Positions 1-64,000 of a stretch of 64,000 nucleotides of DNA are shown in pieces (positions within the stretch are counted from its first letter, which is position 1; each line of letters starts with the position of its first letter). The stretch comes from Caecitellus pseudoparvulus. Taxonomy: Eukaryota > Protista > Bigyra: Bicosoecida. The stretch is from assembly GCA_965644315.1 (NCBI GenBank), contig CBFFRQ010000030.1:434001-498000 (forward strand). The letters run 5' to 3'. Below the pieces are notes generated by a model. The model was given only the letters and a program-made list of their open reading frames with translations. It searched no databases and had not been told where the DNA came from. The translations under genes and the position numbers were made by a program.

Positions 1-3000
1 CCTGGTGTCCCTGGTGTGTCTGGTGTTCTTGGTGCCCTTTGCCGTCGCGACCCAAGCAGTGTACTACGATGACCACCCCGACAGCGGGGACCCAGTGGCC
101 AAGCCATGGGGGCGGGTGGAAGCGGCAGGTGCAGTGGCCCGCATGCTGCTGCCGGCACTGCTGGTGTTTGTGGACAGCGTGCCGGCACGGGGCGTCGTGC
201 AGGTGCTGGTGTTTGGCGGCATGGCGTGTGGTGTGGCGTGGAAGCTGCCGTACTACGCCAACAGCACCAACACCCTGCGTGTCGTGCAGTACACCCTGGT
301 GGCGTACCTGTCAGGGTGTGCTGTGGTGCTGCACAGCAGCGCTGTGACAGGCGATGCAGCTGTGCACATGTCGGTGGGACTGCTCGTGGGCAGCCTCGTG
401 CCCATGTGTCTGGCGGGGGTGGGGGTGGCGTGGCGCCGTGCAGTGCTGCTGCGCCTGGCGCAGGGCTTCCCGGCAGCTGCCACGGGGAGCAGTGGCGGGC
501 TGCCCATGCTGCAGGAGGCAGGTGGCAGCTCACACAGTGTGGGCGATGAGCAGCTGTCGCCCCAGGTGGCGTACCTTCGTGGCATCGTCCTGGACCACTG
601 GCTCTTCCCTGATGACGTGGAGGTCATGGCACGCCTGCTGCTGCAGGGCATCTCACGCGCCACGCCCACGCGGCAGGTGCGCAGTGTGGCGCAGCGTGTG
701 GATGCGCTGTACTGTGCAGCGCTGTCTGAGGAGGTGTTTGGGTCGGCCTGTGTGCCCCTGCGGCTGGCCTTCGCGGGCTTCCTGACACAGCACGGGCAGG
801 ACCCCTTCCGTGCGCTGCAGGTGCTGCGGGAGGCGTCCCGTGTCCCCGCTGCACCCGACCTGTCCTTCCTGGTGTTCCGCAAGCTGCAGGACTGGCACCA
901 TGCCCGCCAGCGTGACAGCGTGGGCACAGATGCCGTGGACTCCCTGGCCATGATCCAGTTCCGCAAGTACCACGCTGACGCACAGCGGCACCACCATGCT
1001 GCTGTGAGTGTGCTGAATACGCTGTTTGGGCAGCTGGCGGGGAAGGGTGCGGGTGCCGCGGCGGCGAGTGTGGGCGGCGGGGGGGGCAGTGCTGCCCACA
1101 CTCGCAGCTCCCTGCACGCTGCCGTGATGCAGACGGTGACGGCTTTCGCCCGTGAGCGGCGCCTTGCGACGGAGGCGTACCAGCGTGCGCTGTCGAAGTT
1201 CCCCACCAGCCAACAGCTGCTGCGTCACTACGCGTTGTTCCTGCAGCATGTGGTGAACGACTACCCTGCGGCTGTGGCGGTGCGTCAGCGTGTGATGGAG
1301 TTGGCGGAGCTGGCAGACGAGGCTCGGAGCTTTCGTGACGAGTCACAAGCTACTCCAACCGTGACGGATGCAGGTTCGAAAGTCAGTAGCCTCGGTAGCG
1401 ATTCGCAGCGCAGCGACACCTTGTTTCGACTGTCTACACAACGTGCGTCCATGGTTCAACGCCGTGAGCTTTCTCAGGCTCATCGCATCATGTGGTGGTT
1501 CCGCCTGGCGACCCTTGCCATAGTCATTCTGTCTGTTGGCATGTACGTGATCACCCGATTGGTTTTAGGGTCATTCGCGGCTTCCCTTTTTACCATGGAC
1601 TTTGCTGGCCTTCGACGGAAGCTTACGTCCAGCAGCTACTACTACGCTCGTGGCTTGCAGCTTGCCGCCCTCGCAGGTGACAACACCACCCTCGCATCAC
1701 TCCAGACCGGCATGCTCAAGGAGATGCAGAAGCTCTCCGACATCCATGCAGACCTGTACTACAACGGCCAGAGCTTCAGTGCCATTGAGGAGCTGTACTC
1801 CGAGCCCAGTGTGCGGGTGCAGGAGCTGTTACCGGGGAGTGGTCAGGTGCAGAACAGCAGCTTGGGGCTGTGGGACCTGGGAAACTTTCTGGTCTCGAAT
1901 GCTCGCCAGGTTGTGCAAATACCTGCAGATCATCTTATGGCTGCTGGCTCGCAGCCAGCGTGGTGGTTCATTTACGCCAACTCGAGGACAGCGGTGCTGC
2001 CGAAGTTTGATGCTGCAGTTGAGCTGTATGAGGAGTATGACCGCACGTCCGCCAATAATGCTGGAATTGCACAAGCAATCATGCTCGTCACCGTCATCGG
2101 CATCACCTGCGCCGTTGCATGGTGGGTCCTGCGCCCCATCGTTGTCCTTGTGCACAGCTCCAGGCAAAGCGTTGGCCAAGTCTTGCACGCCATTCCTCCT
2201 GGCGCCGTGGGAACCTTGTACAAGCGCTACAAGCGCCTTGATGTGCTGTATACCCGCCTTGTCAAGCAAGCCTATGCTGAGCAAAGCGAAGTCAAGACGT
2301 TGCAAAAGTTACAGCGTGTGTTGGTTCACAATGTGGCTGCAGTGCAGGGCAGGGACCGGCGGACGAGCAGCATCGAACCTGGGCCGCGGCATGTTTCCGT
2401 TGAAGTGAGCGGTGGAAGCAAAATTGAACCATCTCGCTTCACTTCGATAGATGATGCCGACTCCTCCGCTACTGACAGTGAGGCGTCCAGTGACGATTCA
2501 GGTGTTGACGCTGAGTCTCAACTCTCTCAGACAGAGCAGCTCGGAATCCGGCAGAGGCTGCCACAAAGCGCACATGCAGCAGATCTTGCGACCCAGCAGA
2601 ATATAGGTGAACTGGCTGACACAAAACTTGTGCCACTTGGGCACTCTCATGCCTCTCCTCACAGCGACACGGTGTGCCTGCCGGCGGACAGTAAGCCTAT
2701 GGATGCCAGTTTGCTACCCAGTGAGCAAACGTCCGACTCGCCAACACTGTTGTATGAGGCTAGCCCCCTCCTTGAGGATGTGCAAACCCCCGGTGAAGTT
2801 GTGTCCCTCCCTTCAAGCTTCAAAGAGGGGGAGAGGCCGTCTGTAGTTCCCACTGCAGGGAGCACTGAAATCGCCAAGAGCGCTCACGCGCCCGCGCAAG
2901 GCAAGGGTGAACTTGGCGCTCATGCGGCGGCACAAGGCGCTGTCATGCAAGGTCAGGCTCCGATTTCAGTTGAAATCGGCCATGCCATTGGCTCGCGCAC

Positions 3001-4132
3001 ACGCAGTCTCACCTTTGCCGAGCCTGTACATGCGACGGAAGGCGGGAGGAGCGTCAGTCCTTTGGCCCCTCCGCTGTTCGGGCGCCCTCCCTCTGGAAGG
3101 CGGCTGTCAAAGTACAGCACACAGCATGCTGATTCACCCCTCTCGTCCCTGGGTGGGAAAAAGAGAGATGCGGGCTCAACGCAGTACCCAGCCTCATCGC
3201 AGCTGTCCAGCGGAAGGTCAGCATCAGCCAGGAAGCAGACCACTTGCCTCAGCACTGCGAGCAAGTGGTACGCCCGGCTCAGCGGAGCCCACAACACCCA
3301 CGTTCGCAGGCTTGTGGCTACAATGGCGTTCTCGCTGGTGGTGTTGGGCATAGTGTACGTTGCTTCGTTCTTGGTCACGCTGGAAATCTTCTCTCGGGGT
3401 AGCTTCGGCTCTGCTGAGCTGAACAATGCTGGGAAGCGCCGCTACCTTGCCCGGGAAACACTCAACGCTGCAAGGGAGCTGATGCTTGGAGACCCGCACG
3501 TGGGGACTGTACCTGAGCTCGCAAACAAACTGGAACAGACTTTGCACCTTTACCGTCGCGTGCACCGGGGCTTGAGGTTCGGAGATGCAGGCTTCCACCT
3601 TCCCGGATCTGCAAAGCGCTTCCCGGCTCGCGAAGCGCTCATGTACGAGTCAACCTCGAGTGTTGCTGCTGGGGGCAGCAGGCGCGATGTGCTGCAGAGC
3701 CAAGGCGTCCATGATACTCTCCTGCACTTTTGGTTGGACGCTGATGCCATCCTTGACAGATTTCGTGACCCGGCCGTGCCACGTTTGGGGCTGAACCAGA
3801 CTCGCTTGCTGGGCGATGACGTATTTGCGGAGCTATACTGGCTTGAGGCCAGCGTGCTTGGGGGGGGGCTGGAGAAAGCTGTCAAGTCGTATCGCCAGGA
3901 AGGGGAAGCGACAATAGTGGAGCTGTCAGAGAGCAGCTCCATCCTTTTCAGTGTGAATGTGCTGGTGATTGTCGGTCTGTACTTTCTGCTTCACTGGATG
4001 GCTGTTGCACAGGTTGAACGGCAGCTGCAGCGCAGGGAGGACGTGCTGATGGTGCTTCCCCAGAAGTTGCTAAAGCAGTCACGCACGCTGCGCAAATTTG
4101 TTTCTCACCGGTCAACAGCGCACCCGCGTTGA
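1..4132 (+). CDS. TmcB/TmcC (tiny macrocysts)-like multi-pass membrane protein, paralog A, 5'-truncated by the window edge
   Basis: ORF 5..4132. N-terminal TM bundle; helical/TPR-like segment AYQRALSKFPTSQQLLRHYALFLQHVVND typical of the TmcB/TmcC family; two TM-ectodomain-TM modules separated by a Ser/Pro-rich linker. Paralogous to 5872..10311. Confidence 0.7.
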   Translation, partial: LVSLVCLVFLVPFAVATQAVYYDDHPDSGDPVAKPWGRVEAAGAVARMLLPALLVFVDSVPARGVVQVLVFGGMACGVAWKLPYYANSTNTLRVVQYTLVAYLSGCAVVLHSSAVTGDAAVHMSVGLLVGSLVPMCLAGVGVAWRRAVLLRLAQGFPAAATGSSGGLPMLQEAGGSSHSVGDEQLSPQVAYLRGIVLDHWLFPDDVEVMARLLLQGISRATPTRQVRSVAQRVDALYCAALSEEVFGSACVPLRLAFAGFLTQHGQDPFRALQVLREASRVPAAPDLSFLVFRKLQDWHHARQRDSVGTDAVDSLAMIQFRKYHADAQRHHHAAVSVLNTLFGQLAGKGAGAAAASVGGGGGSAAHTRSSLHAAVMQTVTAFARERRLATEAYQRALSKFPTSQQLLRHYALFLQHVVNDYPAAVAVRQRVMELAELADEARSFRDESQATPTVTDAGSKVSSLGSDSQRSDTLFRLSTQRASMVQRRELSQAHRIMWWFRLATLAIVILSVGMYVITRLVLGSFAASLFTMDFAGLRRKLTSSSYYYARGLQLAALAGDNTTLASLQTGMLKEMQKLSDIHADLYYNGQSFSAIEELYSEPSVRVQELLPGSGQVQNSSLGLWDLGNFLVSNARQVVQIPADHLMAAGSQPAWWFIYANSRTAVLPKFDAAVELYEEYDRTSANNAGIAQAIMLVTVIGITCAVAWWVLRPIVVLVHSSRQSVGQVLHAIPPGAVGTLYKRYKRLDVLYTRLVKQAYAEQSEVKTLQKLQRVLVHNVAAVQGRDRRTSSIEPGPRHVSVEVSGGSKIEPSRFTSIDDADSSATDSEASSDDSGVDAESQLSQTEQLGIRQRLPQSAHAADLATQQNIGELADTKLVPLGHSHASPHSDTVCLPADSKPMDASLLPSEQTSDSPTLLYEASPLLEDVQTPGEVVSLPSSFKEGERPSVVPTAGSTEIAKSAHAPAQGKGELGAHAAAQGAVMQGQAPISVEIGHAIGSRTRSLTFAEPVHATEGGRSVSPLAPPLFGRPPSGRRLSKYSTQHADSPLSSLGGKKRDAGSTQYPASSQLSSGRSASARKQTTCLSTASKWYARLSGAHNTHVRRLVATMAFSLVVLGIVYVASFLVTLEIFSRGSFGSAELNNAGKRRYLARETLNAARELMLGDPHVGTVPELANKLEQTLHLYRRVHRGLRFGDAGFHLPGSAKRFPAREALMYESTSSVAAGGSRRDVLQSQGVHDTLLHFWLDADAILDRFRDPAVPRLGLNQTRLLGDDVFAELYWLEASVLGGGLEKAVKSYRQEGEATIVELSESSSILFSVNVLVIVGLYFLLHWMAVAQVERQLQRREDVLMVLPQKLLKQSRTLRKFVSHRSTAHPR

Positions 4133-7100
4133 TCTCCTGTCCACGTGCCATGGACCTCCCAACGAGCTGCTTCCAAAGCGGCGCTCGAACGCAAGAAGGA
4201 TACTTGCAAACAGGTACCCTTGACGTATAATGGAAGCTCTTGGCCGCGGCCATGTCTTCGAATCCATTTTCCCTTTTGCTGCACGCAGTGTACCCGCGAG
4301 CCGACGAAAGAGCCTTCGCGTTTGACATACAAACAGTGCACAGATGGCGTTGAAGAGCCCTCCTCGCATCAGCATGAAAAATTCAATCTTCTCCGATGTG
4401 AGTACCTTTTAGAAGCCTCCGCTTAGCTGCACATTTGCAATCCAGTCTACACAGCAAGAGAGGACTTGCTGCTGCGTTTCGGTTGGGAAGGAGGGCGCCC
4501 TCCCGTGCGCCAGAGCGAGCCCCAAACAGAACAAAGAGAAAGGTGCAGAGTGGGTGCACACCCAGCTTCTTCGTGTTGGGGTCTAGTGTGGCCCTGAGCA
4601 ATGCGTCTCCGCACCGCCGAAGGCGTGCGCCTCGCGAACCACACCATCCCTCTGCGCACGGTCACCTCCATGTCGCACACAGTGGCAAGATAGCCCAAAA
4701 CTGATCCAAGAATGAGCCCTGCAAGCTTGGAGGACGAAAGAATTTGTCATCCAAGACTATGCATGCGCGTATGCAGGTCCTCCACGCCTCAAGGCTGGCT
4801 GTTCACATTCGGCGCAGCATCGGCGCCAGCCTCGCTCTGCTTCGCCTCCCCACACCTAGCTGAGCCCCCAGCAGAGGTGAATGGCAAGATGGACTTCGGA
4901 CCCAGCTCGGTAAAGCACCATGGTATGTGTTGTTCTTTGCCAGCGAATCAAATATCCCATTCGCAAGTTGCCGTTGCCGGACACTGCCCAAGTGTGCATC
5001 TGTGAGCGCGTGAAAATGATGTCGAGCTCTGTGCACATGAAACGCACACACGCGTGCATGAGCACGCGCTTGGCGGGGCGTTGTCCGCAACTTACAAGGC
5101 ATGAGAGTGCCCATGGACACTTGCATTTTCTAGCCCAAGTTTGAGCCTTGCAGCAGAGCTCAGTCGTACAAGCGAGAACGTGACTGGTGTTGATGCGCGA
5201 GATGCCGACACCAACTTCACTTTCCGCTGGCCTGCCTCGCAGTAGGATCAGCTGATCAGCGCTCAGTGGTCTCGGGTGACTCAGACGCAAGTGGTGAGGA
5301 GTCAAGTGACTCATCATTCCTCACATCTTTCAACGAAATTGACCCCCTCCAGCTTGGGCAGCCGCAGGGCATGGGCAAGGCCAGCTTCACAGCGTTCAAA
5401 GTACGTCCGCACTACACCATTTGTGAAGTGCACAGCTCCAGCACTTCCAGGGTCGCAAGGTGGTCCTCCCAAAAGGTTACAAGATACAGGCGCTCAAATG
5501 CTCCCTTTACCTTCTCAGGTCCTGCAACTCATGACGGACAAGCTGAGGAGGCACACGCTGTCGGAAAAGCATACGGCCTCAGTTGTGGGACACTGCCTCC
5601 TGATCGTAGACTTCCTCCAACAAATCGGAGTACGTAATCTGTCCATCTCGTCCAAGCACGGCCACAAGCCACACAACCCTTGGTCCCCACCGCAGCTGCT
5701 CCTGTCCACCGCCAACGCCTGGCCCGACGCCGCCTTCGCGTGGGCACGCTTCTTCAACATCTCCACGTACGCGCACCCCACCGCCACACTCGCCACGCAC
5801 CCGCCCCCCTACACACACCCTGACCCCCGCCCTGCCCACCCAGGTACATCATCCCCACCCAAGACGCCGCCGTGTTCAACGCCGGCTTCATCCTCTGCGC
5901 CCTCCTCATCGTCGGGTCCATGGCCAACACCGCCTACGTCGCCCGTGCCGCATGGGTGGGCCAGTACGACCTGCTGTGGCCCCTGCAGTCACTGCGCACA
6001 CTGGTGGCGCTCATCGTCACGGCGGGCCTCATCCCCATCACACGTGTCCTCTTCATCACCCTGCGATGTGACCAGCTGGCGGTGTACCTGGGCGGCGACG
6101 TGGCGGGGTCCGGGTGCTGGGAGGTGCCGTACCTTGCCTATGCCCTGGTGTCCCTGGTGTGTCTGGTGTTCTTGGTGCCCTTTGCCGTCGCGATTCAGGC
6201 GGTGTACTACGATGACCACCCCGACAGCGGGGACCCAGTGGCCAAGCCGTGGGGGCGAGTGGAAGCCGCAGGTGCAGTAGCCCGCATGCTGCTGCCGGCG
6301 CTGCTGGTGTTTGTGGACAGCGTGCCGGCACGGGGCATCGTGCAGGTGCTGGTGTTTGGCGGCATGGCGTGTGGTGTGGCGTGGAAGCTGCCGTACTACG
6401 CCAACAGCACCAACACCCTGCGTGTCGTGCAGTACACCCTGGTGGCGTACCTGTCAGGGTGTGCTGTGGTGCTGCACAGCAGCGCTGTCACAGGCGATGC
6501 AGCTGTGCACATGTCGGTGGGACTGCTTGTGGGCAGCCTTGTGCCCATGTGTCTGGCGGGGGTGGGGGTGGCGTGGCGCCGTGCAGTGCTGCTGCGCCTG
6601 GCGCAGGGCTTCCCAGCAACTGCCGCGGGGAGCAGTGGCGGACTGCCCATGCTGCAGGAGGCAGGTGGCAGCTCACGCAGTGTGGGCGATGAGCAGCTGT
6701 CGCCCCAGGTGGCGTACCTTCGTGGCGTCGTCATGGACCACTGGCTCTTCCCCGATGACGTGGAGATCATGGCACGCCTGCTGCTGCAGGGCATCTCACG
6801 CACCACACCCACGCGGCAGGTGCGCAGTGTGGCGCAGCGTGTGGATGCGCTGTACTGTGCAGCGCTGTCTGAGGAGGTGTTTGGGTCGGCCTGTGTGCCC
6901 CTGCGGCTGGCCTTCGCGGGCTTCCTGACACAGCACGGGCAGGACCCCTTCCGTGCGCTGCAGGTGCTGCGGGAGGCGTCCCGTGTCCCCGCTGCACCCG
7001 ACCTGTCCTTCCTGGTGTTCCGCAAGCTGCAGGACTGGCACCATGCCCGCCAGCGTGACAGCGTGGGCACAGATGCCGTGGACTCCCTGGCCATGATCCA

Positions 7101-8024
7101 GTTCCGCAAGTACCACGCTGACGCACAGCGGCACCACCATGCTGCTGTGAGTGTGCTGAATACGCTGTTTGGGCAGCTGGTGGGGAAGGGTGCGGGTGCC
7201 GCGGCGGCGAGTGTGGGCGGCGGGGGGGGCAGTGCTGCCCACACTCGCAGCTCCCTGCACGCTGCCGTGATGCAGACAGTGACGGCTTTCGCCCGTGAGC
7301 GGCGCCTTGCGATGGAGGCGTACCAGCGGGCGCTGTCGAAGTTCCCCACCAGCCAGCAGCTGCTGCGTCACTACGCATTGTTCCTGCAGCATGTGGTGAA
7401 CGACTACCCTGCGGCTGTGGCGGTGCGTCAGCGTGTGATGGAGTTGGCGGAGCTGGCTGACGAGGCTCGGAGCTTTCGTGATGAGACACAGGCAGCACGC
7501 TCAGTGACTGACATGTCCCGAAGGAGTATGAGTGTGAGTGAACATTCCTCTCGAAGAAACTCAAGAGTAACTTCATTCCCCAAGGAGCAGCTGATATTCC
7601 GGCATCATGAGCTTGCCCAGGCTCATCGCATCATGTGGTGGTTCCGCCTGGCGACGGCAGCAATCATTTTCCTGGCCCTTGCAATGTTCCTCGTATCGCA
7701 CTCTGAGTGGACAACATTTCAGACCTCGTTGAGGACCATGGGGGCAGTTGGCGCGTGCCGAGAAGCCGCTGTCACAAGTCGGTACTACGCTCGTGGCTTG
7801 CAGCTTGCCGCCCTCGCAGGTGACAACGCCACGCTCGCATCCCTCCAGACCGGCATGCTCAAGGAGATGCAGAAGCTCTCCGACATCCATGCAGACCTGT
7901 ACTACAACGGCCAGAGCTTCAGTGCCATTGAGGAGCTGTACTCCGAGCCCAGCGTGCAGGTGCAGGAGCTGTTGCCGGGGAGTGGTGAGGTGCAGAACAG
8001 CAGCTTGGGGCTGTGGGACCTGGG
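1..8024 (+). repeat. Tandem duplication blocks at a constant offset of 6143 nt: 1-1338/6144-7481, ~1476-1511/7619-7654, 1640-1881/7783-8024
   Basis: Direct comparison shows near-identical nucleotide blocks separated by strongly diverged segments of equal length. Confidence 0.9.
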
Positions 8025-10311
8025 GAACAACCTCGCAGTAGCAGGGATCCAAGTCAGCAGCATGGATGCCCGCAAGTTGAAAGACGCCCCTGCCCAGCCA
8101 GCCTGGTGGTTCATCTTCGCCAACGCGTGTGCAGTTTTGTATGTTCAGTTTGGCTACGCAGCCAGTTTGTTTGAAGAGCACGACAGAGATGCTGCGTGGG
8201 AAGCTGGCATTGCCCAGGGCGCCATTCAAGCGGCTTCTACACTGATAACAGTCACAGTGGCTGTCTGGGTGCTGCACCCGATCATCCTACTAGTTCATAC
8301 CTCGCGAGAAAGTGTGTCGGCAGTGCTGCAGGCCATCCCACTTGATGCCGTTGTGGCCTTGCAGCAGCGGTATAAGCGCCTTGCAGTTCTGTACCACAGA
8401 CTGGGCCACCGAGCGGTGGATGATGCTGATGCCCTTCATGATCAGCTGCAGCGTGTTCTTGTGCACCATCTGTCGCCCGTGGCTTCTTCCAGAAGCACCC
8501 AGCATGTTCACGGTCCGCCAGCTCGACGCGTACAATCTGAGTGGCCATCAGACTCGCGGCATGCGCTTCCAGTCCTTCTTCATAGCCCACACAGGCTTCC
8601 TGGCTTTCAGACAGGCGGGGGCCACACCGTCATTCGGGTCTCGCCGGCCTACAAAGAGAGTCAGGCCGCCACTTCAGCAGGGCTCAGTCCGCAATCACAA
8701 CCTTCCGATGAGGGCAGCCCGATTGACCAGGTCGTCCAAGTTGCATGGAGTGCAGAATCGTCTACTTCTCCAGAGAAAGACGGCATGGCGAGGCCACCCT
8801 CTCCTGTCATGCTCCCAACAGTGCGCCAGGGTGAAGCGCCTGCGCACAGCATGGGCTCAGTGGACATGATGGCCTCGCCTTCGCTTGACGTTGATGAGGC
8901 TTTTGGAAGCGACTCGCTGGGAGCTGTTGAGGAAGGAGAGGGGGGCGAGATAAAGTCCTCTGGTGATCGTGCGCAGGAGCAAGAAAGTGCGCCGGTGTCG
9001 CCGGGCAACCAAGCCTCATCAGCGCCAGCTCAGGCAGGTGCAGACCGCCTGCACATCAGGGTGCCCATGCCCACCCGTGCTGGTGACCCTCTTCAAGAGG
9101 CCCCTCTGTATGTCGAGCACCCTCGGCAAGCGTTGCAACCCTCGCCTGGCATCGCTGATGGCGGGCTTGCGTTCAAGGCCAGAGCTCAGAGCCTGCCTTT
9201 CACGTCCCAGCAGCTCCATCGCATTGTTGGGAGCACAGATTTGTCATCACGATCGGGCCAAGAGCGCGGCCGGCCGCCGACTTGGCAGCACCTTCCTCGG
9301 CGTGGCCGTGTGGTGCCCGAGAGCCAAGAGAAGTCAGCGAGGGGCGCATGGAACCCGACGTCATGCGCGCCTGTGGCCAAGCAGACACGAGACCAGCGCA
9401 ACGCGCTGGCCCTCGCATCGAGACGAGTTCGAAGAGCACGGCACTGCCAATGGTGGCGAGAGCTGCGGGTGCTGCTGCGGGACACTTCTGCAAAGCGTTT
9501 GCTTGTGGTGACGATGCTGTGCCTTGGGCTGCTTGCCGCGGTGCACCATGCGACCTTTTTAGTGACGTTAGAGATATTTACGCGGGGGAGCTCAAGCTCG
9601 GCAGAGCTTAACCAAGCAGCCAACCGCATTGCGCTGGCCCACGAAACCCTTGCCACATCCAGGGAGTTGATGATTGGCAGGTCCACACGTGTGGCCAAAC
9701 TCAACGTGGCGAATCACCTGCAGCAAGCGGCTGACCAGCTTCGGCGCGTCCATGATGGCTTGAGGTTTGGAGATGAGGACTTGAATCTACCAGGGTCTTC
9801 GAAGCGGTATGGGGCTCGAGAGGAACTCCTGTACGGGCGGTCCATGCAGGCTCACACGGCAAATACCTCAGAAGTTGCTGGCCTGGCTAGCCTGGGAGTT
9901 CACGCAGTCTTGAGCCGCTTCCTCGCCGATGCTGCCTCCATCCATGCCCACTACAGTGCAGATGCGACCCCGGCCCTTGGGCTGAACCTCACTGCCATCG
10001 AAGCTGACCCAGTGTTCGCTGAGATGCAGGCACTGGAGTCTGGACCACTGCACAAGGGGCTGTATGCCGTGCTGCACTCTTACAAAGAGGAGGGCCGTGA
10101 CACTGTGAGGTCCTTGGCCAGTAGCAGTGCGCTCATCTTCAGCGTGAACACCCTCATCGTCATCGGGCTGTACTTGTTGCTGCGCTGGCTTGCGGTGGAC
10201 CAGGTGAAGCTGGAGCTGCTGAGCCGCGAGCACGTGCTCATGCTGCTCCCGCACCACCTCATCAGGCATTCGCCTGGGCTGGAAACGTTCCTGGGACCCC
10301 TGGCAAGCTGA
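4889..10311 (+). CDS. TmcB/TmcC-like multi-pass membrane protein, paralog B (spliced 5' end)
   Basis: Main exon covers ORF 5872..10311. Phase-compatible upstream exons: 4889-4922 (MDFGPSSVKHH), 5243-5400, ~5519-5630 (VLQLMTDK...LLIVDFLQQIG), ~5696-5767, and ~5843 onward (YIIPTQDAAVFNAG). The start codon is tentative. Confidence 0.7.
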
Positions 10312-10573
10312 ATGTATGCTTTTATGGCCTGCCACTCTTTTGCTTGCTGGGGGACGCTCTCCGTCGGCGCGCATGCAGCATGCACGCCTCAAGAGCGCTG
10401 GAGGGCAAAACTAAAACACCGCCTGTGCCACGTCACCGGCACGAAGCTTCAGTGCTGGCGTGCTGTGTTCCCTCTGCGCTGCACGGGGACGCCTGGCGGA
10501 GCCTTGGCCTGCTGCAGTACCAGCTGCGCCAGTAACATCAAGTTGCTCAGGCGCTTGCTGTCACGGTGCCGCC

Positions 10574-13500
10574 ATGGCCTTGGAAGCAGCCGAGCAGGTG
10601 GACCTGCGTTTCTTCCAGCGAGGAAATAAGGTCTGGGTTCGGAATCCGTACAAACCAGGCGATGAGCGGTGTGTTGCAGCTCGATGCGGTGGCGGCTCCG
10701 AGATCGTGCAAGGTGCACCACGCCGCCGCGACGCTCCCACACAGGTACCGCGCTGAGTGGATGCCCGCGAAGCTGTCAGGCAAGCCTGTGCGTATGCAAT
10801 TGGGGTCTGCAGTTAGTGCCGCCCAGTGCACCCCGTTTCCACTTCGCACTTGCGCAGCTGTGGGTGCCAGGTGAAGTCTTGACGGTGTCGGCTGGCGATG
10901 GTGCCCCAGAGATCAGCGTGCAGACTTCGCTGCCCCCACGAGTACCCCTGATTGTACCAGCTAGAGAAGTTCTCCCCATGAACCAGGTGCGTGTCCTCAC
11001 AGCGCCCCCAGGCGGCGCGGAGATGCTCCTGGTGCACTGCTGGGTGGGGTGAATTTCCGCACACGCACCATCATTGAGTTCGAGGCCTCTGCAAGGCCCA
11101 TGGGCTGGTGCAGACGGGTCAGGCTTGCCAAACCTACTCTCTGCTTTTGGTGCTCTGCGCATCCCCCGCCCCTGGTGGCGGGTAACGCCGTGCCCGACTT
11201 GCGCCCACCAAAGCGGCAAGCGCTGCAAGCTGCAACCTGGCACCGCCAGTCGTCCGCACACGCACACGCCCCGCCTGCCCCCATGACCCGCGCAGATCAC
11301 GGGACTGGATCAGATGTCCGAGTTTTCCCACCTGCACGACGCGGCAGTGCTGTACAATGTTCAGAGGCGGTACTTGGAGGAGCGCCCGTACACGCAGGCT
11401 GGCTCCCTGTTGCTTGCTGTGAACCCACACCGCGTCATCACAGACCGGGATGGCATTTCCATCTACGACCCGATCTACATGCACCGTTACCGCATGCGCA
11501 TGCCAGAGAAGTTCAAGGCCGCCATGCCCACTGCGGGCAAGGCCGCCGTCACGCTGCCCCCGCACATCTACGATACGGTGGAGGGCGCCATTGACTCCCT
11601 GCGCTCCAACGTGCTGCCTCAGGCCCTGGTGCTGTCTGGCGAAAGCGGCTCGGGCAAGAGTGAAACTGCCAAGTTGGTGTCGGCCTACCTCATGCACTCC
11701 TCTGTCGCGTCGCGCGTGGCGCTGGAGCAGCGGCAGGAGGCTGCTGAGGCAGCTGCTCGCGGGGAGGAGGTGCGGGGCGCAGCTGAGAGCGAAGCGGCCT
11801 CCCGTGGCATGCTGTCGCCGACGCGCACGACATCAGCACGCCTGCGCCTGCGCCAGGGCGACCTGGTCGCAGCGCGACGCGATGCAGCGTCTCGCCGCGG
11901 CGCCATCGGCGGTCCTCGCAACGCGCCCTACCACAAGGACCTGGGACCCGTCGAGCTGCGAGCTCTGGCGGGCGAGGCGGTGATTGAGGCGTTTTCATCG
12001 GCAGGCACCCATGCCAATGCTAACGCCAGCCGAGCTATTCGTGTCACGAAGTACCACTTCCACCCGAACGGCACCCTGGTGGCTGCCGCTCACACAGTGT
12101 TCCTCACTGATGTGGCCCGCGTTACACAGGTGCCTTTCGTGCCTGGAGCGGACTGGCGGGCAGGCGTGTCGGGTGGAGGCTTCAAGGGCTTCGCACCGCA
12201 CACAAACTTCCACGTCTTCTACTACCTCTTGGCGGGTGCCCCCACCGACCTCAGGTCGTCCCTGCGGTTTGGGAACGGCGACGCATCAGCGGGGGTGCAG
12301 GTGGCCGATGCGCCCATCGGGTACCGCTACCTGCGCCCCGTGGCGCCAGACGATGACGCCAACGCCCAGCAGCGGACGCTGGCTTCAGGCGGTGCTTCGC
12401 AGACTGACATTGACCGCATCACGGGGCAGGGTGTGGCGACGCTGTCCAGTGATCACGCCTTTGGCTTTACGGCGCTTGTGCACCACCTGTCCAAGGCCGG
12501 CATCGAGGGCGAGGCTCAGAGCAACCTGTGGCACGTCCTGGCTGGCATTCTGCACCTGGGCAACATCACCTTCACCCTGGATGCCGGGGAAGGCGGAGGC
12601 GTGACGGCGAACATTCAGGCTGTGGAGCGCGCCGCGTCTGTGCTGGGCGTCACGCGGGAGGAGCTGATGGCCGAGGTGACCAGTCGGCCCACAGGTGCGG
12701 CAGGCACCTCCCGCGTCCGCATCAAGACCATCGCGGAAGCCATGGCCAACGTGGACAACACCGCCCGCCGCCTGTACACGCGCCTGTTCAACTGGCTTGT
12801 CGCTCAAATCAACGCTGCGGCTATTGGCTCGGCAGGGGAGGCCTGGCAGGTGGCAGCTGAGGCAGTGCCGGAGCTGGACCTGGCGGCGGGCGGGCTGGGA
12901 GCGGCCATGCTGGCGCCAGAGGCAGGCGCACCGAAGGAGCCCCTGTACGTGGCTGTGTACGACACGCCGGGCTTTGAGATGCTGCCCAAGGGCGGCGTGG
13001 AGGGCGGCTCCCACCATGGGCTGGCGGAGCTGTTCGGGAACCACATCGCAGAGCGCCTGCACGCCGAGTTCGTGGACCGCATGTTCAAGGCGGAGCAGCG
13101 CGTGTACGAGTCGGAGCGAATTGACGGGCGCCACATCCAGTACAGCGAGAACAAGGACGTGCTGGCGTGCCTGGAGAACCCCCGCACTGGGCTGCTGATG
13201 ATGCTGGAGGAGCAGAGCGCTCACCGGCGCGCCACGGACGCCTCCCTGCTGCACAAGCTGCACACGATGCAAAAGCGCAACCCCGCGTATGCAAAGCCGC
13301 CCAACCGCGTGGTGGCGCAGACATTTTTCGCCCTGCGCCACACGGCTGCCGCGGTCACGTACAGCATCGACGGCACGCTGAATGTGAACCGAGTGCAGGT
13401 GCAGGACAGCATTTGCGCGGCACTTGCCTCGTCCTCCTTCCGCCCCCTGGTGGCCCTGCTTGGCTCCACCTCCTCCGTCACGGCACTGCTGGGGAAGGAG

Positions 13501-16500
13501 GGGGGCGAGGGTGCCGCCGCCCCCAGCGCTGAAGGCGGACCAAGCGCATCCCCTGGCTCCGTCGCGTCGCCTGCTCGGGCAGGTGGCCGGCGTGGCGGCG
13601 CCCTGGGCGCCGCTGCCGTGGACAAGTTCTGGGGCAGCGCCTTCTCCCAGACGCTGGATACGCTGCTGGCTGCTCTGCGTGGCTGTGAGGTGCACTTTGT
13701 CTTCTGCCTGCGCCCCAACGTGCTCAGCGCGCCGAACTATGTCGAGCCGGCGCTGCTGCACCACCAGATGGTGTACGGCAACGTCATGCACGCGGTGGCG
13801 CTGCGGCACTCTGGCTTCTCCTACCGCACCATCTTCGAAGACTTCTACGCCCGCTTCATCATCATCGCCCAGCAAAGCGGAAACCTGGTGTACCCGCCGC
13901 CGCCCCATGCCAACATGCGCGCTCTGTGCAAGGAGTTGCTGCAGCAGCTGGTGACACACCCAGTGTTCGAGGCGGTGGATGTCGCTCGTTCGGCGCAGCT
14001 GGGCGTGACGAAGATCTTCCTGCGCAAGCACATGATCGACACGCTGAATGCGCTGCGAGAGGTGCGCATGAAGGCGATGGACCGCATGGCCACCAAGGCG
14101 CAGGCCATGTGGAAGGGCGCACACACGCGCCTGCGCCTGCGGCAGATGTGGGCGGGCATGGAGGAGCTGCAGGTGACGTGGCGGGCACACATGCACCGGG
14201 CAGCGTGGCTGCGGCGGCTGTGGGCTGCACGGCGCATCCAGCACGCGGTGCGTGGCTGGCGCGCCACGCGCCGCTGGGACGTCATTCGTTCAAACATCAA
14301 GAAGCTGCAGGGGTGGTACAAGAGCGGTGCCACCCGGCGGCGCTTCAAACGCACGCAGAACAGCCTGCGCCTGCTGCACACCCTGGCCCGGGGGTACATC
14401 GTGCGCCAGCATGTCCTGGCCATGTTGGAGAACGTCGTGAAGCTGCAGACGGTGGCCCGGGACTTCCTCGTGCGCAATGCCAACTACCACCGCAAGGCTC
14501 GCGCTGCAGCCCGCATCCAGGCCGCGTGGCGAGGCTTCACCTGGCGGTGGAAGGCGGAAGACGTGCTGGAGTACTTGGCCCTGCGCCGCATGGATCGGCA
14601 CATGGACAAGGCTGCCGCCAAGCTGCAGGCATTCTGGCGGGGCCTCCTTGTGTGGCGCCGGTTCAACCAGATCCGCAACGCCGCCACCACCATCCAGCGG
14701 TACTGGAGGTCGCGCCGGGAACGGGACATCTTCCTGCGCCTGCAGTCCGCCGTGCGAGCCGCCCAGGCCTTCGCTCGAGCGTACCTGCAGCACCGGCGGC
14801 AGCAGCGGGAGGCCAACTTGCGTGGGCTGGCGGATGAGCTGTGGCGCCTGCAGGCTCTGCGGGAGCGGGAGGCACAGGACCTCGTGGAAGCGCATGGCGT
14901 GGAAGCCGTGTGCGGCGTCAGCTCCATGCGGGCGCTGGTGCAGCAAGGCACGCGCGGCACACACATCCTGGGGTCGCTGCTGGATGTGGACTGTGCCCTG
15001 GACGTGTCGGACATTTACTCGACGGGATTTGTCCGCATGTACGACGAGCTGGTGACGAGTCTGACGGATGCGGGGCACCGCGTGGCAGGCATTGCAGTGG
15101 GCGGCACCCACGTCATGGTGCTGACAGACCACGGCGTCGTGTACTCATGGGGGTTTGCAGACAGGGGGCAGTGTGGGCACAGCGACTGGGAGCCGAGCTG
15201 GTCTCCCCGCCGTGTGGAGACACTGGCCACTGGCGCCCAGCCTGAGTATGTCTTGCAGGCGCTGGAAGTGGGGTACCGAGCGGCCAAGGCGGCGGCTGTG
15301 CGGTCCAAGGCTCGCATCTCGGAGGGAGGGGACGCCGCCTTTGAGTCTGTGCGCACAGATGGGGGCGGCAAGGCGGGGGACCGCCCCCCACGTGCCCTGG
15401 CGTCCGCCTCAGCGTACGCTGGTCTGCTGGGCAGCAGCAGCGTGACGACGCCGCTGGGCTTGCTGGGTGTGTCTGGCGGCGTCCCCGAGCCGGGCATGTC
15501 CACCCCCTTCACCCTGGGCGGCGTCAAGCGCGCCCTGAAGAATGGCATCGCCATCCGACAGATCGCAGCAGGCGAGGAGCACTCACTGGCCCTGTCCACG
15601 TCAGGCGCCGTCTTTGCCTGGGGTGAGGGGCGCCGGGGCCAGCTGGGTCTGGGCGGCAAGGTGCCTGTGAACACGCCCACTCCCGTCGCTGCCCTCGCCC
15701 GCAAGGTGTCCTCCATCACCGCAGGCTCCAACCACTCCGCCGCCCTGCTGTCCACCGGCACCGTCATGGTGTGGGGCGCGGGGCCCGCGCTGGGCATCTG
15801 GTCCCAGCCAGGGGTGGAGGGGGCTGCCGCCCGGCGCGGCAGCACGGGGCGGGGCAGCCCTGGGCGGGGCGGGGAGGCGTCTGGCCCGGATCTGACCTTC
15901 ATGCGGCCGTGGCTGGCTGCGCCGCCCACCAGCTCGGCAGAGTGGGCTGAGCTGCTCGCCACGCTGCCCGACATGCCCGTGCCGCAACCCGTGCGGGGCC
16001 TGCGCTTCGACCGGGACCGTGTGCGGCACTTGGAAGCAGGCGGCTCTGTGACGGCGGCCACCACTGCCGAGGGCCGTGTGTACACCTGGGGTGTGTCCAA
16101 GGTGGGTGCGCTGGGACACGGGGACACGGACCCACGCCTTGTCCCGACGCTGGTGCGGGCACTGCTGCCCCCAGCGCCCAGCCGCAGCGCCAGCCCGCCC
16201 AAGGCACCGGTGGAAACAGGCGCCAGCATCAGCGAAGGCAAGGCGGACCCGGCTGGCACACAGGATGCACTGCCATCCACACCTGGCAGGAAGGGTGCAG
16301 ATGGCGAGGGGGGGCGAGGCGGCAGCCCCGGCAGTCCCAGCCGTGCTAAGGCGGCCCACTTCCGCATCAACATGACGGCTGTGGGGGGCTCGCACTGCGT
16401 GGCGGTGGCAGCCACAGGCAAGGTGTACGTGTGGGGCGCCAACGGCAGCGGGCAGCTGGGCCTGGGCGACACGGCCCCTCAGCTGCTGCCGACACCCCTG

Positions 16501-19500
16501 ACCACGCTGCGTCTGCGGCGTGTGCTGCAGGCCGTCGCAGGCACGCGCAGCACGCACGTGTTGACAGACTTGAATGAGGTGCTGGCGTGGGGTGCAGCTG
16601 GCAGCCTGCGCAGCCCCATCGCAAGCACAGCGTGGAGTGAGGATGCAGTGGAGGATGCCGAGGAGGGCCCAGGCACGCCTCGCCGGGACCCCAAGCGCAA
16701 GAACACGGGGGACGTCGTGAACACGGTGTTCCGGAGCCTGGTCCCGCTGGAGGTGCCCTTCCACGACGTCCCCAGCCGCGTCCCCAAGCGCCTCCTCGTC
16801 GGCCACAGCCGCTCCATGGGCGTCGTGGGCATCGTGTACAGCCAGAGCCCGCTGTCTGATGGCCAGGCGCACTCTGTGCTGTTTGGCCTGCACAAGTCCT
16901 CCGCCACACCGGCAGACCCTCTGCAGCTGTCCCTGACGGCGGCGCAGGCCTCCGCTGCCCACGAGGCGGAGCTCATCCACTCCGCTGCGACCGGCGCCGT
17001 GGACGCTGCAGAGCTGCTCGCGACAGCGTCTCGCTCCACGCGGCGCCTCAGGCAGGCTGCGCGCCTGGTAGCGGAGGCGGAGAGCCGCAGCTCCTCCCCT
17101 GGCAAGGACGACGCGTCGGTGGCCACGGCTGGCAAGAGCAGTGTGGGCGGCGGCGGGCTGACGTACGGCGAGACCAGCATGATCACACCGGGCCTGGTGA
17201 GCATGGACGCCCGTCAAGACCTGCTGGCTGCCATCGAGGCAGAGGAGCTGGAGCGCCTTCAGGTCGTGGAGGCGCGCGCACTGGGCAGGCCCCACGCTGC
17301 CACGGACCAGCACCCCGAGCTGGTGCCCTCAAGCGGAGACGTCCTGCGGAACGGGCACATCCGATCGGTGCTGGACGACTCTGTGGGCCCGCCTGTCTCG
17401 GCACACCAACTGCGGTCATTGCTGCCTCACATGAGTCCCCGAGTGGCGGCCGCTCTGTTGGGCGGCCTCACTCCTGCCCGGGTGGGAAAGATCACAAATC
17501 CCCAGCTGTATGTGCTGGTGATGCGGCTGAAGTCCCACTTGGACACCGTCGGCGCTGCGCCCGCCACTGGCAAGTTGCCTGTGGCAGCAGGCAGGGCCTC
17601 TATCGTCGGGTGGGGTGTCTCCTCCACCCCTGGCGTGTCGGTCGTGTCGGGGCAGGCCGACAACGGCAAGCCCAAGCTCGCCATCGTCGAGCGCAAGCGG
17701 CGCAAGTACCGCTCCATCCTGGCTGCGCTGGAGCACACGTCCGCGACGTCCAAGGCGTCGGCCCAGGTCGCTGAGCGAGCCAGCGCCAAGGGCGTCGACC
17801 CTCGAGCCGCGACGTACTCCGCCAACGCCAGGCGCCGCGCCCAGCTGCGCAGCAAGGCCCCTGGCGTGGACCCGGATGCCGGCTCCTCCAAGACCACCCT
17901 GGCCGCCTTCTCCCACGCCCGGTCTGGCCCCGCCTTGGGCCCACGCAGCAGCCCTGGCACCATGACCCCCGAGGACATCCGGCGGTCCCAGGAGGCAGGC
18001 TGGACAGCCAACTTCGCCGCTTCAGCTGCGCGCAAGGGGGCCAGGGACGGCATCGCCTCACCAGGGCAGCTGCATTCCCGCGGCACGGGGACGTATGTGG
18101 GTGCCCGTGGCGGCGCCCCAGCCAGCCCCAACCGCCCCGTGCGAGGCAAGATGCAGAGCGGCGCCGGTTTGCCAGCTGGCCAGGCTGTGGACATGGGCAC
18201 CTCTTCCGGCCGTGCAGGCCTTCGGGCCTTCCACCACGCGAAGGAAGCCGAGTCGGGCGAGCTGACCAATGTCGCCGCAGCTCTGGCTGTCGCGACAGGG
18301 GGTGACTCCCTGGCATCGCAGGAGGCAGGCGCAGCCTCTCCCCGCCGCACGCCGTCCCCTGGCCGGCGCGTCGATCGCTCGCGCCGTGCCGTGCGTGGCT
18401 CCATGCCCAACCTGGCCCCCATGACGTTCAAGGGGTATGAGCTGTCCCCTGAGGGGCCCAGCGACCGGCCCGCCTCCCCCCCTCGGGGGGCGCGCATGGG
18501 CTCCAAGCCCCGCCCAGTGGTGCCAGAGGCAGAGGCAGCGGCTGCCAAGGCAGCTGCGGAAGCGGAAGCTGCCGCCAAGGCTGAGGCGGCAGCGGCAGCG
18601 CGCCTGGCTCGGGAGGGGCGAGTGCAGCGCCGTGCAAGCTCCGGCGCCAGTGCCCTGCACGCGCTGTTCTCTCCCGCCCACCTTGTGGCCACGTCTAACG
18701 ACGACATGGAGTACCAGGACGTCGTCGCGGCGTACCACAAGCGGGCGGCACAGGCTTCAGCCGCCAAGGCCCACGCCGCCACTGCGCGCACCTCCCCCGG
18801 CCGCACGCCCAAGCGCAGCTTCGGCGATGATGCCACCCGCACAGCCCGCAGGTTGGATCGCATGATGGCCATGGGCGCAGGAGGCGGTGCTGCGCCTGCG
18901 CCTGCGGCGGAGGGTGACTCCCCTGGGGCGTCCCCTGCAGCCACATCGCCGGCTGGGGCAGGGGGTGACGCCGGCCACCTCTCCAGTGGCCGCGTCGTGA
19001 ACCGGCGTGCCTCAGAGGTGCGGGCCGCCTTCCCTCGAGCCATGGGGCACCAGTCTGCAGCCGATGCAGCGTCCCCTGGTTCAGGGGGCATGTCTGCACC
19101 CTCCTTCACATCTCCGCCCTCCAAGCCGGACCTGGGCGGCGGTGGCCGCGTGACGGTGCGCGGGTTGGTCAGTGGGACGGCCCCGCCCCAGGGCAAGACG
19201 CCCAGCCCCGGTGCCCAGCGAGGCACGCCAGGGCGCCAGCCACCCCCCACGCCCGACGCTGGGGTGGACGCGCCGTCCTTGGAGCCACGCCCCGCTGGCC
19301 CGGCAGCAGAGGCGGCGGCGGCTGCCCGAGCTGCGACGTCCCGAGCCTTGGCTGAGGCCGATGCCCAGGCAGGCGAGAGCCCCTCCAGCTCTGCGCCAGC
19401 CGCACCAGGCAAGGCACAGGCCAGTGTGGAGGACATCAAGGGCGCTGCCGCTGCGGAGGCGGCTGCGTTGTGGGAGGCGGGTGAGTCCAAGGGACCTGCC

Positions 19501-19548
19501 TCGCCCCTTCCCAGCCTGAACCAGCTGCTGGCGGGGCAGCGGCAGTGA
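10574..19548 (+). CDS. Unconventional myosin: SH3-like N-terminus, motor domain, multiple IQ motifs, RCC1 repeats, low-complexity tail
   Basis: Exons 10574-10668, 10745-10787, 10858-10986, 11296-19548, all GT-AG and phase-compatible. Motifs LLLAVNPH, PPHIY, P-loop GESGSGKSE, NFHVFYYLLAG, DTPGFE, FVFCLRPN, GVTKIFLR; IQ motifs (IQAAWRG, LQAFWRG, IQRYWRS); RCC1 repeats (IAAGEEHSLAL, VYVWGANGSGQLGLGD). Confidence 0.92.
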
Positions 19549-19744
19549 GCCAAGGAGAGCGGCATGTGGCAATGCACGGCGACCAGGCACCAGGTGGGGG
19601 TGTCACTGCCTTGGGCTGCTGCTGCGCGCAGGCAAGGCAGTGTCAACTGACGCACACAACCCTCCCTCCGACACAAGCTTGCAAAAGCCCTCCTCAAGCT
19701 GCTGCATTGCTTCTCACGCCACTAGACTCCTACCTCACCCCACG

Positions 19745-21784
19745 ATGGCTGCAGCAGAACGTGCGTGCTGCGCCTGCACACCCCCCCCCCTGCCGTGCCT
19801 CAATTCCACGACCACTTGCCTCCTCGCACAGCCAGCAGCGGGGCTGCGTCAGACCTGTTCAAGCACAAGGCACACCTGCAACGTGCGCTGCATCTGGCCC
19901 CTGGGGATTCAGTGGAAGCGTACAAGACGCCTCAGTTCCTGAAAGCCCAGGAGCCAGGGGTGGTCGTGCCGTGGAATGAGCTCGTCGAGTGAGTGCCGCT
20001 CACGCACTAATTCCGCACCGGCACCAAGTTTGCGCTGTGAAGCACGCGTCGGCACCCACATGCACGTGCACTTCCGTGTTCCCCCCTTTCACAACAGCAA
20101 TGAAGAGATTATCAAGGCCTGCGTGGACTTTGGCTGGCCTGCGCCCAAGCCTGTGCAGGCTGGCGTGCTGCCGCTCATGACACACCCCTCTCGCCCGTGC
20201 TTGATGGTGAAGGCGTTTACAGGCAGCGGCAAGACTGGCTGCTTCGGCTTGGGCGCATTGAGCACAGTGGACCCCGCTGTAGCCAAGGTGCAGGCCGTCA
20301 TCCTGTCCCCCACGCGCATCCTTGCGGACCAGATCCACTCCGTGGTGGAAGGCCTGACGGGCGCCACAGGCATCACCGTCGGCCTGTGCCACGCTGACAC
20401 GAAATCGGAGGACATGGCGGCCCTGCCCACAAAGCACATCATTGTGGCCACGCCAGGCAAGTTAAAGAACGCAGCTACCAGTCGAAAGGCCCCCATGGAC
20501 CTCTCCTCTGTGCGCCTGCTTGTGCTGGACGAGGCGGATGACATCAGCTCCGGGAACTCGTTCCAGGATGTGGGCGTGCTGCGGAGCAAAATGCCCATAG
20601 ACGCGCAGGTGGTGCTGTTCGGCGCCTCCTTCGCGACGCTGGAAGACCCCAGCCACGAAGCTACCATGGCTGCCATCATCAAGACCTTGTTCAGTGGCTT
20701 GACCTCCCTCAAGGTGACCCTGGGCAACCCAGCCTGGGACGCACTCATCCACGAGGTAGACTTCAGCCCCCCCGGCACGACCACCGGCAAGCGCAAGTTC
20801 TGCAAGAAGTCCGAGCCTGCCTCCCGCGTGGAGCGCCTGGGCATGTTCCACTGGCCTGAACCCAGCACACTGACAGCGACGCCGTTGACCATGGTCGACC
20901 GGGTGGCCTTCCTTGCCGCCCTGTTGGAGCGCCTGCCAGACAGCCGGTGCCTGATCTTCGTGGAGAGCTGGCAAGAGGCCCACCAGGTCGCAGCGCTGCT
21001 GTCCGAGGGTGACACCGCCACGGTGCAGGCACAGCTGTCTGCGACCTTCAGCAAGACAGACAAGAGCAAGGGAGCGGCTAGCGTGCCTGAGACGGCCCAG
21101 GTCGCCCTCGCCAACGAACTCAGCATGGCCGTCGTGCACGGGCACATGGCCAGCGCTGCTTCCCGCACCTTCATCCAGCGCCTGCGCAGTGGGGCGGTGA
21201 AGGTGGCTGTGGCCACGAACCAAGTCTCCACCGGCATCGACCTGCCCGACGTGGACATCGTCTTCAACCTGTCCTTCCCCTTGGACGGGGTGGGAGGCGG
21301 CGGGCGCGGGCGCGGACGTGGACGCGGGGGAGGGGGCAGTGCCGCCAGCGCCCCTGCCTCCATGCCCTCCATCAAGATCTTCCAGAACCGCGTCGGGCGC
21401 ACAGCCCGCAACGGCAAGTTTGGCGCGTGTGTCTGCCTGCTGGGGGACAGCAATGATGTGTTCATGTACTCCAAGCTGTGCTCCTACCTGCACTTCGTGC
21501 CCACCTCCTTGGCTCAGAAGCACAAGGAAACGGGCGCTTGGCTCGACGCCGCTGACTCCTCGAAGCGAGCCGCCAAGATGCTGACCAAGTACCTCAAGGG
21601 TGAGCTGTCCTTCCCCCTTACCTCGCCTGACGGCTCTCCCCTGGGCATGCGCACCGGCGCGCAGCCCAGGCCTGCACTGGACGAGCAGTGGATCGCAGAG
21701 CAAGGGGCTGCTCAGCCAGCCTCCACTGCGGCGGCAGGTGCTGCGAGCGGAGACATCCCCACGCCAAAAATGCCTGCCGAGTGA
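19745..21784 (+). CDS. Divergent DEAD-box RNA helicase, Dbp5/DDX19-like
   Basis: Q motif GWPAPKPVQ, motif I AFTGSGKT, Ia SPTRILADQI, Ib TPGKL, II LDEAD, VI NRVGRTAR. Two 5' introns give MAAAEP...PWNELVD-NEEIIK. Confidence 0.85.
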
Positions 21785-21895
21785 GCAAACATCCTGCTTG
21801 GGTCTCATGAAATGCACACGCCTGTTACAGCAACTGGACTTGAGTGGGCCCTGCGAAAGCTCCGCCGCGACGCGATGTGCGGAAACTGGCCCAGC

Positions 21896-23284
21896 ATGGC
21901 CGCACGCGGCGTCATTGCCGCTGTTGTGTGGCTTGCTGTGGCAGTGCACCCCACAGGAGGGCAGAGCTATGTCGACATATCTAGCTGCCAAGGCCCCTGC
22001 CTCCCCATCATCTTCGCACACCCGCACGATGGCACGGAAGTGCCGGCTGGCTGGCCTGCTCGCACGGACGGCTGCATGCTGCCTGGCGCCGCCGACTGCT
22101 CCTGGGGCGACGCGTGTGATGGGCAAAGCCTGGACCCTGCATCTTGCGCCGCCCGCACGAACAGGGACTCCTTCACGCGCCTGGTGGGGGCGTTTGCCGA
22201 GGAGCGCCTGTGGGAGCTGACTGGCGCTCGGCCCATGGTGGTGTCCAACCTCCTCGCTCGCTCTGTGCTGGACGCCAACCGCGCCCTGCCCGAGGCAGCC
22301 CAGGACTGGCCGCCTGCCGTGCAGGCATGGTATAACTACACGGCTGCTGTGGATGCTGCGGTGGCCAACGCCACGGCGGGACCCTGCCGCTCCGCCCTCT
22401 TTCTGGACATGCACGGGCAAGCGCACAGCCACGGCTTGCTGGAGCTGGGCTACGCCCTCAGCTCCTCCCGCCTGGCAGCGTCGGATGAAGACATGGCGGC
22501 TGCGCCTGGCACGTACCAGGACCGCAGCACTGTGCGCGTGGCGGTTTCCCGACTGGGGCCACTGCCTTTTTCGACGCTACTGCGTGACTCCCCGCCCCAC
22601 CCCAACACTTCTGCGTGGGTGTCCATGGGCGGCATGATGCAGGCGCGTGGCGTTGGCACCATCCCCAGCCCGGCCCACCCCGATGCCTCAGGGGGGCTGC
22701 AGTACTTCTCGGGGGGGTACTCCACTCGCCGATGGAGCAGCCTGGATGCGGACCCCCCCTCAACATACCCCGTGGACGCGGTGCAGGTGGAAATCCCCAA
22801 CCCCGTGCGATGGGGCAACACCACCGTGCGTCGGCACTTTGGCAGGGCTCTGGGTGAAGTTGTCCTTGAGTGGATGCAGCGATTCCATGGCGTGCAGCTG
22901 GCAGGCAGTGCCGCCTGCTGGGCCCCTCCGCCTGCGCCTGCCGCCAGCGCCACCAGCACCCCAGCCTCCACACCGCAACCCAGCACGGCCCCGTCGGCAG
23001 CTGCCAGCGCCTCTGCCAGTGTGGCGCCTGGAGGGCAAGGTGCGGGGGGTGGTGGTGCAGCAAGCTCCGGTGGCGGTGGCTCGCCAGCGTTCCCTCCTGA
23101 GGCTGGGTGGGCGATTGGTGCGGTGGGGATGGTGGCAGTTGTTGCATTGGCGGCCTGGGCGGTGCTGAGGTGTCGGCGCAAGGGGCGCCAGCCTGCGACG
23201 AATGACCCAAGCAGTGCGCCTCCGGCCGACGATGTTCAGCTAGTGCAGGTGCAGCGCAACCCAGTGAGCCGCGGGTCGCCATGA
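21896..23284 (+). CDS. Signal-peptide, type I membrane protein with an N-formylglutamate amidohydrolase-like (Zn-exopeptidase fold) ectodomain
   Basis: Hydrophobic N-terminus MAARGVIAAVVWLAVAV; motifs PHDG, DANR, LDMHG, YFSGGYST, DAVQVE; S/T/P/A-rich stalk; TM WAIGAVGMVAVVALAAWAVL followed by RCRRK. Confidence 0.65.
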   Translation: MAARGVIAAVVWLAVAVHPTGGQSYVDISSCQGPCLPIIFAHPHDGTEVPAGWPARTDGCMLPGAADCSWGDACDGQSLDPASCAARTNRDSFTRLVGAFAEERLWELTGARPMVVSNLLARSVLDANRALPEAAQDWPPAVQAWYNYTAAVDAAVANATAGPCRSALFLDMHGQAHSHGLLELGYALSSSRLAASDEDMAAAPGTYQDRSTVRVAVSRLGPLPFSTLLRDSPPHPNTSAWVSMGGMMQARGVGTIPSPAHPDASGGLQYFSGGYSTRRWSSLDADPPSTYPVDAVQVEIPNPVRWGNTTVRRHFGRALGEVVLEWMQRFHGVQLAGSAACWAPPPAPAASATSTPASTPQPSTAPSAAASASASVAPGGQGAGGGGAASSGGGGSPAFPPEAGWAIGAVGMVAVVALAAWAVLRCRRKGRQPATNDPSSAPPADDVQLVQVQRNPVSRGSP

Positions 23285-23628
23285 TGGATGTGTGGCATTT
23301 GAAGAAATGTATTGTTTCATCGTCGCACTGGCACGCCCCAAAAGCGCGCGTTGGACGCTGGCAAGCGCACGGAATCAAGGCCAATGGTTTGTGCTCTTTG
23401 GCGGGGTCACCACTGCCAGCGGCCAAGCACGCAAGTACAGACATCTGTCAAACTCAACCTCCGAGAATTGGGCACATCTCACGTTGTGCACTTTCAGGAA
23501 GTGCAGCTGCAGGGCTGTGGCTCCCGCCTTGCCGCGTGTGGACAGTGTGCGCACACCTGGCAGGTCCAAAGACCGCAGGAAGCCGCTGTGGGCGTGTCCA
23601 GCTCTGACCAGGACAAGCACAGGCGAGA

Positions 23629-25698
23629 ATGGTTCGCGCAATTGCTGGTGTGCTGCTGGCAGCCGCTTTGGGCGCGGTGCTGGGAGACGAAGACACCCAC
23701 ACAGTGCGTGCCTTGGCGGTCGGCGCTTTCCCGGCAGTTCACTGCACCAATCCCGCCTCGCCACACAGTACTCGGATGGCGAGCCAGTCACGCTGTGGCT
23801 GAACAAGATTGGACCGTACCACAACCCCATGGAGACTTATTCCTACTATGACCTTCCCTTCTGTGCCCCGGAGAACCGGCTGAAGCCGCACACAAAGTAT
23901 GCTGGCTTGGGGGAGGTGCTGGAAGGCGTGGAGTATGTGAACTCGGACTTGGCCATCAACTTCAAAGGTGAGCCCAGCACGTCGCCTCCATGCATCAAAT
24001 CAAATAGCCTCCGGCCCAGGCAAGCTACAGGGCGCCCTGCGCCGTCCACGTCCACGTGGCTGTGGCGCTCGCCTTTCAATTGCCGCACCTGCCGACGCGC
24101 CTACCGCAGAGCCCGTGTCCCACACCATGTACTGCGACATCTCCATGACTGAGGACGACGCACTGTATTTCAAGTACGCCATCGAGAACCACTACTGGTA
24201 CCAGATGTACGTGGATGACCTGCCCGTGTGGGGCATGGTGGGGGAGTTGGTGGACGCACAGGGACACCACATCCCCGACGCCGCGTCCGAGGGGCAGGGC
24301 CTCGCGCCACAGGGCGTGGATGTGGACGCCAAGACCACCGCCGGCGCACTGGGCGCGACTCCGCTCCTGTACACGCACCTCTCCCTGTCCATCGGCGTCA
24401 ACGGCAACCAGATCGTGGAGGTGAACCTCACGGCTGAGGCGCCCGTGCGCATCTCCGCCGGCACTGTCGTCCCCTTCAGCTACAGCGTGGCATGGGAGGA
24501 GACGGACAAGCCCTTCGCGACGCGCTTCAGGCGGTACCTGGACAACAACTTCTTCGAGCACAACATCCACTGGTTCTCCCTCTTCAACGCCTTCATGCTG
24601 GTGGTGCTGCTGGTGGGCGTCGTCGCCCTCATCCTCCTGCGCACCCTGCGCAACGACTACTCCAGGTACATGCGCCCCGACGACCACGACGTGGAGGCCC
24701 TGACCTCTGTGGCAGGGGAGGAGGGCGGTTGGAAGCAGGTGCACGGGGACGTCTTCCGGCGCCCGCCCCGGGCCCAGCTGCTGGCGGCCTTACTGGGCTC
24801 TGGCTTCCAGCTCCTGCTCATGCTGCTGGTGGTGCTGGTGGTGGCTGTCCTCGCCACGCTGCACTGGTATGAGCGGGGCACGCTGACCAACATCATCCTG
24901 ACCGCCTACGCCTTCACCTGTGCCGTGGCTGGGTACGTCAGCGGCGCCTGGTACAAGCGCCAGTTCTACCCCAACAAGTCCCCAGCCTGGATCAGCGTGA
25001 TGCTGCTGACAGCGTCCCTGGTGCCAGGCTCCGCCCTAGGCACCCTCATGCTCCTGAACACGGTGGGCATGGTATACGGCACCATCTCCACCCTGCCAGT
25101 GGGCATCCTCTTCTCCTTGTTCGTGGTGTGGGCGGTGGTATCCCTGCCCCTCGTGGCAGGGGGCACGTACGTCGGGCGGCACTTGGGCGGCAAGACGCCC
25201 CCTGCGCAGCGCGTGCACGAGGTGGCGCGCCCCCTGCCCAAGGGCCGGGCGTGGTGGATGTCCCCCGCCTTCTTGACGCTGGCGGGCGGCCTGCTGCCTT
25301 TCGGCGCCATCTTCGTGGAGGTGTACTTCGTCTTCACCTCCTTCTGGAACTACAAGTTCTACTACGTCTACGGCTTCATGCTGCTGGTGGTGGTGATGCT
25401 GCTCATCGTCGTCGCCTGCGTCTCCGTTGTGACCACCTACCTGCAGCTGAACAGTGAGGACTGGCGGTGGCAGTGGCTGGCCTTCGCCTCTGGCAGCAGC
25501 GTCGCGGTGTATGTCTTCGGCTACGCTGGCGTGTACTTCTTCTTCCGCACGTACATGTCCGGCGTGCTGCAGATCGCGTACTACTTCGGCTACTCGGCCC
25601 TGCTCTGCCTCGCCCTGGGCATCACCCTGGGCTCGGTGTCCTACTTCACAGCGTCGGCCTTCGTCAAGGCCATCTACGCAGGGGTGCGCCTGGAGTAG
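23629..25698 (+). CDS. TM9SF3: Transmembrane 9 superfamily protein (TM9SF3/EMP70-like nonaspanin)
   Basis: Exons 23629-23703, 23769-23967, 24110-25698. Signal peptide, NKIGPYHNPMETYSYY, YQMYVDDLPVWG, IHWFSLFN, GWKQVHGDVFR, nine TM helices. Confidence 0.92.
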
Positions 25699-25792
25699 CG
25701 GCGCAGCTCCTGCCACCGTCGCAATGCAACCATGCCAGTGCCAGCAAGCAGTGGGCGGTGTGGGGAGGGGGGCTGTGCGAGCAGCATTGCAT

Positions 25793-26151
25793 TTACTTCA
25801 ACAGCTTCCACAGCTTGGGGGCCACCTGTGCAGGGGCGCGGGGAGGCGCGGCGCGGTGCCCACCATGCACCAGGAAATACGCAGCCCACGCCACCATCAC
25901 GTACACAGTGGTCCACACAGTGCCAGTAGTCGAAGGCCCACGGCTGGCAGTCGCCCTCGCCCTTCTTGGCCACCCGCTCAGTGCAGGCGGTGTACTGTGC
26001 CCACTGCTTCTTGCAGCTGGAGTGGCACTGCTTCTCCAGGGCGCCCTTGGGGTCAACAGGCTCGTCAGCCTGCGGAAAAAGCGCCCACAGCATTGCCCGT
26101 GCGCCCTGCTGCACGAGCTGGGAGGGGAGCACGAGCCCTCGTCCTCACCAT
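25793..26151 (-). CDS. QCR6: Cytochrome bc1 complex hinge subunit (QCR6/UQCRH)
   Basis: Exons 26151-26149 (ATG only), 26069-25905, 25825-25793 give MADEPVDPKGALEKQCHSSC...CTERV...DCQPWAFDYWHCVDHCVAPKLWKLLK, with the conserved Cys pattern. Confidence 0.92.
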
Positions 26152-26476
26152 TGTGAAAGAGGCAAAGGGGTAGATGCGTCCTGAACAGCGTGTGCTGCGT
26201 GTCGCAAGGCCTGTGGTTGGCAGGGGCGTGCGGTGTGAAAGGGTGCTGAGGGGCAGGCCTATTTCCGCTCCAGGCCACCGCAGCAGCACGGCGCACGCAC
26301 GACAGCCTAGAAGCGGGGGAGGTGAGGTGGTCGAGGGGAGGACGGTTGTGTTGGAGTGCACCGCGTGCTGACCGCCTCAAGGCAGCCGGGTCAAGACCCC
26401 CCCAATCCACACACGCAAGCCGTGTGCCATGCTGTCACAGGGCGAGGAACATGGTGTGATTGCATTGCACAGAAGC

Positions 26477-27686
26477 TTACTCAGCAGCCTCGGTGGGCTT
26501 GAACTCGCCAACAACAACAGCGTGGTCACGCTCATAAGGCTCCAGCGTCAGCTGCTCCGCAGGCTTGAGGCCGGCCTTGGCCAGCTTGTTGCGCTCGGCG
26601 GCGAAGACCGCCTCCGGCTTGGAGGTGGAGTCAATGCAGGAGGCCTTGATGGAGATCATGTAGTGGCCGCCGCTCTTGAGGAAGTGCTGGGAGTTCAGGG
26701 CGACAATGCGGGCCTGGTCGGGCTGGGCGACGTCAGCGAAGACGACATCCACCATGCCCACCAACATGCGGTACTTCAGGGGGTGGCGAGCATCCTCGAT
26801 GATGGGGATGACGTTCGTGCGGTTCTTGGCCATGTTGATCAAGTCGCGGCCAGAGCGGTGGGAGAACTCCACGGCGTACACGGTGCCCTCGGGGCCCACG
26901 ACGTCGGAGACGTGGGACACCGTGGTGCCGCTGGCTGCGCCCAGGTACAGGACCTTCTTGCCAGGGCCAATGTACACGTTGCCGATGCCGCCCAGGATGG
27001 CAGCTGCGATCTTGGATCGGAAGGGGTTCCACATGCGGTACTCCAGCTTGTTGCCGTCGGCGCCCTGTGGGGAGGAAGAGCCAGCGGAGGTGTGCGTGCC
27101 TGCGCCAGGCATGGCCGGAAGCACGCGCCGACGCACGTCAACCTTGACGACCTTCTCGCCGTACACAGTCTTGCCAGGGGTCATGTTCAGGGTCACAAGA
27201 GCGTCCTCCTTGCCACGAGCGATGAAGATGCCCTCGTGCCTGGGGTGGAGAAGGGCGGGAGTGTGCGGCGCGGCAATTGGGGGGGGGTGTTCGGGGCCGC
27301 CTGCCAAGGCTGCACAGCACGCACCTGTGGGGCTCAATGACTGTCTTGGCGCCGCCACGGAATCCACCACTGTAAAGGAAGGTAGGGGTGAGTGCAATGC
27401 GGCGGTGCGTGCGCGCAGGCGGTGCGCATGGCGCCTGCAGCTGCTGGTCTGCTGGCGTGCTGGGTTCACTCACCGGCCGCCGCCGCCACGCCCACCTCGG
27501 CCGCCACGCCCACCTCGGCCGCCACGCCCACCTCGGCCACCACCACGGCCACCACCGCGCCCGCCGCCTCGGCCGCCGCCGCGCCCACCGCGGAAGCCAC
27601 CTCGCCCACCGCGCCCACCGCCTCGGCCTGCGGAAGTACAGAGTGCACGATGAAACGCCGGCTGCTACAGGCGCACGCAGCGGCAT
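26477..27686 (-). CDS. FBL: Fibrillarin (rRNA 2'-O-methyltransferase) with N-terminal RGG/GAR domain; several introns
   Basis: [74 protein letters not shown]. Confidence 0.95.
27473..27628 (-). repeat. Coding tandem repeat (18-nt unit GGCCGCCACGCCCACCTC on the + strand) encoding the fibrillarin RGG tract
   Basis: About three near-perfect units plus degenerate copies; reads RGGRGG on the minus strand. Confidence 0.85.
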
Positions 27687-28273
27687 TCAGGTTCGTGGGA
27701 CAAGTCCAAAGTGTTGCACTCACCACGGCCACGTCCACCGAATCCGCTCATTGTGCTAGAGCCGCTAAAAGGCAAGGTCTGCAGCTAGCCTGGTGCAGGC
27801 GAGGTGCAGAGCAAAATCCGCAGGAGGAACCTGGGAAAGGCTGAATACCAGTGCTGCGCTGTGGCCAGTGGACACAATGCGCAGAGTATTGAAGCATTTG
27901 AAAGTGTTAAGAGAGGCGAGTTCCTGGTTCTGAGTGCTGCTGGGCTCCAGATGGAAGTGCTGGCGGAGGGGGGGTGCAAAGTGAACACCCTTTGCTGCAG
28001 CCTGCTGCAGGTGTGGTGGAGGGCAGGGCACATCTGTCGCCATTTCTGGCAGGCATACGCAACCCTTAGGTTGTATAGGGCGGAGTACATGGCATGCTGA
28101 ATGTATCCTGCTTGTGAAACGGGAACTGCAGCTGCCGAGCCGCTCGTCATAGCCGCCTTCACCGAAGGCTGCGTTTCCCTTCACACTGGCGCTGCCGTGC
28201 CGGACCCACCACGTGTGAAGCGGGCGAAGAGCAGAGGAGTGGGATCACCTTCCCTGCGCCTTTCTTTTTCGGC

Positions 28274-29530
28274 ATGGGATGTGCAGCGTCGGTGCATGGT
28301 GCGCAACGCACGTGCAGACCAGCGTTTGCCAACGCCAACGTTGACCCGCCCCCGAAATTCCGCAGCAAACAAGGCGGCAGACGCCTCGAGAACGAAGCGC
28401 GGTGAGTGGCAGCCTTGTGAACAATGCTGAGACTGTCTGTGCGCACGTTTGGAGCTCCGTGCTGCGGCAGGAAGGTCGCCATCAGCTGGAGAGCCGGGTG
28501 AAGGGTGCGGCCTACCGCGACGCGCATGGTCAATAGCAGCTCGCTGCGCACAACCTGAGCTCTTCCGTACAGGACTGCAATAGGAGGCGATGAGGAGGAA
28601 ACACATGTGGACGAGGCACTGCTCACACTGGAAAAGGAGCCAGAGCCAGGCGGCTGCACAGCGGCAGCGCTGCCCATCGTCTTCAGCTACGCGTCTTTGG
28701 AGGGCAGAGACAAGGACAGGCAGCCGCTGGACAACCAGGATAACATCGCTGTCAAAGACATCCTTGGGGGGCAAGCAGATATGCTGGCTGCCGCCGTCAT
28801 GGACGGACACGGACCTCACGGAGCAGCCGCCGCAAAGTTCGTGGCCCAACGCATCTGCGAAGCAGTGGCCAGTGAAATGGGCGACAAGGGCGGGAAGCAT
28901 GCCGTTCATGAAGCATGCCTGGCTGTGAATCAGGACTTGAGCATTTCAGATATCGATGTGTACGTTTCAGGCTGCACCTGCTGCCTCGTCCTCTTGCAAG
29001 GACACCAGTTGACGGTGGCAAACGTTGGCGATTCGGGAGCGGTGCTGGGCCGGGCACAGGGTGAGGGCGCAGATGCAGAGATCGAAGCAGTTCCCCTGAG
29101 CGCTGCGCAAAAGGCTGCGCGCCAAGATGAGCGCACCCGGCTGCTGAAGGCTGGCGCCCGCGTCTTCCCCTGGGGCGTGCAGCGCGTGTGGTTGCAAGAC
29201 GTGGACCTGCCTGGTCTCACACTCTCCCGCAGCTTCGGTGACTTGGCTGCGGAGAGCGTTGGGGTCTTTGCAGAGCCTGAAGTTCAGGAGGTGGCGCTGA
29301 GTGCAAGCGACAAGTTCCTCATCGTCGCAAGCGATGGCGTGTGGGCTGTGCTGGGCCCGGAGGAAGCATGCAAGACCGTGCAGGACAGCCTCCGCGGCGG
29401 CGACCCGCACGAAGCTGCTGAGGCGCTGTGTGATGAAGCCCGTAAACGGTGGAATGAAGATGAAAAGCTAATGGACGACATCACCGCCATCGTGGCGTTC
29501 CTGTATTTTGGGCAGGATGAAGCTGGGTAG
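28274..29530 (+). CDS. Protein phosphatase 2C (PPM family) with N-terminal MGC acylation motif
   Basis: NQD, MDGHG, SGCT, ANVGDS, LSRSFGD, ASDGVW, DDIT. Three phase-compatible 5' introns give MGCAASVHANKAADASRTKRGRSPSAGEPGEGTAIGG. Confidence 0.9.
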
Positions 29531-29597
29531 TAAGTAAGTCACCGGCTGGTTGGGCTGCTGGCTGAGCAAGTGGGGAGCGATCGTCAGCAAGGACAAC

Positions 29598-32500
29598 CTA
29601 CTGCTGCACGCAGTCCGCCGCGGGACCGTCACGGGCCTGAAAAGACCCCATCAAGCCAAGCAGCGCTTGTGGATGAAGGGTTGGGGTATGCCCTGCTCCC
29701 GAGGGAACCCGTATGTTGACCGCCAATGACTCGCGGTCGGTGTCAATAAACCGTGCCTGTGGATGCGAAGTCGGGCTGCGTCGACCCCACAACCGCCAGG
29801 ATGAAGCGATACCGGAGGTAGCGAGAAGCGGCATGCTGGGGTGGGGCTGGACGCAGTTGACGATGTGGTCGTCGGCGTCCACAGCCCCCATCAAGAGCCC
29901 TGTCAGCGTGTCCCAAATGAACGCCTTGCCGTCATCAGACCCTGCAACGACCCAGCCATCACGTCCCAAGGACAGGACATGCTGCAGATCTGGAGCAGCG
30001 CCGTGTCGCGCGCTTTGGTGCGTGCTCAGATGGGGCAGCTTGGGTTTGGCGCGGCGAGGGCCCCAAAATACTGCCTCCTTGATATCCGTCTCGCTATTCC
30101 TGGCTCCGATGTAGCACCCAGTGCGCAGTTGGGCTGTTGCCTGCGAGACAAGCCGCTCAACATCCGCATCGTCCCCGGTGCCAGAACCATCGGCCACGTG
30201 CCCTGTCAGTGCGACAATTGGCATGCTGCCCCCGCGGGAAGCGAAGCGAGTGCGAACCATGGGGAAAACCTCCTTTGGGACGGGAGCTGCCGCTTCCTCC
30301 AGCAAGAATAATTCAGACTCGGGCTTGGCGACCGCGTCGCTGATCCCGGCCTCCAGGGCCGCCGCAATGGTAGCCATGTCATCCTCCGGCCTACAGAATG
30401 ACTCCAGCTCTGTAAGAGGGGCGATGGCGGAGTATCGACCGAATTCCTGCACGAACTCTGCTGTGTTGCTCAGAATCCTGCCGCTGACCGTCGCCTGAAG
30501 GCTCTTGTCCGCCTCCTCTGCAGCGGCACGTGCCAGCACAAGGTTGCTGGCAAGGTGCTCCTTTGCCTTCAACAAGACTAGACCAGCAGGGTGCTGACTT
30601 CCATCTCGGAAGGTGAGGGTGGGCTCCGTTCCCCACTTACTCAGTGCCTGGATAGCCGCATCCAGCTGTGTCGACAGCGCGGTTAGCGCGGACAGCAGCT
30701 CCTGGCAAACTCGCTTGGCCAGCGGTAGGTATGACATGTGCAGAAAGTGCCTGACGAGCAGGAAATAAGCATGCAGGTTGCCGGGACCATAGTCTATGGC
30801 TCGCAACGCAGCCGTGACACTGCTGTGCAGACGCGCGTGTTCGTCCTCTGCCGCAGCCTGCAGAGAGGCCAACGCACACCAACAGTGCGAGAGCACGACA
30901 AGGCACGCTTCATCGTCGGGACTGCGGGCCAAGGCGGCAGTGGCATGAGCAATGGCACGGAGCAGTGAATCCTCTGCCAGCCACAGCGATCCGGGGTGAT
31001 CCACTCTATCAGTGTCTATGCGCAGCACACGCTGGCTGTCCTCCCCACCCACGCCCGTGTGGGCGGCAGGGCTGCCTTCCCCGGCCTCACCATCGCTACT
31101 TCCATGCTCTGTCCTTGCCTCGACAGAGCCTCTGATGCCTACCAGCTCACATGCTTCCTTGAAGGCAGCTGCTGCTGCTGGCGGCATGTCGGGGATGATG
31201 GGTAGGTGCAGGGGAAACCTAGTCGTGGACGTAGGCAAGGCCACAGACGCCCAAGCTGGGTGAAGCAAGCGCGGGAAGGTGCCGGCATCCTCAAGATTCC
31301 CACCTGGAGGGATGCTGGCAAGGCGCTGGCACCAGTCAACGGCAAGCTGGAGTGCATCCGAAGCGGGCAGCCGCGTATCTTTGTCACCGAACAGGAACCC
31401 ATGGTCACGGCAGGCAGACACCATCTCCAACGACTCGGCCCCCAGTTGTGCTGCTGCAGCTTGTCCAGAAGGAGGGGGGGGGCTGGAGGGGACAGGGGGC
31501 GGTACGCCGGCTCCCCCTCGCCCTACACCCACGTCCACAGCGTGATGCAGGGCGTCATCAGCAGCTGCAGCAGCTACATCCACGCTCAGATCGTGCGGGT
31601 GAGCAAATGCGTCAAAAGAATACACATGTGCGTTGCTGTAGTTTGAGATGATGCGCTGGCCGCTGTCATCCCAGGCGATGTGGGTGCCGTACGCCTTTGC
31701 GTACTGCGCACGGTGCGGACTGCGGGCGCCGGCCTTTTCCATGAAGAAGCTCATGGGCACAGTATCAAAAGGTGCGAACCGTGCAAACGCCCCCTCCACA
31801 TCCGGTGCCGACCCCTTTACGAACACTTCTGAGGGGATGATACTGCGCGGCATGTGTCTCGGCAGGTACCGCCTGTCCAACACACGGCAGAAGCCATCCT
31901 TGGCAGAGATGGCCAGGAAGTTTGGATTCACGGGATTGCACGCCACTCCCGTGAGGGGTCTCAAACCCGGGTAATAGCCTTCAAGGATGGGGTCCGCGAT
32001 GTCCAGCGGGGCTTCGGGGGACCGAAGGTCAATCTGCAACAGCCGGCCGTCGTCGCCAGCAGACCACAGCATGTTCGGGTCCAGTGGCGCCACCTCCAGG
32101 GCCTTGGCCGAACTTCTGTGGCTGTACAGTACGCGTGTCGCCACCTTCCCCGGCCTCGCACCAACTTCCGCTCGCAGGCGATGCTGGGCGGCGGGGGAGC
32201 CCTGGCGGCTCATGGTGTGCAGCTGCACTTGGCCGTCCATGGCGCAGGAGGCAATGATGTCATCCCCAGAACACGGCATGAACTGCACTCCAAATATGTT
32301 TTGGTGGTGCTCTGTGTGCACGACTGCACGAGGCCGCATGGAGGGCGAGACAGCGTCGGCGGCGTAGCTGTAGTCGCTGTCTTCCTCATCCACTTCAGGC
32401 CGCAAGCCACCGCTTGGGTCCCAGCCCCACACGATGAGACGCAGGTCATCGGAGCCTGACAGCAGCAGGGATCCGTCTGCATTCCACTTCATGCGGTTCA

Positions 32501-32634
32501 CACACCCCTGGAGTCGAGAAAAACGAGCAGGGGGTGCTTCAACGCGGTCCCCGTTTCGTTCGCGTTTCACGCACTTCGTGGAAGTCCATGGCGCTATGGC
32601 AAGCCATGTACCGAAGATCCATCCCAGACGCCAT
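29598..32634 (-). CDS. WD40 + TPR protein, WDTC1/DCAF-like (probable CUL4-DDB1 substrate receptor)
   Basis: FHE|GCVNRMKWNADGSLLLSGSDD (joined across an intron), HHQNIFGVQF, TPR-like AALRAIDYGPGNLHAYF, YIGARNSETDIKEAVFWG, AGSDDG, IVNCVQPHP...LATSGI. Start approximate. Confidence 0.82.
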
Positions 32635-33096
32635 AATGGATTGCCAAATGATGTGATTGGGGCTCCTCTACCTCTCACGGTCCCCACCGTCGTGCTGAGG
32701 TCAAGCGCACGCAGCCCCAGCCCTGCGCCGGGCGCAACCTGTTTGAGGCAGTGCCAGCTACGCTGCCGAAGCGTGTCGCAGTCGCGCGCAGCTTGGGCTG
32801 TTGGGAAGTGCCTTGGGGGAGTTTGAATTGATGTGAGCCTGGCCGCTTGTTCACAGGCCCCCCTGGATCAAACTGTTCTTAGGGACAGACGCAGAGTTTG
32901 GCGTGGTGGCTTCTACACAGCAATGTTGCGCCTGGCAGAACAATGGGCCGCACTCAAGCCTCACACATACTGTCGAAAGGCACAATTTAGCCACCCCATA
33001 CCATCTTCAGACCCAAGGTTCCTCCCCGACCTTGCACTGTTTCACTCCCTTGCCCCCGTTCCCCTTCCGCCAGCCTCTCGTTGCCGTTGGTGTACC

Positions 33097-34893
33097 ATGC
33101 TTTCGTGGGCTACCAGGATGGCTGCAGCACCAGCTCGGGCTGCTGCAGCGGCGCCCACCACACAGGTCGGAAGCCGAGGTGTGTCTTGGGTAGTGATGTG
33201 TGTGCTTTGCTCGTGCATGCCCTCACACGCCACCTTCGCCACGGCTCCACAGGCCTAGGACAGATCACGAAGGACACGCTAAATCCGCTCCTGCTCCAGG
33301 TAAGCCTGCGTGCCGACTGCGCAGCGCCGCGGCACGATCTTGCGCGCGCCAGCAGTGGAGTGTTGTTTTATCAAAGTTTTCTTCACTTTTCTGTGTGCTG
33401 GGGGGTACTGCTGCGCCCTGCGCCGGTGGCAACGCAAGTTCACAGCACACCCCACGCCTGGCATGCAGGCCGAGTACGCCGTGCGCGGCAAGATTGTCAT
33501 CCGGGCAGACGAGCACGCGACGGCCCTGGCCAAGGGCGAAGAGCGCCCCTTCAAGAAGATCATCTACTGCAACATCGGGAACCCCCAGCAACTGGGGCAG
33601 AAGCCCCTGACATTCCAGCGCCAGGTGGCGGCGCTGGTGAACCACCCTGCGCTGCTGGAAGCAGACCCCGCCGCGCTTGGAGCCCTGTTCGCACCTGACG
33701 CCGTGCAGCGTGCCAAGGACTACCTGGCGTCCATCCCTGGTGGTGTCGGGGCGTACTCGAACAGCCAAGGTGTGCAGGTCGTGCGGGAAGAAGTGGCAGC
33801 CTTTCTGCAGAAGCGCGACGGGCATGCGGCACACCCGGAACACATCTACCTCACGGATGGCGCGTCACCTGCCGTGCAGATGTGCCTGTCCAGCATCATC
33901 CGCAACAGTGATGACGCGGTCATGATCCCGCTGCCGCAGTACCCTCTGTACTCCGCCGCCCTTGCCCTGTACGGTGGCTCCCCCTGTGGCTACTACCTGA
34001 CTGAGGAGACCAACTGGGGTCTGACTCTGGACTCCCTGACCAAGGCATACGAGGAGGGTGTCGCTGCCGGCAAGAATGTGAGGGCGCTGGTGGTGATCAA
34101 CCCCGGCAACCCCACGGGCGGCGTGCTGAGCGTGGAGGACATGCAAGGCATCGTGCAGTTCTGCGTGGACAAGGGGCTGGCTCTCATGGCCGATGAGGTG
34201 TACCAGGAGAACATCTGGGCGGAGGGCGCGACCTTCACCTCCTTCAAGAAGGTGGCCGCGGACATGGGCCTGGTGGACCCCTCGGACGTGAGCGGGTCCA
34301 AGTCCAAGCTGCAGCTGGCGTCCTTCCACTCCGTGTCCAAGGGCTTCCTGGGTGAGTGTGGGCGCCGGGGTGGGTACGTGGAGGTGGTCGGCTTTGACCA
34401 GGGCGTGCGGGAGCAGCTGTACAAGATGGCCTCCATCTCCCTCTGCTCCAACCTGACGGGGCAAATCACCACGGGGCTCATGGTGAACCCGCCAAAGGAG
34501 GGCGCCCCCTCCCATGCTCAGTACGAAGAGGAGAAGGGCGCCATCCTCGCCTCCCTCAAGCGCCGCGCACAGACCCTGGCAGAGGGCCTGAACGCCATGG
34601 AGGGCGTCACCTGCCAACCACCCCAGGGCGCCTTGTACGCCTTCCCCAGCATCGTCCTGCCGCCCAAGGCGGTGGCGGCAGCTGAGAAGGAGGGCGTGGC
34701 GGCGGATGCCATGTACTGCATGCGCCTGCTGGATGCGACGGGCGTCGTGGTGGTGCCTGGCTCTGGCTTCGGGCAGGTGGAGGGCACCTTCCACTTCCGC
34801 ACCACCATCCTGCCGCCTGAGGAGGAGATCGCGACCGTCGTCGAGAGCATGCAGGCCTTCCACAAGGACTTCCTGGCTGAGTTCGCGGAGTGA
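33097..34893 (+). CDS. ALT: Alanine aminotransferase (PLP-dependent), probable mitochondrial presequence
   Basis: AEYAVRG, CNIGNPQ, GAYSNSQG, INPGNPTG, ADEVYQEN, SFHSVSKG (PLP lysine), VVPGSGFGQ. Spliced N-terminus MLSWATRMAAAPARAAAA. Confidence 0.93.
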
Positions 34894-34930
34894 TGCCGTT
34901 TCCCCCCCCGCCAATGCATTGCGCCGTGCC

Positions 34931-37177
34931 TCACCCTCGCTTGGCACTCTCCTTGCCTTTCTCCGTCACCTGGTTGAACATGCGGTGCTGGGCGGCGTCC
35001 CCGAACGCGGCAAATGTCTCCTCGTCCAACTTGCGCTTGCGCAGCTTGCCCCACACACGCAGGGCCGCCGCCCACGTGTCCCGGGTGCGTGGGTTGCGGG
35101 CGTCCACGATGAGCTCGCTGTCGCCCAGGTCCACCTCCAGCACACACGTCGGGCGCTGCACTTCCTCCCACAGACCGTCCTCGTCCCCATCGTGCGCTGC
35201 GGGGGCACCACCTCCCCCTCCACCAGCTGCAGCGGCGGCTGGCGTGGGCGCTGCCTGCGGCCTGCCGGCGGGAGAGGGGGGTCCGCTCCCGCCCTCCTCC
35301 TCGTCCTCGTCATCTGAGAACGTGCTTGCAGAGGCACTGCCCCGTGTGGCCATGCGCATGACCTTGACAGCCTCCGTCGCCACTCGCACGTCCACGATGG
35401 CCTCCAGGGGCAAGCTGGCGCCAGTCCCCATGAGTCGGGACGTGTTGTTGCCGGAGGCTCGCCCATGCACGTATCCCTGCTCATCCAGGGATGCGTGCCC
35501 AGCATCCAGGAAATACAGCAGGGCGCGAGGGGTCAGCACGAAGTACCGGTTGCGTGCCGTCTGCACGACACTGGACCGGTCCTTCTTCTGCATCCACCCG
35601 TGCAGCACGGCCAGGTCGTGTCCTTTGGCGTCCTTCCACCACCCCTCCGCAGCTGGCGCAGCGGCGTCCAGCCCCACACGGGGGTCGGCGTCCGGCACAG
35701 GGACGGCCCAGGCCCGCAGGCCCCGAGCAGGGGGTGGCGCGCCACCTGCTGGGAGCTCCTCTGGTACCTCTTCGTTGAAGGTTCGGGGAATGACCTTGCC
35801 AGTGCCCCGGGAGACACCCCCTGCCGCGGACCCCTTGGCCAGTGCTCGCTGAGCATCCGCCTCGCTACCGACAGCCTTGACGTACGGCCACTTGAACACG
35901 AGGAAGGAGGCATCCAGTGCAGATGCAGCGGCTGCCGCAGCCTCGGCCTTCGCCCGGGTCGCCTGCGCCTTGGCAAAGGCGGCCTTGGCAGCTGCCTCAG
36001 CACGGGCCTTGGCGGCCTTGGCACGGGCCTGCCGACTGGCCTCATCTTCCTCCCCCCCCACCAGGTTGCGCAAGCTGCCCTGGATGAGCAAGCTGCCGCG
36101 CCGAGCCACACGCCCGAGGACAGTGCCAGGTGCAGCGCCGGAACCCCCCTCGGTGCCGTCGCCGGACCCCCCCTCTTCTGCCACCTTGGGCAAGGTGGGG
36201 GGTGGGCCCACCACAGACCGGCGCCGGGTCCGCGGCCCTTCCTCAGATGGGGGGGCTGCAGGCGGGGTAGCGGCAGTGCTGCCCTCCTCCCCAGCCTCCG
36301 AACTCCCGCCCCCCTCCTCCTCCCCCCCGAAGACACTGGATCGGATGCGGTCCAGCATACTAGCGCGCCGGGCCCTCGGAGCCACCTTCCGGCGAGGGGA
36401 TCTGGACGGCATGTCGCCGGTGTCCCCTGTGCCGGCGCTGGGCTCTGGCGGGGCGGAGGTGGGCACAGGGGCATCGCCTGTGCCGCCACTGTCCCCGCCC
36501 AGCGCCCTGGACTCCTCAAACTGCGCCTTTGCAAATTCCGCCCACGCCTCCAGCGCAGTGGTCCACATGGCCGCCGCCTCGATGGACGGCGCCAGGACAT
36601 GAATGGACGTCAGGATGCCGTCGCCGTTCTCCCCCACCTGGTAGGACACGGAGAAGGCGTTGGAGTCTGCCTCCAGGTCCACCCTGGCCACGGCGTGCAG
36701 GGGGACACGGGCGCCCTCGGAGCTGAACTTGCGCAGGCGAGACAACCCACACCGCCCACGCATGTACCCGGCAGGCGTGATGTCCGCCTCCTCCGCGTAG
36801 TGAAAAAAGCCCCAGAAGTCCGCGCACAGGACGAAGAAGCGAGGCTTCAAGTTGCCCTTGGTCAGGCTGGCATCCGAGCGCTTCGCCAGCACACCCTCTG
36901 CCAGCACGAATGGGTTCCCCATCTCGTCCTGGAGGTATGCAGGCACATCAGGGCGCAGGCGCACGCCATGCTGCTCGATGACTGGCGCTGTCGCCGCTTC
37001 CATAGCCTCTCCCAAGGCGCGCTGCACGTCTTCCTCCAGCGCCGTGTCCTCCGCAGCCACCTCCAGTGTCATGGTGCCTGCTGCCGGTTCCTCATCACAG
37101 CCCACCCCAGCAGCATCCAGTGAGTCAACCTGGCCCTCGCTGCCAGTGTGCACTGCTTCCTCTGTCGCATCAGCCAT
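34931..37177 (-). CDS. Tandem PH-domain protein
   Basis: Two PH-like units (EGVLAKRS...KPRFFVL...AAMWTTALEAW; HGWMQKKD...RNRYFVLT...RDTWAAALRVW) joined by a low-complexity linker. Confidence 0.75.
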   Translation of the reverse strand: MADATEEAVHTGSEGQVDSLDAAGVGCDEEPAAGTMTLEVAAEDTALEEDVQRALGEAMEAATAPVIEQHGVRLRPDVPAYLQDEMGNPFVLAEGVLAKRSDASLTKGNLKPRFFVLCADFWGFFHYAEEADITPAGYMRGRCGLSRLRKFSSEGARVPLHAVARVDLEADSNAFSVSYQVGENGDGILTSIHVLAPSIEAAAMWTTALEAWAEFAKAQFEESRALGGDSGGTGDAPVPTSAPPEPSAGTGDTGDMPSRSPRRKVAPRARRASMLDRIRSSVFGGEEEGGGSSEAGEEGSTAATPPAAPPSEEGPRTRRRSVVGPPPTLPKVAEEGGSGDGTEGGSGAAPGTVLGRVARRGSLLIQGSLRNLVGGEEDEASRQARAKAAKARAEAAAKAAFAKAQATRAKAEAAAAAASALDASFLVFKWPYVKAVGSEADAQRALAKGSAAGGVSRGTGKVIPRTFNEEVPEELPAGGAPPPARGLRAWAVPVPDADPRVGLDAAAPAAEGWWKDAKGHDLAVLHGWMQKKDRSSVVQTARNRYFVLTPRALLYFLDAGHASLDEQGYVHGRASGNNTSRLMGTGASLPLEAIVDVRVATEAVKVMRMATRGSASASTFSDDEDEEEGGSGPPSPAGRPQAAPTPAAAAAGGGGGGAPAAHDGDEDGLWEEVQRPTCVLEVDLGDSELIVDARNPRTRDTWAAALRVWGKLRKRKLDEETFAAFGDAAQHRMFNQVTEKGKESAKRG

Positions 37178-38132
37178 TCTGCGCCGAAAAACGGCGGATT
37201 CCAGTTGCCACCACTCGTCAGGTGCAGTGCACTTTCACTCGGCGCACACGCCGCCCCTGCTCAAGCGCGCCAGGAGACTCTGAGACGCACAAGCACGCCT
37301 CCTCACCTGTAATTCTACGTGTTTCGAGTCTCCACCCTGTGTTACAAGCACAAGGGCCTTGCACTGCGCTGCCCGGGGTGGAAAACAGGGGGCGACTATC
37401 GCACAGCGACGCTTCCCGCGGCGCTGCAGGCGCTCTCCCCACTTTCACAGCCGGCGCGACCGGCTTGCACTGGCCACGCGCAGGTCGCGAGAAGAATGAG
37501 CAGGACTGCTGCAGTCGATGATGTGGGAACGGGACGTGTTTTGCACACATCCGCCTGACGTGGTGTGCCGGACCCTCGACGGCGCCTGGCTGGCAATGTG
37601 CGCCCAACTGTACTGGCGCCCGCTTGGCCTTCACATGCCTGGTCAACAATTCTGATCCATGCAGCACGAACATCTTTGTACACATTTGTCTGCGACTTGC
37701 CTCGGTCTCCTCCCACCCGCCCCCTGATTCGTTGAGAGGGGCAGTTGTCTCTTGCCAGGGTTTCAGCGGCGTTTCGACACCATGGCTGACAAGCGGCAGG
37801 CTCATTCTCACGCGGACACTCGAGACCGCGCGGAAAAGGCATGCCAAGCTCAAGCATGTGATATTCAGACGTGTCTTGCGCGTTGTCAGTGAGTCCCTGC
37901 ACATGCCTACTGCATCGCCGACGCTTGACAACAGACACACTGCCTGCGCCCAGGTGGCAGCAAGACAAGTGCACGCAGGCATACCAGGCGTACGAGAAGT
38001 GCGTGGCAGACAAGCGTGCGGCCTTTGCAAGTCAGTCACCCAAGTGACCCACGTGACCAGCGTGCGCGGGGGTACATTACGAAGGGGTCGGCAGAGTGCC
38101 GGAGTGTGCGAGCGTGCTACGGCACGAAGCTC

Positions 38133-39154
38133 CTATGGCTTCGGCAGTGCTGACAGGAACTGCTCCAGATGCTGCTGCTGGTGCTTGAGGAAGGCGATTT
38201 CCTCCCTGCGCTTCTTGTCGTCCAGAGTGCGCGTCTCGTTGTACCGCCGCTCCATCACTTCCAACCGGGTGCGCAACGCCACCAACTCGTTGCCCAGTGC
38301 TGCGTTGCCCTCTCGGAGGGAGGCGATCTCCGCCTCCATCTCCGCAACGCCCTCTTCCCCCTGCAAAGCCTTGCGCACGCCAAAGGTCACACTGCTTTCG
38401 TGCAGGGTCTTGTACGCGTCGATGGTCATGCGGATTTCATCCCGCACACGCAGCAGTAGCAGGCCCCGCTCAGCACTCTCCAAGGTCACCTGCCGGATCA
38501 ACTCATCTGCAATGCACACAGGGGGGGGGGGGGTCGGTGCATCATGCCGCAAGGAGCGCCTGGCGGCAGGACGCGCACCGAAGAGCTGCCTGTATAGGTC
38601 TTCCCGCACGCTGCAAATGCCAGTTTCCCGAGCTTGGCGCTGCATGAGCTGCTGCTCAAGCTCCTGCTGAATCGTGACTACCTCCAGTCGAGAAGATGGT
38701 TCCTTGCTGACATACTGCATGAAGGTGTTGCCGTCCCCTTGCGTCCACATCCTGCACAGCGGGCGAGTGCGAAGCCAGTGCTCAGGTGCGGAAGCTGGCC
38801 CTCACACTGCAGGCGGCCATTTTGCGAAAGGGACGGCGGAAATCCAATGTTAGGCAGACTCCTGCGTCTTTCTGATACAGTGCCAGTATCTGCAGCTCCT
38901 TGCTGGGTGCACCAGGCACCCACACAGTGCATGGGGGCCCGCCACTGGTTCTGGGCAGGCCGATTTCGCATCGCGCAGCTGGCGAGGTGCGCTCACCTTG
39001 GCGGCAAGATGGAGTTCAAGATCTCATCCAGCTGGCCATCGCCCTTGACAACACTTGAGGCGAGAGCTGCAGAGGCTCCAGCTTCTGCATCTCCGTCCAC
39101 GGGCAACGGCGGCGCGTGCCGGAGCAAGGAGGCAGGCGGGGCCGCCTCGGCCAT
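38133..39154 (-). CDS. DNALI1: Axonemal inner-arm dynein light chain p28
   Basis: DEILNSILPPR|MWTQG, QRQARETGICSVREDLYRQLF|DELIRQVTLESAERGLLLLRVRDEIRMTIDAYKTL; two introns. Confidence 0.93.
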
Positions 39155-39307
39155 GCTGGGAAACGATGCACAGGGTTGCCTGGCCAGGCCAGGTGAAAAG
39201 GGGGCGCCCTTACTGCAAAGAAGACGTCACAGAAAACGCTGGCGCAATCTACATTTGAGTGTGTGAGTTGAATTGCACCTGGGGCGACTCAGCGCAGCAC
39301 CGCTTGG

Positions 39308-41560
39308 CTAGAAGAGCCCCACAACCTTGCCGGTCTCGAAGTCCACGTCCACGTCGTAGAAGCCAGGGCGCGTGGGCAGCCCTGGGATGGTCATGATCTC
39401 CCCCAGCAGGGGGTACACGAAGCCGGCCCCCACAGATGCCCGTGCCTCACGCACGTGCACCTTGAACCCCGTCGGGCGACCCTTCAGGGATGCATCCGCA
39501 CTCAAGCTCAGGTGGGTCTTCGCCATGCAGATGGGCAGGGAGCCGTACCCTGCCGCCTCGTACGCTGCCAGCTGTGCCTCAGCTGTGTCGCTGTATGTGA
39601 CCCCATCGGCGCCGTAAATCTCCCCTGCGATGCGCTCAATCTTGCCCTTCAAGCTCAAGTCATCCTCGTACAGGAAGCGGAAGCCAGGCGCCTCTCCCTG
39701 CGCTGCCACTGGTGTGCGGCAGGCTTGCACGACGGCCTCAGCCAACTGCACGGCGCCAGCGCCGCCGGCTGTCCAGTGGTCGGCCTCCACAGCGGCTACG
39801 GCGCCGGCCTCCAGGGCTGCCGCCTTCACCGCCTCGATCTCGGCGTCTGTGTCGGTGGTGAAGCGGTTCACCGCGACAACGGGCGCGACGCCAAACTTGC
39901 GGATGTTTTCGATGTGCTTCACCATGTTGGCGCAGCCTGCCTGCAGCAGGGGCAAGTTCTCCGACTTGTACTCTTCAGCGAGGGGCTTGCCCGGAGTCAC
40001 GGGGGGGCCGCCACCGTGCGTCTTCAGCGCGCGCACAGTGGCCACCAGCACCGCCACATCAGGCTGCAGGCCAGACACCCGGCACTTGATGTTGGCAGTC
40101 TTCTCGAAGCCGATGTCTGCACCAAAGCCCGCCTCCGTCACCACGAAGCCATCCTCCCCTACCAGCTTCAGCGCCAGGAGGTCCGAGATGACACTGCTGT
40201 GCCCAGAAGCGATGTTTGCGAAGGGCCCTGCGTGCACAAAGCAGGGCGTGCCTTCCAGCGTCTGCATCAGGGTGGGCTTCACCGCCTCCATCATCATCAC
40301 CGTCAGCGCGCCGGCCACGCCCAGGTCGTCCGCGGTGACAGGCTGCCCAGCGCGGGACGTAGCAACCACCATGCGCCCCAGCCGCTCACGCATGTCGGGC
40401 AGGTCTTTGCACAACGCCAGCACAGCCATGATCTCTGATGCGACGGTGATGTCGAAGCCTGTCTTGCGCTCGGGCACCTTGCCCTCTTTCGGCCCCTGCC
40501 CGATGGTGATGCCACGCAGATGCCGGTCGCAGGTGTCCACCACCCGCTGCCACGTGATGGTGTCAGGGTCAATGTCCAAGCGGACAAACGCCGAGCGCTC
40601 CTCCTCAGTCAACGAGTCGGGGTCTTTCCACTTGGCCTGTGGGATGCCCAGCTTGGCCAGGCGCCGCTTCATGATGGGCGCAAAGGACCGCTTGCCGTCC
40701 TTGCCGGCAGGGCACAAGCGCCGGAAGAGGGCCGCGTCGGTTTGTGTGCTCTCGTGCAGCATGCGCGTGTCAATTGCTGCGGCCAGCAGGTTGTTCGCGG
40801 CAGTGATGGCGTGAATGTCCCCAGTCAGGTGCAAGTTGAACTCTTCCATGGGCACGATCTGCGCGTACCCGCCTCCTGCTGCCCCACCCTTGATACCCAT
40901 GGTGGGGCCTTGGCTCGGCTGGCGGACCTGAGGAAGCGAGGACACCAAGACGGTGTGGGCCGAGCGAAGTCACAAGACGCGCGGCTTGGGGCAGCACCAC
41001 TCACACAGGTGAAGACCTTCTCACCCAGGTGAGCACCGAGAGCCTGGCACAGTCCAATGGTGGTGGTACTCTTGCCTTCCCCCAGGGGCGTCGGGTTGAT
41101 GCCTGCGCAGCTCACACGTGCAGCGTGCGTCAGGAGCGCGTCAGGCACATGCGACGCGATGCATCCTCACCCGTCACGACGACGTAGTGCCCGTTCTTGA
41201 CCGACTCTAGGCGCTTCAGCACGTCAAGTTTGACCTGGGTGTGTCAAATCCCGGTGCAGTGCAGAGCAAGTGCAGCCGCGATCCGTGGCGTGCTGGGCAG
41301 CACAGAGTCGTATTCCGCACCTTCGCTTTGTAGCTGCCATACAGCTCCAGTTCCTCAGGCAAGATGCCTGCAGCCTCGGCAATCTTAGAGATGTGCAGTG
41401 GCTCCACACTCTGGGAGACAGCGATGTCGCTGGGGACTGGCTTCTGGAACGTCACCCGTGCGAGGGCTTCGGCGGTCACGCTGCTGGCTGCAGCCATGGT
41501 GAATGTGCGCCTGACTTCTGCCACCGCTCTCAAGGCGACTGCACCGCTCTTGGAAAGCAT
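39308..41560 (-). CDS. FTHFS: Monofunctional formate--tetrahydrofolate ligase with an N-terminal presequence; 5' introns
   Basis: [93 protein letters not shown]. Confidence 0.95.
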
Positions 41561-41925
41561 TGGATCGCTTGCGAGAGGCGCGCGCGGGCAGGCAGGGGTC
41601 GGAGAGTGTGTTGTGTCGTCAGGTGAACAATGCGAAGATGTAAGAGAGCACTGCACGTGTCAGCTCTTCCGTACATTTTTTACTTCTCTCAGTCCTCCGT
41701 CCCCCTTTCGTTGAATCGGCCAGGACTCATTCAAGTGCAGCGCTCAGTAATGCTTGACAATGAATCAACAACTTACCCCACCTGACGAAGATCCACTTCT
41801 GTGACACTTACCTTCCCTCTTACCTGCACACGGCGGGATCGAAGCGCGCACCCTGGGCAGTGCTTGCCGGCACTTGTTTGGGGAAGCAGCAGCGTCTGCG
41901 CCTGGTCTGCTTGGCGTTGCGCAGC

Positions 41926-43336
41926 ATGGCTGCCAGTGCCGACAGCTCAGCGGCTGTCAAGGGAGAGTACCGGATGAAGGAGCAACTATTTGACATCGCC
42001 GCAGCAGTAGCGTCGCTGGAGCACCTGCGCAACGCTTCAAGCGGGCTTGGGCAAGGGAGCATGTGCGTTTCGGCGTTTCCACGCTGCTTCTGCGCCTGCC
42101 AGCCTCATTTCCCAGCCCCACGGCCTTCACAGCGCCGTGCAGAGTCTCCCCTTTTGGTCATCGCGCTTCTTTTCGAATGCTCATGCCATGCAAGCAGCCA
42201 ATCGAGCCTTGGGTGCCGTTCCGTGGGGAGACTGCGAGAAGCCGAGCACGGCCACCTTTCGGCTTGCTGCCTGCCCCTGCCCTGCCTCTGGAGCGCCGTG
42301 CATTGCTGTCATAGATGTAGGCTCGGAACGCCACCTGTCAAGCACAGAGGAAATCGAAGCCCTCATCGTTGCAGTGTGTTCGCCGCTCGTGGAAGACGCC
42401 TCGCTGCGAGTGTGTGTTCCCACCATGGTGGCTGTGGCTGTTCGGGCGCTGCAGGAGGTGTGTTCGGAACACTTGGAGCACATGGACCTCAGTCCTCTGG
42501 AGAAAGTGAAGGTCGTCGAGAGTGCCTCGCATGGCCCCGATTTCATGGTGCCGTACCAGTGTGGGTGGGAGGCCAATGGCGCTGCCCTGCACATTGTGAC
42601 TCCCCCCTTTTCCACCCTGCCCGAGGCCCACGCAGCGCACATGCAGCGCCCAGATGGACATGGACACTTGTCAGCCGGCCACACCCACGCACTGTGTGTG
42701 TTTGAGGCTCTGTCCACCCCCATGCACGAAGGCGTGCACTTGCTGCAGCACCTGCACGGCGGCTTCACTGACTCGTGCGCTGCGAGCATGGCAGCAGAGC
42801 ACGACGCATCACGCCTGAACTTCCTCCTTCTGCAGCACGCCCTGCAGACGCGCCACGCACAGGACGCACTGGGCGGCCTCCCCTGGATGCGGGACTGCAT
42901 CATGGCCTTCGTCATGCAGCAGGGGAGTGCGGAGCTGCGGCGACTCCAAGCAGCCGCCCCCACAGAGGAAAGCCCCTACCCCTGGGAAGCCTACCGGGCC
43001 TGGGTGCACAGCTTTGGCCTGCAGTCACCCCACCCTCACTGGAAAGCTCGCCCAGACGCATTGGTGTTGGAGCGCAGCGGCAAAGTGGCCGTGGCTGCCG
43101 AGGCAGCTGGCGCAGGGGAAGTCCCAGCCGAGGATGTGGGCGCGTTGCTGCGAGCAGCGCTACACCCCCACCGCACCGGGGACGTGTACAGCCCAGACAA
43201 TGCTGCATTGCTGGCCCAGGCAGTGCCGCCGCACCTGTCGCTGACGGTTGACAGCCACGTCGCGGTGGACGCACCGCACACGCCGCCCGGCCACGAGGAC
43301 CGAGTGCTGGCCGCCCTCACACCTGTGCCTGCGTGA
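41926..43336 (+). CDS. Uncharacterised protein (~440 aa, one predicted 5' intron)
   Basis: Exon MAASADSSAAV...GQGS with a GTGCGT donor at ~42063 and a CACAG acceptor at ~42132 joins ORF 42047..43336. Coding-like GC3 bias; no family recognised. Confidence 0.6.
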
Positions 43337-43343
43337 CGAGCCG

Positions 43344-46005
43344 TCAACCCTCGGCCGTCTTCTCAGCTTCTGCCTCTGCCTTGGCTTTCGCCTCCGCCTC
43401 GATCTCATGCAGAGGGCGGTAGCCGCCGCCGCCTTTGGTGCGCTTGAACCGCACTTCATTCGGCGAGAAGCCAGCCTCTGGCGCATCGTAGTGCGCCCAC
43501 GCCGGCGTGGGGGCCATGTAATCCTCTGCACCAAACGTGAAGGCGCCATCGCTGGCGCGGGCTTTGGCTGCCAGCTCGTGGAACTTGGGGTAGTCAATCC
43601 ACGTCCACCACCTGCCCTCCTCCGCGTTCCAAAATTTGCGCTTGGCGATGAGCACCAGGTTGGAGTGCTCGTGCTCACAGGCAAGGCCATAGTCCTCCCC
43701 CTGCTCGCGCAGGCGCTGCACCATGGCCGCACAGAACTCCCGCACCTCCTCGTGCCAGGGGACATCCTTGATGGTCAGGTCAGACGCGTTGCTCTCGCCA
43801 CAGTACGTGACGGCCTTCACCTCGATGAAGTCGGGGCTGCCCCGCGTGACGAGGTTCACGTACCCCTCCACGGCGTCCATGTTGTACCGCTTGACCAGGG
43901 TCATGCGGTACACAGTGCGCTGGCGCTTGGCTCGCAGGGCGTCCAGGGAGCCCAGGAAGCGCTCCCAGAAGTCCTTGAACAGGGGGCGGTCCACAGCCTT
44001 GAGGGCGTCCTTCGTGCTGGCGTCCACAGACACGTACAGCTGCGTGACGGGGGGCAGGGTGCTGATGGCTTCAGGGAACTGGCAGTTGGTGACGAGGAAG
44101 GAGGAGATGCCCCGCTCATGCAGCAGGTCCACGAAGCGGCCGATGTGGGGGTACATGATGGGCTCCCCCACCAGGCTCAGCGCGCAGTGCTTCACGGTGA
44201 AGGCGGCCAGCCACCGGTCCATCTTGATGCCGGGCACGCCCCGCATCATCTTGATCATGGCCACGTGCTTGGCGATGGCTTCCTCCACGATCATCTCCGG
44301 TTCATCCAGCTTCCACCGCCACTCCCGCCCAGTCGGGTTCTTCATGTGCCGCCAGCAGAACACGCACTTGTTGGCGCAGGCCAGGCTGGGCGTTGTCTCC
44401 ATGCACTGGTACGACGTGATGCCGTAGCAGCTGTGCTTGTAGCAGCCTCCCCGCCCGCGCAGCTGGTGCTTGGTCCACCGGCACAGCTTCACGGCCGAGT
44501 GCGTGCCGATGATTTTGTACCCTTCCTTCGTCAGCGCCTTGAACTGCTTGGGCGTGACCATGTCTGGCTTGGTGAGGGGGTCCACAAGGGGCCCCTCGGC
44601 GCTGGCACCCGCCTTGGCCTCCGCGTACACCGCCGCCAGATCCTCCAGGTCCACCATGCCGCCGCCACCGTGCCCGCCAGCTGCGCCTGCCGTCGCCGCG
44701 GCATCCTGTGTCGAGTCCCGGATGCCCTCCAGGTCACTGTCAGGGATGGCCAAGCCCCGCGCCTCCAGCTCATCCAGTGTCAACATGTGGTCGTTCACAA
44801 TGTCCTCTGACGTCACCGGCACACCGTCGTCGTCCAGCACCTCCCGGTCGCCCGTGGACGTCCCGGCTGTGCTGGACTCCCACGCAGAGTGCACCTCCTC
44901 GGAGATGGCCGCGTACCGTGCATGCTGTTCTTCCTGCCACTCCCTCATCTTCTTGTTCCGTGTGGCCTCCCGCGTCAGGCGCCGGCGCTGGTTGCGTGTC
45001 AGCTTGGAGCGGTCGCGGGCCAGTTGCTTGGCGGCGGCTGCGGCCTGCCCCGCGCTGGCAGCGGGGCGCAGGGCAGCTTCCTGCTCCTCCCAAGACTTGA
45101 CTTGCTTCAAAGATGTGGGGGCGCCGTCCGTGCCTCCGCTGCCACAGTCCCCCGAGCCGCAGCTCCCTGCCGCCGCCGCTGGGGATTCCTCAGCGGCTCC
45201 TGCCGCCGCTGGCGCACGTGCTGCCGCCATCTCACACAGCTTTGGGATGATGCGGTCCCGCCACTTGCGGAACTGCGCAATCATGTCCACAGAGTCGTCG
45301 CCTTTGGCCAAGGAGGCCAGGGGCATGGCGCCCACCTTGCACAGCCCGCGGTGCAGCTGGCGGGCGGCCTCGCAGTGGTTCTCGTCGTAGTCAGAGTTGC
45401 CCAGCCCAAACACCGCAAAGGTTGTGTTCTTCAACCATGTTCGGGACACCCGGAAGTCCAGCACCATGTCCGCCAGCCATTCACAGAAGACTCGCCCGTT
45501 TGCAGGTGGCACGCCGCCTTCGTAAGTAGGCAGCAAGAACAGCACCACCGTCTCCAACTCCAAGTTGTCCTGGTCATACTCGTGCAGGGACACACACGAC
45601 ACGTCCACTGCAAAGCCCGCGATGTTCAGCCCGAACAGGTCACGCGTCAGCTCCTCGGCGAAGCCTGCGAGAGCGCCAGCGCCACGCAAGCATGTGCAGC
45701 GGGAACACCCAGCGCCAAGCCAGCATGGTGAAGCAGTGACAGCACAGACTTGACCTACCTTTTGCTGTTCCTAGTTCACTGGCGTACAGCACCCGCACGG
45801 GGAGGGCGTGCTCGCGTTTGTCGTCTTCGCCCGCTGTTTCTGCCTGCGTTTCGTCTGGCGTTTCAGGCACTTCGCTTTGGCCTGCCTCCGTCGCGTTCTC
45901 GGGATCGCCAGCCTTGCTGGCCCCCAGAAGTCCCCGCAGGAGCCAAGCAGAAACAATCACAACGACCACAGCCAGCAGTACTTGGCCACTTGTCACGCCT
46001 TCCAT
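43344..46005 (-). CDS. TYW1: tRNA wybutosine-synthesising protein TYW1 (TM anchor + flavodoxin + radical SAM)
   Basis: N-terminal TM; VLYASELGTAK|GFA; FAVFGLGNSDY; GYKIIGTHSAVKLCRWTK; CANKCVFC (CxxxCxxC); SLVGEP; FLVTN. Confidence 0.95.
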
Positions 46006-46300
46006 GCTGCCGGCAACGTGTGCTGCAGGCCTGGCAGGCGCTTGCTCGCCAGGGCCAGTGTGCTGCTTTGGCGGCTGGAAGCACCTACTCAGCATGTGGA
46101 GTGGTGTTGGGGGAGATCAGAGCGGAATCAATTTTGGAGGGGCGAGGTTTCAGCACGCCAGGCCGCACGCGAAGCATGCAGCGCCCCCCACGGAGACTGT
46201 GAGGGTAGTGGCCAGAGTATCCCTGAGCCTGGCAAAACCCAACTACCTTCGCCTTATGCCCCCCCTTTCCCCGCGTGCCACCGTCCGCCCCTTGGTAAAC

Positions 46301-46877
46301 ATGGCATCCTCAGCATCCACCCCTGCTTCGGCAAGTGTTGCCGTCGAGTACTGCGGGCGGTGAGGGTACAAGCCCAAGTACCAGAAGTTGGCAGGCGTGA
46401 GTGCAGGCTGGCGTGGCGAGGCGCCCCACAGAATCACCCTCCTCATCCCTGCTCCCGCCCCCCAGCTCATGTCAACTTCCTCAACGGGATCTACTGGCCG
46501 TGTGTACGTCTAGCGGCTGCTACCGTCTGTGTCAATGTTGGCAGCGCGCACAGTAGAGCCGCTTGTCGGGTAACGGCATTCCACAGAACCTGCAGGAGTA
46601 GCCACGCAATTGTCGACTTGCGCGCACGCTTCATCCCCTCGTGCCCCGGTCTGCAGAGGATCCTTCGAGGTTGTCGTCAGCGCAAGATACCTTGCTTACA
46701 GCAAGCTGGCTACGGGCGTCTTCCCCGACTTTGAAGCCTTGGCAAAGGTGCGGCATTGCCGCGACGGAGAATGGGCCAGCAGGCCACAGCACACACCTAC
46801 CGCCTTGGCTTGCACAGGAGGTGGACGCGTTCGTGGCCGATGGCACAGTGCCATCCACCTGGACCAAACTGGAGTGA
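46301..46877 (+). CDS. SELENOW: Selenoprotein W / Rdx-family selenoprotein (in-frame TGA = Sec at 46361-46363)
   Basis: Exons 46301-46396, 46466-46503, 46657-46747, 46818-46877 give a 94-aa protein: VEYCGRUGYKPKY...GRVGSFEVVV...YSKLATGVFPD. It has CxxU plus the Rdx GxFEV and SK..TG.FP signatures. The exon 2 boundaries are the least certain. Confidence 0.88.
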
Positions 46878-46915
46878 GGGCACTCTCTCATAACGGAGTG
46901 TGGGCCCGGGCGGTG

Positions 46916-46985
46916 TGTGCATGCACTCACGACGGGTTGGCCTGCAAGCAGGACACCTGCCTGGCCAACCTCGACTCACTGCGCG
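46916..46985 (+). promoter_or_regulatory. Type II SECIS-like element in the SelW 3' UTR (non-canonical ACGA core)
   Basis: Helix I TGTGCA/TGCGCG; core A-CGAC (46929-46933)/CGAC (46972-46975); helix II GGGTTGGCC/GGCCAACCT; unpaired AA 12 nt from the core; apical mini-helix GCAGG-ACA-CCTGC. Confidence 0.8.
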
Positions 46986-47110
46986 AAGCACGGGGGTGGA
47001 GGGAGGGGCTATGGTACTGGCACCTTGCCCCACCCCCTTGCGACGCGCAGGCATGCCCCACCGCACCCCACACCTCGCAATGCACGTTTCTGCACTCCAC
47101 TGAGCTGAGC

Positions 47111-49171
47111 TCACCGCCCGGACAGCGCACGCAGAGCACTGCTGCCGCCCCGGGACAGGCTGCTGTGGATATCGCGTTGCACAGCCTTTGGCAGTGTTGT
47201 CCAGACAGAGGGCAAGACGCCCAGCGGGCAAGGCAGGCCGCCGTTCGCAGTGCGCTTGGCCCCCCCGAGCCGTCCCAGACCAGCCGATGGCGGCAGCTCT
47301 GGCGTCGAGTCCTGACTGCTGATGTCAATGACTTCAACGGAGCCTTGGGAGGAAGGGGCAGCGTCTTCAAGGTCTGTGGGGGGGGCAGACGCGAGGGCCT
47401 GCCCAGGGGCGGCCTTGGGGGCCTGTTGCAGGAACTTGGTCAGTGGGGAAGCTGCCACTTCGTCTGCGAACACCAGGTTGGACATGCGCACGCCAATGAG
47501 CCGCAGGCACAGCGCAGGAGGCTGAGGTGGCGCCTGTGCTTGTCCAGCATACTGCTCCTTCCATTTTCGCCTCGCGGTTGACGCTTTGACGGCTTCTTTT
47601 TCGAGCAGTCCCATGGCCGTGCTGGCCATGGTCTCTGGGTCGTCTGTGGGCCGCGGCAGTGCCACCTGCCGACTGAAGACCTTGAAGTCCCCCCTTTTCA
47701 ACTTCAAAGTCAAGGTGCGACCCTTGTACGGGACCCTCTCCACAGGGTCCTCCTCCTCCTCCACCTCCTCCTTCGCTGCACCTCGGCTGCCGACAGATGC
47801 TGCTTCTGGAGGTGCGTCAAAGTCCCCCTCGCCCACGTCAGGCGCGGCCTCTGACGAGCCGAAGAATTCCCAGCTCGCCCCCGAGGCAGGGTCCCCGCGG
47901 CGCATCATGGCAGACACGGTGTGTGCCAGGTTGTGGATGGTGACCCGGAGCTGGCCGAGGTCTGAGCAGTCCCGAAACGTGCGTTCCTGCGACACCGACT
48001 TCCGTCGGTGAGCAGCGTGGGCATCGCGCGAGGTGTCTGCGATGCCCAGCGCACAGCGCAGTAGAAACGTCCGCTGCAATGCGGATGTCGACAGCCACAC
48101 GGCCTGTGCGTGCTGCAGAAGGTCGCCGGCAGATCGCACGCCCAGCGCGTTCACGAGGGTGCTCTCAGACACTTTCCCGACAAAGGGGATGCGGCGCACG
48201 GGCAGCGGCGCCATGAAGTCCAGCACGCCTTGTCGGTTGAATGGCACGAAAAACTGCCCATTGGGCTTGTTCATGTCGCTGGCGATCTTGGCCAGCATGG
48301 GGTTGGGCCCGATGCCCGCCGAGGCAGTGAGGCCTGTCGCAGCGTGAATGGCAGCCCGCATCTCAGCGACGACAGCCTCGATGCCGCCCCGAAACGCATC
48401 CAAGCCCAAAGGCACGTTCTTCCTGGGAGAGCGCTCTGCTTCTGCCATGGCTGGCAAGTCTGTGTCAGCGGGCGGCGGGGCTGGGTGCATAGACCCGCGC
48501 ATGGACATGGTCGCCATGCGAGCCTGCTTGGGCGGAGGCTGCCCCGCCGCGGGACGTGCAGTGCCCAGCACCCCATGTTCCTTGCAATATTCGGTGATGT
48601 CCAGGTACGCTTCGTCCAGGGAGGCGGGCCTGAAGTCTGGATCGTACCGTGCGAAAATGCCCCGCACAACCTTCGCGGCAGCTGTGTACTTCTTGAAGTT
48701 GGGCGCCACGAAGACCAAGTGCGGGCACAGCTGCTTGGCGATGAAGCCCGGCATGGCAGAGCGGACGCCGTACTTGCGGGCTTCGTAGTTCGCTGTGGAG
48801 ATCATGCCCATGCCGCCGACAGCCATGGGTTGCTGGGCCAGCTCGGGGCGGTCCCGCATCTCCACAGCTGCGAAGAACATGTCCAGGTCCACCACCACCA
48901 TCACCCGGCTCAAGTCTCGACTCGCTTCCAGCTCGGCAGTCTGCGCTGCCACGGCGGCGGCGGCAGCGGCTCGGTCGGCGTCAGAGGCAGTTGCCAGCGA
49001 GGCTTTCATGGCTTGGATGCGGGCTTGATTTGAGGCGTCGTGGCGCTTGGCGTTGCGGAAGTACCGGGAGTCCTTGCTCATTTCGTGCACCACCTCTGCA
49101 ACCTTGGACTTGTCCACGCCACCCATGCCCGCCTTGTCGTGTGTGAAGTTGTACAGGTGTGGTGCCGCCAT
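47111..49171 (-). CDS. POLK: DNA polymerase kappa (Y family, DinB)
   Basis: N-clasp DKAGMGGVDK...SKDSRYF, VVVDLDMFFAAVE, STANYEARKYGVRSAMP, ASLDEAYLD, LAKIASDMNKPNGQ, RKSVSQERTF, LRLIGVRMS. Confidence 0.95.
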   Translation of the reverse strand: MAAPHLYNFTHDKAGMGGVDKSKVAEVVHEMSKDSRYFRNAKRHDASNQARIQAMKASLATASDADRAAAAAAVAAQTAELEASRDLSRVMVVVDLDMFFAAVEMRDRPELAQQPMAVGGMGMISTANYEARKYGVRSAMPGFIAKQLCPHLVFVAPNFKKYTAAAKVVRGIFARYDPDFRPASLDEAYLDITEYCKEHGVLGTARPAAGQPPPKQARMATMSMRGSMHPAPPPADTDLPAMAEAERSPRKNVPLGLDAFRGGIEAVVAEMRAAIHAATGLTASAGIGPNPMLAKIASDMNKPNGQFFVPFNRQGVLDFMAPLPVRRIPFVGKVSESTLVNALGVRSAGDLLQHAQAVWLSTSALQRTFLLRCALGIADTSRDAHAAHRRKSVSQERTFRDCSDLGQLRVTIHNLAHTVSAMMRRGDPASGASWEFFGSSEAAPDVGEGDFDAPPEAASVGSRGAAKEEVEEEEDPVERVPYKGRTLTLKLKRGDFKVFSRQVALPRPTDDPETMASTAMGLLEKEAVKASTARRKWKEQYAGQAQAPPQPPALCLRLIGVRMSNLVFADEVAASPLTKFLQQAPKAAPGQALASAPPTDLEDAAPSSQGSVEVIDISSQDSTPELPPSAGLGRLGGAKRTANGGLPCPLGVLPSVWTTLPKAVQRDIHSSLSRGGSSALRALSGR

Positions 49172-49565
49172 GTTGCGACGGCTGCGGAAATTGATACCCT
49201 GCCGACCCAGTCACAGCTCTGCCTCTTGCTGTGTGGTGCTGCTGCAGCGAATGGCAGCTCCGGTGATGGGGATGTGAAGATGGCCCAGAAGGCGCCGCGG
49301 TGGCCTGACCTTCACTGCCCGGTGCTGGCTGCGGAGCGGTGGACTGCGACGCGTGAACCGCTTGCCAGGCATTTGCTGCCGGTGGTTCGCACCCAGTGCG
49401 TCAACGTGCCCACGTGGACGTCTGCCGCCACGTAAAGCTGCACTGGCTTGCAATGGCCGCGGAGATTGTACGATTCGGGGGGGTGTGCGCGTGGCTGGGG
49501 GAGCGGGGGAGCCCCCCCCTCCCAGCCTTTACTCCCGGCTTGCATTGCACGAGCAGGCCTAGCCA

Positions 49566-50540
49566 TCACTCGTAGAACATCTCCCGCTTGATCTGGGCCG
49601 GGTCCACCTTCTCCCCCGGCAGCTCCCTGCAGAAGGGCGCCCGCGCCGGGCCGGAGTGCAGGGACGTCTTGCCCTGGGGCCCCTCGCAGGACAGCTGGCC
49701 GTTCATGGGCAGGGAGCCCCACTTGGTGAGGGTGGGCGCGCTGCCGCTCTTGCACGCCTCCAGCACCTGCACCATGGTGTCCGGGTTCAGGCACTCGTAG
49801 AAGTCGTCGTTGATCTGCACCATGGGCGCGTTGACACAGGCGCCCAGGCACTCCACCTCCACCAGCGTGAACATGCCGTCGGGCGTCGTCTCCCCCGTCT
49901 TGATGCCCAGGTGGCCCTCGATGGTGGCCTTGATCTCCTCGCTGCCACACACCATGCACGGCGTCGTGCCGCAGAGCTGGATGAAGTACTTGCCCACACG
50001 CTCGCGGTTGTACATGGTGAAGAAGGTGGCCACCTCGTACACCTGTGCGTCATCCACGCCGCAGATGCGCGCCACCTTCTTCATGGCTGCCACGGGCAGG
50101 AAGTTGCCACACTGGCGCTGGGCCAGGTCCAGCAGCGGCATGATGGCGGAGGCTTTGTAGTTGTCGGGGTACTTGCCTAGGATGGTCGCCACGACTTCGT
50201 TGTTCTCATCACTGAAGTCGAAGTGGTGCTCCCCTGTGTTCGTCTCGTCCGTCCGGTGCTGCGGGGAGGGACGGGCGGCGCTTCACCCTGTGCAGCTGCG
50301 GAAATAGCACCACTTCCGCATGCCCAACGTACCGACGCGTAGATGCTCGCAGCAGGGGTGCTGCTGCACACCGCCCGGGTCAGCTGTGAAAAGGAGGTGT
50401 TGGCGCAGGCGCAGTGTGCACGGCGTGCCCAGTGTGTCGGGTTTGCGCAGGTGGCTACGCACGTGCGTGGAGACAGCGCTGAGCGGCACTGGCGCAGCAG
50501 CGACAGCTGCCACGGCAGTGCTTACGGCGCGGCGCAGCAT
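49566..50540 (-). CDS. NDUFV2: NADH:ubiquinone oxidoreductase 24 kDa subunit
   Basis: Presequence MLRRAVSTAVAA; HRTDETNT...FDFSDEN; LLDLAQRQ; EVATFFTMY; CGTTPC and ECLGACVNAP [2Fe-2S] ligands. Confidence 0.95.
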
Positions 50541-50817
50541 GCTGATGGGCAGGGGGAAGGACTGGGCAAGCTGGGGCTTGGAACGGGCCGCCGGGTGCAT
50601 TTGGGTGGTTTGAATGTGCAGTGCAGAGGCTGCGCACTCGCTGACGGATGGCGGTCCTGTGGCACAATCGTGGCGTCGCCCAGCTGAGGCTAGACTGGAC
50701 TTCCGGATGTGCTCGTATCCTAGCCAAGTGTAGGGATAGTCAGTTTCTAATGCAGCGCCGCGCTGCCTCAGCACAGTCCCATGCCACAGCTGCAAGGATC
50801 GCCCAGCCTTCCCTGCC

Positions 50818-51278
50818 TCAGGAGGCGGCCTTGCCAGCTGCACCCGCTGCAGGTGCGCCTGTGTGCTTGCGGAGGAACCCTTCCAGACACTGCTGCTTCA
50901 GTGCGTCCCTCTGCTGCTGAAACTGTGTGAAGAGCGTGTCCCCGGCGGCTGGTGTGCCGGAGCGCTTGGAGCCCGCGCCCCGCGCCGCTCGCGCTTGGGG
51001 CGCTGCCGCTGGCCCAGATTGCCTGGCTTCTGTCTGTCCCCCAGCCCATTCATAGACAGCGTAGCAGGCGGCAAAGGCAGCATTGTAGAGCACCTGAGAG
51101 CGGGCAACGAGACAGGTGCAGTGCAGCCCAAGGCGAGCGACAGCGCCGGACGTACGAGGGTGCGCAAGGCAGATGCTTGGAGGCACTGCAAGGCAGCGTC
51201 AAGGTCAAGCTGGTGCGTGCTCCCGCAGACGCCCAAGAGCAGTGCCAGCGCGGCAATGGACACCGCAGTGTACCACAT
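50818..51278 (-). CDS. Small two-exon orphan protein (~130 aa) with hydrophobic N-terminus and C-terminal helical segment
   Basis: MWYTAVSIAALALLLGVCG...ALRTL, then a phase-0 GTACGT...CTCAG intron, then VLYNAAFAACYAVYEW...QFQQQRDALKQQCLEGFLRKH. Confidence 0.55.
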
Positions 51279-51471
51279 GGCAGCCAAAACGCCGGCGAAA
51301 CGTGGCGGCACGGAGCGCCTTTCAACGCAGCCGTCGCAGAGCCAGCGTCAAGCACACCGTGCAAGAATACGGCACAAGCGTCGAGCATGAATAAAGTGTC
51401 GTGGAAGTGGCATCGCGGGCACCGCTGCATTGAGACGCCACCCCAGCTGGGGTTGCAGGGGGTTGGAGCAC

Positions 51472-52350
51472 TTAGAAAGTGACGCTGCGGAAGGCGTCCT
51501 TCACGAAGTAGCCGTAGATGGTGCCGTCCTGCTCGTACTTGACGTACATGAAGTTGCCGCAGAAGGTGTCGCCGGCGTACTTGTCGCCCTCCAGCTCGCC
51601 CTCCTCGATCTCCTTGATGTACAGCTCAGGGCCGAAGAACTGCAGCTCCTTGAAGTTGGCCAGGATCCACTTCTGGGCGGCCTTGAAGCGCTTGCCGGCG
51701 GCCTGGAACTCCTCCTTGGAGCCGAAGGCCTTGTGGTACTTGGCCATCTTCACGAAGCCGTCCTGGAAGAAGGCCCAGTAGTCCTCCTTGAAGGCCTTCT
51801 TCTTGGCGAACTCGAACTCGTTCTCGATGTCAGGGAACATCCAGAACTGGTCCAGCTTCCACTCCTCAGCCTCATCAGCCTCCTCGTCACCCCCGGTGTC
51901 CACGGCGCCAGACTCGGACTTGTTCTGCAGGGGAGGGGGGCGAGGGGGCGCCGTGCTTGGCCTGCACCAGCGCCACACTGCAGCGCAGGCACTCTGCCGG
52001 CGTGTGCCGTGCCAGACAGCCCCGCAACGCCACGCACCACGATGGGGACACGGATCAGGCCAGTCTCGTTGCTGTGTAAGGGAGGCAGTGGCAGGCGGCG
52101 CCGTGCAGGAGCAGGGGCAGCAACGAGCACAGGTTGGGCGGAGAAACGGGTTCACCCGAACACGTCCCCGGCGCAAGCGGCCTGCACGCACCCCTCCTCA
52201 TCGACGACGTCCTCCCAAGGCTTGGCGTCGGAGAACATCTCCGTGCCAGTGACAATGCACTTGAACACCTGCAACGGGGGCGTGGGCGGCGTCGTGTGGC
52301 CCTGCGAACGCCCGCTGGCATGGCGCGGCGTGGCAACGCCGCACCTTCAT
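51472..52350 (-). CDS. TCTP: Translationally controlled tumour protein (TCTP) homolog, divergent; 4 exons
   Basis: MK|VFKCIVTGTEMFSDAKP, acidic loop, AQKWILANFKELQFF, YGYFVKDAFRSVTF. Strong codon bias suggests high expression. Confidence 0.8.
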
Positions 52351-52582
52351 GATGGATGCTGTGGTGGGAGCGGGTCGGCACAAACTGAGTGGCAACACAC
52401 GGTGCAGGTTGGAATGCGAGCAGAGCAAAAGTGTCGAAGGTAGGCAATTGCCGTCGCTGGCCTGAGCGTGCTCCCTCAGGCATGGGGCCTGCACCGTGCA
52501 CACGCTATGCTCCAGCGGCCGCAGACACGCCAACCCCAGCTGCAGCCAGTGCATTGCCCCTGAGCCAAGTGGCCCGACACGC

Positions 52583-53560
52583 CTACTGCCTGCTGCGGCG
52601 TGTGCGCATGCGCACGCGCCCCTTGCCTCGCACAATGCCCAGCGCGCCGTAGCGGCTGCCGTGTTTGGAGGCGGCGCGGCGCATCTTGTCGTACACGCCG
52701 TAGTCGTTCTCAGACACCAGCTCTGCATCACGGCGCGTCTCAAAGGGCGCTTGGTCTGTGACCAGGGACACCAGCAGGTTGGCGCGGGCCTGTGCGCGGC
52801 CGCCCGGCTTGCTGCCCAATGCCACCTTTTCCCACGCACGCTGGTTCACCAGCACCACCTTCCAGCCCTTGGAGCGGATGAGGTCGTACTTGGCCTGCAC
52901 GTCTGGCTTCAGCACGTGTGTGCCGGGGAAGTAGTCGTCTGCCGCCACGACGTCGATGACCAGGTACATGTGCTTCAGCGCAGCGAAGGCGTGGACGCCC
53001 TCCGTGATGAGCTCCTGCTTGTTCACAGGCCATCCTAGACGACCAAGCGTGCGCAGGACGCCAATGCGAGCTGATCGCATGGGGTCAAAGCTGGCGTGGG
53101 GCGCGAGCATGGGGGCGAGTGCGGGGGTGCTCAGGCGCACGCGCTGCAGTGCTGGCACAGAGACAGCCAAGGGTACGCACCGAGCTGCAAACCGGACGGC
53201 TTGCCGGATGGTCAGTGCGTCTGCTTTGCGGGCAGCCTTCTTCTTCCAGCTGGGCACGCCTGCCCGCGAGCGGTGCCGCACCTGCAATGGACGGGGACAG
53301 GTCCGTTCACAGTCAGCGGGGGTGCGGAATATGCACCGCCTCTGCATCAGAACGGCAGCACGCACCGGCATGCCGTGCACGCTGGGGGCAGCAGCTGCTT
53401 GGGTTGAGGGGGTGCCTACCACTCTGTCCAGGCGGGGCATGGCAGATGCGCCAGTCCACGCGCTGATGCCACGGGAGAGGGCTGGTGCCGGCACGGCCAA
53501 GGGCACAGCGCCACGCAGCAGCGCCTGCCTGGCGCCACGCGCCACGACGTTCAGGGCCAT
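52583..53560 (-). CDS. Probable mitochondrial RAP-domain-like RNA-binding protein
   Basis: Arg/Ala-rich presequence MALNVVARGARQALLRG; C-terminal KYDLIRSKGWKVVLVNQRAWEKV resembles the RAP consensus. Probably contains in-frame introns. Confidence 0.55.
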   Translation of the reverse strand: MALNVVARGARQALLRGAVPLAVPAPALSRGISAWTGASAMPRLDRVVGTPSTQAAAAPSVHGMPVRAAVLMQRRCIFRTPADCERTCPRPLQVRHRSRAGVPSWKKKAARKADALTIRQAVRFAARCVPLAVSVPALQRVRLSTPALAPMLAPHASFDPMRSARIGVLRTLGRLGWPVNKQELITEGVHAFAALKHMYLVIDVVAADDYFPGTHVLKPDVQAKYDLIRSKGWKVVLVNQRAWEKVALGSKPGGRAQARANLLVSLVTDQAPFETRRDAELVSENDYGVYDKMRRAASKHGSRYGALGIVRGKGRVRMRTRRSRQ

Positions 53561-53899
53561 GGCGGTGCAGGGTAGGGGCGGGTGGCGTCTCACAACACAC
53601 GCAGGACAAACAAGGATGCGTTGGGGGATGTTGATTTGCGCTACCGTGCCCGTTTCTCAAGGCTGCTCGCTGTGCTTGCGGCACCACCGCCACGCAAACA
53701 CAGTTGTTGTGGGGCAGGTCCTGGAATGGTGGCCCAGTCTCACCGCCCGAACATTTCAATACCCCCCGTCCTCACGACTACCCAGGCATCCACTCCGACG
53801 GAGGTGCCTCCTGACGCTCTCTGCGCTGCCAGGGGGGTTCGTCTCGTTCACCAGCCACCAGCAGTGTGCTGTGACAGTGCCGCTGCCAGCCGCCGACCG

Positions 53900-56800
53900 A
53901 TGGCGGGCATGTCTGAAACCAAGCTGTCTGCCACAGGGGGCGTTGTGTCTGTGTATGACCTGCACTCCCTGGTCAAGGATGTCTCTCGCCAGCCTGTGAA
54001 GGTGGCGCAAGGTGCGTGCCGGTGCAGTGTCGCCAGCGACCCGGCCATCCGACTTTGGCCTTGCGTGTGCCAGCACGGGTGGCTGCCTGCACGCGCCTGG
54101 GCTGTGCCAGTCGTGCACGCCGACCATGTTGGCCCTTCACCCCTCGGGGCTCCTGTGTCGCGCGATGTGTGCCGACTGTCAGCGTCTCGAGTTCTCACCA
54201 GCGGCACCGGAGCGTTTCTCACCTGGCTGGGCGACCTTTCGGGTTGAGCGGCCGCTGTCGCTTGCCAGCCGCCCTCGCATGCACGCCTCCACTGCCTTGT
54301 GCCGCCTACATGTGGTGTGACATGCCGGGCACCCATGTGTGCTTGTGGGCGGTCCGCTGCGCCCTGCTGCGGACGCCCGCCGCCGCGTGTGTGGCGTTTG
54401 AAGTGCCAGCAGGCAGCGTCAGTCATTGGCGCAGCTCAGCGCGGCCACCATGCACCTGCTCAGCCTTGTCACTGCCCCACGCCGCCCCATGCACAGAACC
54501 AGACAAGATCGTGGGAGCGGCGGCGCCGAGCCGTCCCCGCGACCAAGCCTTGCTGCTAACGGAAGGCACGCTGTACCGTGTGTGGGCCGGCATGGTGCAG
54601 GCTGTGCAGAGCAAGGTGAGCGCGCGTGCCCGCACTGCCCGGCCACGGCACGCCCCTGCACATGCTGCCTCCTCCATACTCTCCACAGCTGTCCCCTGGG
54701 GCCGGCACACAGGCCGCTACCATGACCGCTGCGGGCGGGGCCGCAGCCATCGCCCGTGGCGCCCGGTCAGTGCAGGTGCCTGGTCTGGGGGATTTCTTCT
54801 TCCGAGAGTTCCGCCACGGCATCCGCCTGCCCCAGTTCGCGCTGGCCGACACCTTCGCCTCCGCCCACGGACTGCGCTTCGTGCCCCACGCGCCAGCAGG
54901 CGGACTGGGTGCGCCGGGCGCCACGTACGCCGCCCTGACCCCCGCCTCCCAGCGCGTCAAGGTGGGCGCCAAGGTGACGGGGGAGGACGTCGCCGCCCTC
55001 GCCAACTCCTTGACAGACAGGGAGCTGGAACACTTCCTGGCCGCCTTCGGGGGTGTTCCAGGAACACAGTCCTGGACGCCGCCCTCGCCCACCGCTGGGG
55101 CGGGCGGGTCCACCACCGCAGCAGGCCTCTCTCGCCGGGGGTCCAGCGCTCTGTACTCCCCCTCCAGCGGCAAGCGCGGCAGCGGCAGCAGCAACCGAGT
55201 TTCCCGCGGCGTCGCCGCTGCCGCCATGCATGCGCTGTGGGAGGCTGCAGGGCAGGCAGCCACCTTGGCGGGCACGTCCCCCTCTGGGCCTGACGCGCTG
55301 CACCTGCCCTTTGGCTCGCTAGGCAGTCTGCAGGGTCGCGCCAGCGCCGTGACGTTTGAGTTCGCTCACGGAGAGGATGTCCCCCGCGGCACCATCGCGC
55401 GGCACTTCGACGCAGCTGCTCAGCGCGGGCAGCACCTTTTCACGGCAGGCGGTGGGGGGAACTTCAGCTTGCTGCCGGCCGACCCCGCCAAGGCGCTGGC
55501 AGACCACCTGGTCGCAGACGCCGACGTCGTCAACAAGCTCCGTGTGGAGGCGCAAGAAGCAGATATTGTTGCTGAGGTACGCCTGCCAGCGGACCTGGGC
55601 GGAGGTGCCACCTCGGCACGTGCGACGTGGGGCCGCATGGCGACCGACCCGACCGCTCATGTGACGCCCCCCAGTGAGGCCTTGGCAGTGCGGGAGGCCG
55701 CCCTTCAGGCTGCCTCAGCCCAGTCCAGCGCCGTGCGGCGGGATGTGCAGTCCGCCCGTGTGCCGCACAGGGGGCGGGGTCTTCTGGAGCCGGGGGCCGG
55801 CAGGGTGGCTGAGCTGGGTGCCACAGTGGGTGCCCCTGAGAGCAAGGGCGCCCGCCCACCCCTGCACGCCAAGCAGGCTTGGGAGAGCCAGCCTGTCGCC
55901 TCATCCCCCTCACACCTGTCCCTGCACCTGACTAGTCTGGGCCTGGGGCAGGGTGCAGCAGGGGGGGACCTCGTCCCACACCCCCCCCCTCCCCAGGGCC
56001 CCCAGGCGTGGGAGGGCACCCCTGGCACGGACGCTGTGTCCTCTGCCGTCTTCGGCAGTGCGCCCTCTGACCGGGGCTCTGGGCTGCTGGAGGCGGTGGG
56101 GACGCTGGAGGAGACGGCGGGAAGCATGGCCCCCTCCAGCGCCGACCAAGCCGACGTGGACGACGCCACAGCGGACATGGTGGCTGACGGGCGCTACGCT
56201 GGCCTGCGCCTGACGGTGGGGGACTCGCCTCGTCTGCAGGCGGCAGCGGCCAACGCGTACCCGCCCCTGCTGAACACCTTCTCACGCACCCGTGCCGCGC
56301 CCCTGCACGAGCACGACATCCCCGGCGTGATCAAGGCGGGCAGTGGCGCCTCGGCACGGGGCACCACGTCCGGCTCCACTCCCCACGCGCCTGCCGCCAC
56401 CCAAGCCTCGGCTCGCCTGCGAGGCAGTCAGTCCCTGCGCAAGGCTGCCAGCGTGCGTGAGCACCGGAAGCAGGAAGGCGCCGCAACTGCCGCCCAGAGC
56501 GCACAGGAGTTCGGCGCCAACACCTCCCTCACCCACGCCCTGGGCAGTCGGTACACGCCCTCTGCTGCCAGCCTCTCCCTCACCCGCTCCAAACAGGAGG
56601 GCGGGGCCCGGGTCCTGCAGGCTGTCCTGCCTGGGACAGGCGCCGAGACGGATGTCTCGGAGGCCCTCACAGCAGGCCGCTCGGACCGCTCTGGCTCCGC
56701 CAGCGTCACGCCCGGGCGCAATCGCTTCGCCTTGACGCAGCGGTCTCTGGACACGTCGCGCCAGGCGGCACGAGCGTCTGCTCGCAGCATGGTGCCAGGT

Positions 56801-59800
56801 GGGCACGCCGCCCCCGCCTTGACCCTGGACAGCTCTGCTTCGGACCACGCCCTTGCGGCGGACGCCACCTCCCCCCTTGAGGCGGGGGCACTGGATGAGG
56901 AAGTGGAGGCGGCCGCTGCCGCGAAAGCGTCTGCCCTGGGTGTCTTCGACTCCGACGCCTTCGGGGCCGCCACCAAGAAGTCCATCCTGTCCTCTGACCC
57001 CGCCACGGCGGCAGAGGCCACTGCTCGCATCACAGCCGCTCGTGTCGCGGCGCGGGCGGGGCCCTCCTACCTTGCCTCCCTCTCAGGCCGGTCCAAGACC
57101 AGCAAGGGCGCGGGGGAGGGCATCCCCGTCGGCTCGGCGTCCTCCGCCGCCCTGCACCTGGGCTCCACCTCCAGCCTGCTGTCAGTGGCGGATGGTGTGC
57201 CGTCTGGTGTCCGGGCCCTGGGCGGCTCAGCCTCCACTGCCTCCGTGTACAGCCTGCCTGGCTTCGTGCGAGTGGACGGCTCCACACACGCGCTGCCCAT
57301 TGCCGCCGACCCCAGCCTCGCCCATGCTGCTGGTACTGCCTCCTCTGCCACAGGCTTCACGGCCATGTCCCCTGCCTACCGCGCTGCTGTGCGGCGGTAC
57401 CTGGGGTACCTGGACGGGCCCGGGTCACAGGGCATCGACACGCAGAGCGGTGCCATCGCACCCCTGCGCAAGAGCTGGCTGGATGCCGCCATGACGCTGC
57501 TGCCGCCGGCGCCCACCAACCCCCAGCAGGTGCAAGCTGCCAACGCCATGTTGGCGGGGCAGTTGGCCGAGCTGGTGGGTCGCTACGAGCGGTCGCAGCG
57601 ACAGGCCCTGTTGAACTACGTTCTGCGCTCCCCTGGCGACCGCATGCGCCTGGGCGTGCCGCTCATCCCAGAGGGCTACCGCATCCGGGAGTGGGGGTGG
57701 GGCTCCACGCCCTTCCCCCTGGCCTCCTGGTACGGCCACGTGGTGGGGCAGGCGGATACGCTGCCCTTCGGTACATCCCCACGGACATCCCCGCTGCCCC
57801 TGCCCCCACGTGTGCCGCCCTCCTGGCACGCCCACGTCATTGGCGCCGCGGAAAGCGTCGTGCCACAGCTGTACCGCATCTGCCCAGCCACACGCCAAGT
57901 CATGGACAGCTGGCTGGGGTACTACGCGCGCTTGCCACATGCACTGCTGGTGCAGCTGCCGCAGCTGGCGGGCTGGGCAGCGCCAGGTGACGAGGTGGCC
58001 CAGGGCGGTGACACGCCCTTCAGCCCGGTGCGGGGACCACGTGGCGCTATCCTGCCGCCCGTGCGCACACTGCCGGGCCCGCAGTTCCTCTCGTCCTTCG
58101 AGGAGATCCAGCACAAGCAAGCTGACTTCATCCGAGAGGGCCTGGTGGGTGTTTGGTTGCCAGAGGCCCACGACACCATCAGGCGGTACTTTCACACCCT
58201 GCACACGCCTCAGGGCGGCGGTGCCAGCGCCCGATCTGGAGGCGGCATGCTGCCGCCTCTCGCTGGCAGCCGGCTGGGTGCTGAGGCAGAGGGGGAAGGC
58301 GCCTTCGGTGGCGGCTCCAAGGCCGATGCGCTAGATGCCTCCCGGTACGTGCAAGGCTTCTTTGACGGTGTGCAGGCGTCCTTCCTGCCCCTGCACCTGT
58401 TCGAGCCTGCACGCCTCCTGCGTGTGGGGCAGTGGGTTCTGGGGCAGCAGCTGCGCTCCCTAACGTCCCGCTCCCTGCAGGCCCTCGTCGCGTACTTCCT
58501 GCGCTTCGCCAAGCGCCGCCAACGCCGCGCGCTGAACTGCATCGTCGCCCTGGCCCGCCAACGCATGGGCCTGCTGGTGCGAGAGGCGGCAGCGGCCGAG
58601 GCCAAGGCTGCCGCGGCGCGTGCCGCTTCCCAGGCAGCAGCAGCAGCTGCCGCTGCGGCGCAGCAGGAGCGAGAGCGCCAGCGTGCCGAGTATGACGAGC
58701 TGAAGGCTGCAGCGGCTGCGCGAGGGCGGGGCCCAGCCACCCACCGTGGCGTGCTTAGCCAAGCTGAGTGGGACCGCCTTGCCGCTGAGCACGCGCAGAA
58801 AGTTGCCGCCGAGGCGTTTGACGGCGCTGGCAGCGATGGGGGCAGCCTGGCGGCCAGTGACAGCGCGTCGTTGGAGGAGGAAGGCGTCGACGGACATGCG
58901 CCTGCCGCTCGGCACCGCGATGGCACGGCCGAGCACAAGTTCGACTTTGGGGATGAGGAGAGCGATGAGGAGGAGGGTGTCGGCGTGGGGGGGCGGGTCG
59001 GTGAAGGTGACGAGGCAGACTTCCCCACTGACTTCCTGGACGACGATGAGCACGTCGCAGCGTACTGCGACATTGCCCGTCTGCGGTTCATGCTGGGGGA
59101 GGACTTCGCAGAGGGCGTGTTGCGGGTGCTGCAGGGGGACACGCCCCAGTCTGCCTCTGCCGAGCACAAGTCTGCCGCCCCCACCTCTCCGCAAGGCACG
59201 CCAGTGAAGCTGGCGGGGGACGTGAACGACATCATCGAAGTGCACGATGCCTATGCGAGCGACCCAGCCATCACTGCGGGGGTCGTGCCCCCCGTTGGCT
59301 GCATCGGCTTTGACCTGGCCGATCCGATCGTGCAGCAAGCTGCGCGACTGGAAGCGGCTGCCGCCAGGGCTGGCGAAGGTGGTCCCGCCGCTCTGCTCTC
59401 GCCCCGCCGCCGCTCCAGCGCCTACAGCAACCTGGGCGCCTCCGAGGACACGCCAGAGGTGGAGGCCAGTGTTGCCCCCACGGCAGAGCTGTTCCCAGCC
59501 TTCGTCCTGCGACTGTCCTCTCAGGAGGCGGAGGAGGCCCGCCCACCGCCCAAGGGCGAAGACAAGGCTGAGTATGGGGACGACCCCATCTTGGGATTCG
59601 TGCAGGCGCAGGGGGAGCGGCAGCCGCTGGACAGCCAGGACCCCGCCCCCAGCATGGCTGAGGAAGAGGGCATGGCAGAGACGCTGGCAGGGATGCGAGC
59701 CGAGAACACGCGGGTGTTCTGCCTCACCCCCTCCCCTGAGGAAGTGGAGGCCACCGTGCTGCGGGTGTTTGACGACACGGTGCGTGCGACGCACCACATC

Positions 59801-62800
59801 CCGAACCTGCTGTACCGGTACGGCACATTCTACGAGACCTTGGGCATTGGCCTGGAGGCAGAGGCCGGCCCAGGCCCAAGCCATGCTTCTGATGCAGCTA
59901 CTGCGGGAGGGGCCAGTGATTCCCGCTGGCCCTCCGAAGCCAAGCCCACCATCGTCCGGCGGTGGCGCAACGACGAGACAGAGCTGCACTCTGTGAGGGT
60001 GGCTCTGGACGCTGCCTCCCGCGGCACCAGCAGCGCCCCCACGACGGAGACGTACGCCGCCCTGCAGCAGGGCGGCGTGGTGGTGGACACACACCGCTAC
60101 CTGCGCAGTGTGCGCCCTGACGAGCCGGCGGTGCGTGCTGCGAAGCGCATCGTGCAGACAGTGCTGCGCCAGAGCATGGCCGACGCCCAGAAGCTGCTGG
60201 AGCTGTACACACCCTTTGAGTTCCTGCTGTCTGAGTCCGGGCGCCTGGGGCGGTTCCTGGACACAGCGCCGTCCCTGCCTGAGTGCCAGAAGGTCATTGA
60301 GCAGTATGAGAAGACGCAGACGGACATCCTTGCAGTGACACAGGCCGCCGATGCAGTGGCTAAGGTGCTGGCCGACGCACAAGCACACGGGGATGCGCCA
60401 GCTGAACTGGACTCGAGTGATCTGGACGCCGCTGCGGCAGTGCTGGGCGGCGCCGCGGCGGGCAACGCGGACATCGACCCTGCCGCCCTGGCGGCAGCGA
60501 CGTCAGCATGGGCACGCGCACGTCAAGCCGGCAAGCCCCTGGTCGACGTCACGTCTGAGGGGTACAAGGGCGTCTTCCGTGTCCCGAACCGGGTGCCGCT
60601 GGACCTCGTCGTTGTGGACTGCACTGCCATGAACGCACTGCTGGTGGGCCGCACCCAGCAGCTCATCGCCCAGGTGTTGGCGTACGTGGAGCGTGTGGCG
60701 AAGAGCAGCCACACGGCCCTCGTCAAGTCTTTCCGTGCCCTGGCTGCGCGCCTACTCACCGTGCCCATGAACAGCGTGGAGCTGGTGAAGGCTGAGCGGC
60801 ACCTGTACCAAGCACAGAAGGTGGACATCCCAGAGCTGGAGAAGCAGTGTGCAGAGGCTCAGGAGCTGCTGCATTTCATGTTCAAACACAGCCACACGGT
60901 GTCGCTGCCGACGCTGCAGCCCAGCCACGAGGTGTCTGTGCTGCGAGAGAAGATCACAGACGAGGTGGTGCCCGCTGCCTCTGCTACCCTGGCGGCGGTG
61001 CGGGCCAAGCGTGAGGCGAGCGTACGCAAGCTTCGTGACAACATGAAGCTGAGCATGAACCGCCTGCAGCGGGACATTGCCCAGTTCAACGACAAGAGCG
61101 ACCCCATGGCCGTGTCTGGGTACTGCGACGAGCTGGAGCAGATGCGAAAGGCACTGGATGCGGCGGCGGTGGAGGCCGCCCGCATCTCCAGCGAGGAGAC
61201 GCGCCTTGGCTTCACCAGCACAGAGTTTGAAGAGATCTCCCGCAACCGGCGGCAGCTCATGCCGTACCACACCCTGTGGCACACAGTGCGCGCCAGCGAA
61301 GCCAAGCTGGCCCGGTGGAAGAAGGGCGGGCCAGTGTTCACCCTGGATGCTGACCAGGTGGCCGCGGCTGTGGACGCCATGTCCAAGACAGGCACCATCC
61401 TGGAGACTGGGTTGGCGACGGAGGCCCCCGAGGCAGCCGAGGCCGCCGGGAAGGTGGTGCGCTCCATGGCCGACTTTAAGCGGCACCTGCCCCTCATCCA
61501 GGCGGTCTGTGCTCACGGCATGCGGGAGCGGCACTGGGAGGCAGTGTCCCGCATCATGGACCCTGTGAAAGTGCGCCCCGACGCGCAGAGCACGCTAACG
61601 CGGCTGCTGGAGATGGACCTGGGGGAGCACGTGGAGGAGATCGCGGTAGTGGCGGAGCAAGCCAAACGCGAGTTCGCCATTGAGGAGAGCCTGGTGCGCA
61701 TGACTGACCAGTTCCACGCCGTGGAGCTGCGGGTGGTGGACCACGCATCCCTGCCTGGCTTGCAGGTGGTGGCTGCGGACTGCATGGAGCTGGCCCGCTC
61801 TGTCGTCTCGGACCAGGGCGTGCGCACAGAGGCACTGCAGTCCGCCCCCTATGCCTCAACGCCGGAGTTGGCTGAGCCCCTGGCAGACCACGCAGACCTG
61901 CTGGTGGATGCCGTGAACATCCTGGCCCTGCTGGCCACGGCGCAGACGGGCATCGTGGAAGCACGCACGCTGTTCTCGCGCTCCTTCCTGGCCAAGCGCA
62001 TGCCGGAGTGCGTGGACCAGTACGAGAATGTGGAGTTCAACTGGAGCCGCGCCATGTCCGGCATCGTGGAGCGCCCGACACTCATCGCGCTGGCGGACAA
62101 CCCCGTCATCAAGGATGAGCTGGAGAAGGTGACGGCCCTGCTGGAGGACTTGCGGCACGCCGGCAGTGCTCTGCTGCAGCGCCTGCGGGAGGCCGTGCCG
62201 CGGTTCTACGGTTTGTCTGACGCCCAGCTCGTGGCCCTGCTGACGACAGAGGCATGGTTCACGCATCCCCCGGCAGGTGCCCTCACCGCCATGTTTCCCG
62301 GGGTGACTGCCTTCTTGACTTCCTCAGTGCCCACGCCGGCGGTGACGGAGGAGGCGCTGGTGGCCGAGTCCCTGGACCCTGCCACCATGACCGTCGCCCG
62401 CCTGGGTGCTGGGCGCAAGAAGGCAGTCCCTGGCATGGACTCTGACTCTGGGTCAGATGTGGAGGGCGGCGCCCAGACTGCGGGGGACCCCTCTGGCCTG
62501 GGCGCCATCGGGCACCACCGCTTCATCGTCGCAGTAGAGGCGGCGGATGGCCGAGTCGTGCCCCTGGTTCGAGCTGTGGACTTGCTGCCGCACGGAGGCG
62601 AGGCGTGCAGCAGCGAGCTGTGGGCCGAGCTGGAGGCGACGCTGCAAGACTCAGTCCTGGCCTTCATCGCAGGCGCTGGGCACCACCACGCCACGGAGGT
62701 GTCCATGCCTCTGGCTGCTTTGGCTGCCACGCCGCAACTCCCCTCACCCAGCGGCGTCCCCGACACTGACACCGCACAGCACACCTTGTGGGACTCGGTG

Positions 62801-64000
62801 CGTCCCCGCCTGGCGCAGTGGGTGTCAGCGTGGCCACTGCAGGCGCAGCTTGTGGCTGTGTCTGCCGAGTGGACCGCCACGGTAGAGGCAGCCATGCTGG
62901 AGACAGCCTTGGCAGCGGCACAGGCTGCTGTGCTGCCCGGCTCCGCAGCGGGCAAGCGCCAGGCGGGCAGCGGCTTTCAGGGCCGCTACCGGGGTGGGCG
63001 CTCGCTTCGCCCTGTGGGAGCCGAGTCAGCCACGGACACGGCGGTGCTGTCTGCCATGTCCGGCTGCACTGCCCCGCTGACCGCCCTTGTCGGCCTGCTG
63101 AACAAGCGCATTTCCTTGCTGAGCTCCATCGCACGGCAGGGGCAGGCCTGGGGCGGGCGGTGCCTCGCCCCTGCCGCCAACTTCACCGAATCGCCCCATG
63201 CACCAGGGCACACGGTCAGTGGCCCTGGCTCGGCACTTGCTACGCGCCTGTCAGTGCTCATTGGCTGGCACGTGCATGCACGTGACGTGACGGCCAGCCT
63301 CGCCGCCGCGTTCAAGACCACTGACTCCACCCTTGCCGTGGCCCTGATGCAGTTCGCGGCAACACAGCAGTTGGAGCTGCCCCTGTCTGCAATGCCGCCT
63401 CAGCTTGCCGCGGCGGCGGCTGCTGCGGCGGAGGAGGGTCGAGACTTGACGCCAGAGGAGGAGGAAGCCATCATCGTGGCGTGGGAGGAGCACGTAGACT
63501 CGGTGGTCACGCAGGTCGCGGCTGCCGGCGCCCAGCACCTGCTGGCGAGCAGTGCCTGGGGGCGCTGCATCAAGATGCACTGGCAGCTGGGGCGCCTGGG
63601 GCAGGACTGCCCCCATGTGCCCCTGCCTGAGGGTCACGAGGAGCAGGAGCAGCAAGGCGCGCCTCAGTACCCGTGGGCGTACTTGGAAGGGGGCTCACAC
63701 CCTCTGCACAGCCTGCTGGCCGAGGGCAGCGGCCACACGGGTCACTCCCGCACTGAGACGTACTTGACTCTCCTGCGCGCGCTGTCCACGGGGGATGCCG
63801 CTGCCATGAGTGTGCTGCAGTCTCGCCTGCACGCTGGGCGCTTCGGCGTGCTGACACAGCGGGCTGGGTCCGACGATGCCCCCGTCTTTTCCGGTGGCGA
63901 CTCAGCGTACAGGCGCACGACCACGGGGTGGTTCTGCAGTGTGGGCGTGGACAAGGCGCTTGACGCCATGGGCGGCCGAGCCACGTCAGGCACGCCCAAG
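53900..64000 (+). CDS. Giant dynein-heavy-chain-like protein with N-terminal CCDC81-type HU-like domains; runs off the window
   Basis: Exons 53900-54011, 54497-54615, then an open frame from 54689 to the window end. The ORF track lists no terminated ORF in this frame, and spot translations are open. Dynein tail/linker motifs: FKRHLPLIQAVCAHGMRERHW (~61475), AKREFAIEESL, PRFYGLSDAQL (~62198), WPLQAQLVAVSAEWT, LIGWHVHARDV (~63260). Confidence 0.8.

Follow-up and report, generated by a model that had tools for sequence, protein, structure and literature searches.

A giant gene that opens near the right end of the stretch of DNA analyzed here (the window: 64,000 nucleotides, G000:C30:434001-498000) encodes a dynein heavy chain that is under purifying selection and whose main ATPase site, AAA1, is catalytically dead as judged from its motifs. 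With a little more confidence than doubt, we read the product as a motor-dead, class-7-derived dynein with an HU-CCDC81 front, which would serve in the flagellum or basal body as a fixed brace or a brake.

Gene model and genomic context

The original prediction held that a frame of about 3,100 codons was open to the edge of the window, and it is: on the plus strand, the frame from 54620 is stop-free for 3,127 codons to the window end at 64000 (ORF scan). Carried past the window along the genome contig, the same frame stays stop-free for 9,404 codons and ends ~18.8 kb beyond the window, the dynein stop lying at window-extended position 82834 (G000:C30:516834). Two small 5' exons joined to this long exon 3 give a predicted protein of 9,458 aa; the predicted introns are GT-AG, with intron 1 in phase 1 and intron 2 in phase 0. 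The N-terminal motifs reported earlier lie where they had been placed, with LYRVW in exon 2 (54499-54615), VQVPGLG at 54770, LPQFAL at 54827, LHLPFGSLG at 55298, and AVTFEF at 55346. The genome of 30.6 Mb has 20 dynein heavy chains, mostly in very long single frames, which marks the host as a flagellated eukaryote poor in introns.

Three further contigs carry parts of the same gene. L029 (metagenome contig Ga0307982_1000300) is an independent ortholog, colinear with the window from exon 1 to AAA2 (57% identity over 3,217 aa); L028 (protein P0001) spans the linker to AAA2; and L030 (protein P0017) runs from the end of AAA4 through the stop codon. The features of the gene are as follows, with positions above 64000 given in window-extended coordinates.

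53900..54011, plus strand: exon 1, with the start codon, 37 codons plus 1 nt, and a phase-1 GT donor as in L029; possibly the first helix of HU1
54497..54615, plus strand: exon 2, carrying the LYRVW helix, which would be the second helix of HU1; phase-0 donor as in L029
54689..64000, plus strand: first third of exon 3, a single stop-free exon running to 82834 (9,381 codons)
54761..54874, plus strand: putative HU-CCDC81 domain 1 (HU1), beta-strand half with the GXG turn (PF14908, E = 0.083, sub-threshold)
54953..55363, plus strand: candidate HU-CCDC81 domain 2 (HU2), split by a ~60-aa Ser/Gly insert (pattern only)
55500..57500, plus strand: Ala/Gly/Ser-rich extension, coding and selected (61% identity, dN 0.41, dS 1.54)
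57533..58648, plus strand: onset of the single-headed dynein tail, weakly matched (window E = 0.009; L029 E = 3.5e-6)
61247..62254, plus strand: dynein linker, DHC_N2 (PF08393, E = 7.7e-48; 72% identity to L029)
63900..64000, plus strand: run-up to AAA1, continuing past the window
64310, plus strand: dead AAA1 P-loop
65666, plus strand: AAA2 Walker A
68570, plus strand: AAA3
71513, plus strand: AAA4
about 72900-73960, plus strand: stalk and microtubule-binding domain (MTBD)
about 74400, plus strand: AAA5 (E = 1e-47), then the C-sequence to the stop at 82834

Several other genes flank the dynein gene. A 336-aa ORF on the minus strand (52583-53593) stands head-to-head with it; this ORF is syntenic and 48% identical in L029 and has no Pfam match at E 0.001. 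Beyond it, spliced exons at 52167-52360 on the minus strand, which by eye we take to be TCTP-like, are also syntenic in L029. Farther upstream on the plus strand are a single 2,744-aa ORF in which RCC1 repeats follow a myosin motor domain (11314-19548) and two long adjoining ORFs, each with a TmcB TPR match (2-4132 and 5872-10311), which are probably tandem paralogs. At the 3' end, a convergent gene that is conserved in L030 (54% identity) has its stop 72 nt away from that of the dynein (G000:C30:516834-516907).

Conservation and selection

Comparison with L029 supports the splice model through conservation of both exons and intron phases. L029 has both small exons, with identical intron phases, and two upstream neighbors in common with the window. 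Exon 1 aligned to its L029 counterpart with a score of 106 (best of 2,000 shuffles, 46) and exon 2 with a score of 107 (best of 2,000 shuffles, 42); intron 1 was not conserved when both loci were compared. An assembly chimera or a chance read-through was ruled out by the colinearity of L029 together with L030, which has two downstream genes in common with the window locus.

Selection was measured against two related contigs. For the 3,950 residues at the N terminus, pairwise dN/dS was about 0.25, and in every region measured it fell between 0.07 and 0.34 at a dS of about 0.8 to 1.6 (stalk dN/dS, 0.19). The gene is under purifying selection. About 3,560 of the 9,381 exon-3 residues align to the canonical dynein profile, and about 5,800 lie outside it. 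We considered whether the inserts could be unspliced introns; protein-level conservation ruled this out for the sampled regions, and the inserts are coding because the sampled Ala/Gly inserts have a dN/dS of about 0.27 to 0.32. In L028 (5740-5810), P0001 stops just past a run of nine G's while dynein-like sequence goes on in another frame, most likely owing to an assembly indel.

Dynein layout and class

The protein has a complete dynein heavy-chain layout. The Pfam matches above cut-off follow the order DHC_N2, AAA_6, AAA_lid, AAA_7, AAA_8, MT, AAA_9, and Dynein_C, and the linker originally proposed (DHC_N2, E = 7.7e-48) is thereby borne out. The AAA6 models gave no Pfam match, and the dimerization domain DHC_N1 (PF08385) is absent from the Pfam matches in the N-terminal 2,000 residues, as expected of a class-7 single-headed dynein. 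The tail match came from a local profile of 32 reference dyneins.

The class of the dynein was assessed from stalk and AAA5 comparisons and a motor tree. The stalk tip matched solved inner-arm chains of Chlamydomonas and human (Chlamydomonas 8glv; DNAH12, DNAH1, DNAH3, and DNAH7) at E values of 1e-40 to 1e-35, and the MTBD carries the axonemal flap-type loop. Stalk and AAA5 had their highest identities to class-7 chains (33 to 37%), with top PDB matches in classes 7/8. In a FastTree motor tree, the sequence sat on a long branch next to the class-7 group, where it paired with a sequence from Tritrichomonas (possibly a long-branch partner). These results suggest that the dynein is likely, though not proven to be, of the class-7 single-headed inner-arm type. 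Stalk and MTBD are also among the best-conserved parts of the protein (76 to 79% identity; MTBD, 79% to L030).

Loss of the AAA1 site

In the window gene, L029, and P0001 alike, the AAA1 motifs have been replaced. Walker A, GPAGTGKTE in the canonical form, reads GATPEAGAAGE in the window gene and is near-identical in the other two (alignment); Walker B has changed from FDEFN to VANAH or VSNAH, sensor I from Asn to Ser, and sensor II is lost. These losses are common to 3/3 orthologous sequences covering AAA1, and what now stands in place of the motifs is conserved in its turn (60%). The arginine-finger motif of AAA2 (SPATVSRCG) has lost its Arg in both sequences that cover it (window and P0001; L029 ends earlier). 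The 19 remaining heavy chains of the genome all have both AAA1 Walker motifs intact, and 38 of 39 reference dyneins have an intact Walker A. Judged by these motifs, AAA1 is catalytically dead and the protein does not qualify as an active motor. A literature search of limited scope, which is weak evidence, turned up no account of a dynein under selection whose AAA1 is naturally dead.

The remaining nucleotide sites are kept in part. AAA2 Walker A is intact in the window gene, L029, and P0001. AAA3, known from the window gene alone, keeps its Lys and two acidic Walker B residues, and the Walker A Thr/Ser has become Arg. AAA4 looks typical in the alignment. Other heavy chains of the genome, with an intact AAA1, occupy oversized frames too (C18:1293778, 7,016 aa; C54:191575, 6,125 aa; C32:371543, 5,953 aa).

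The N-terminal HU-CCDC81 region

The N terminus was profile-searched exon by exon; the L029 piece reads in frame through intron 2. HU-CCDC81_euk_1 was the only Pfam family to match the N terminus in either the window or L029, so that part of the original domain assignment received partial support, covering half of one domain (profile positions 42 to 88 only) at 13 to 17 bits against a cut-off of 26.1 bits. For HU2, the euk_2 profile (PF18289) gave no match at E <= 10 in the window or L029, and there was no PDB match. In L029, ever shorter pieces matched euk_1 at E = 0.25, 0.04, 0.013, and 0.005, the trimming having been picked after the match was seen, which makes the lowest values flattering. 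Exon 2 alone had no Pfam match. The L029 N terminus had no relative among 1.84 billion representative sequences, and word, Atlas, and PDB searches with it found no HU relative. An AlphaFold model of the N terminus from the single sequence was unusable for the fold (pLDDT 34.7). Family searches of the genome with PF14908 and PF18289 revealed no conventional CCDC81 candidate, which divergence or introns could hide.

By itself the HU match would count as noise: elsewhere in the protein, unrelated families score E values of about 0.02 (Nucleos_tra2_C, 0.019). A paralog of HU-CCDC81 with Dynein-VII fused at its C terminus has been described in oomycetes and ciliates, and the GXG turn is a conserved feature of HU-CCDC81 (Burroughs et al. 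2017, PMC5499826). In the window gene, the match is to that very family and falls at the corresponding end of a dynein of that kind, GXG turn included, and the combination argues that the N-terminal region is very probably homologous to HU-CCDC81. The turn reads GLG in HU1 of both orthologs; in candidate HU2 its first Gly is Ser or Ala. The strand half of HU1 is the most conserved part among those tested (86% identity to L029, dN 0.11, dS 1.6, dN/dS about 0.07), and candidate HU2 shows a conserved helix-strand pattern at the expected place, its core being 63% identical in L029 (dN/dS about 0.19). As for the proposal that HU-CCDC81 and dynein form one polypeptide, the single frame and the layout uphold it, and the HU part is probable only.

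Proposed function and alternatives

According to the reading that we favor, the gene would descend from a class-7 single-headed axonemal dynein bearing a divergent N-terminal HU-CCDC81 module. Its lineage would have dismantled AAA1 while keeping the linker, the P-loops of AAA2 to AAA4 (in part), the stalk, and the MTBD. The protein would then be unable to stroke and could work inside the flagellum or basal body as a static element, either a brace or a brake: the stalk tip would grip one microtubule surface, the HU-CCDC81 module or tail would probably hold another, and the long inserts might serve as a scaffold. The narrower form of this proposal, a selectively maintained pseudo-motor whose HU-CCDC81 end and stalk tip cross-link microtubules in the axoneme or root system, we advance tentatively, at somewhat less than an even chance. 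Against such a tether, the HU match spans half of a single domain and stays under its threshold, and Tetrahymena IJ34 and CCDC81B are lumenal, a position that the tail of an external dynein would find hard to mimic. Against a dead motor speaks the retained AAA3 Lys, at a site that no ortholog spans.

The main rival keeps the same protein and gives it no second microtubule contact: it would be a placeholder, regulatory or scaffolding, that fills an inner-arm slot or organizes partners, with HU-CCDC81 binding proteins rather than tubulin. The large share of exon 3 outside the canonical dynein model, with its sampled inserts under selection, fits this, and Burroughs et al. predicted that the clasp binds protein (PMC5499826). 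However, stalk and MTBD rank among the best-conserved parts, and later structures put CCDC81 domains on microtubules (PMC10105768, PMC10705406). We consider the placeholder unlikely. Less probable again is that the N terminus is a lineage-specific extension with a chance likeness to HU-CCDC81, and the protein an orphan dead dynein that has no kinship with the fusion of oomycetes and ciliates. Every HU match does lie under the gathering cut-off, HU2 has no match, the unrelated Nucleos_tra2_C scores comparably elsewhere in the protein, and sequence searches did not connect it with any fusion protein of oomycetes or ciliates. Yet one family tops both orthologs, exactly where the published fusion has it and on the same dynein class, its E value of 0.04 over 24,736 families corresponds to about 2e-6 for one family, and the segment, GXG turn included, is the most conserved of those tested.

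Two further explanations concern the motor and the gene itself. A slow motor or nucleotide-gated clutch, run by AAA3 or AAA2 in place of AAA1, would draw on the intact AAA2 Walker A of three orthologs, on the Lys and two acidic Walker B residues of AAA3, and on the conserved linker; we regard it as quite improbable, given that AAA1 drives the power stroke and its mutation abolishes dynein motility (PMC2533788), that Arg replaces the Walker A Thr/Ser in AAA3, and that AAA6 and the lids have diverged too far for a Pfam match. Least credible of all is a "ghost" dynein, in decay and without a function today, an idea once applied to DNHD1 and one that the long branch, the catalytic loss, and the heavy load of insertions might suggest: the gene runs for 28 kb without a stop or frameshift, every region measured has a low dN/dS (0.07 to 0.34, at a dS of about 0.8 to 1.6), and even the changed AAA1 sequence is conserved. 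Returning to the brace or brake, a non-motor role for a heavy chain becomes directly testable in this gene, where all AAA1 motifs are lost, selection is purifying, and the microtubule grip is intact.

Comparison with known systems

Class-7 inner-arm dyneins (Chlamydomonas DHC6/DHC4, human DNAH3/7/12) provide the best stalk, MTBD, and AAA5 matches. Unlike the window gene, with its dead AAA1 and 9,458 aa, they have an intact AAA1 and about 4,000 to 4,300 aa, and its tree position is near, not firmly inside, their cluster. The aberrant dyneins surveyed by Kollmar (2016, PMC5100056) comprise classes 10 to 17, of which classes 14 to 16 are oomycete specific, and orphans including DNHD1, which has been called a ghost gene. 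Compared by description, the window gene resembles them as a divergent, taxon-restricted, intact gene with insertions; it differs from classes 15/16, which have no recognizable AAA5 region, in that its AAA5 is well kept (E = 1e-47). Whether aberrant dyneins are ghost genes or functional proteins is debated, and this main survey left their ATP sites unanalyzed.

In Tetrahymena, cryo-EM has placed IJ34 and CCDC81B on doublet microtubules, and CCDC81A sits at the ciliary tip (PMC10105768, PMC10522465, PMC10705406). The window protein likewise has a putative CCDC81 domain and a presumed place in the cilium on or near microtubules; the Tetrahymena proteins, in contrast, have no dynein part, and IJ34 and CCDC81B are microtubule inner proteins. 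The location of CCDC81 domains on doublet microtubules, and the loss of the AAA1 catalytic residues needed for transport, weaken the cargo-adaptor reading first given to this gene. At least in this lineage, the dead AAA1 argues against taking an HU-dynein fusion as a sign of cargo transport.

The closest parallel is the HU-CCDC81/Dynein-VII fusion. The gene had been called an undescribed fusion, a claim that does not stand: Burroughs et al. reported the same fusion in 2017 (PMC5499826), and the cargo-binding proposal quoted for CCDC81 arose from that very fusion. The fusion itself is confirmed here in another lineage, with its HU part probable, and the new parts are the dead AAA1 and the doubled size. 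Both have an N-terminal HU-CCDC81 region (putative here) on a class-7-like axonemal chain, with DHC_N2, the AAA ring, and the C-sequence. The fusions are known by a published description that does not give the status of their AAA1 motifs; the window protein is about twice the usual dynein length and has a dead AAA1, and its HU region lies far under the profile cut-off and is split by introns and inserts. Matched by published architecture, the protein probably belongs with the HU-CCDC81/Dynein-VII fusions.
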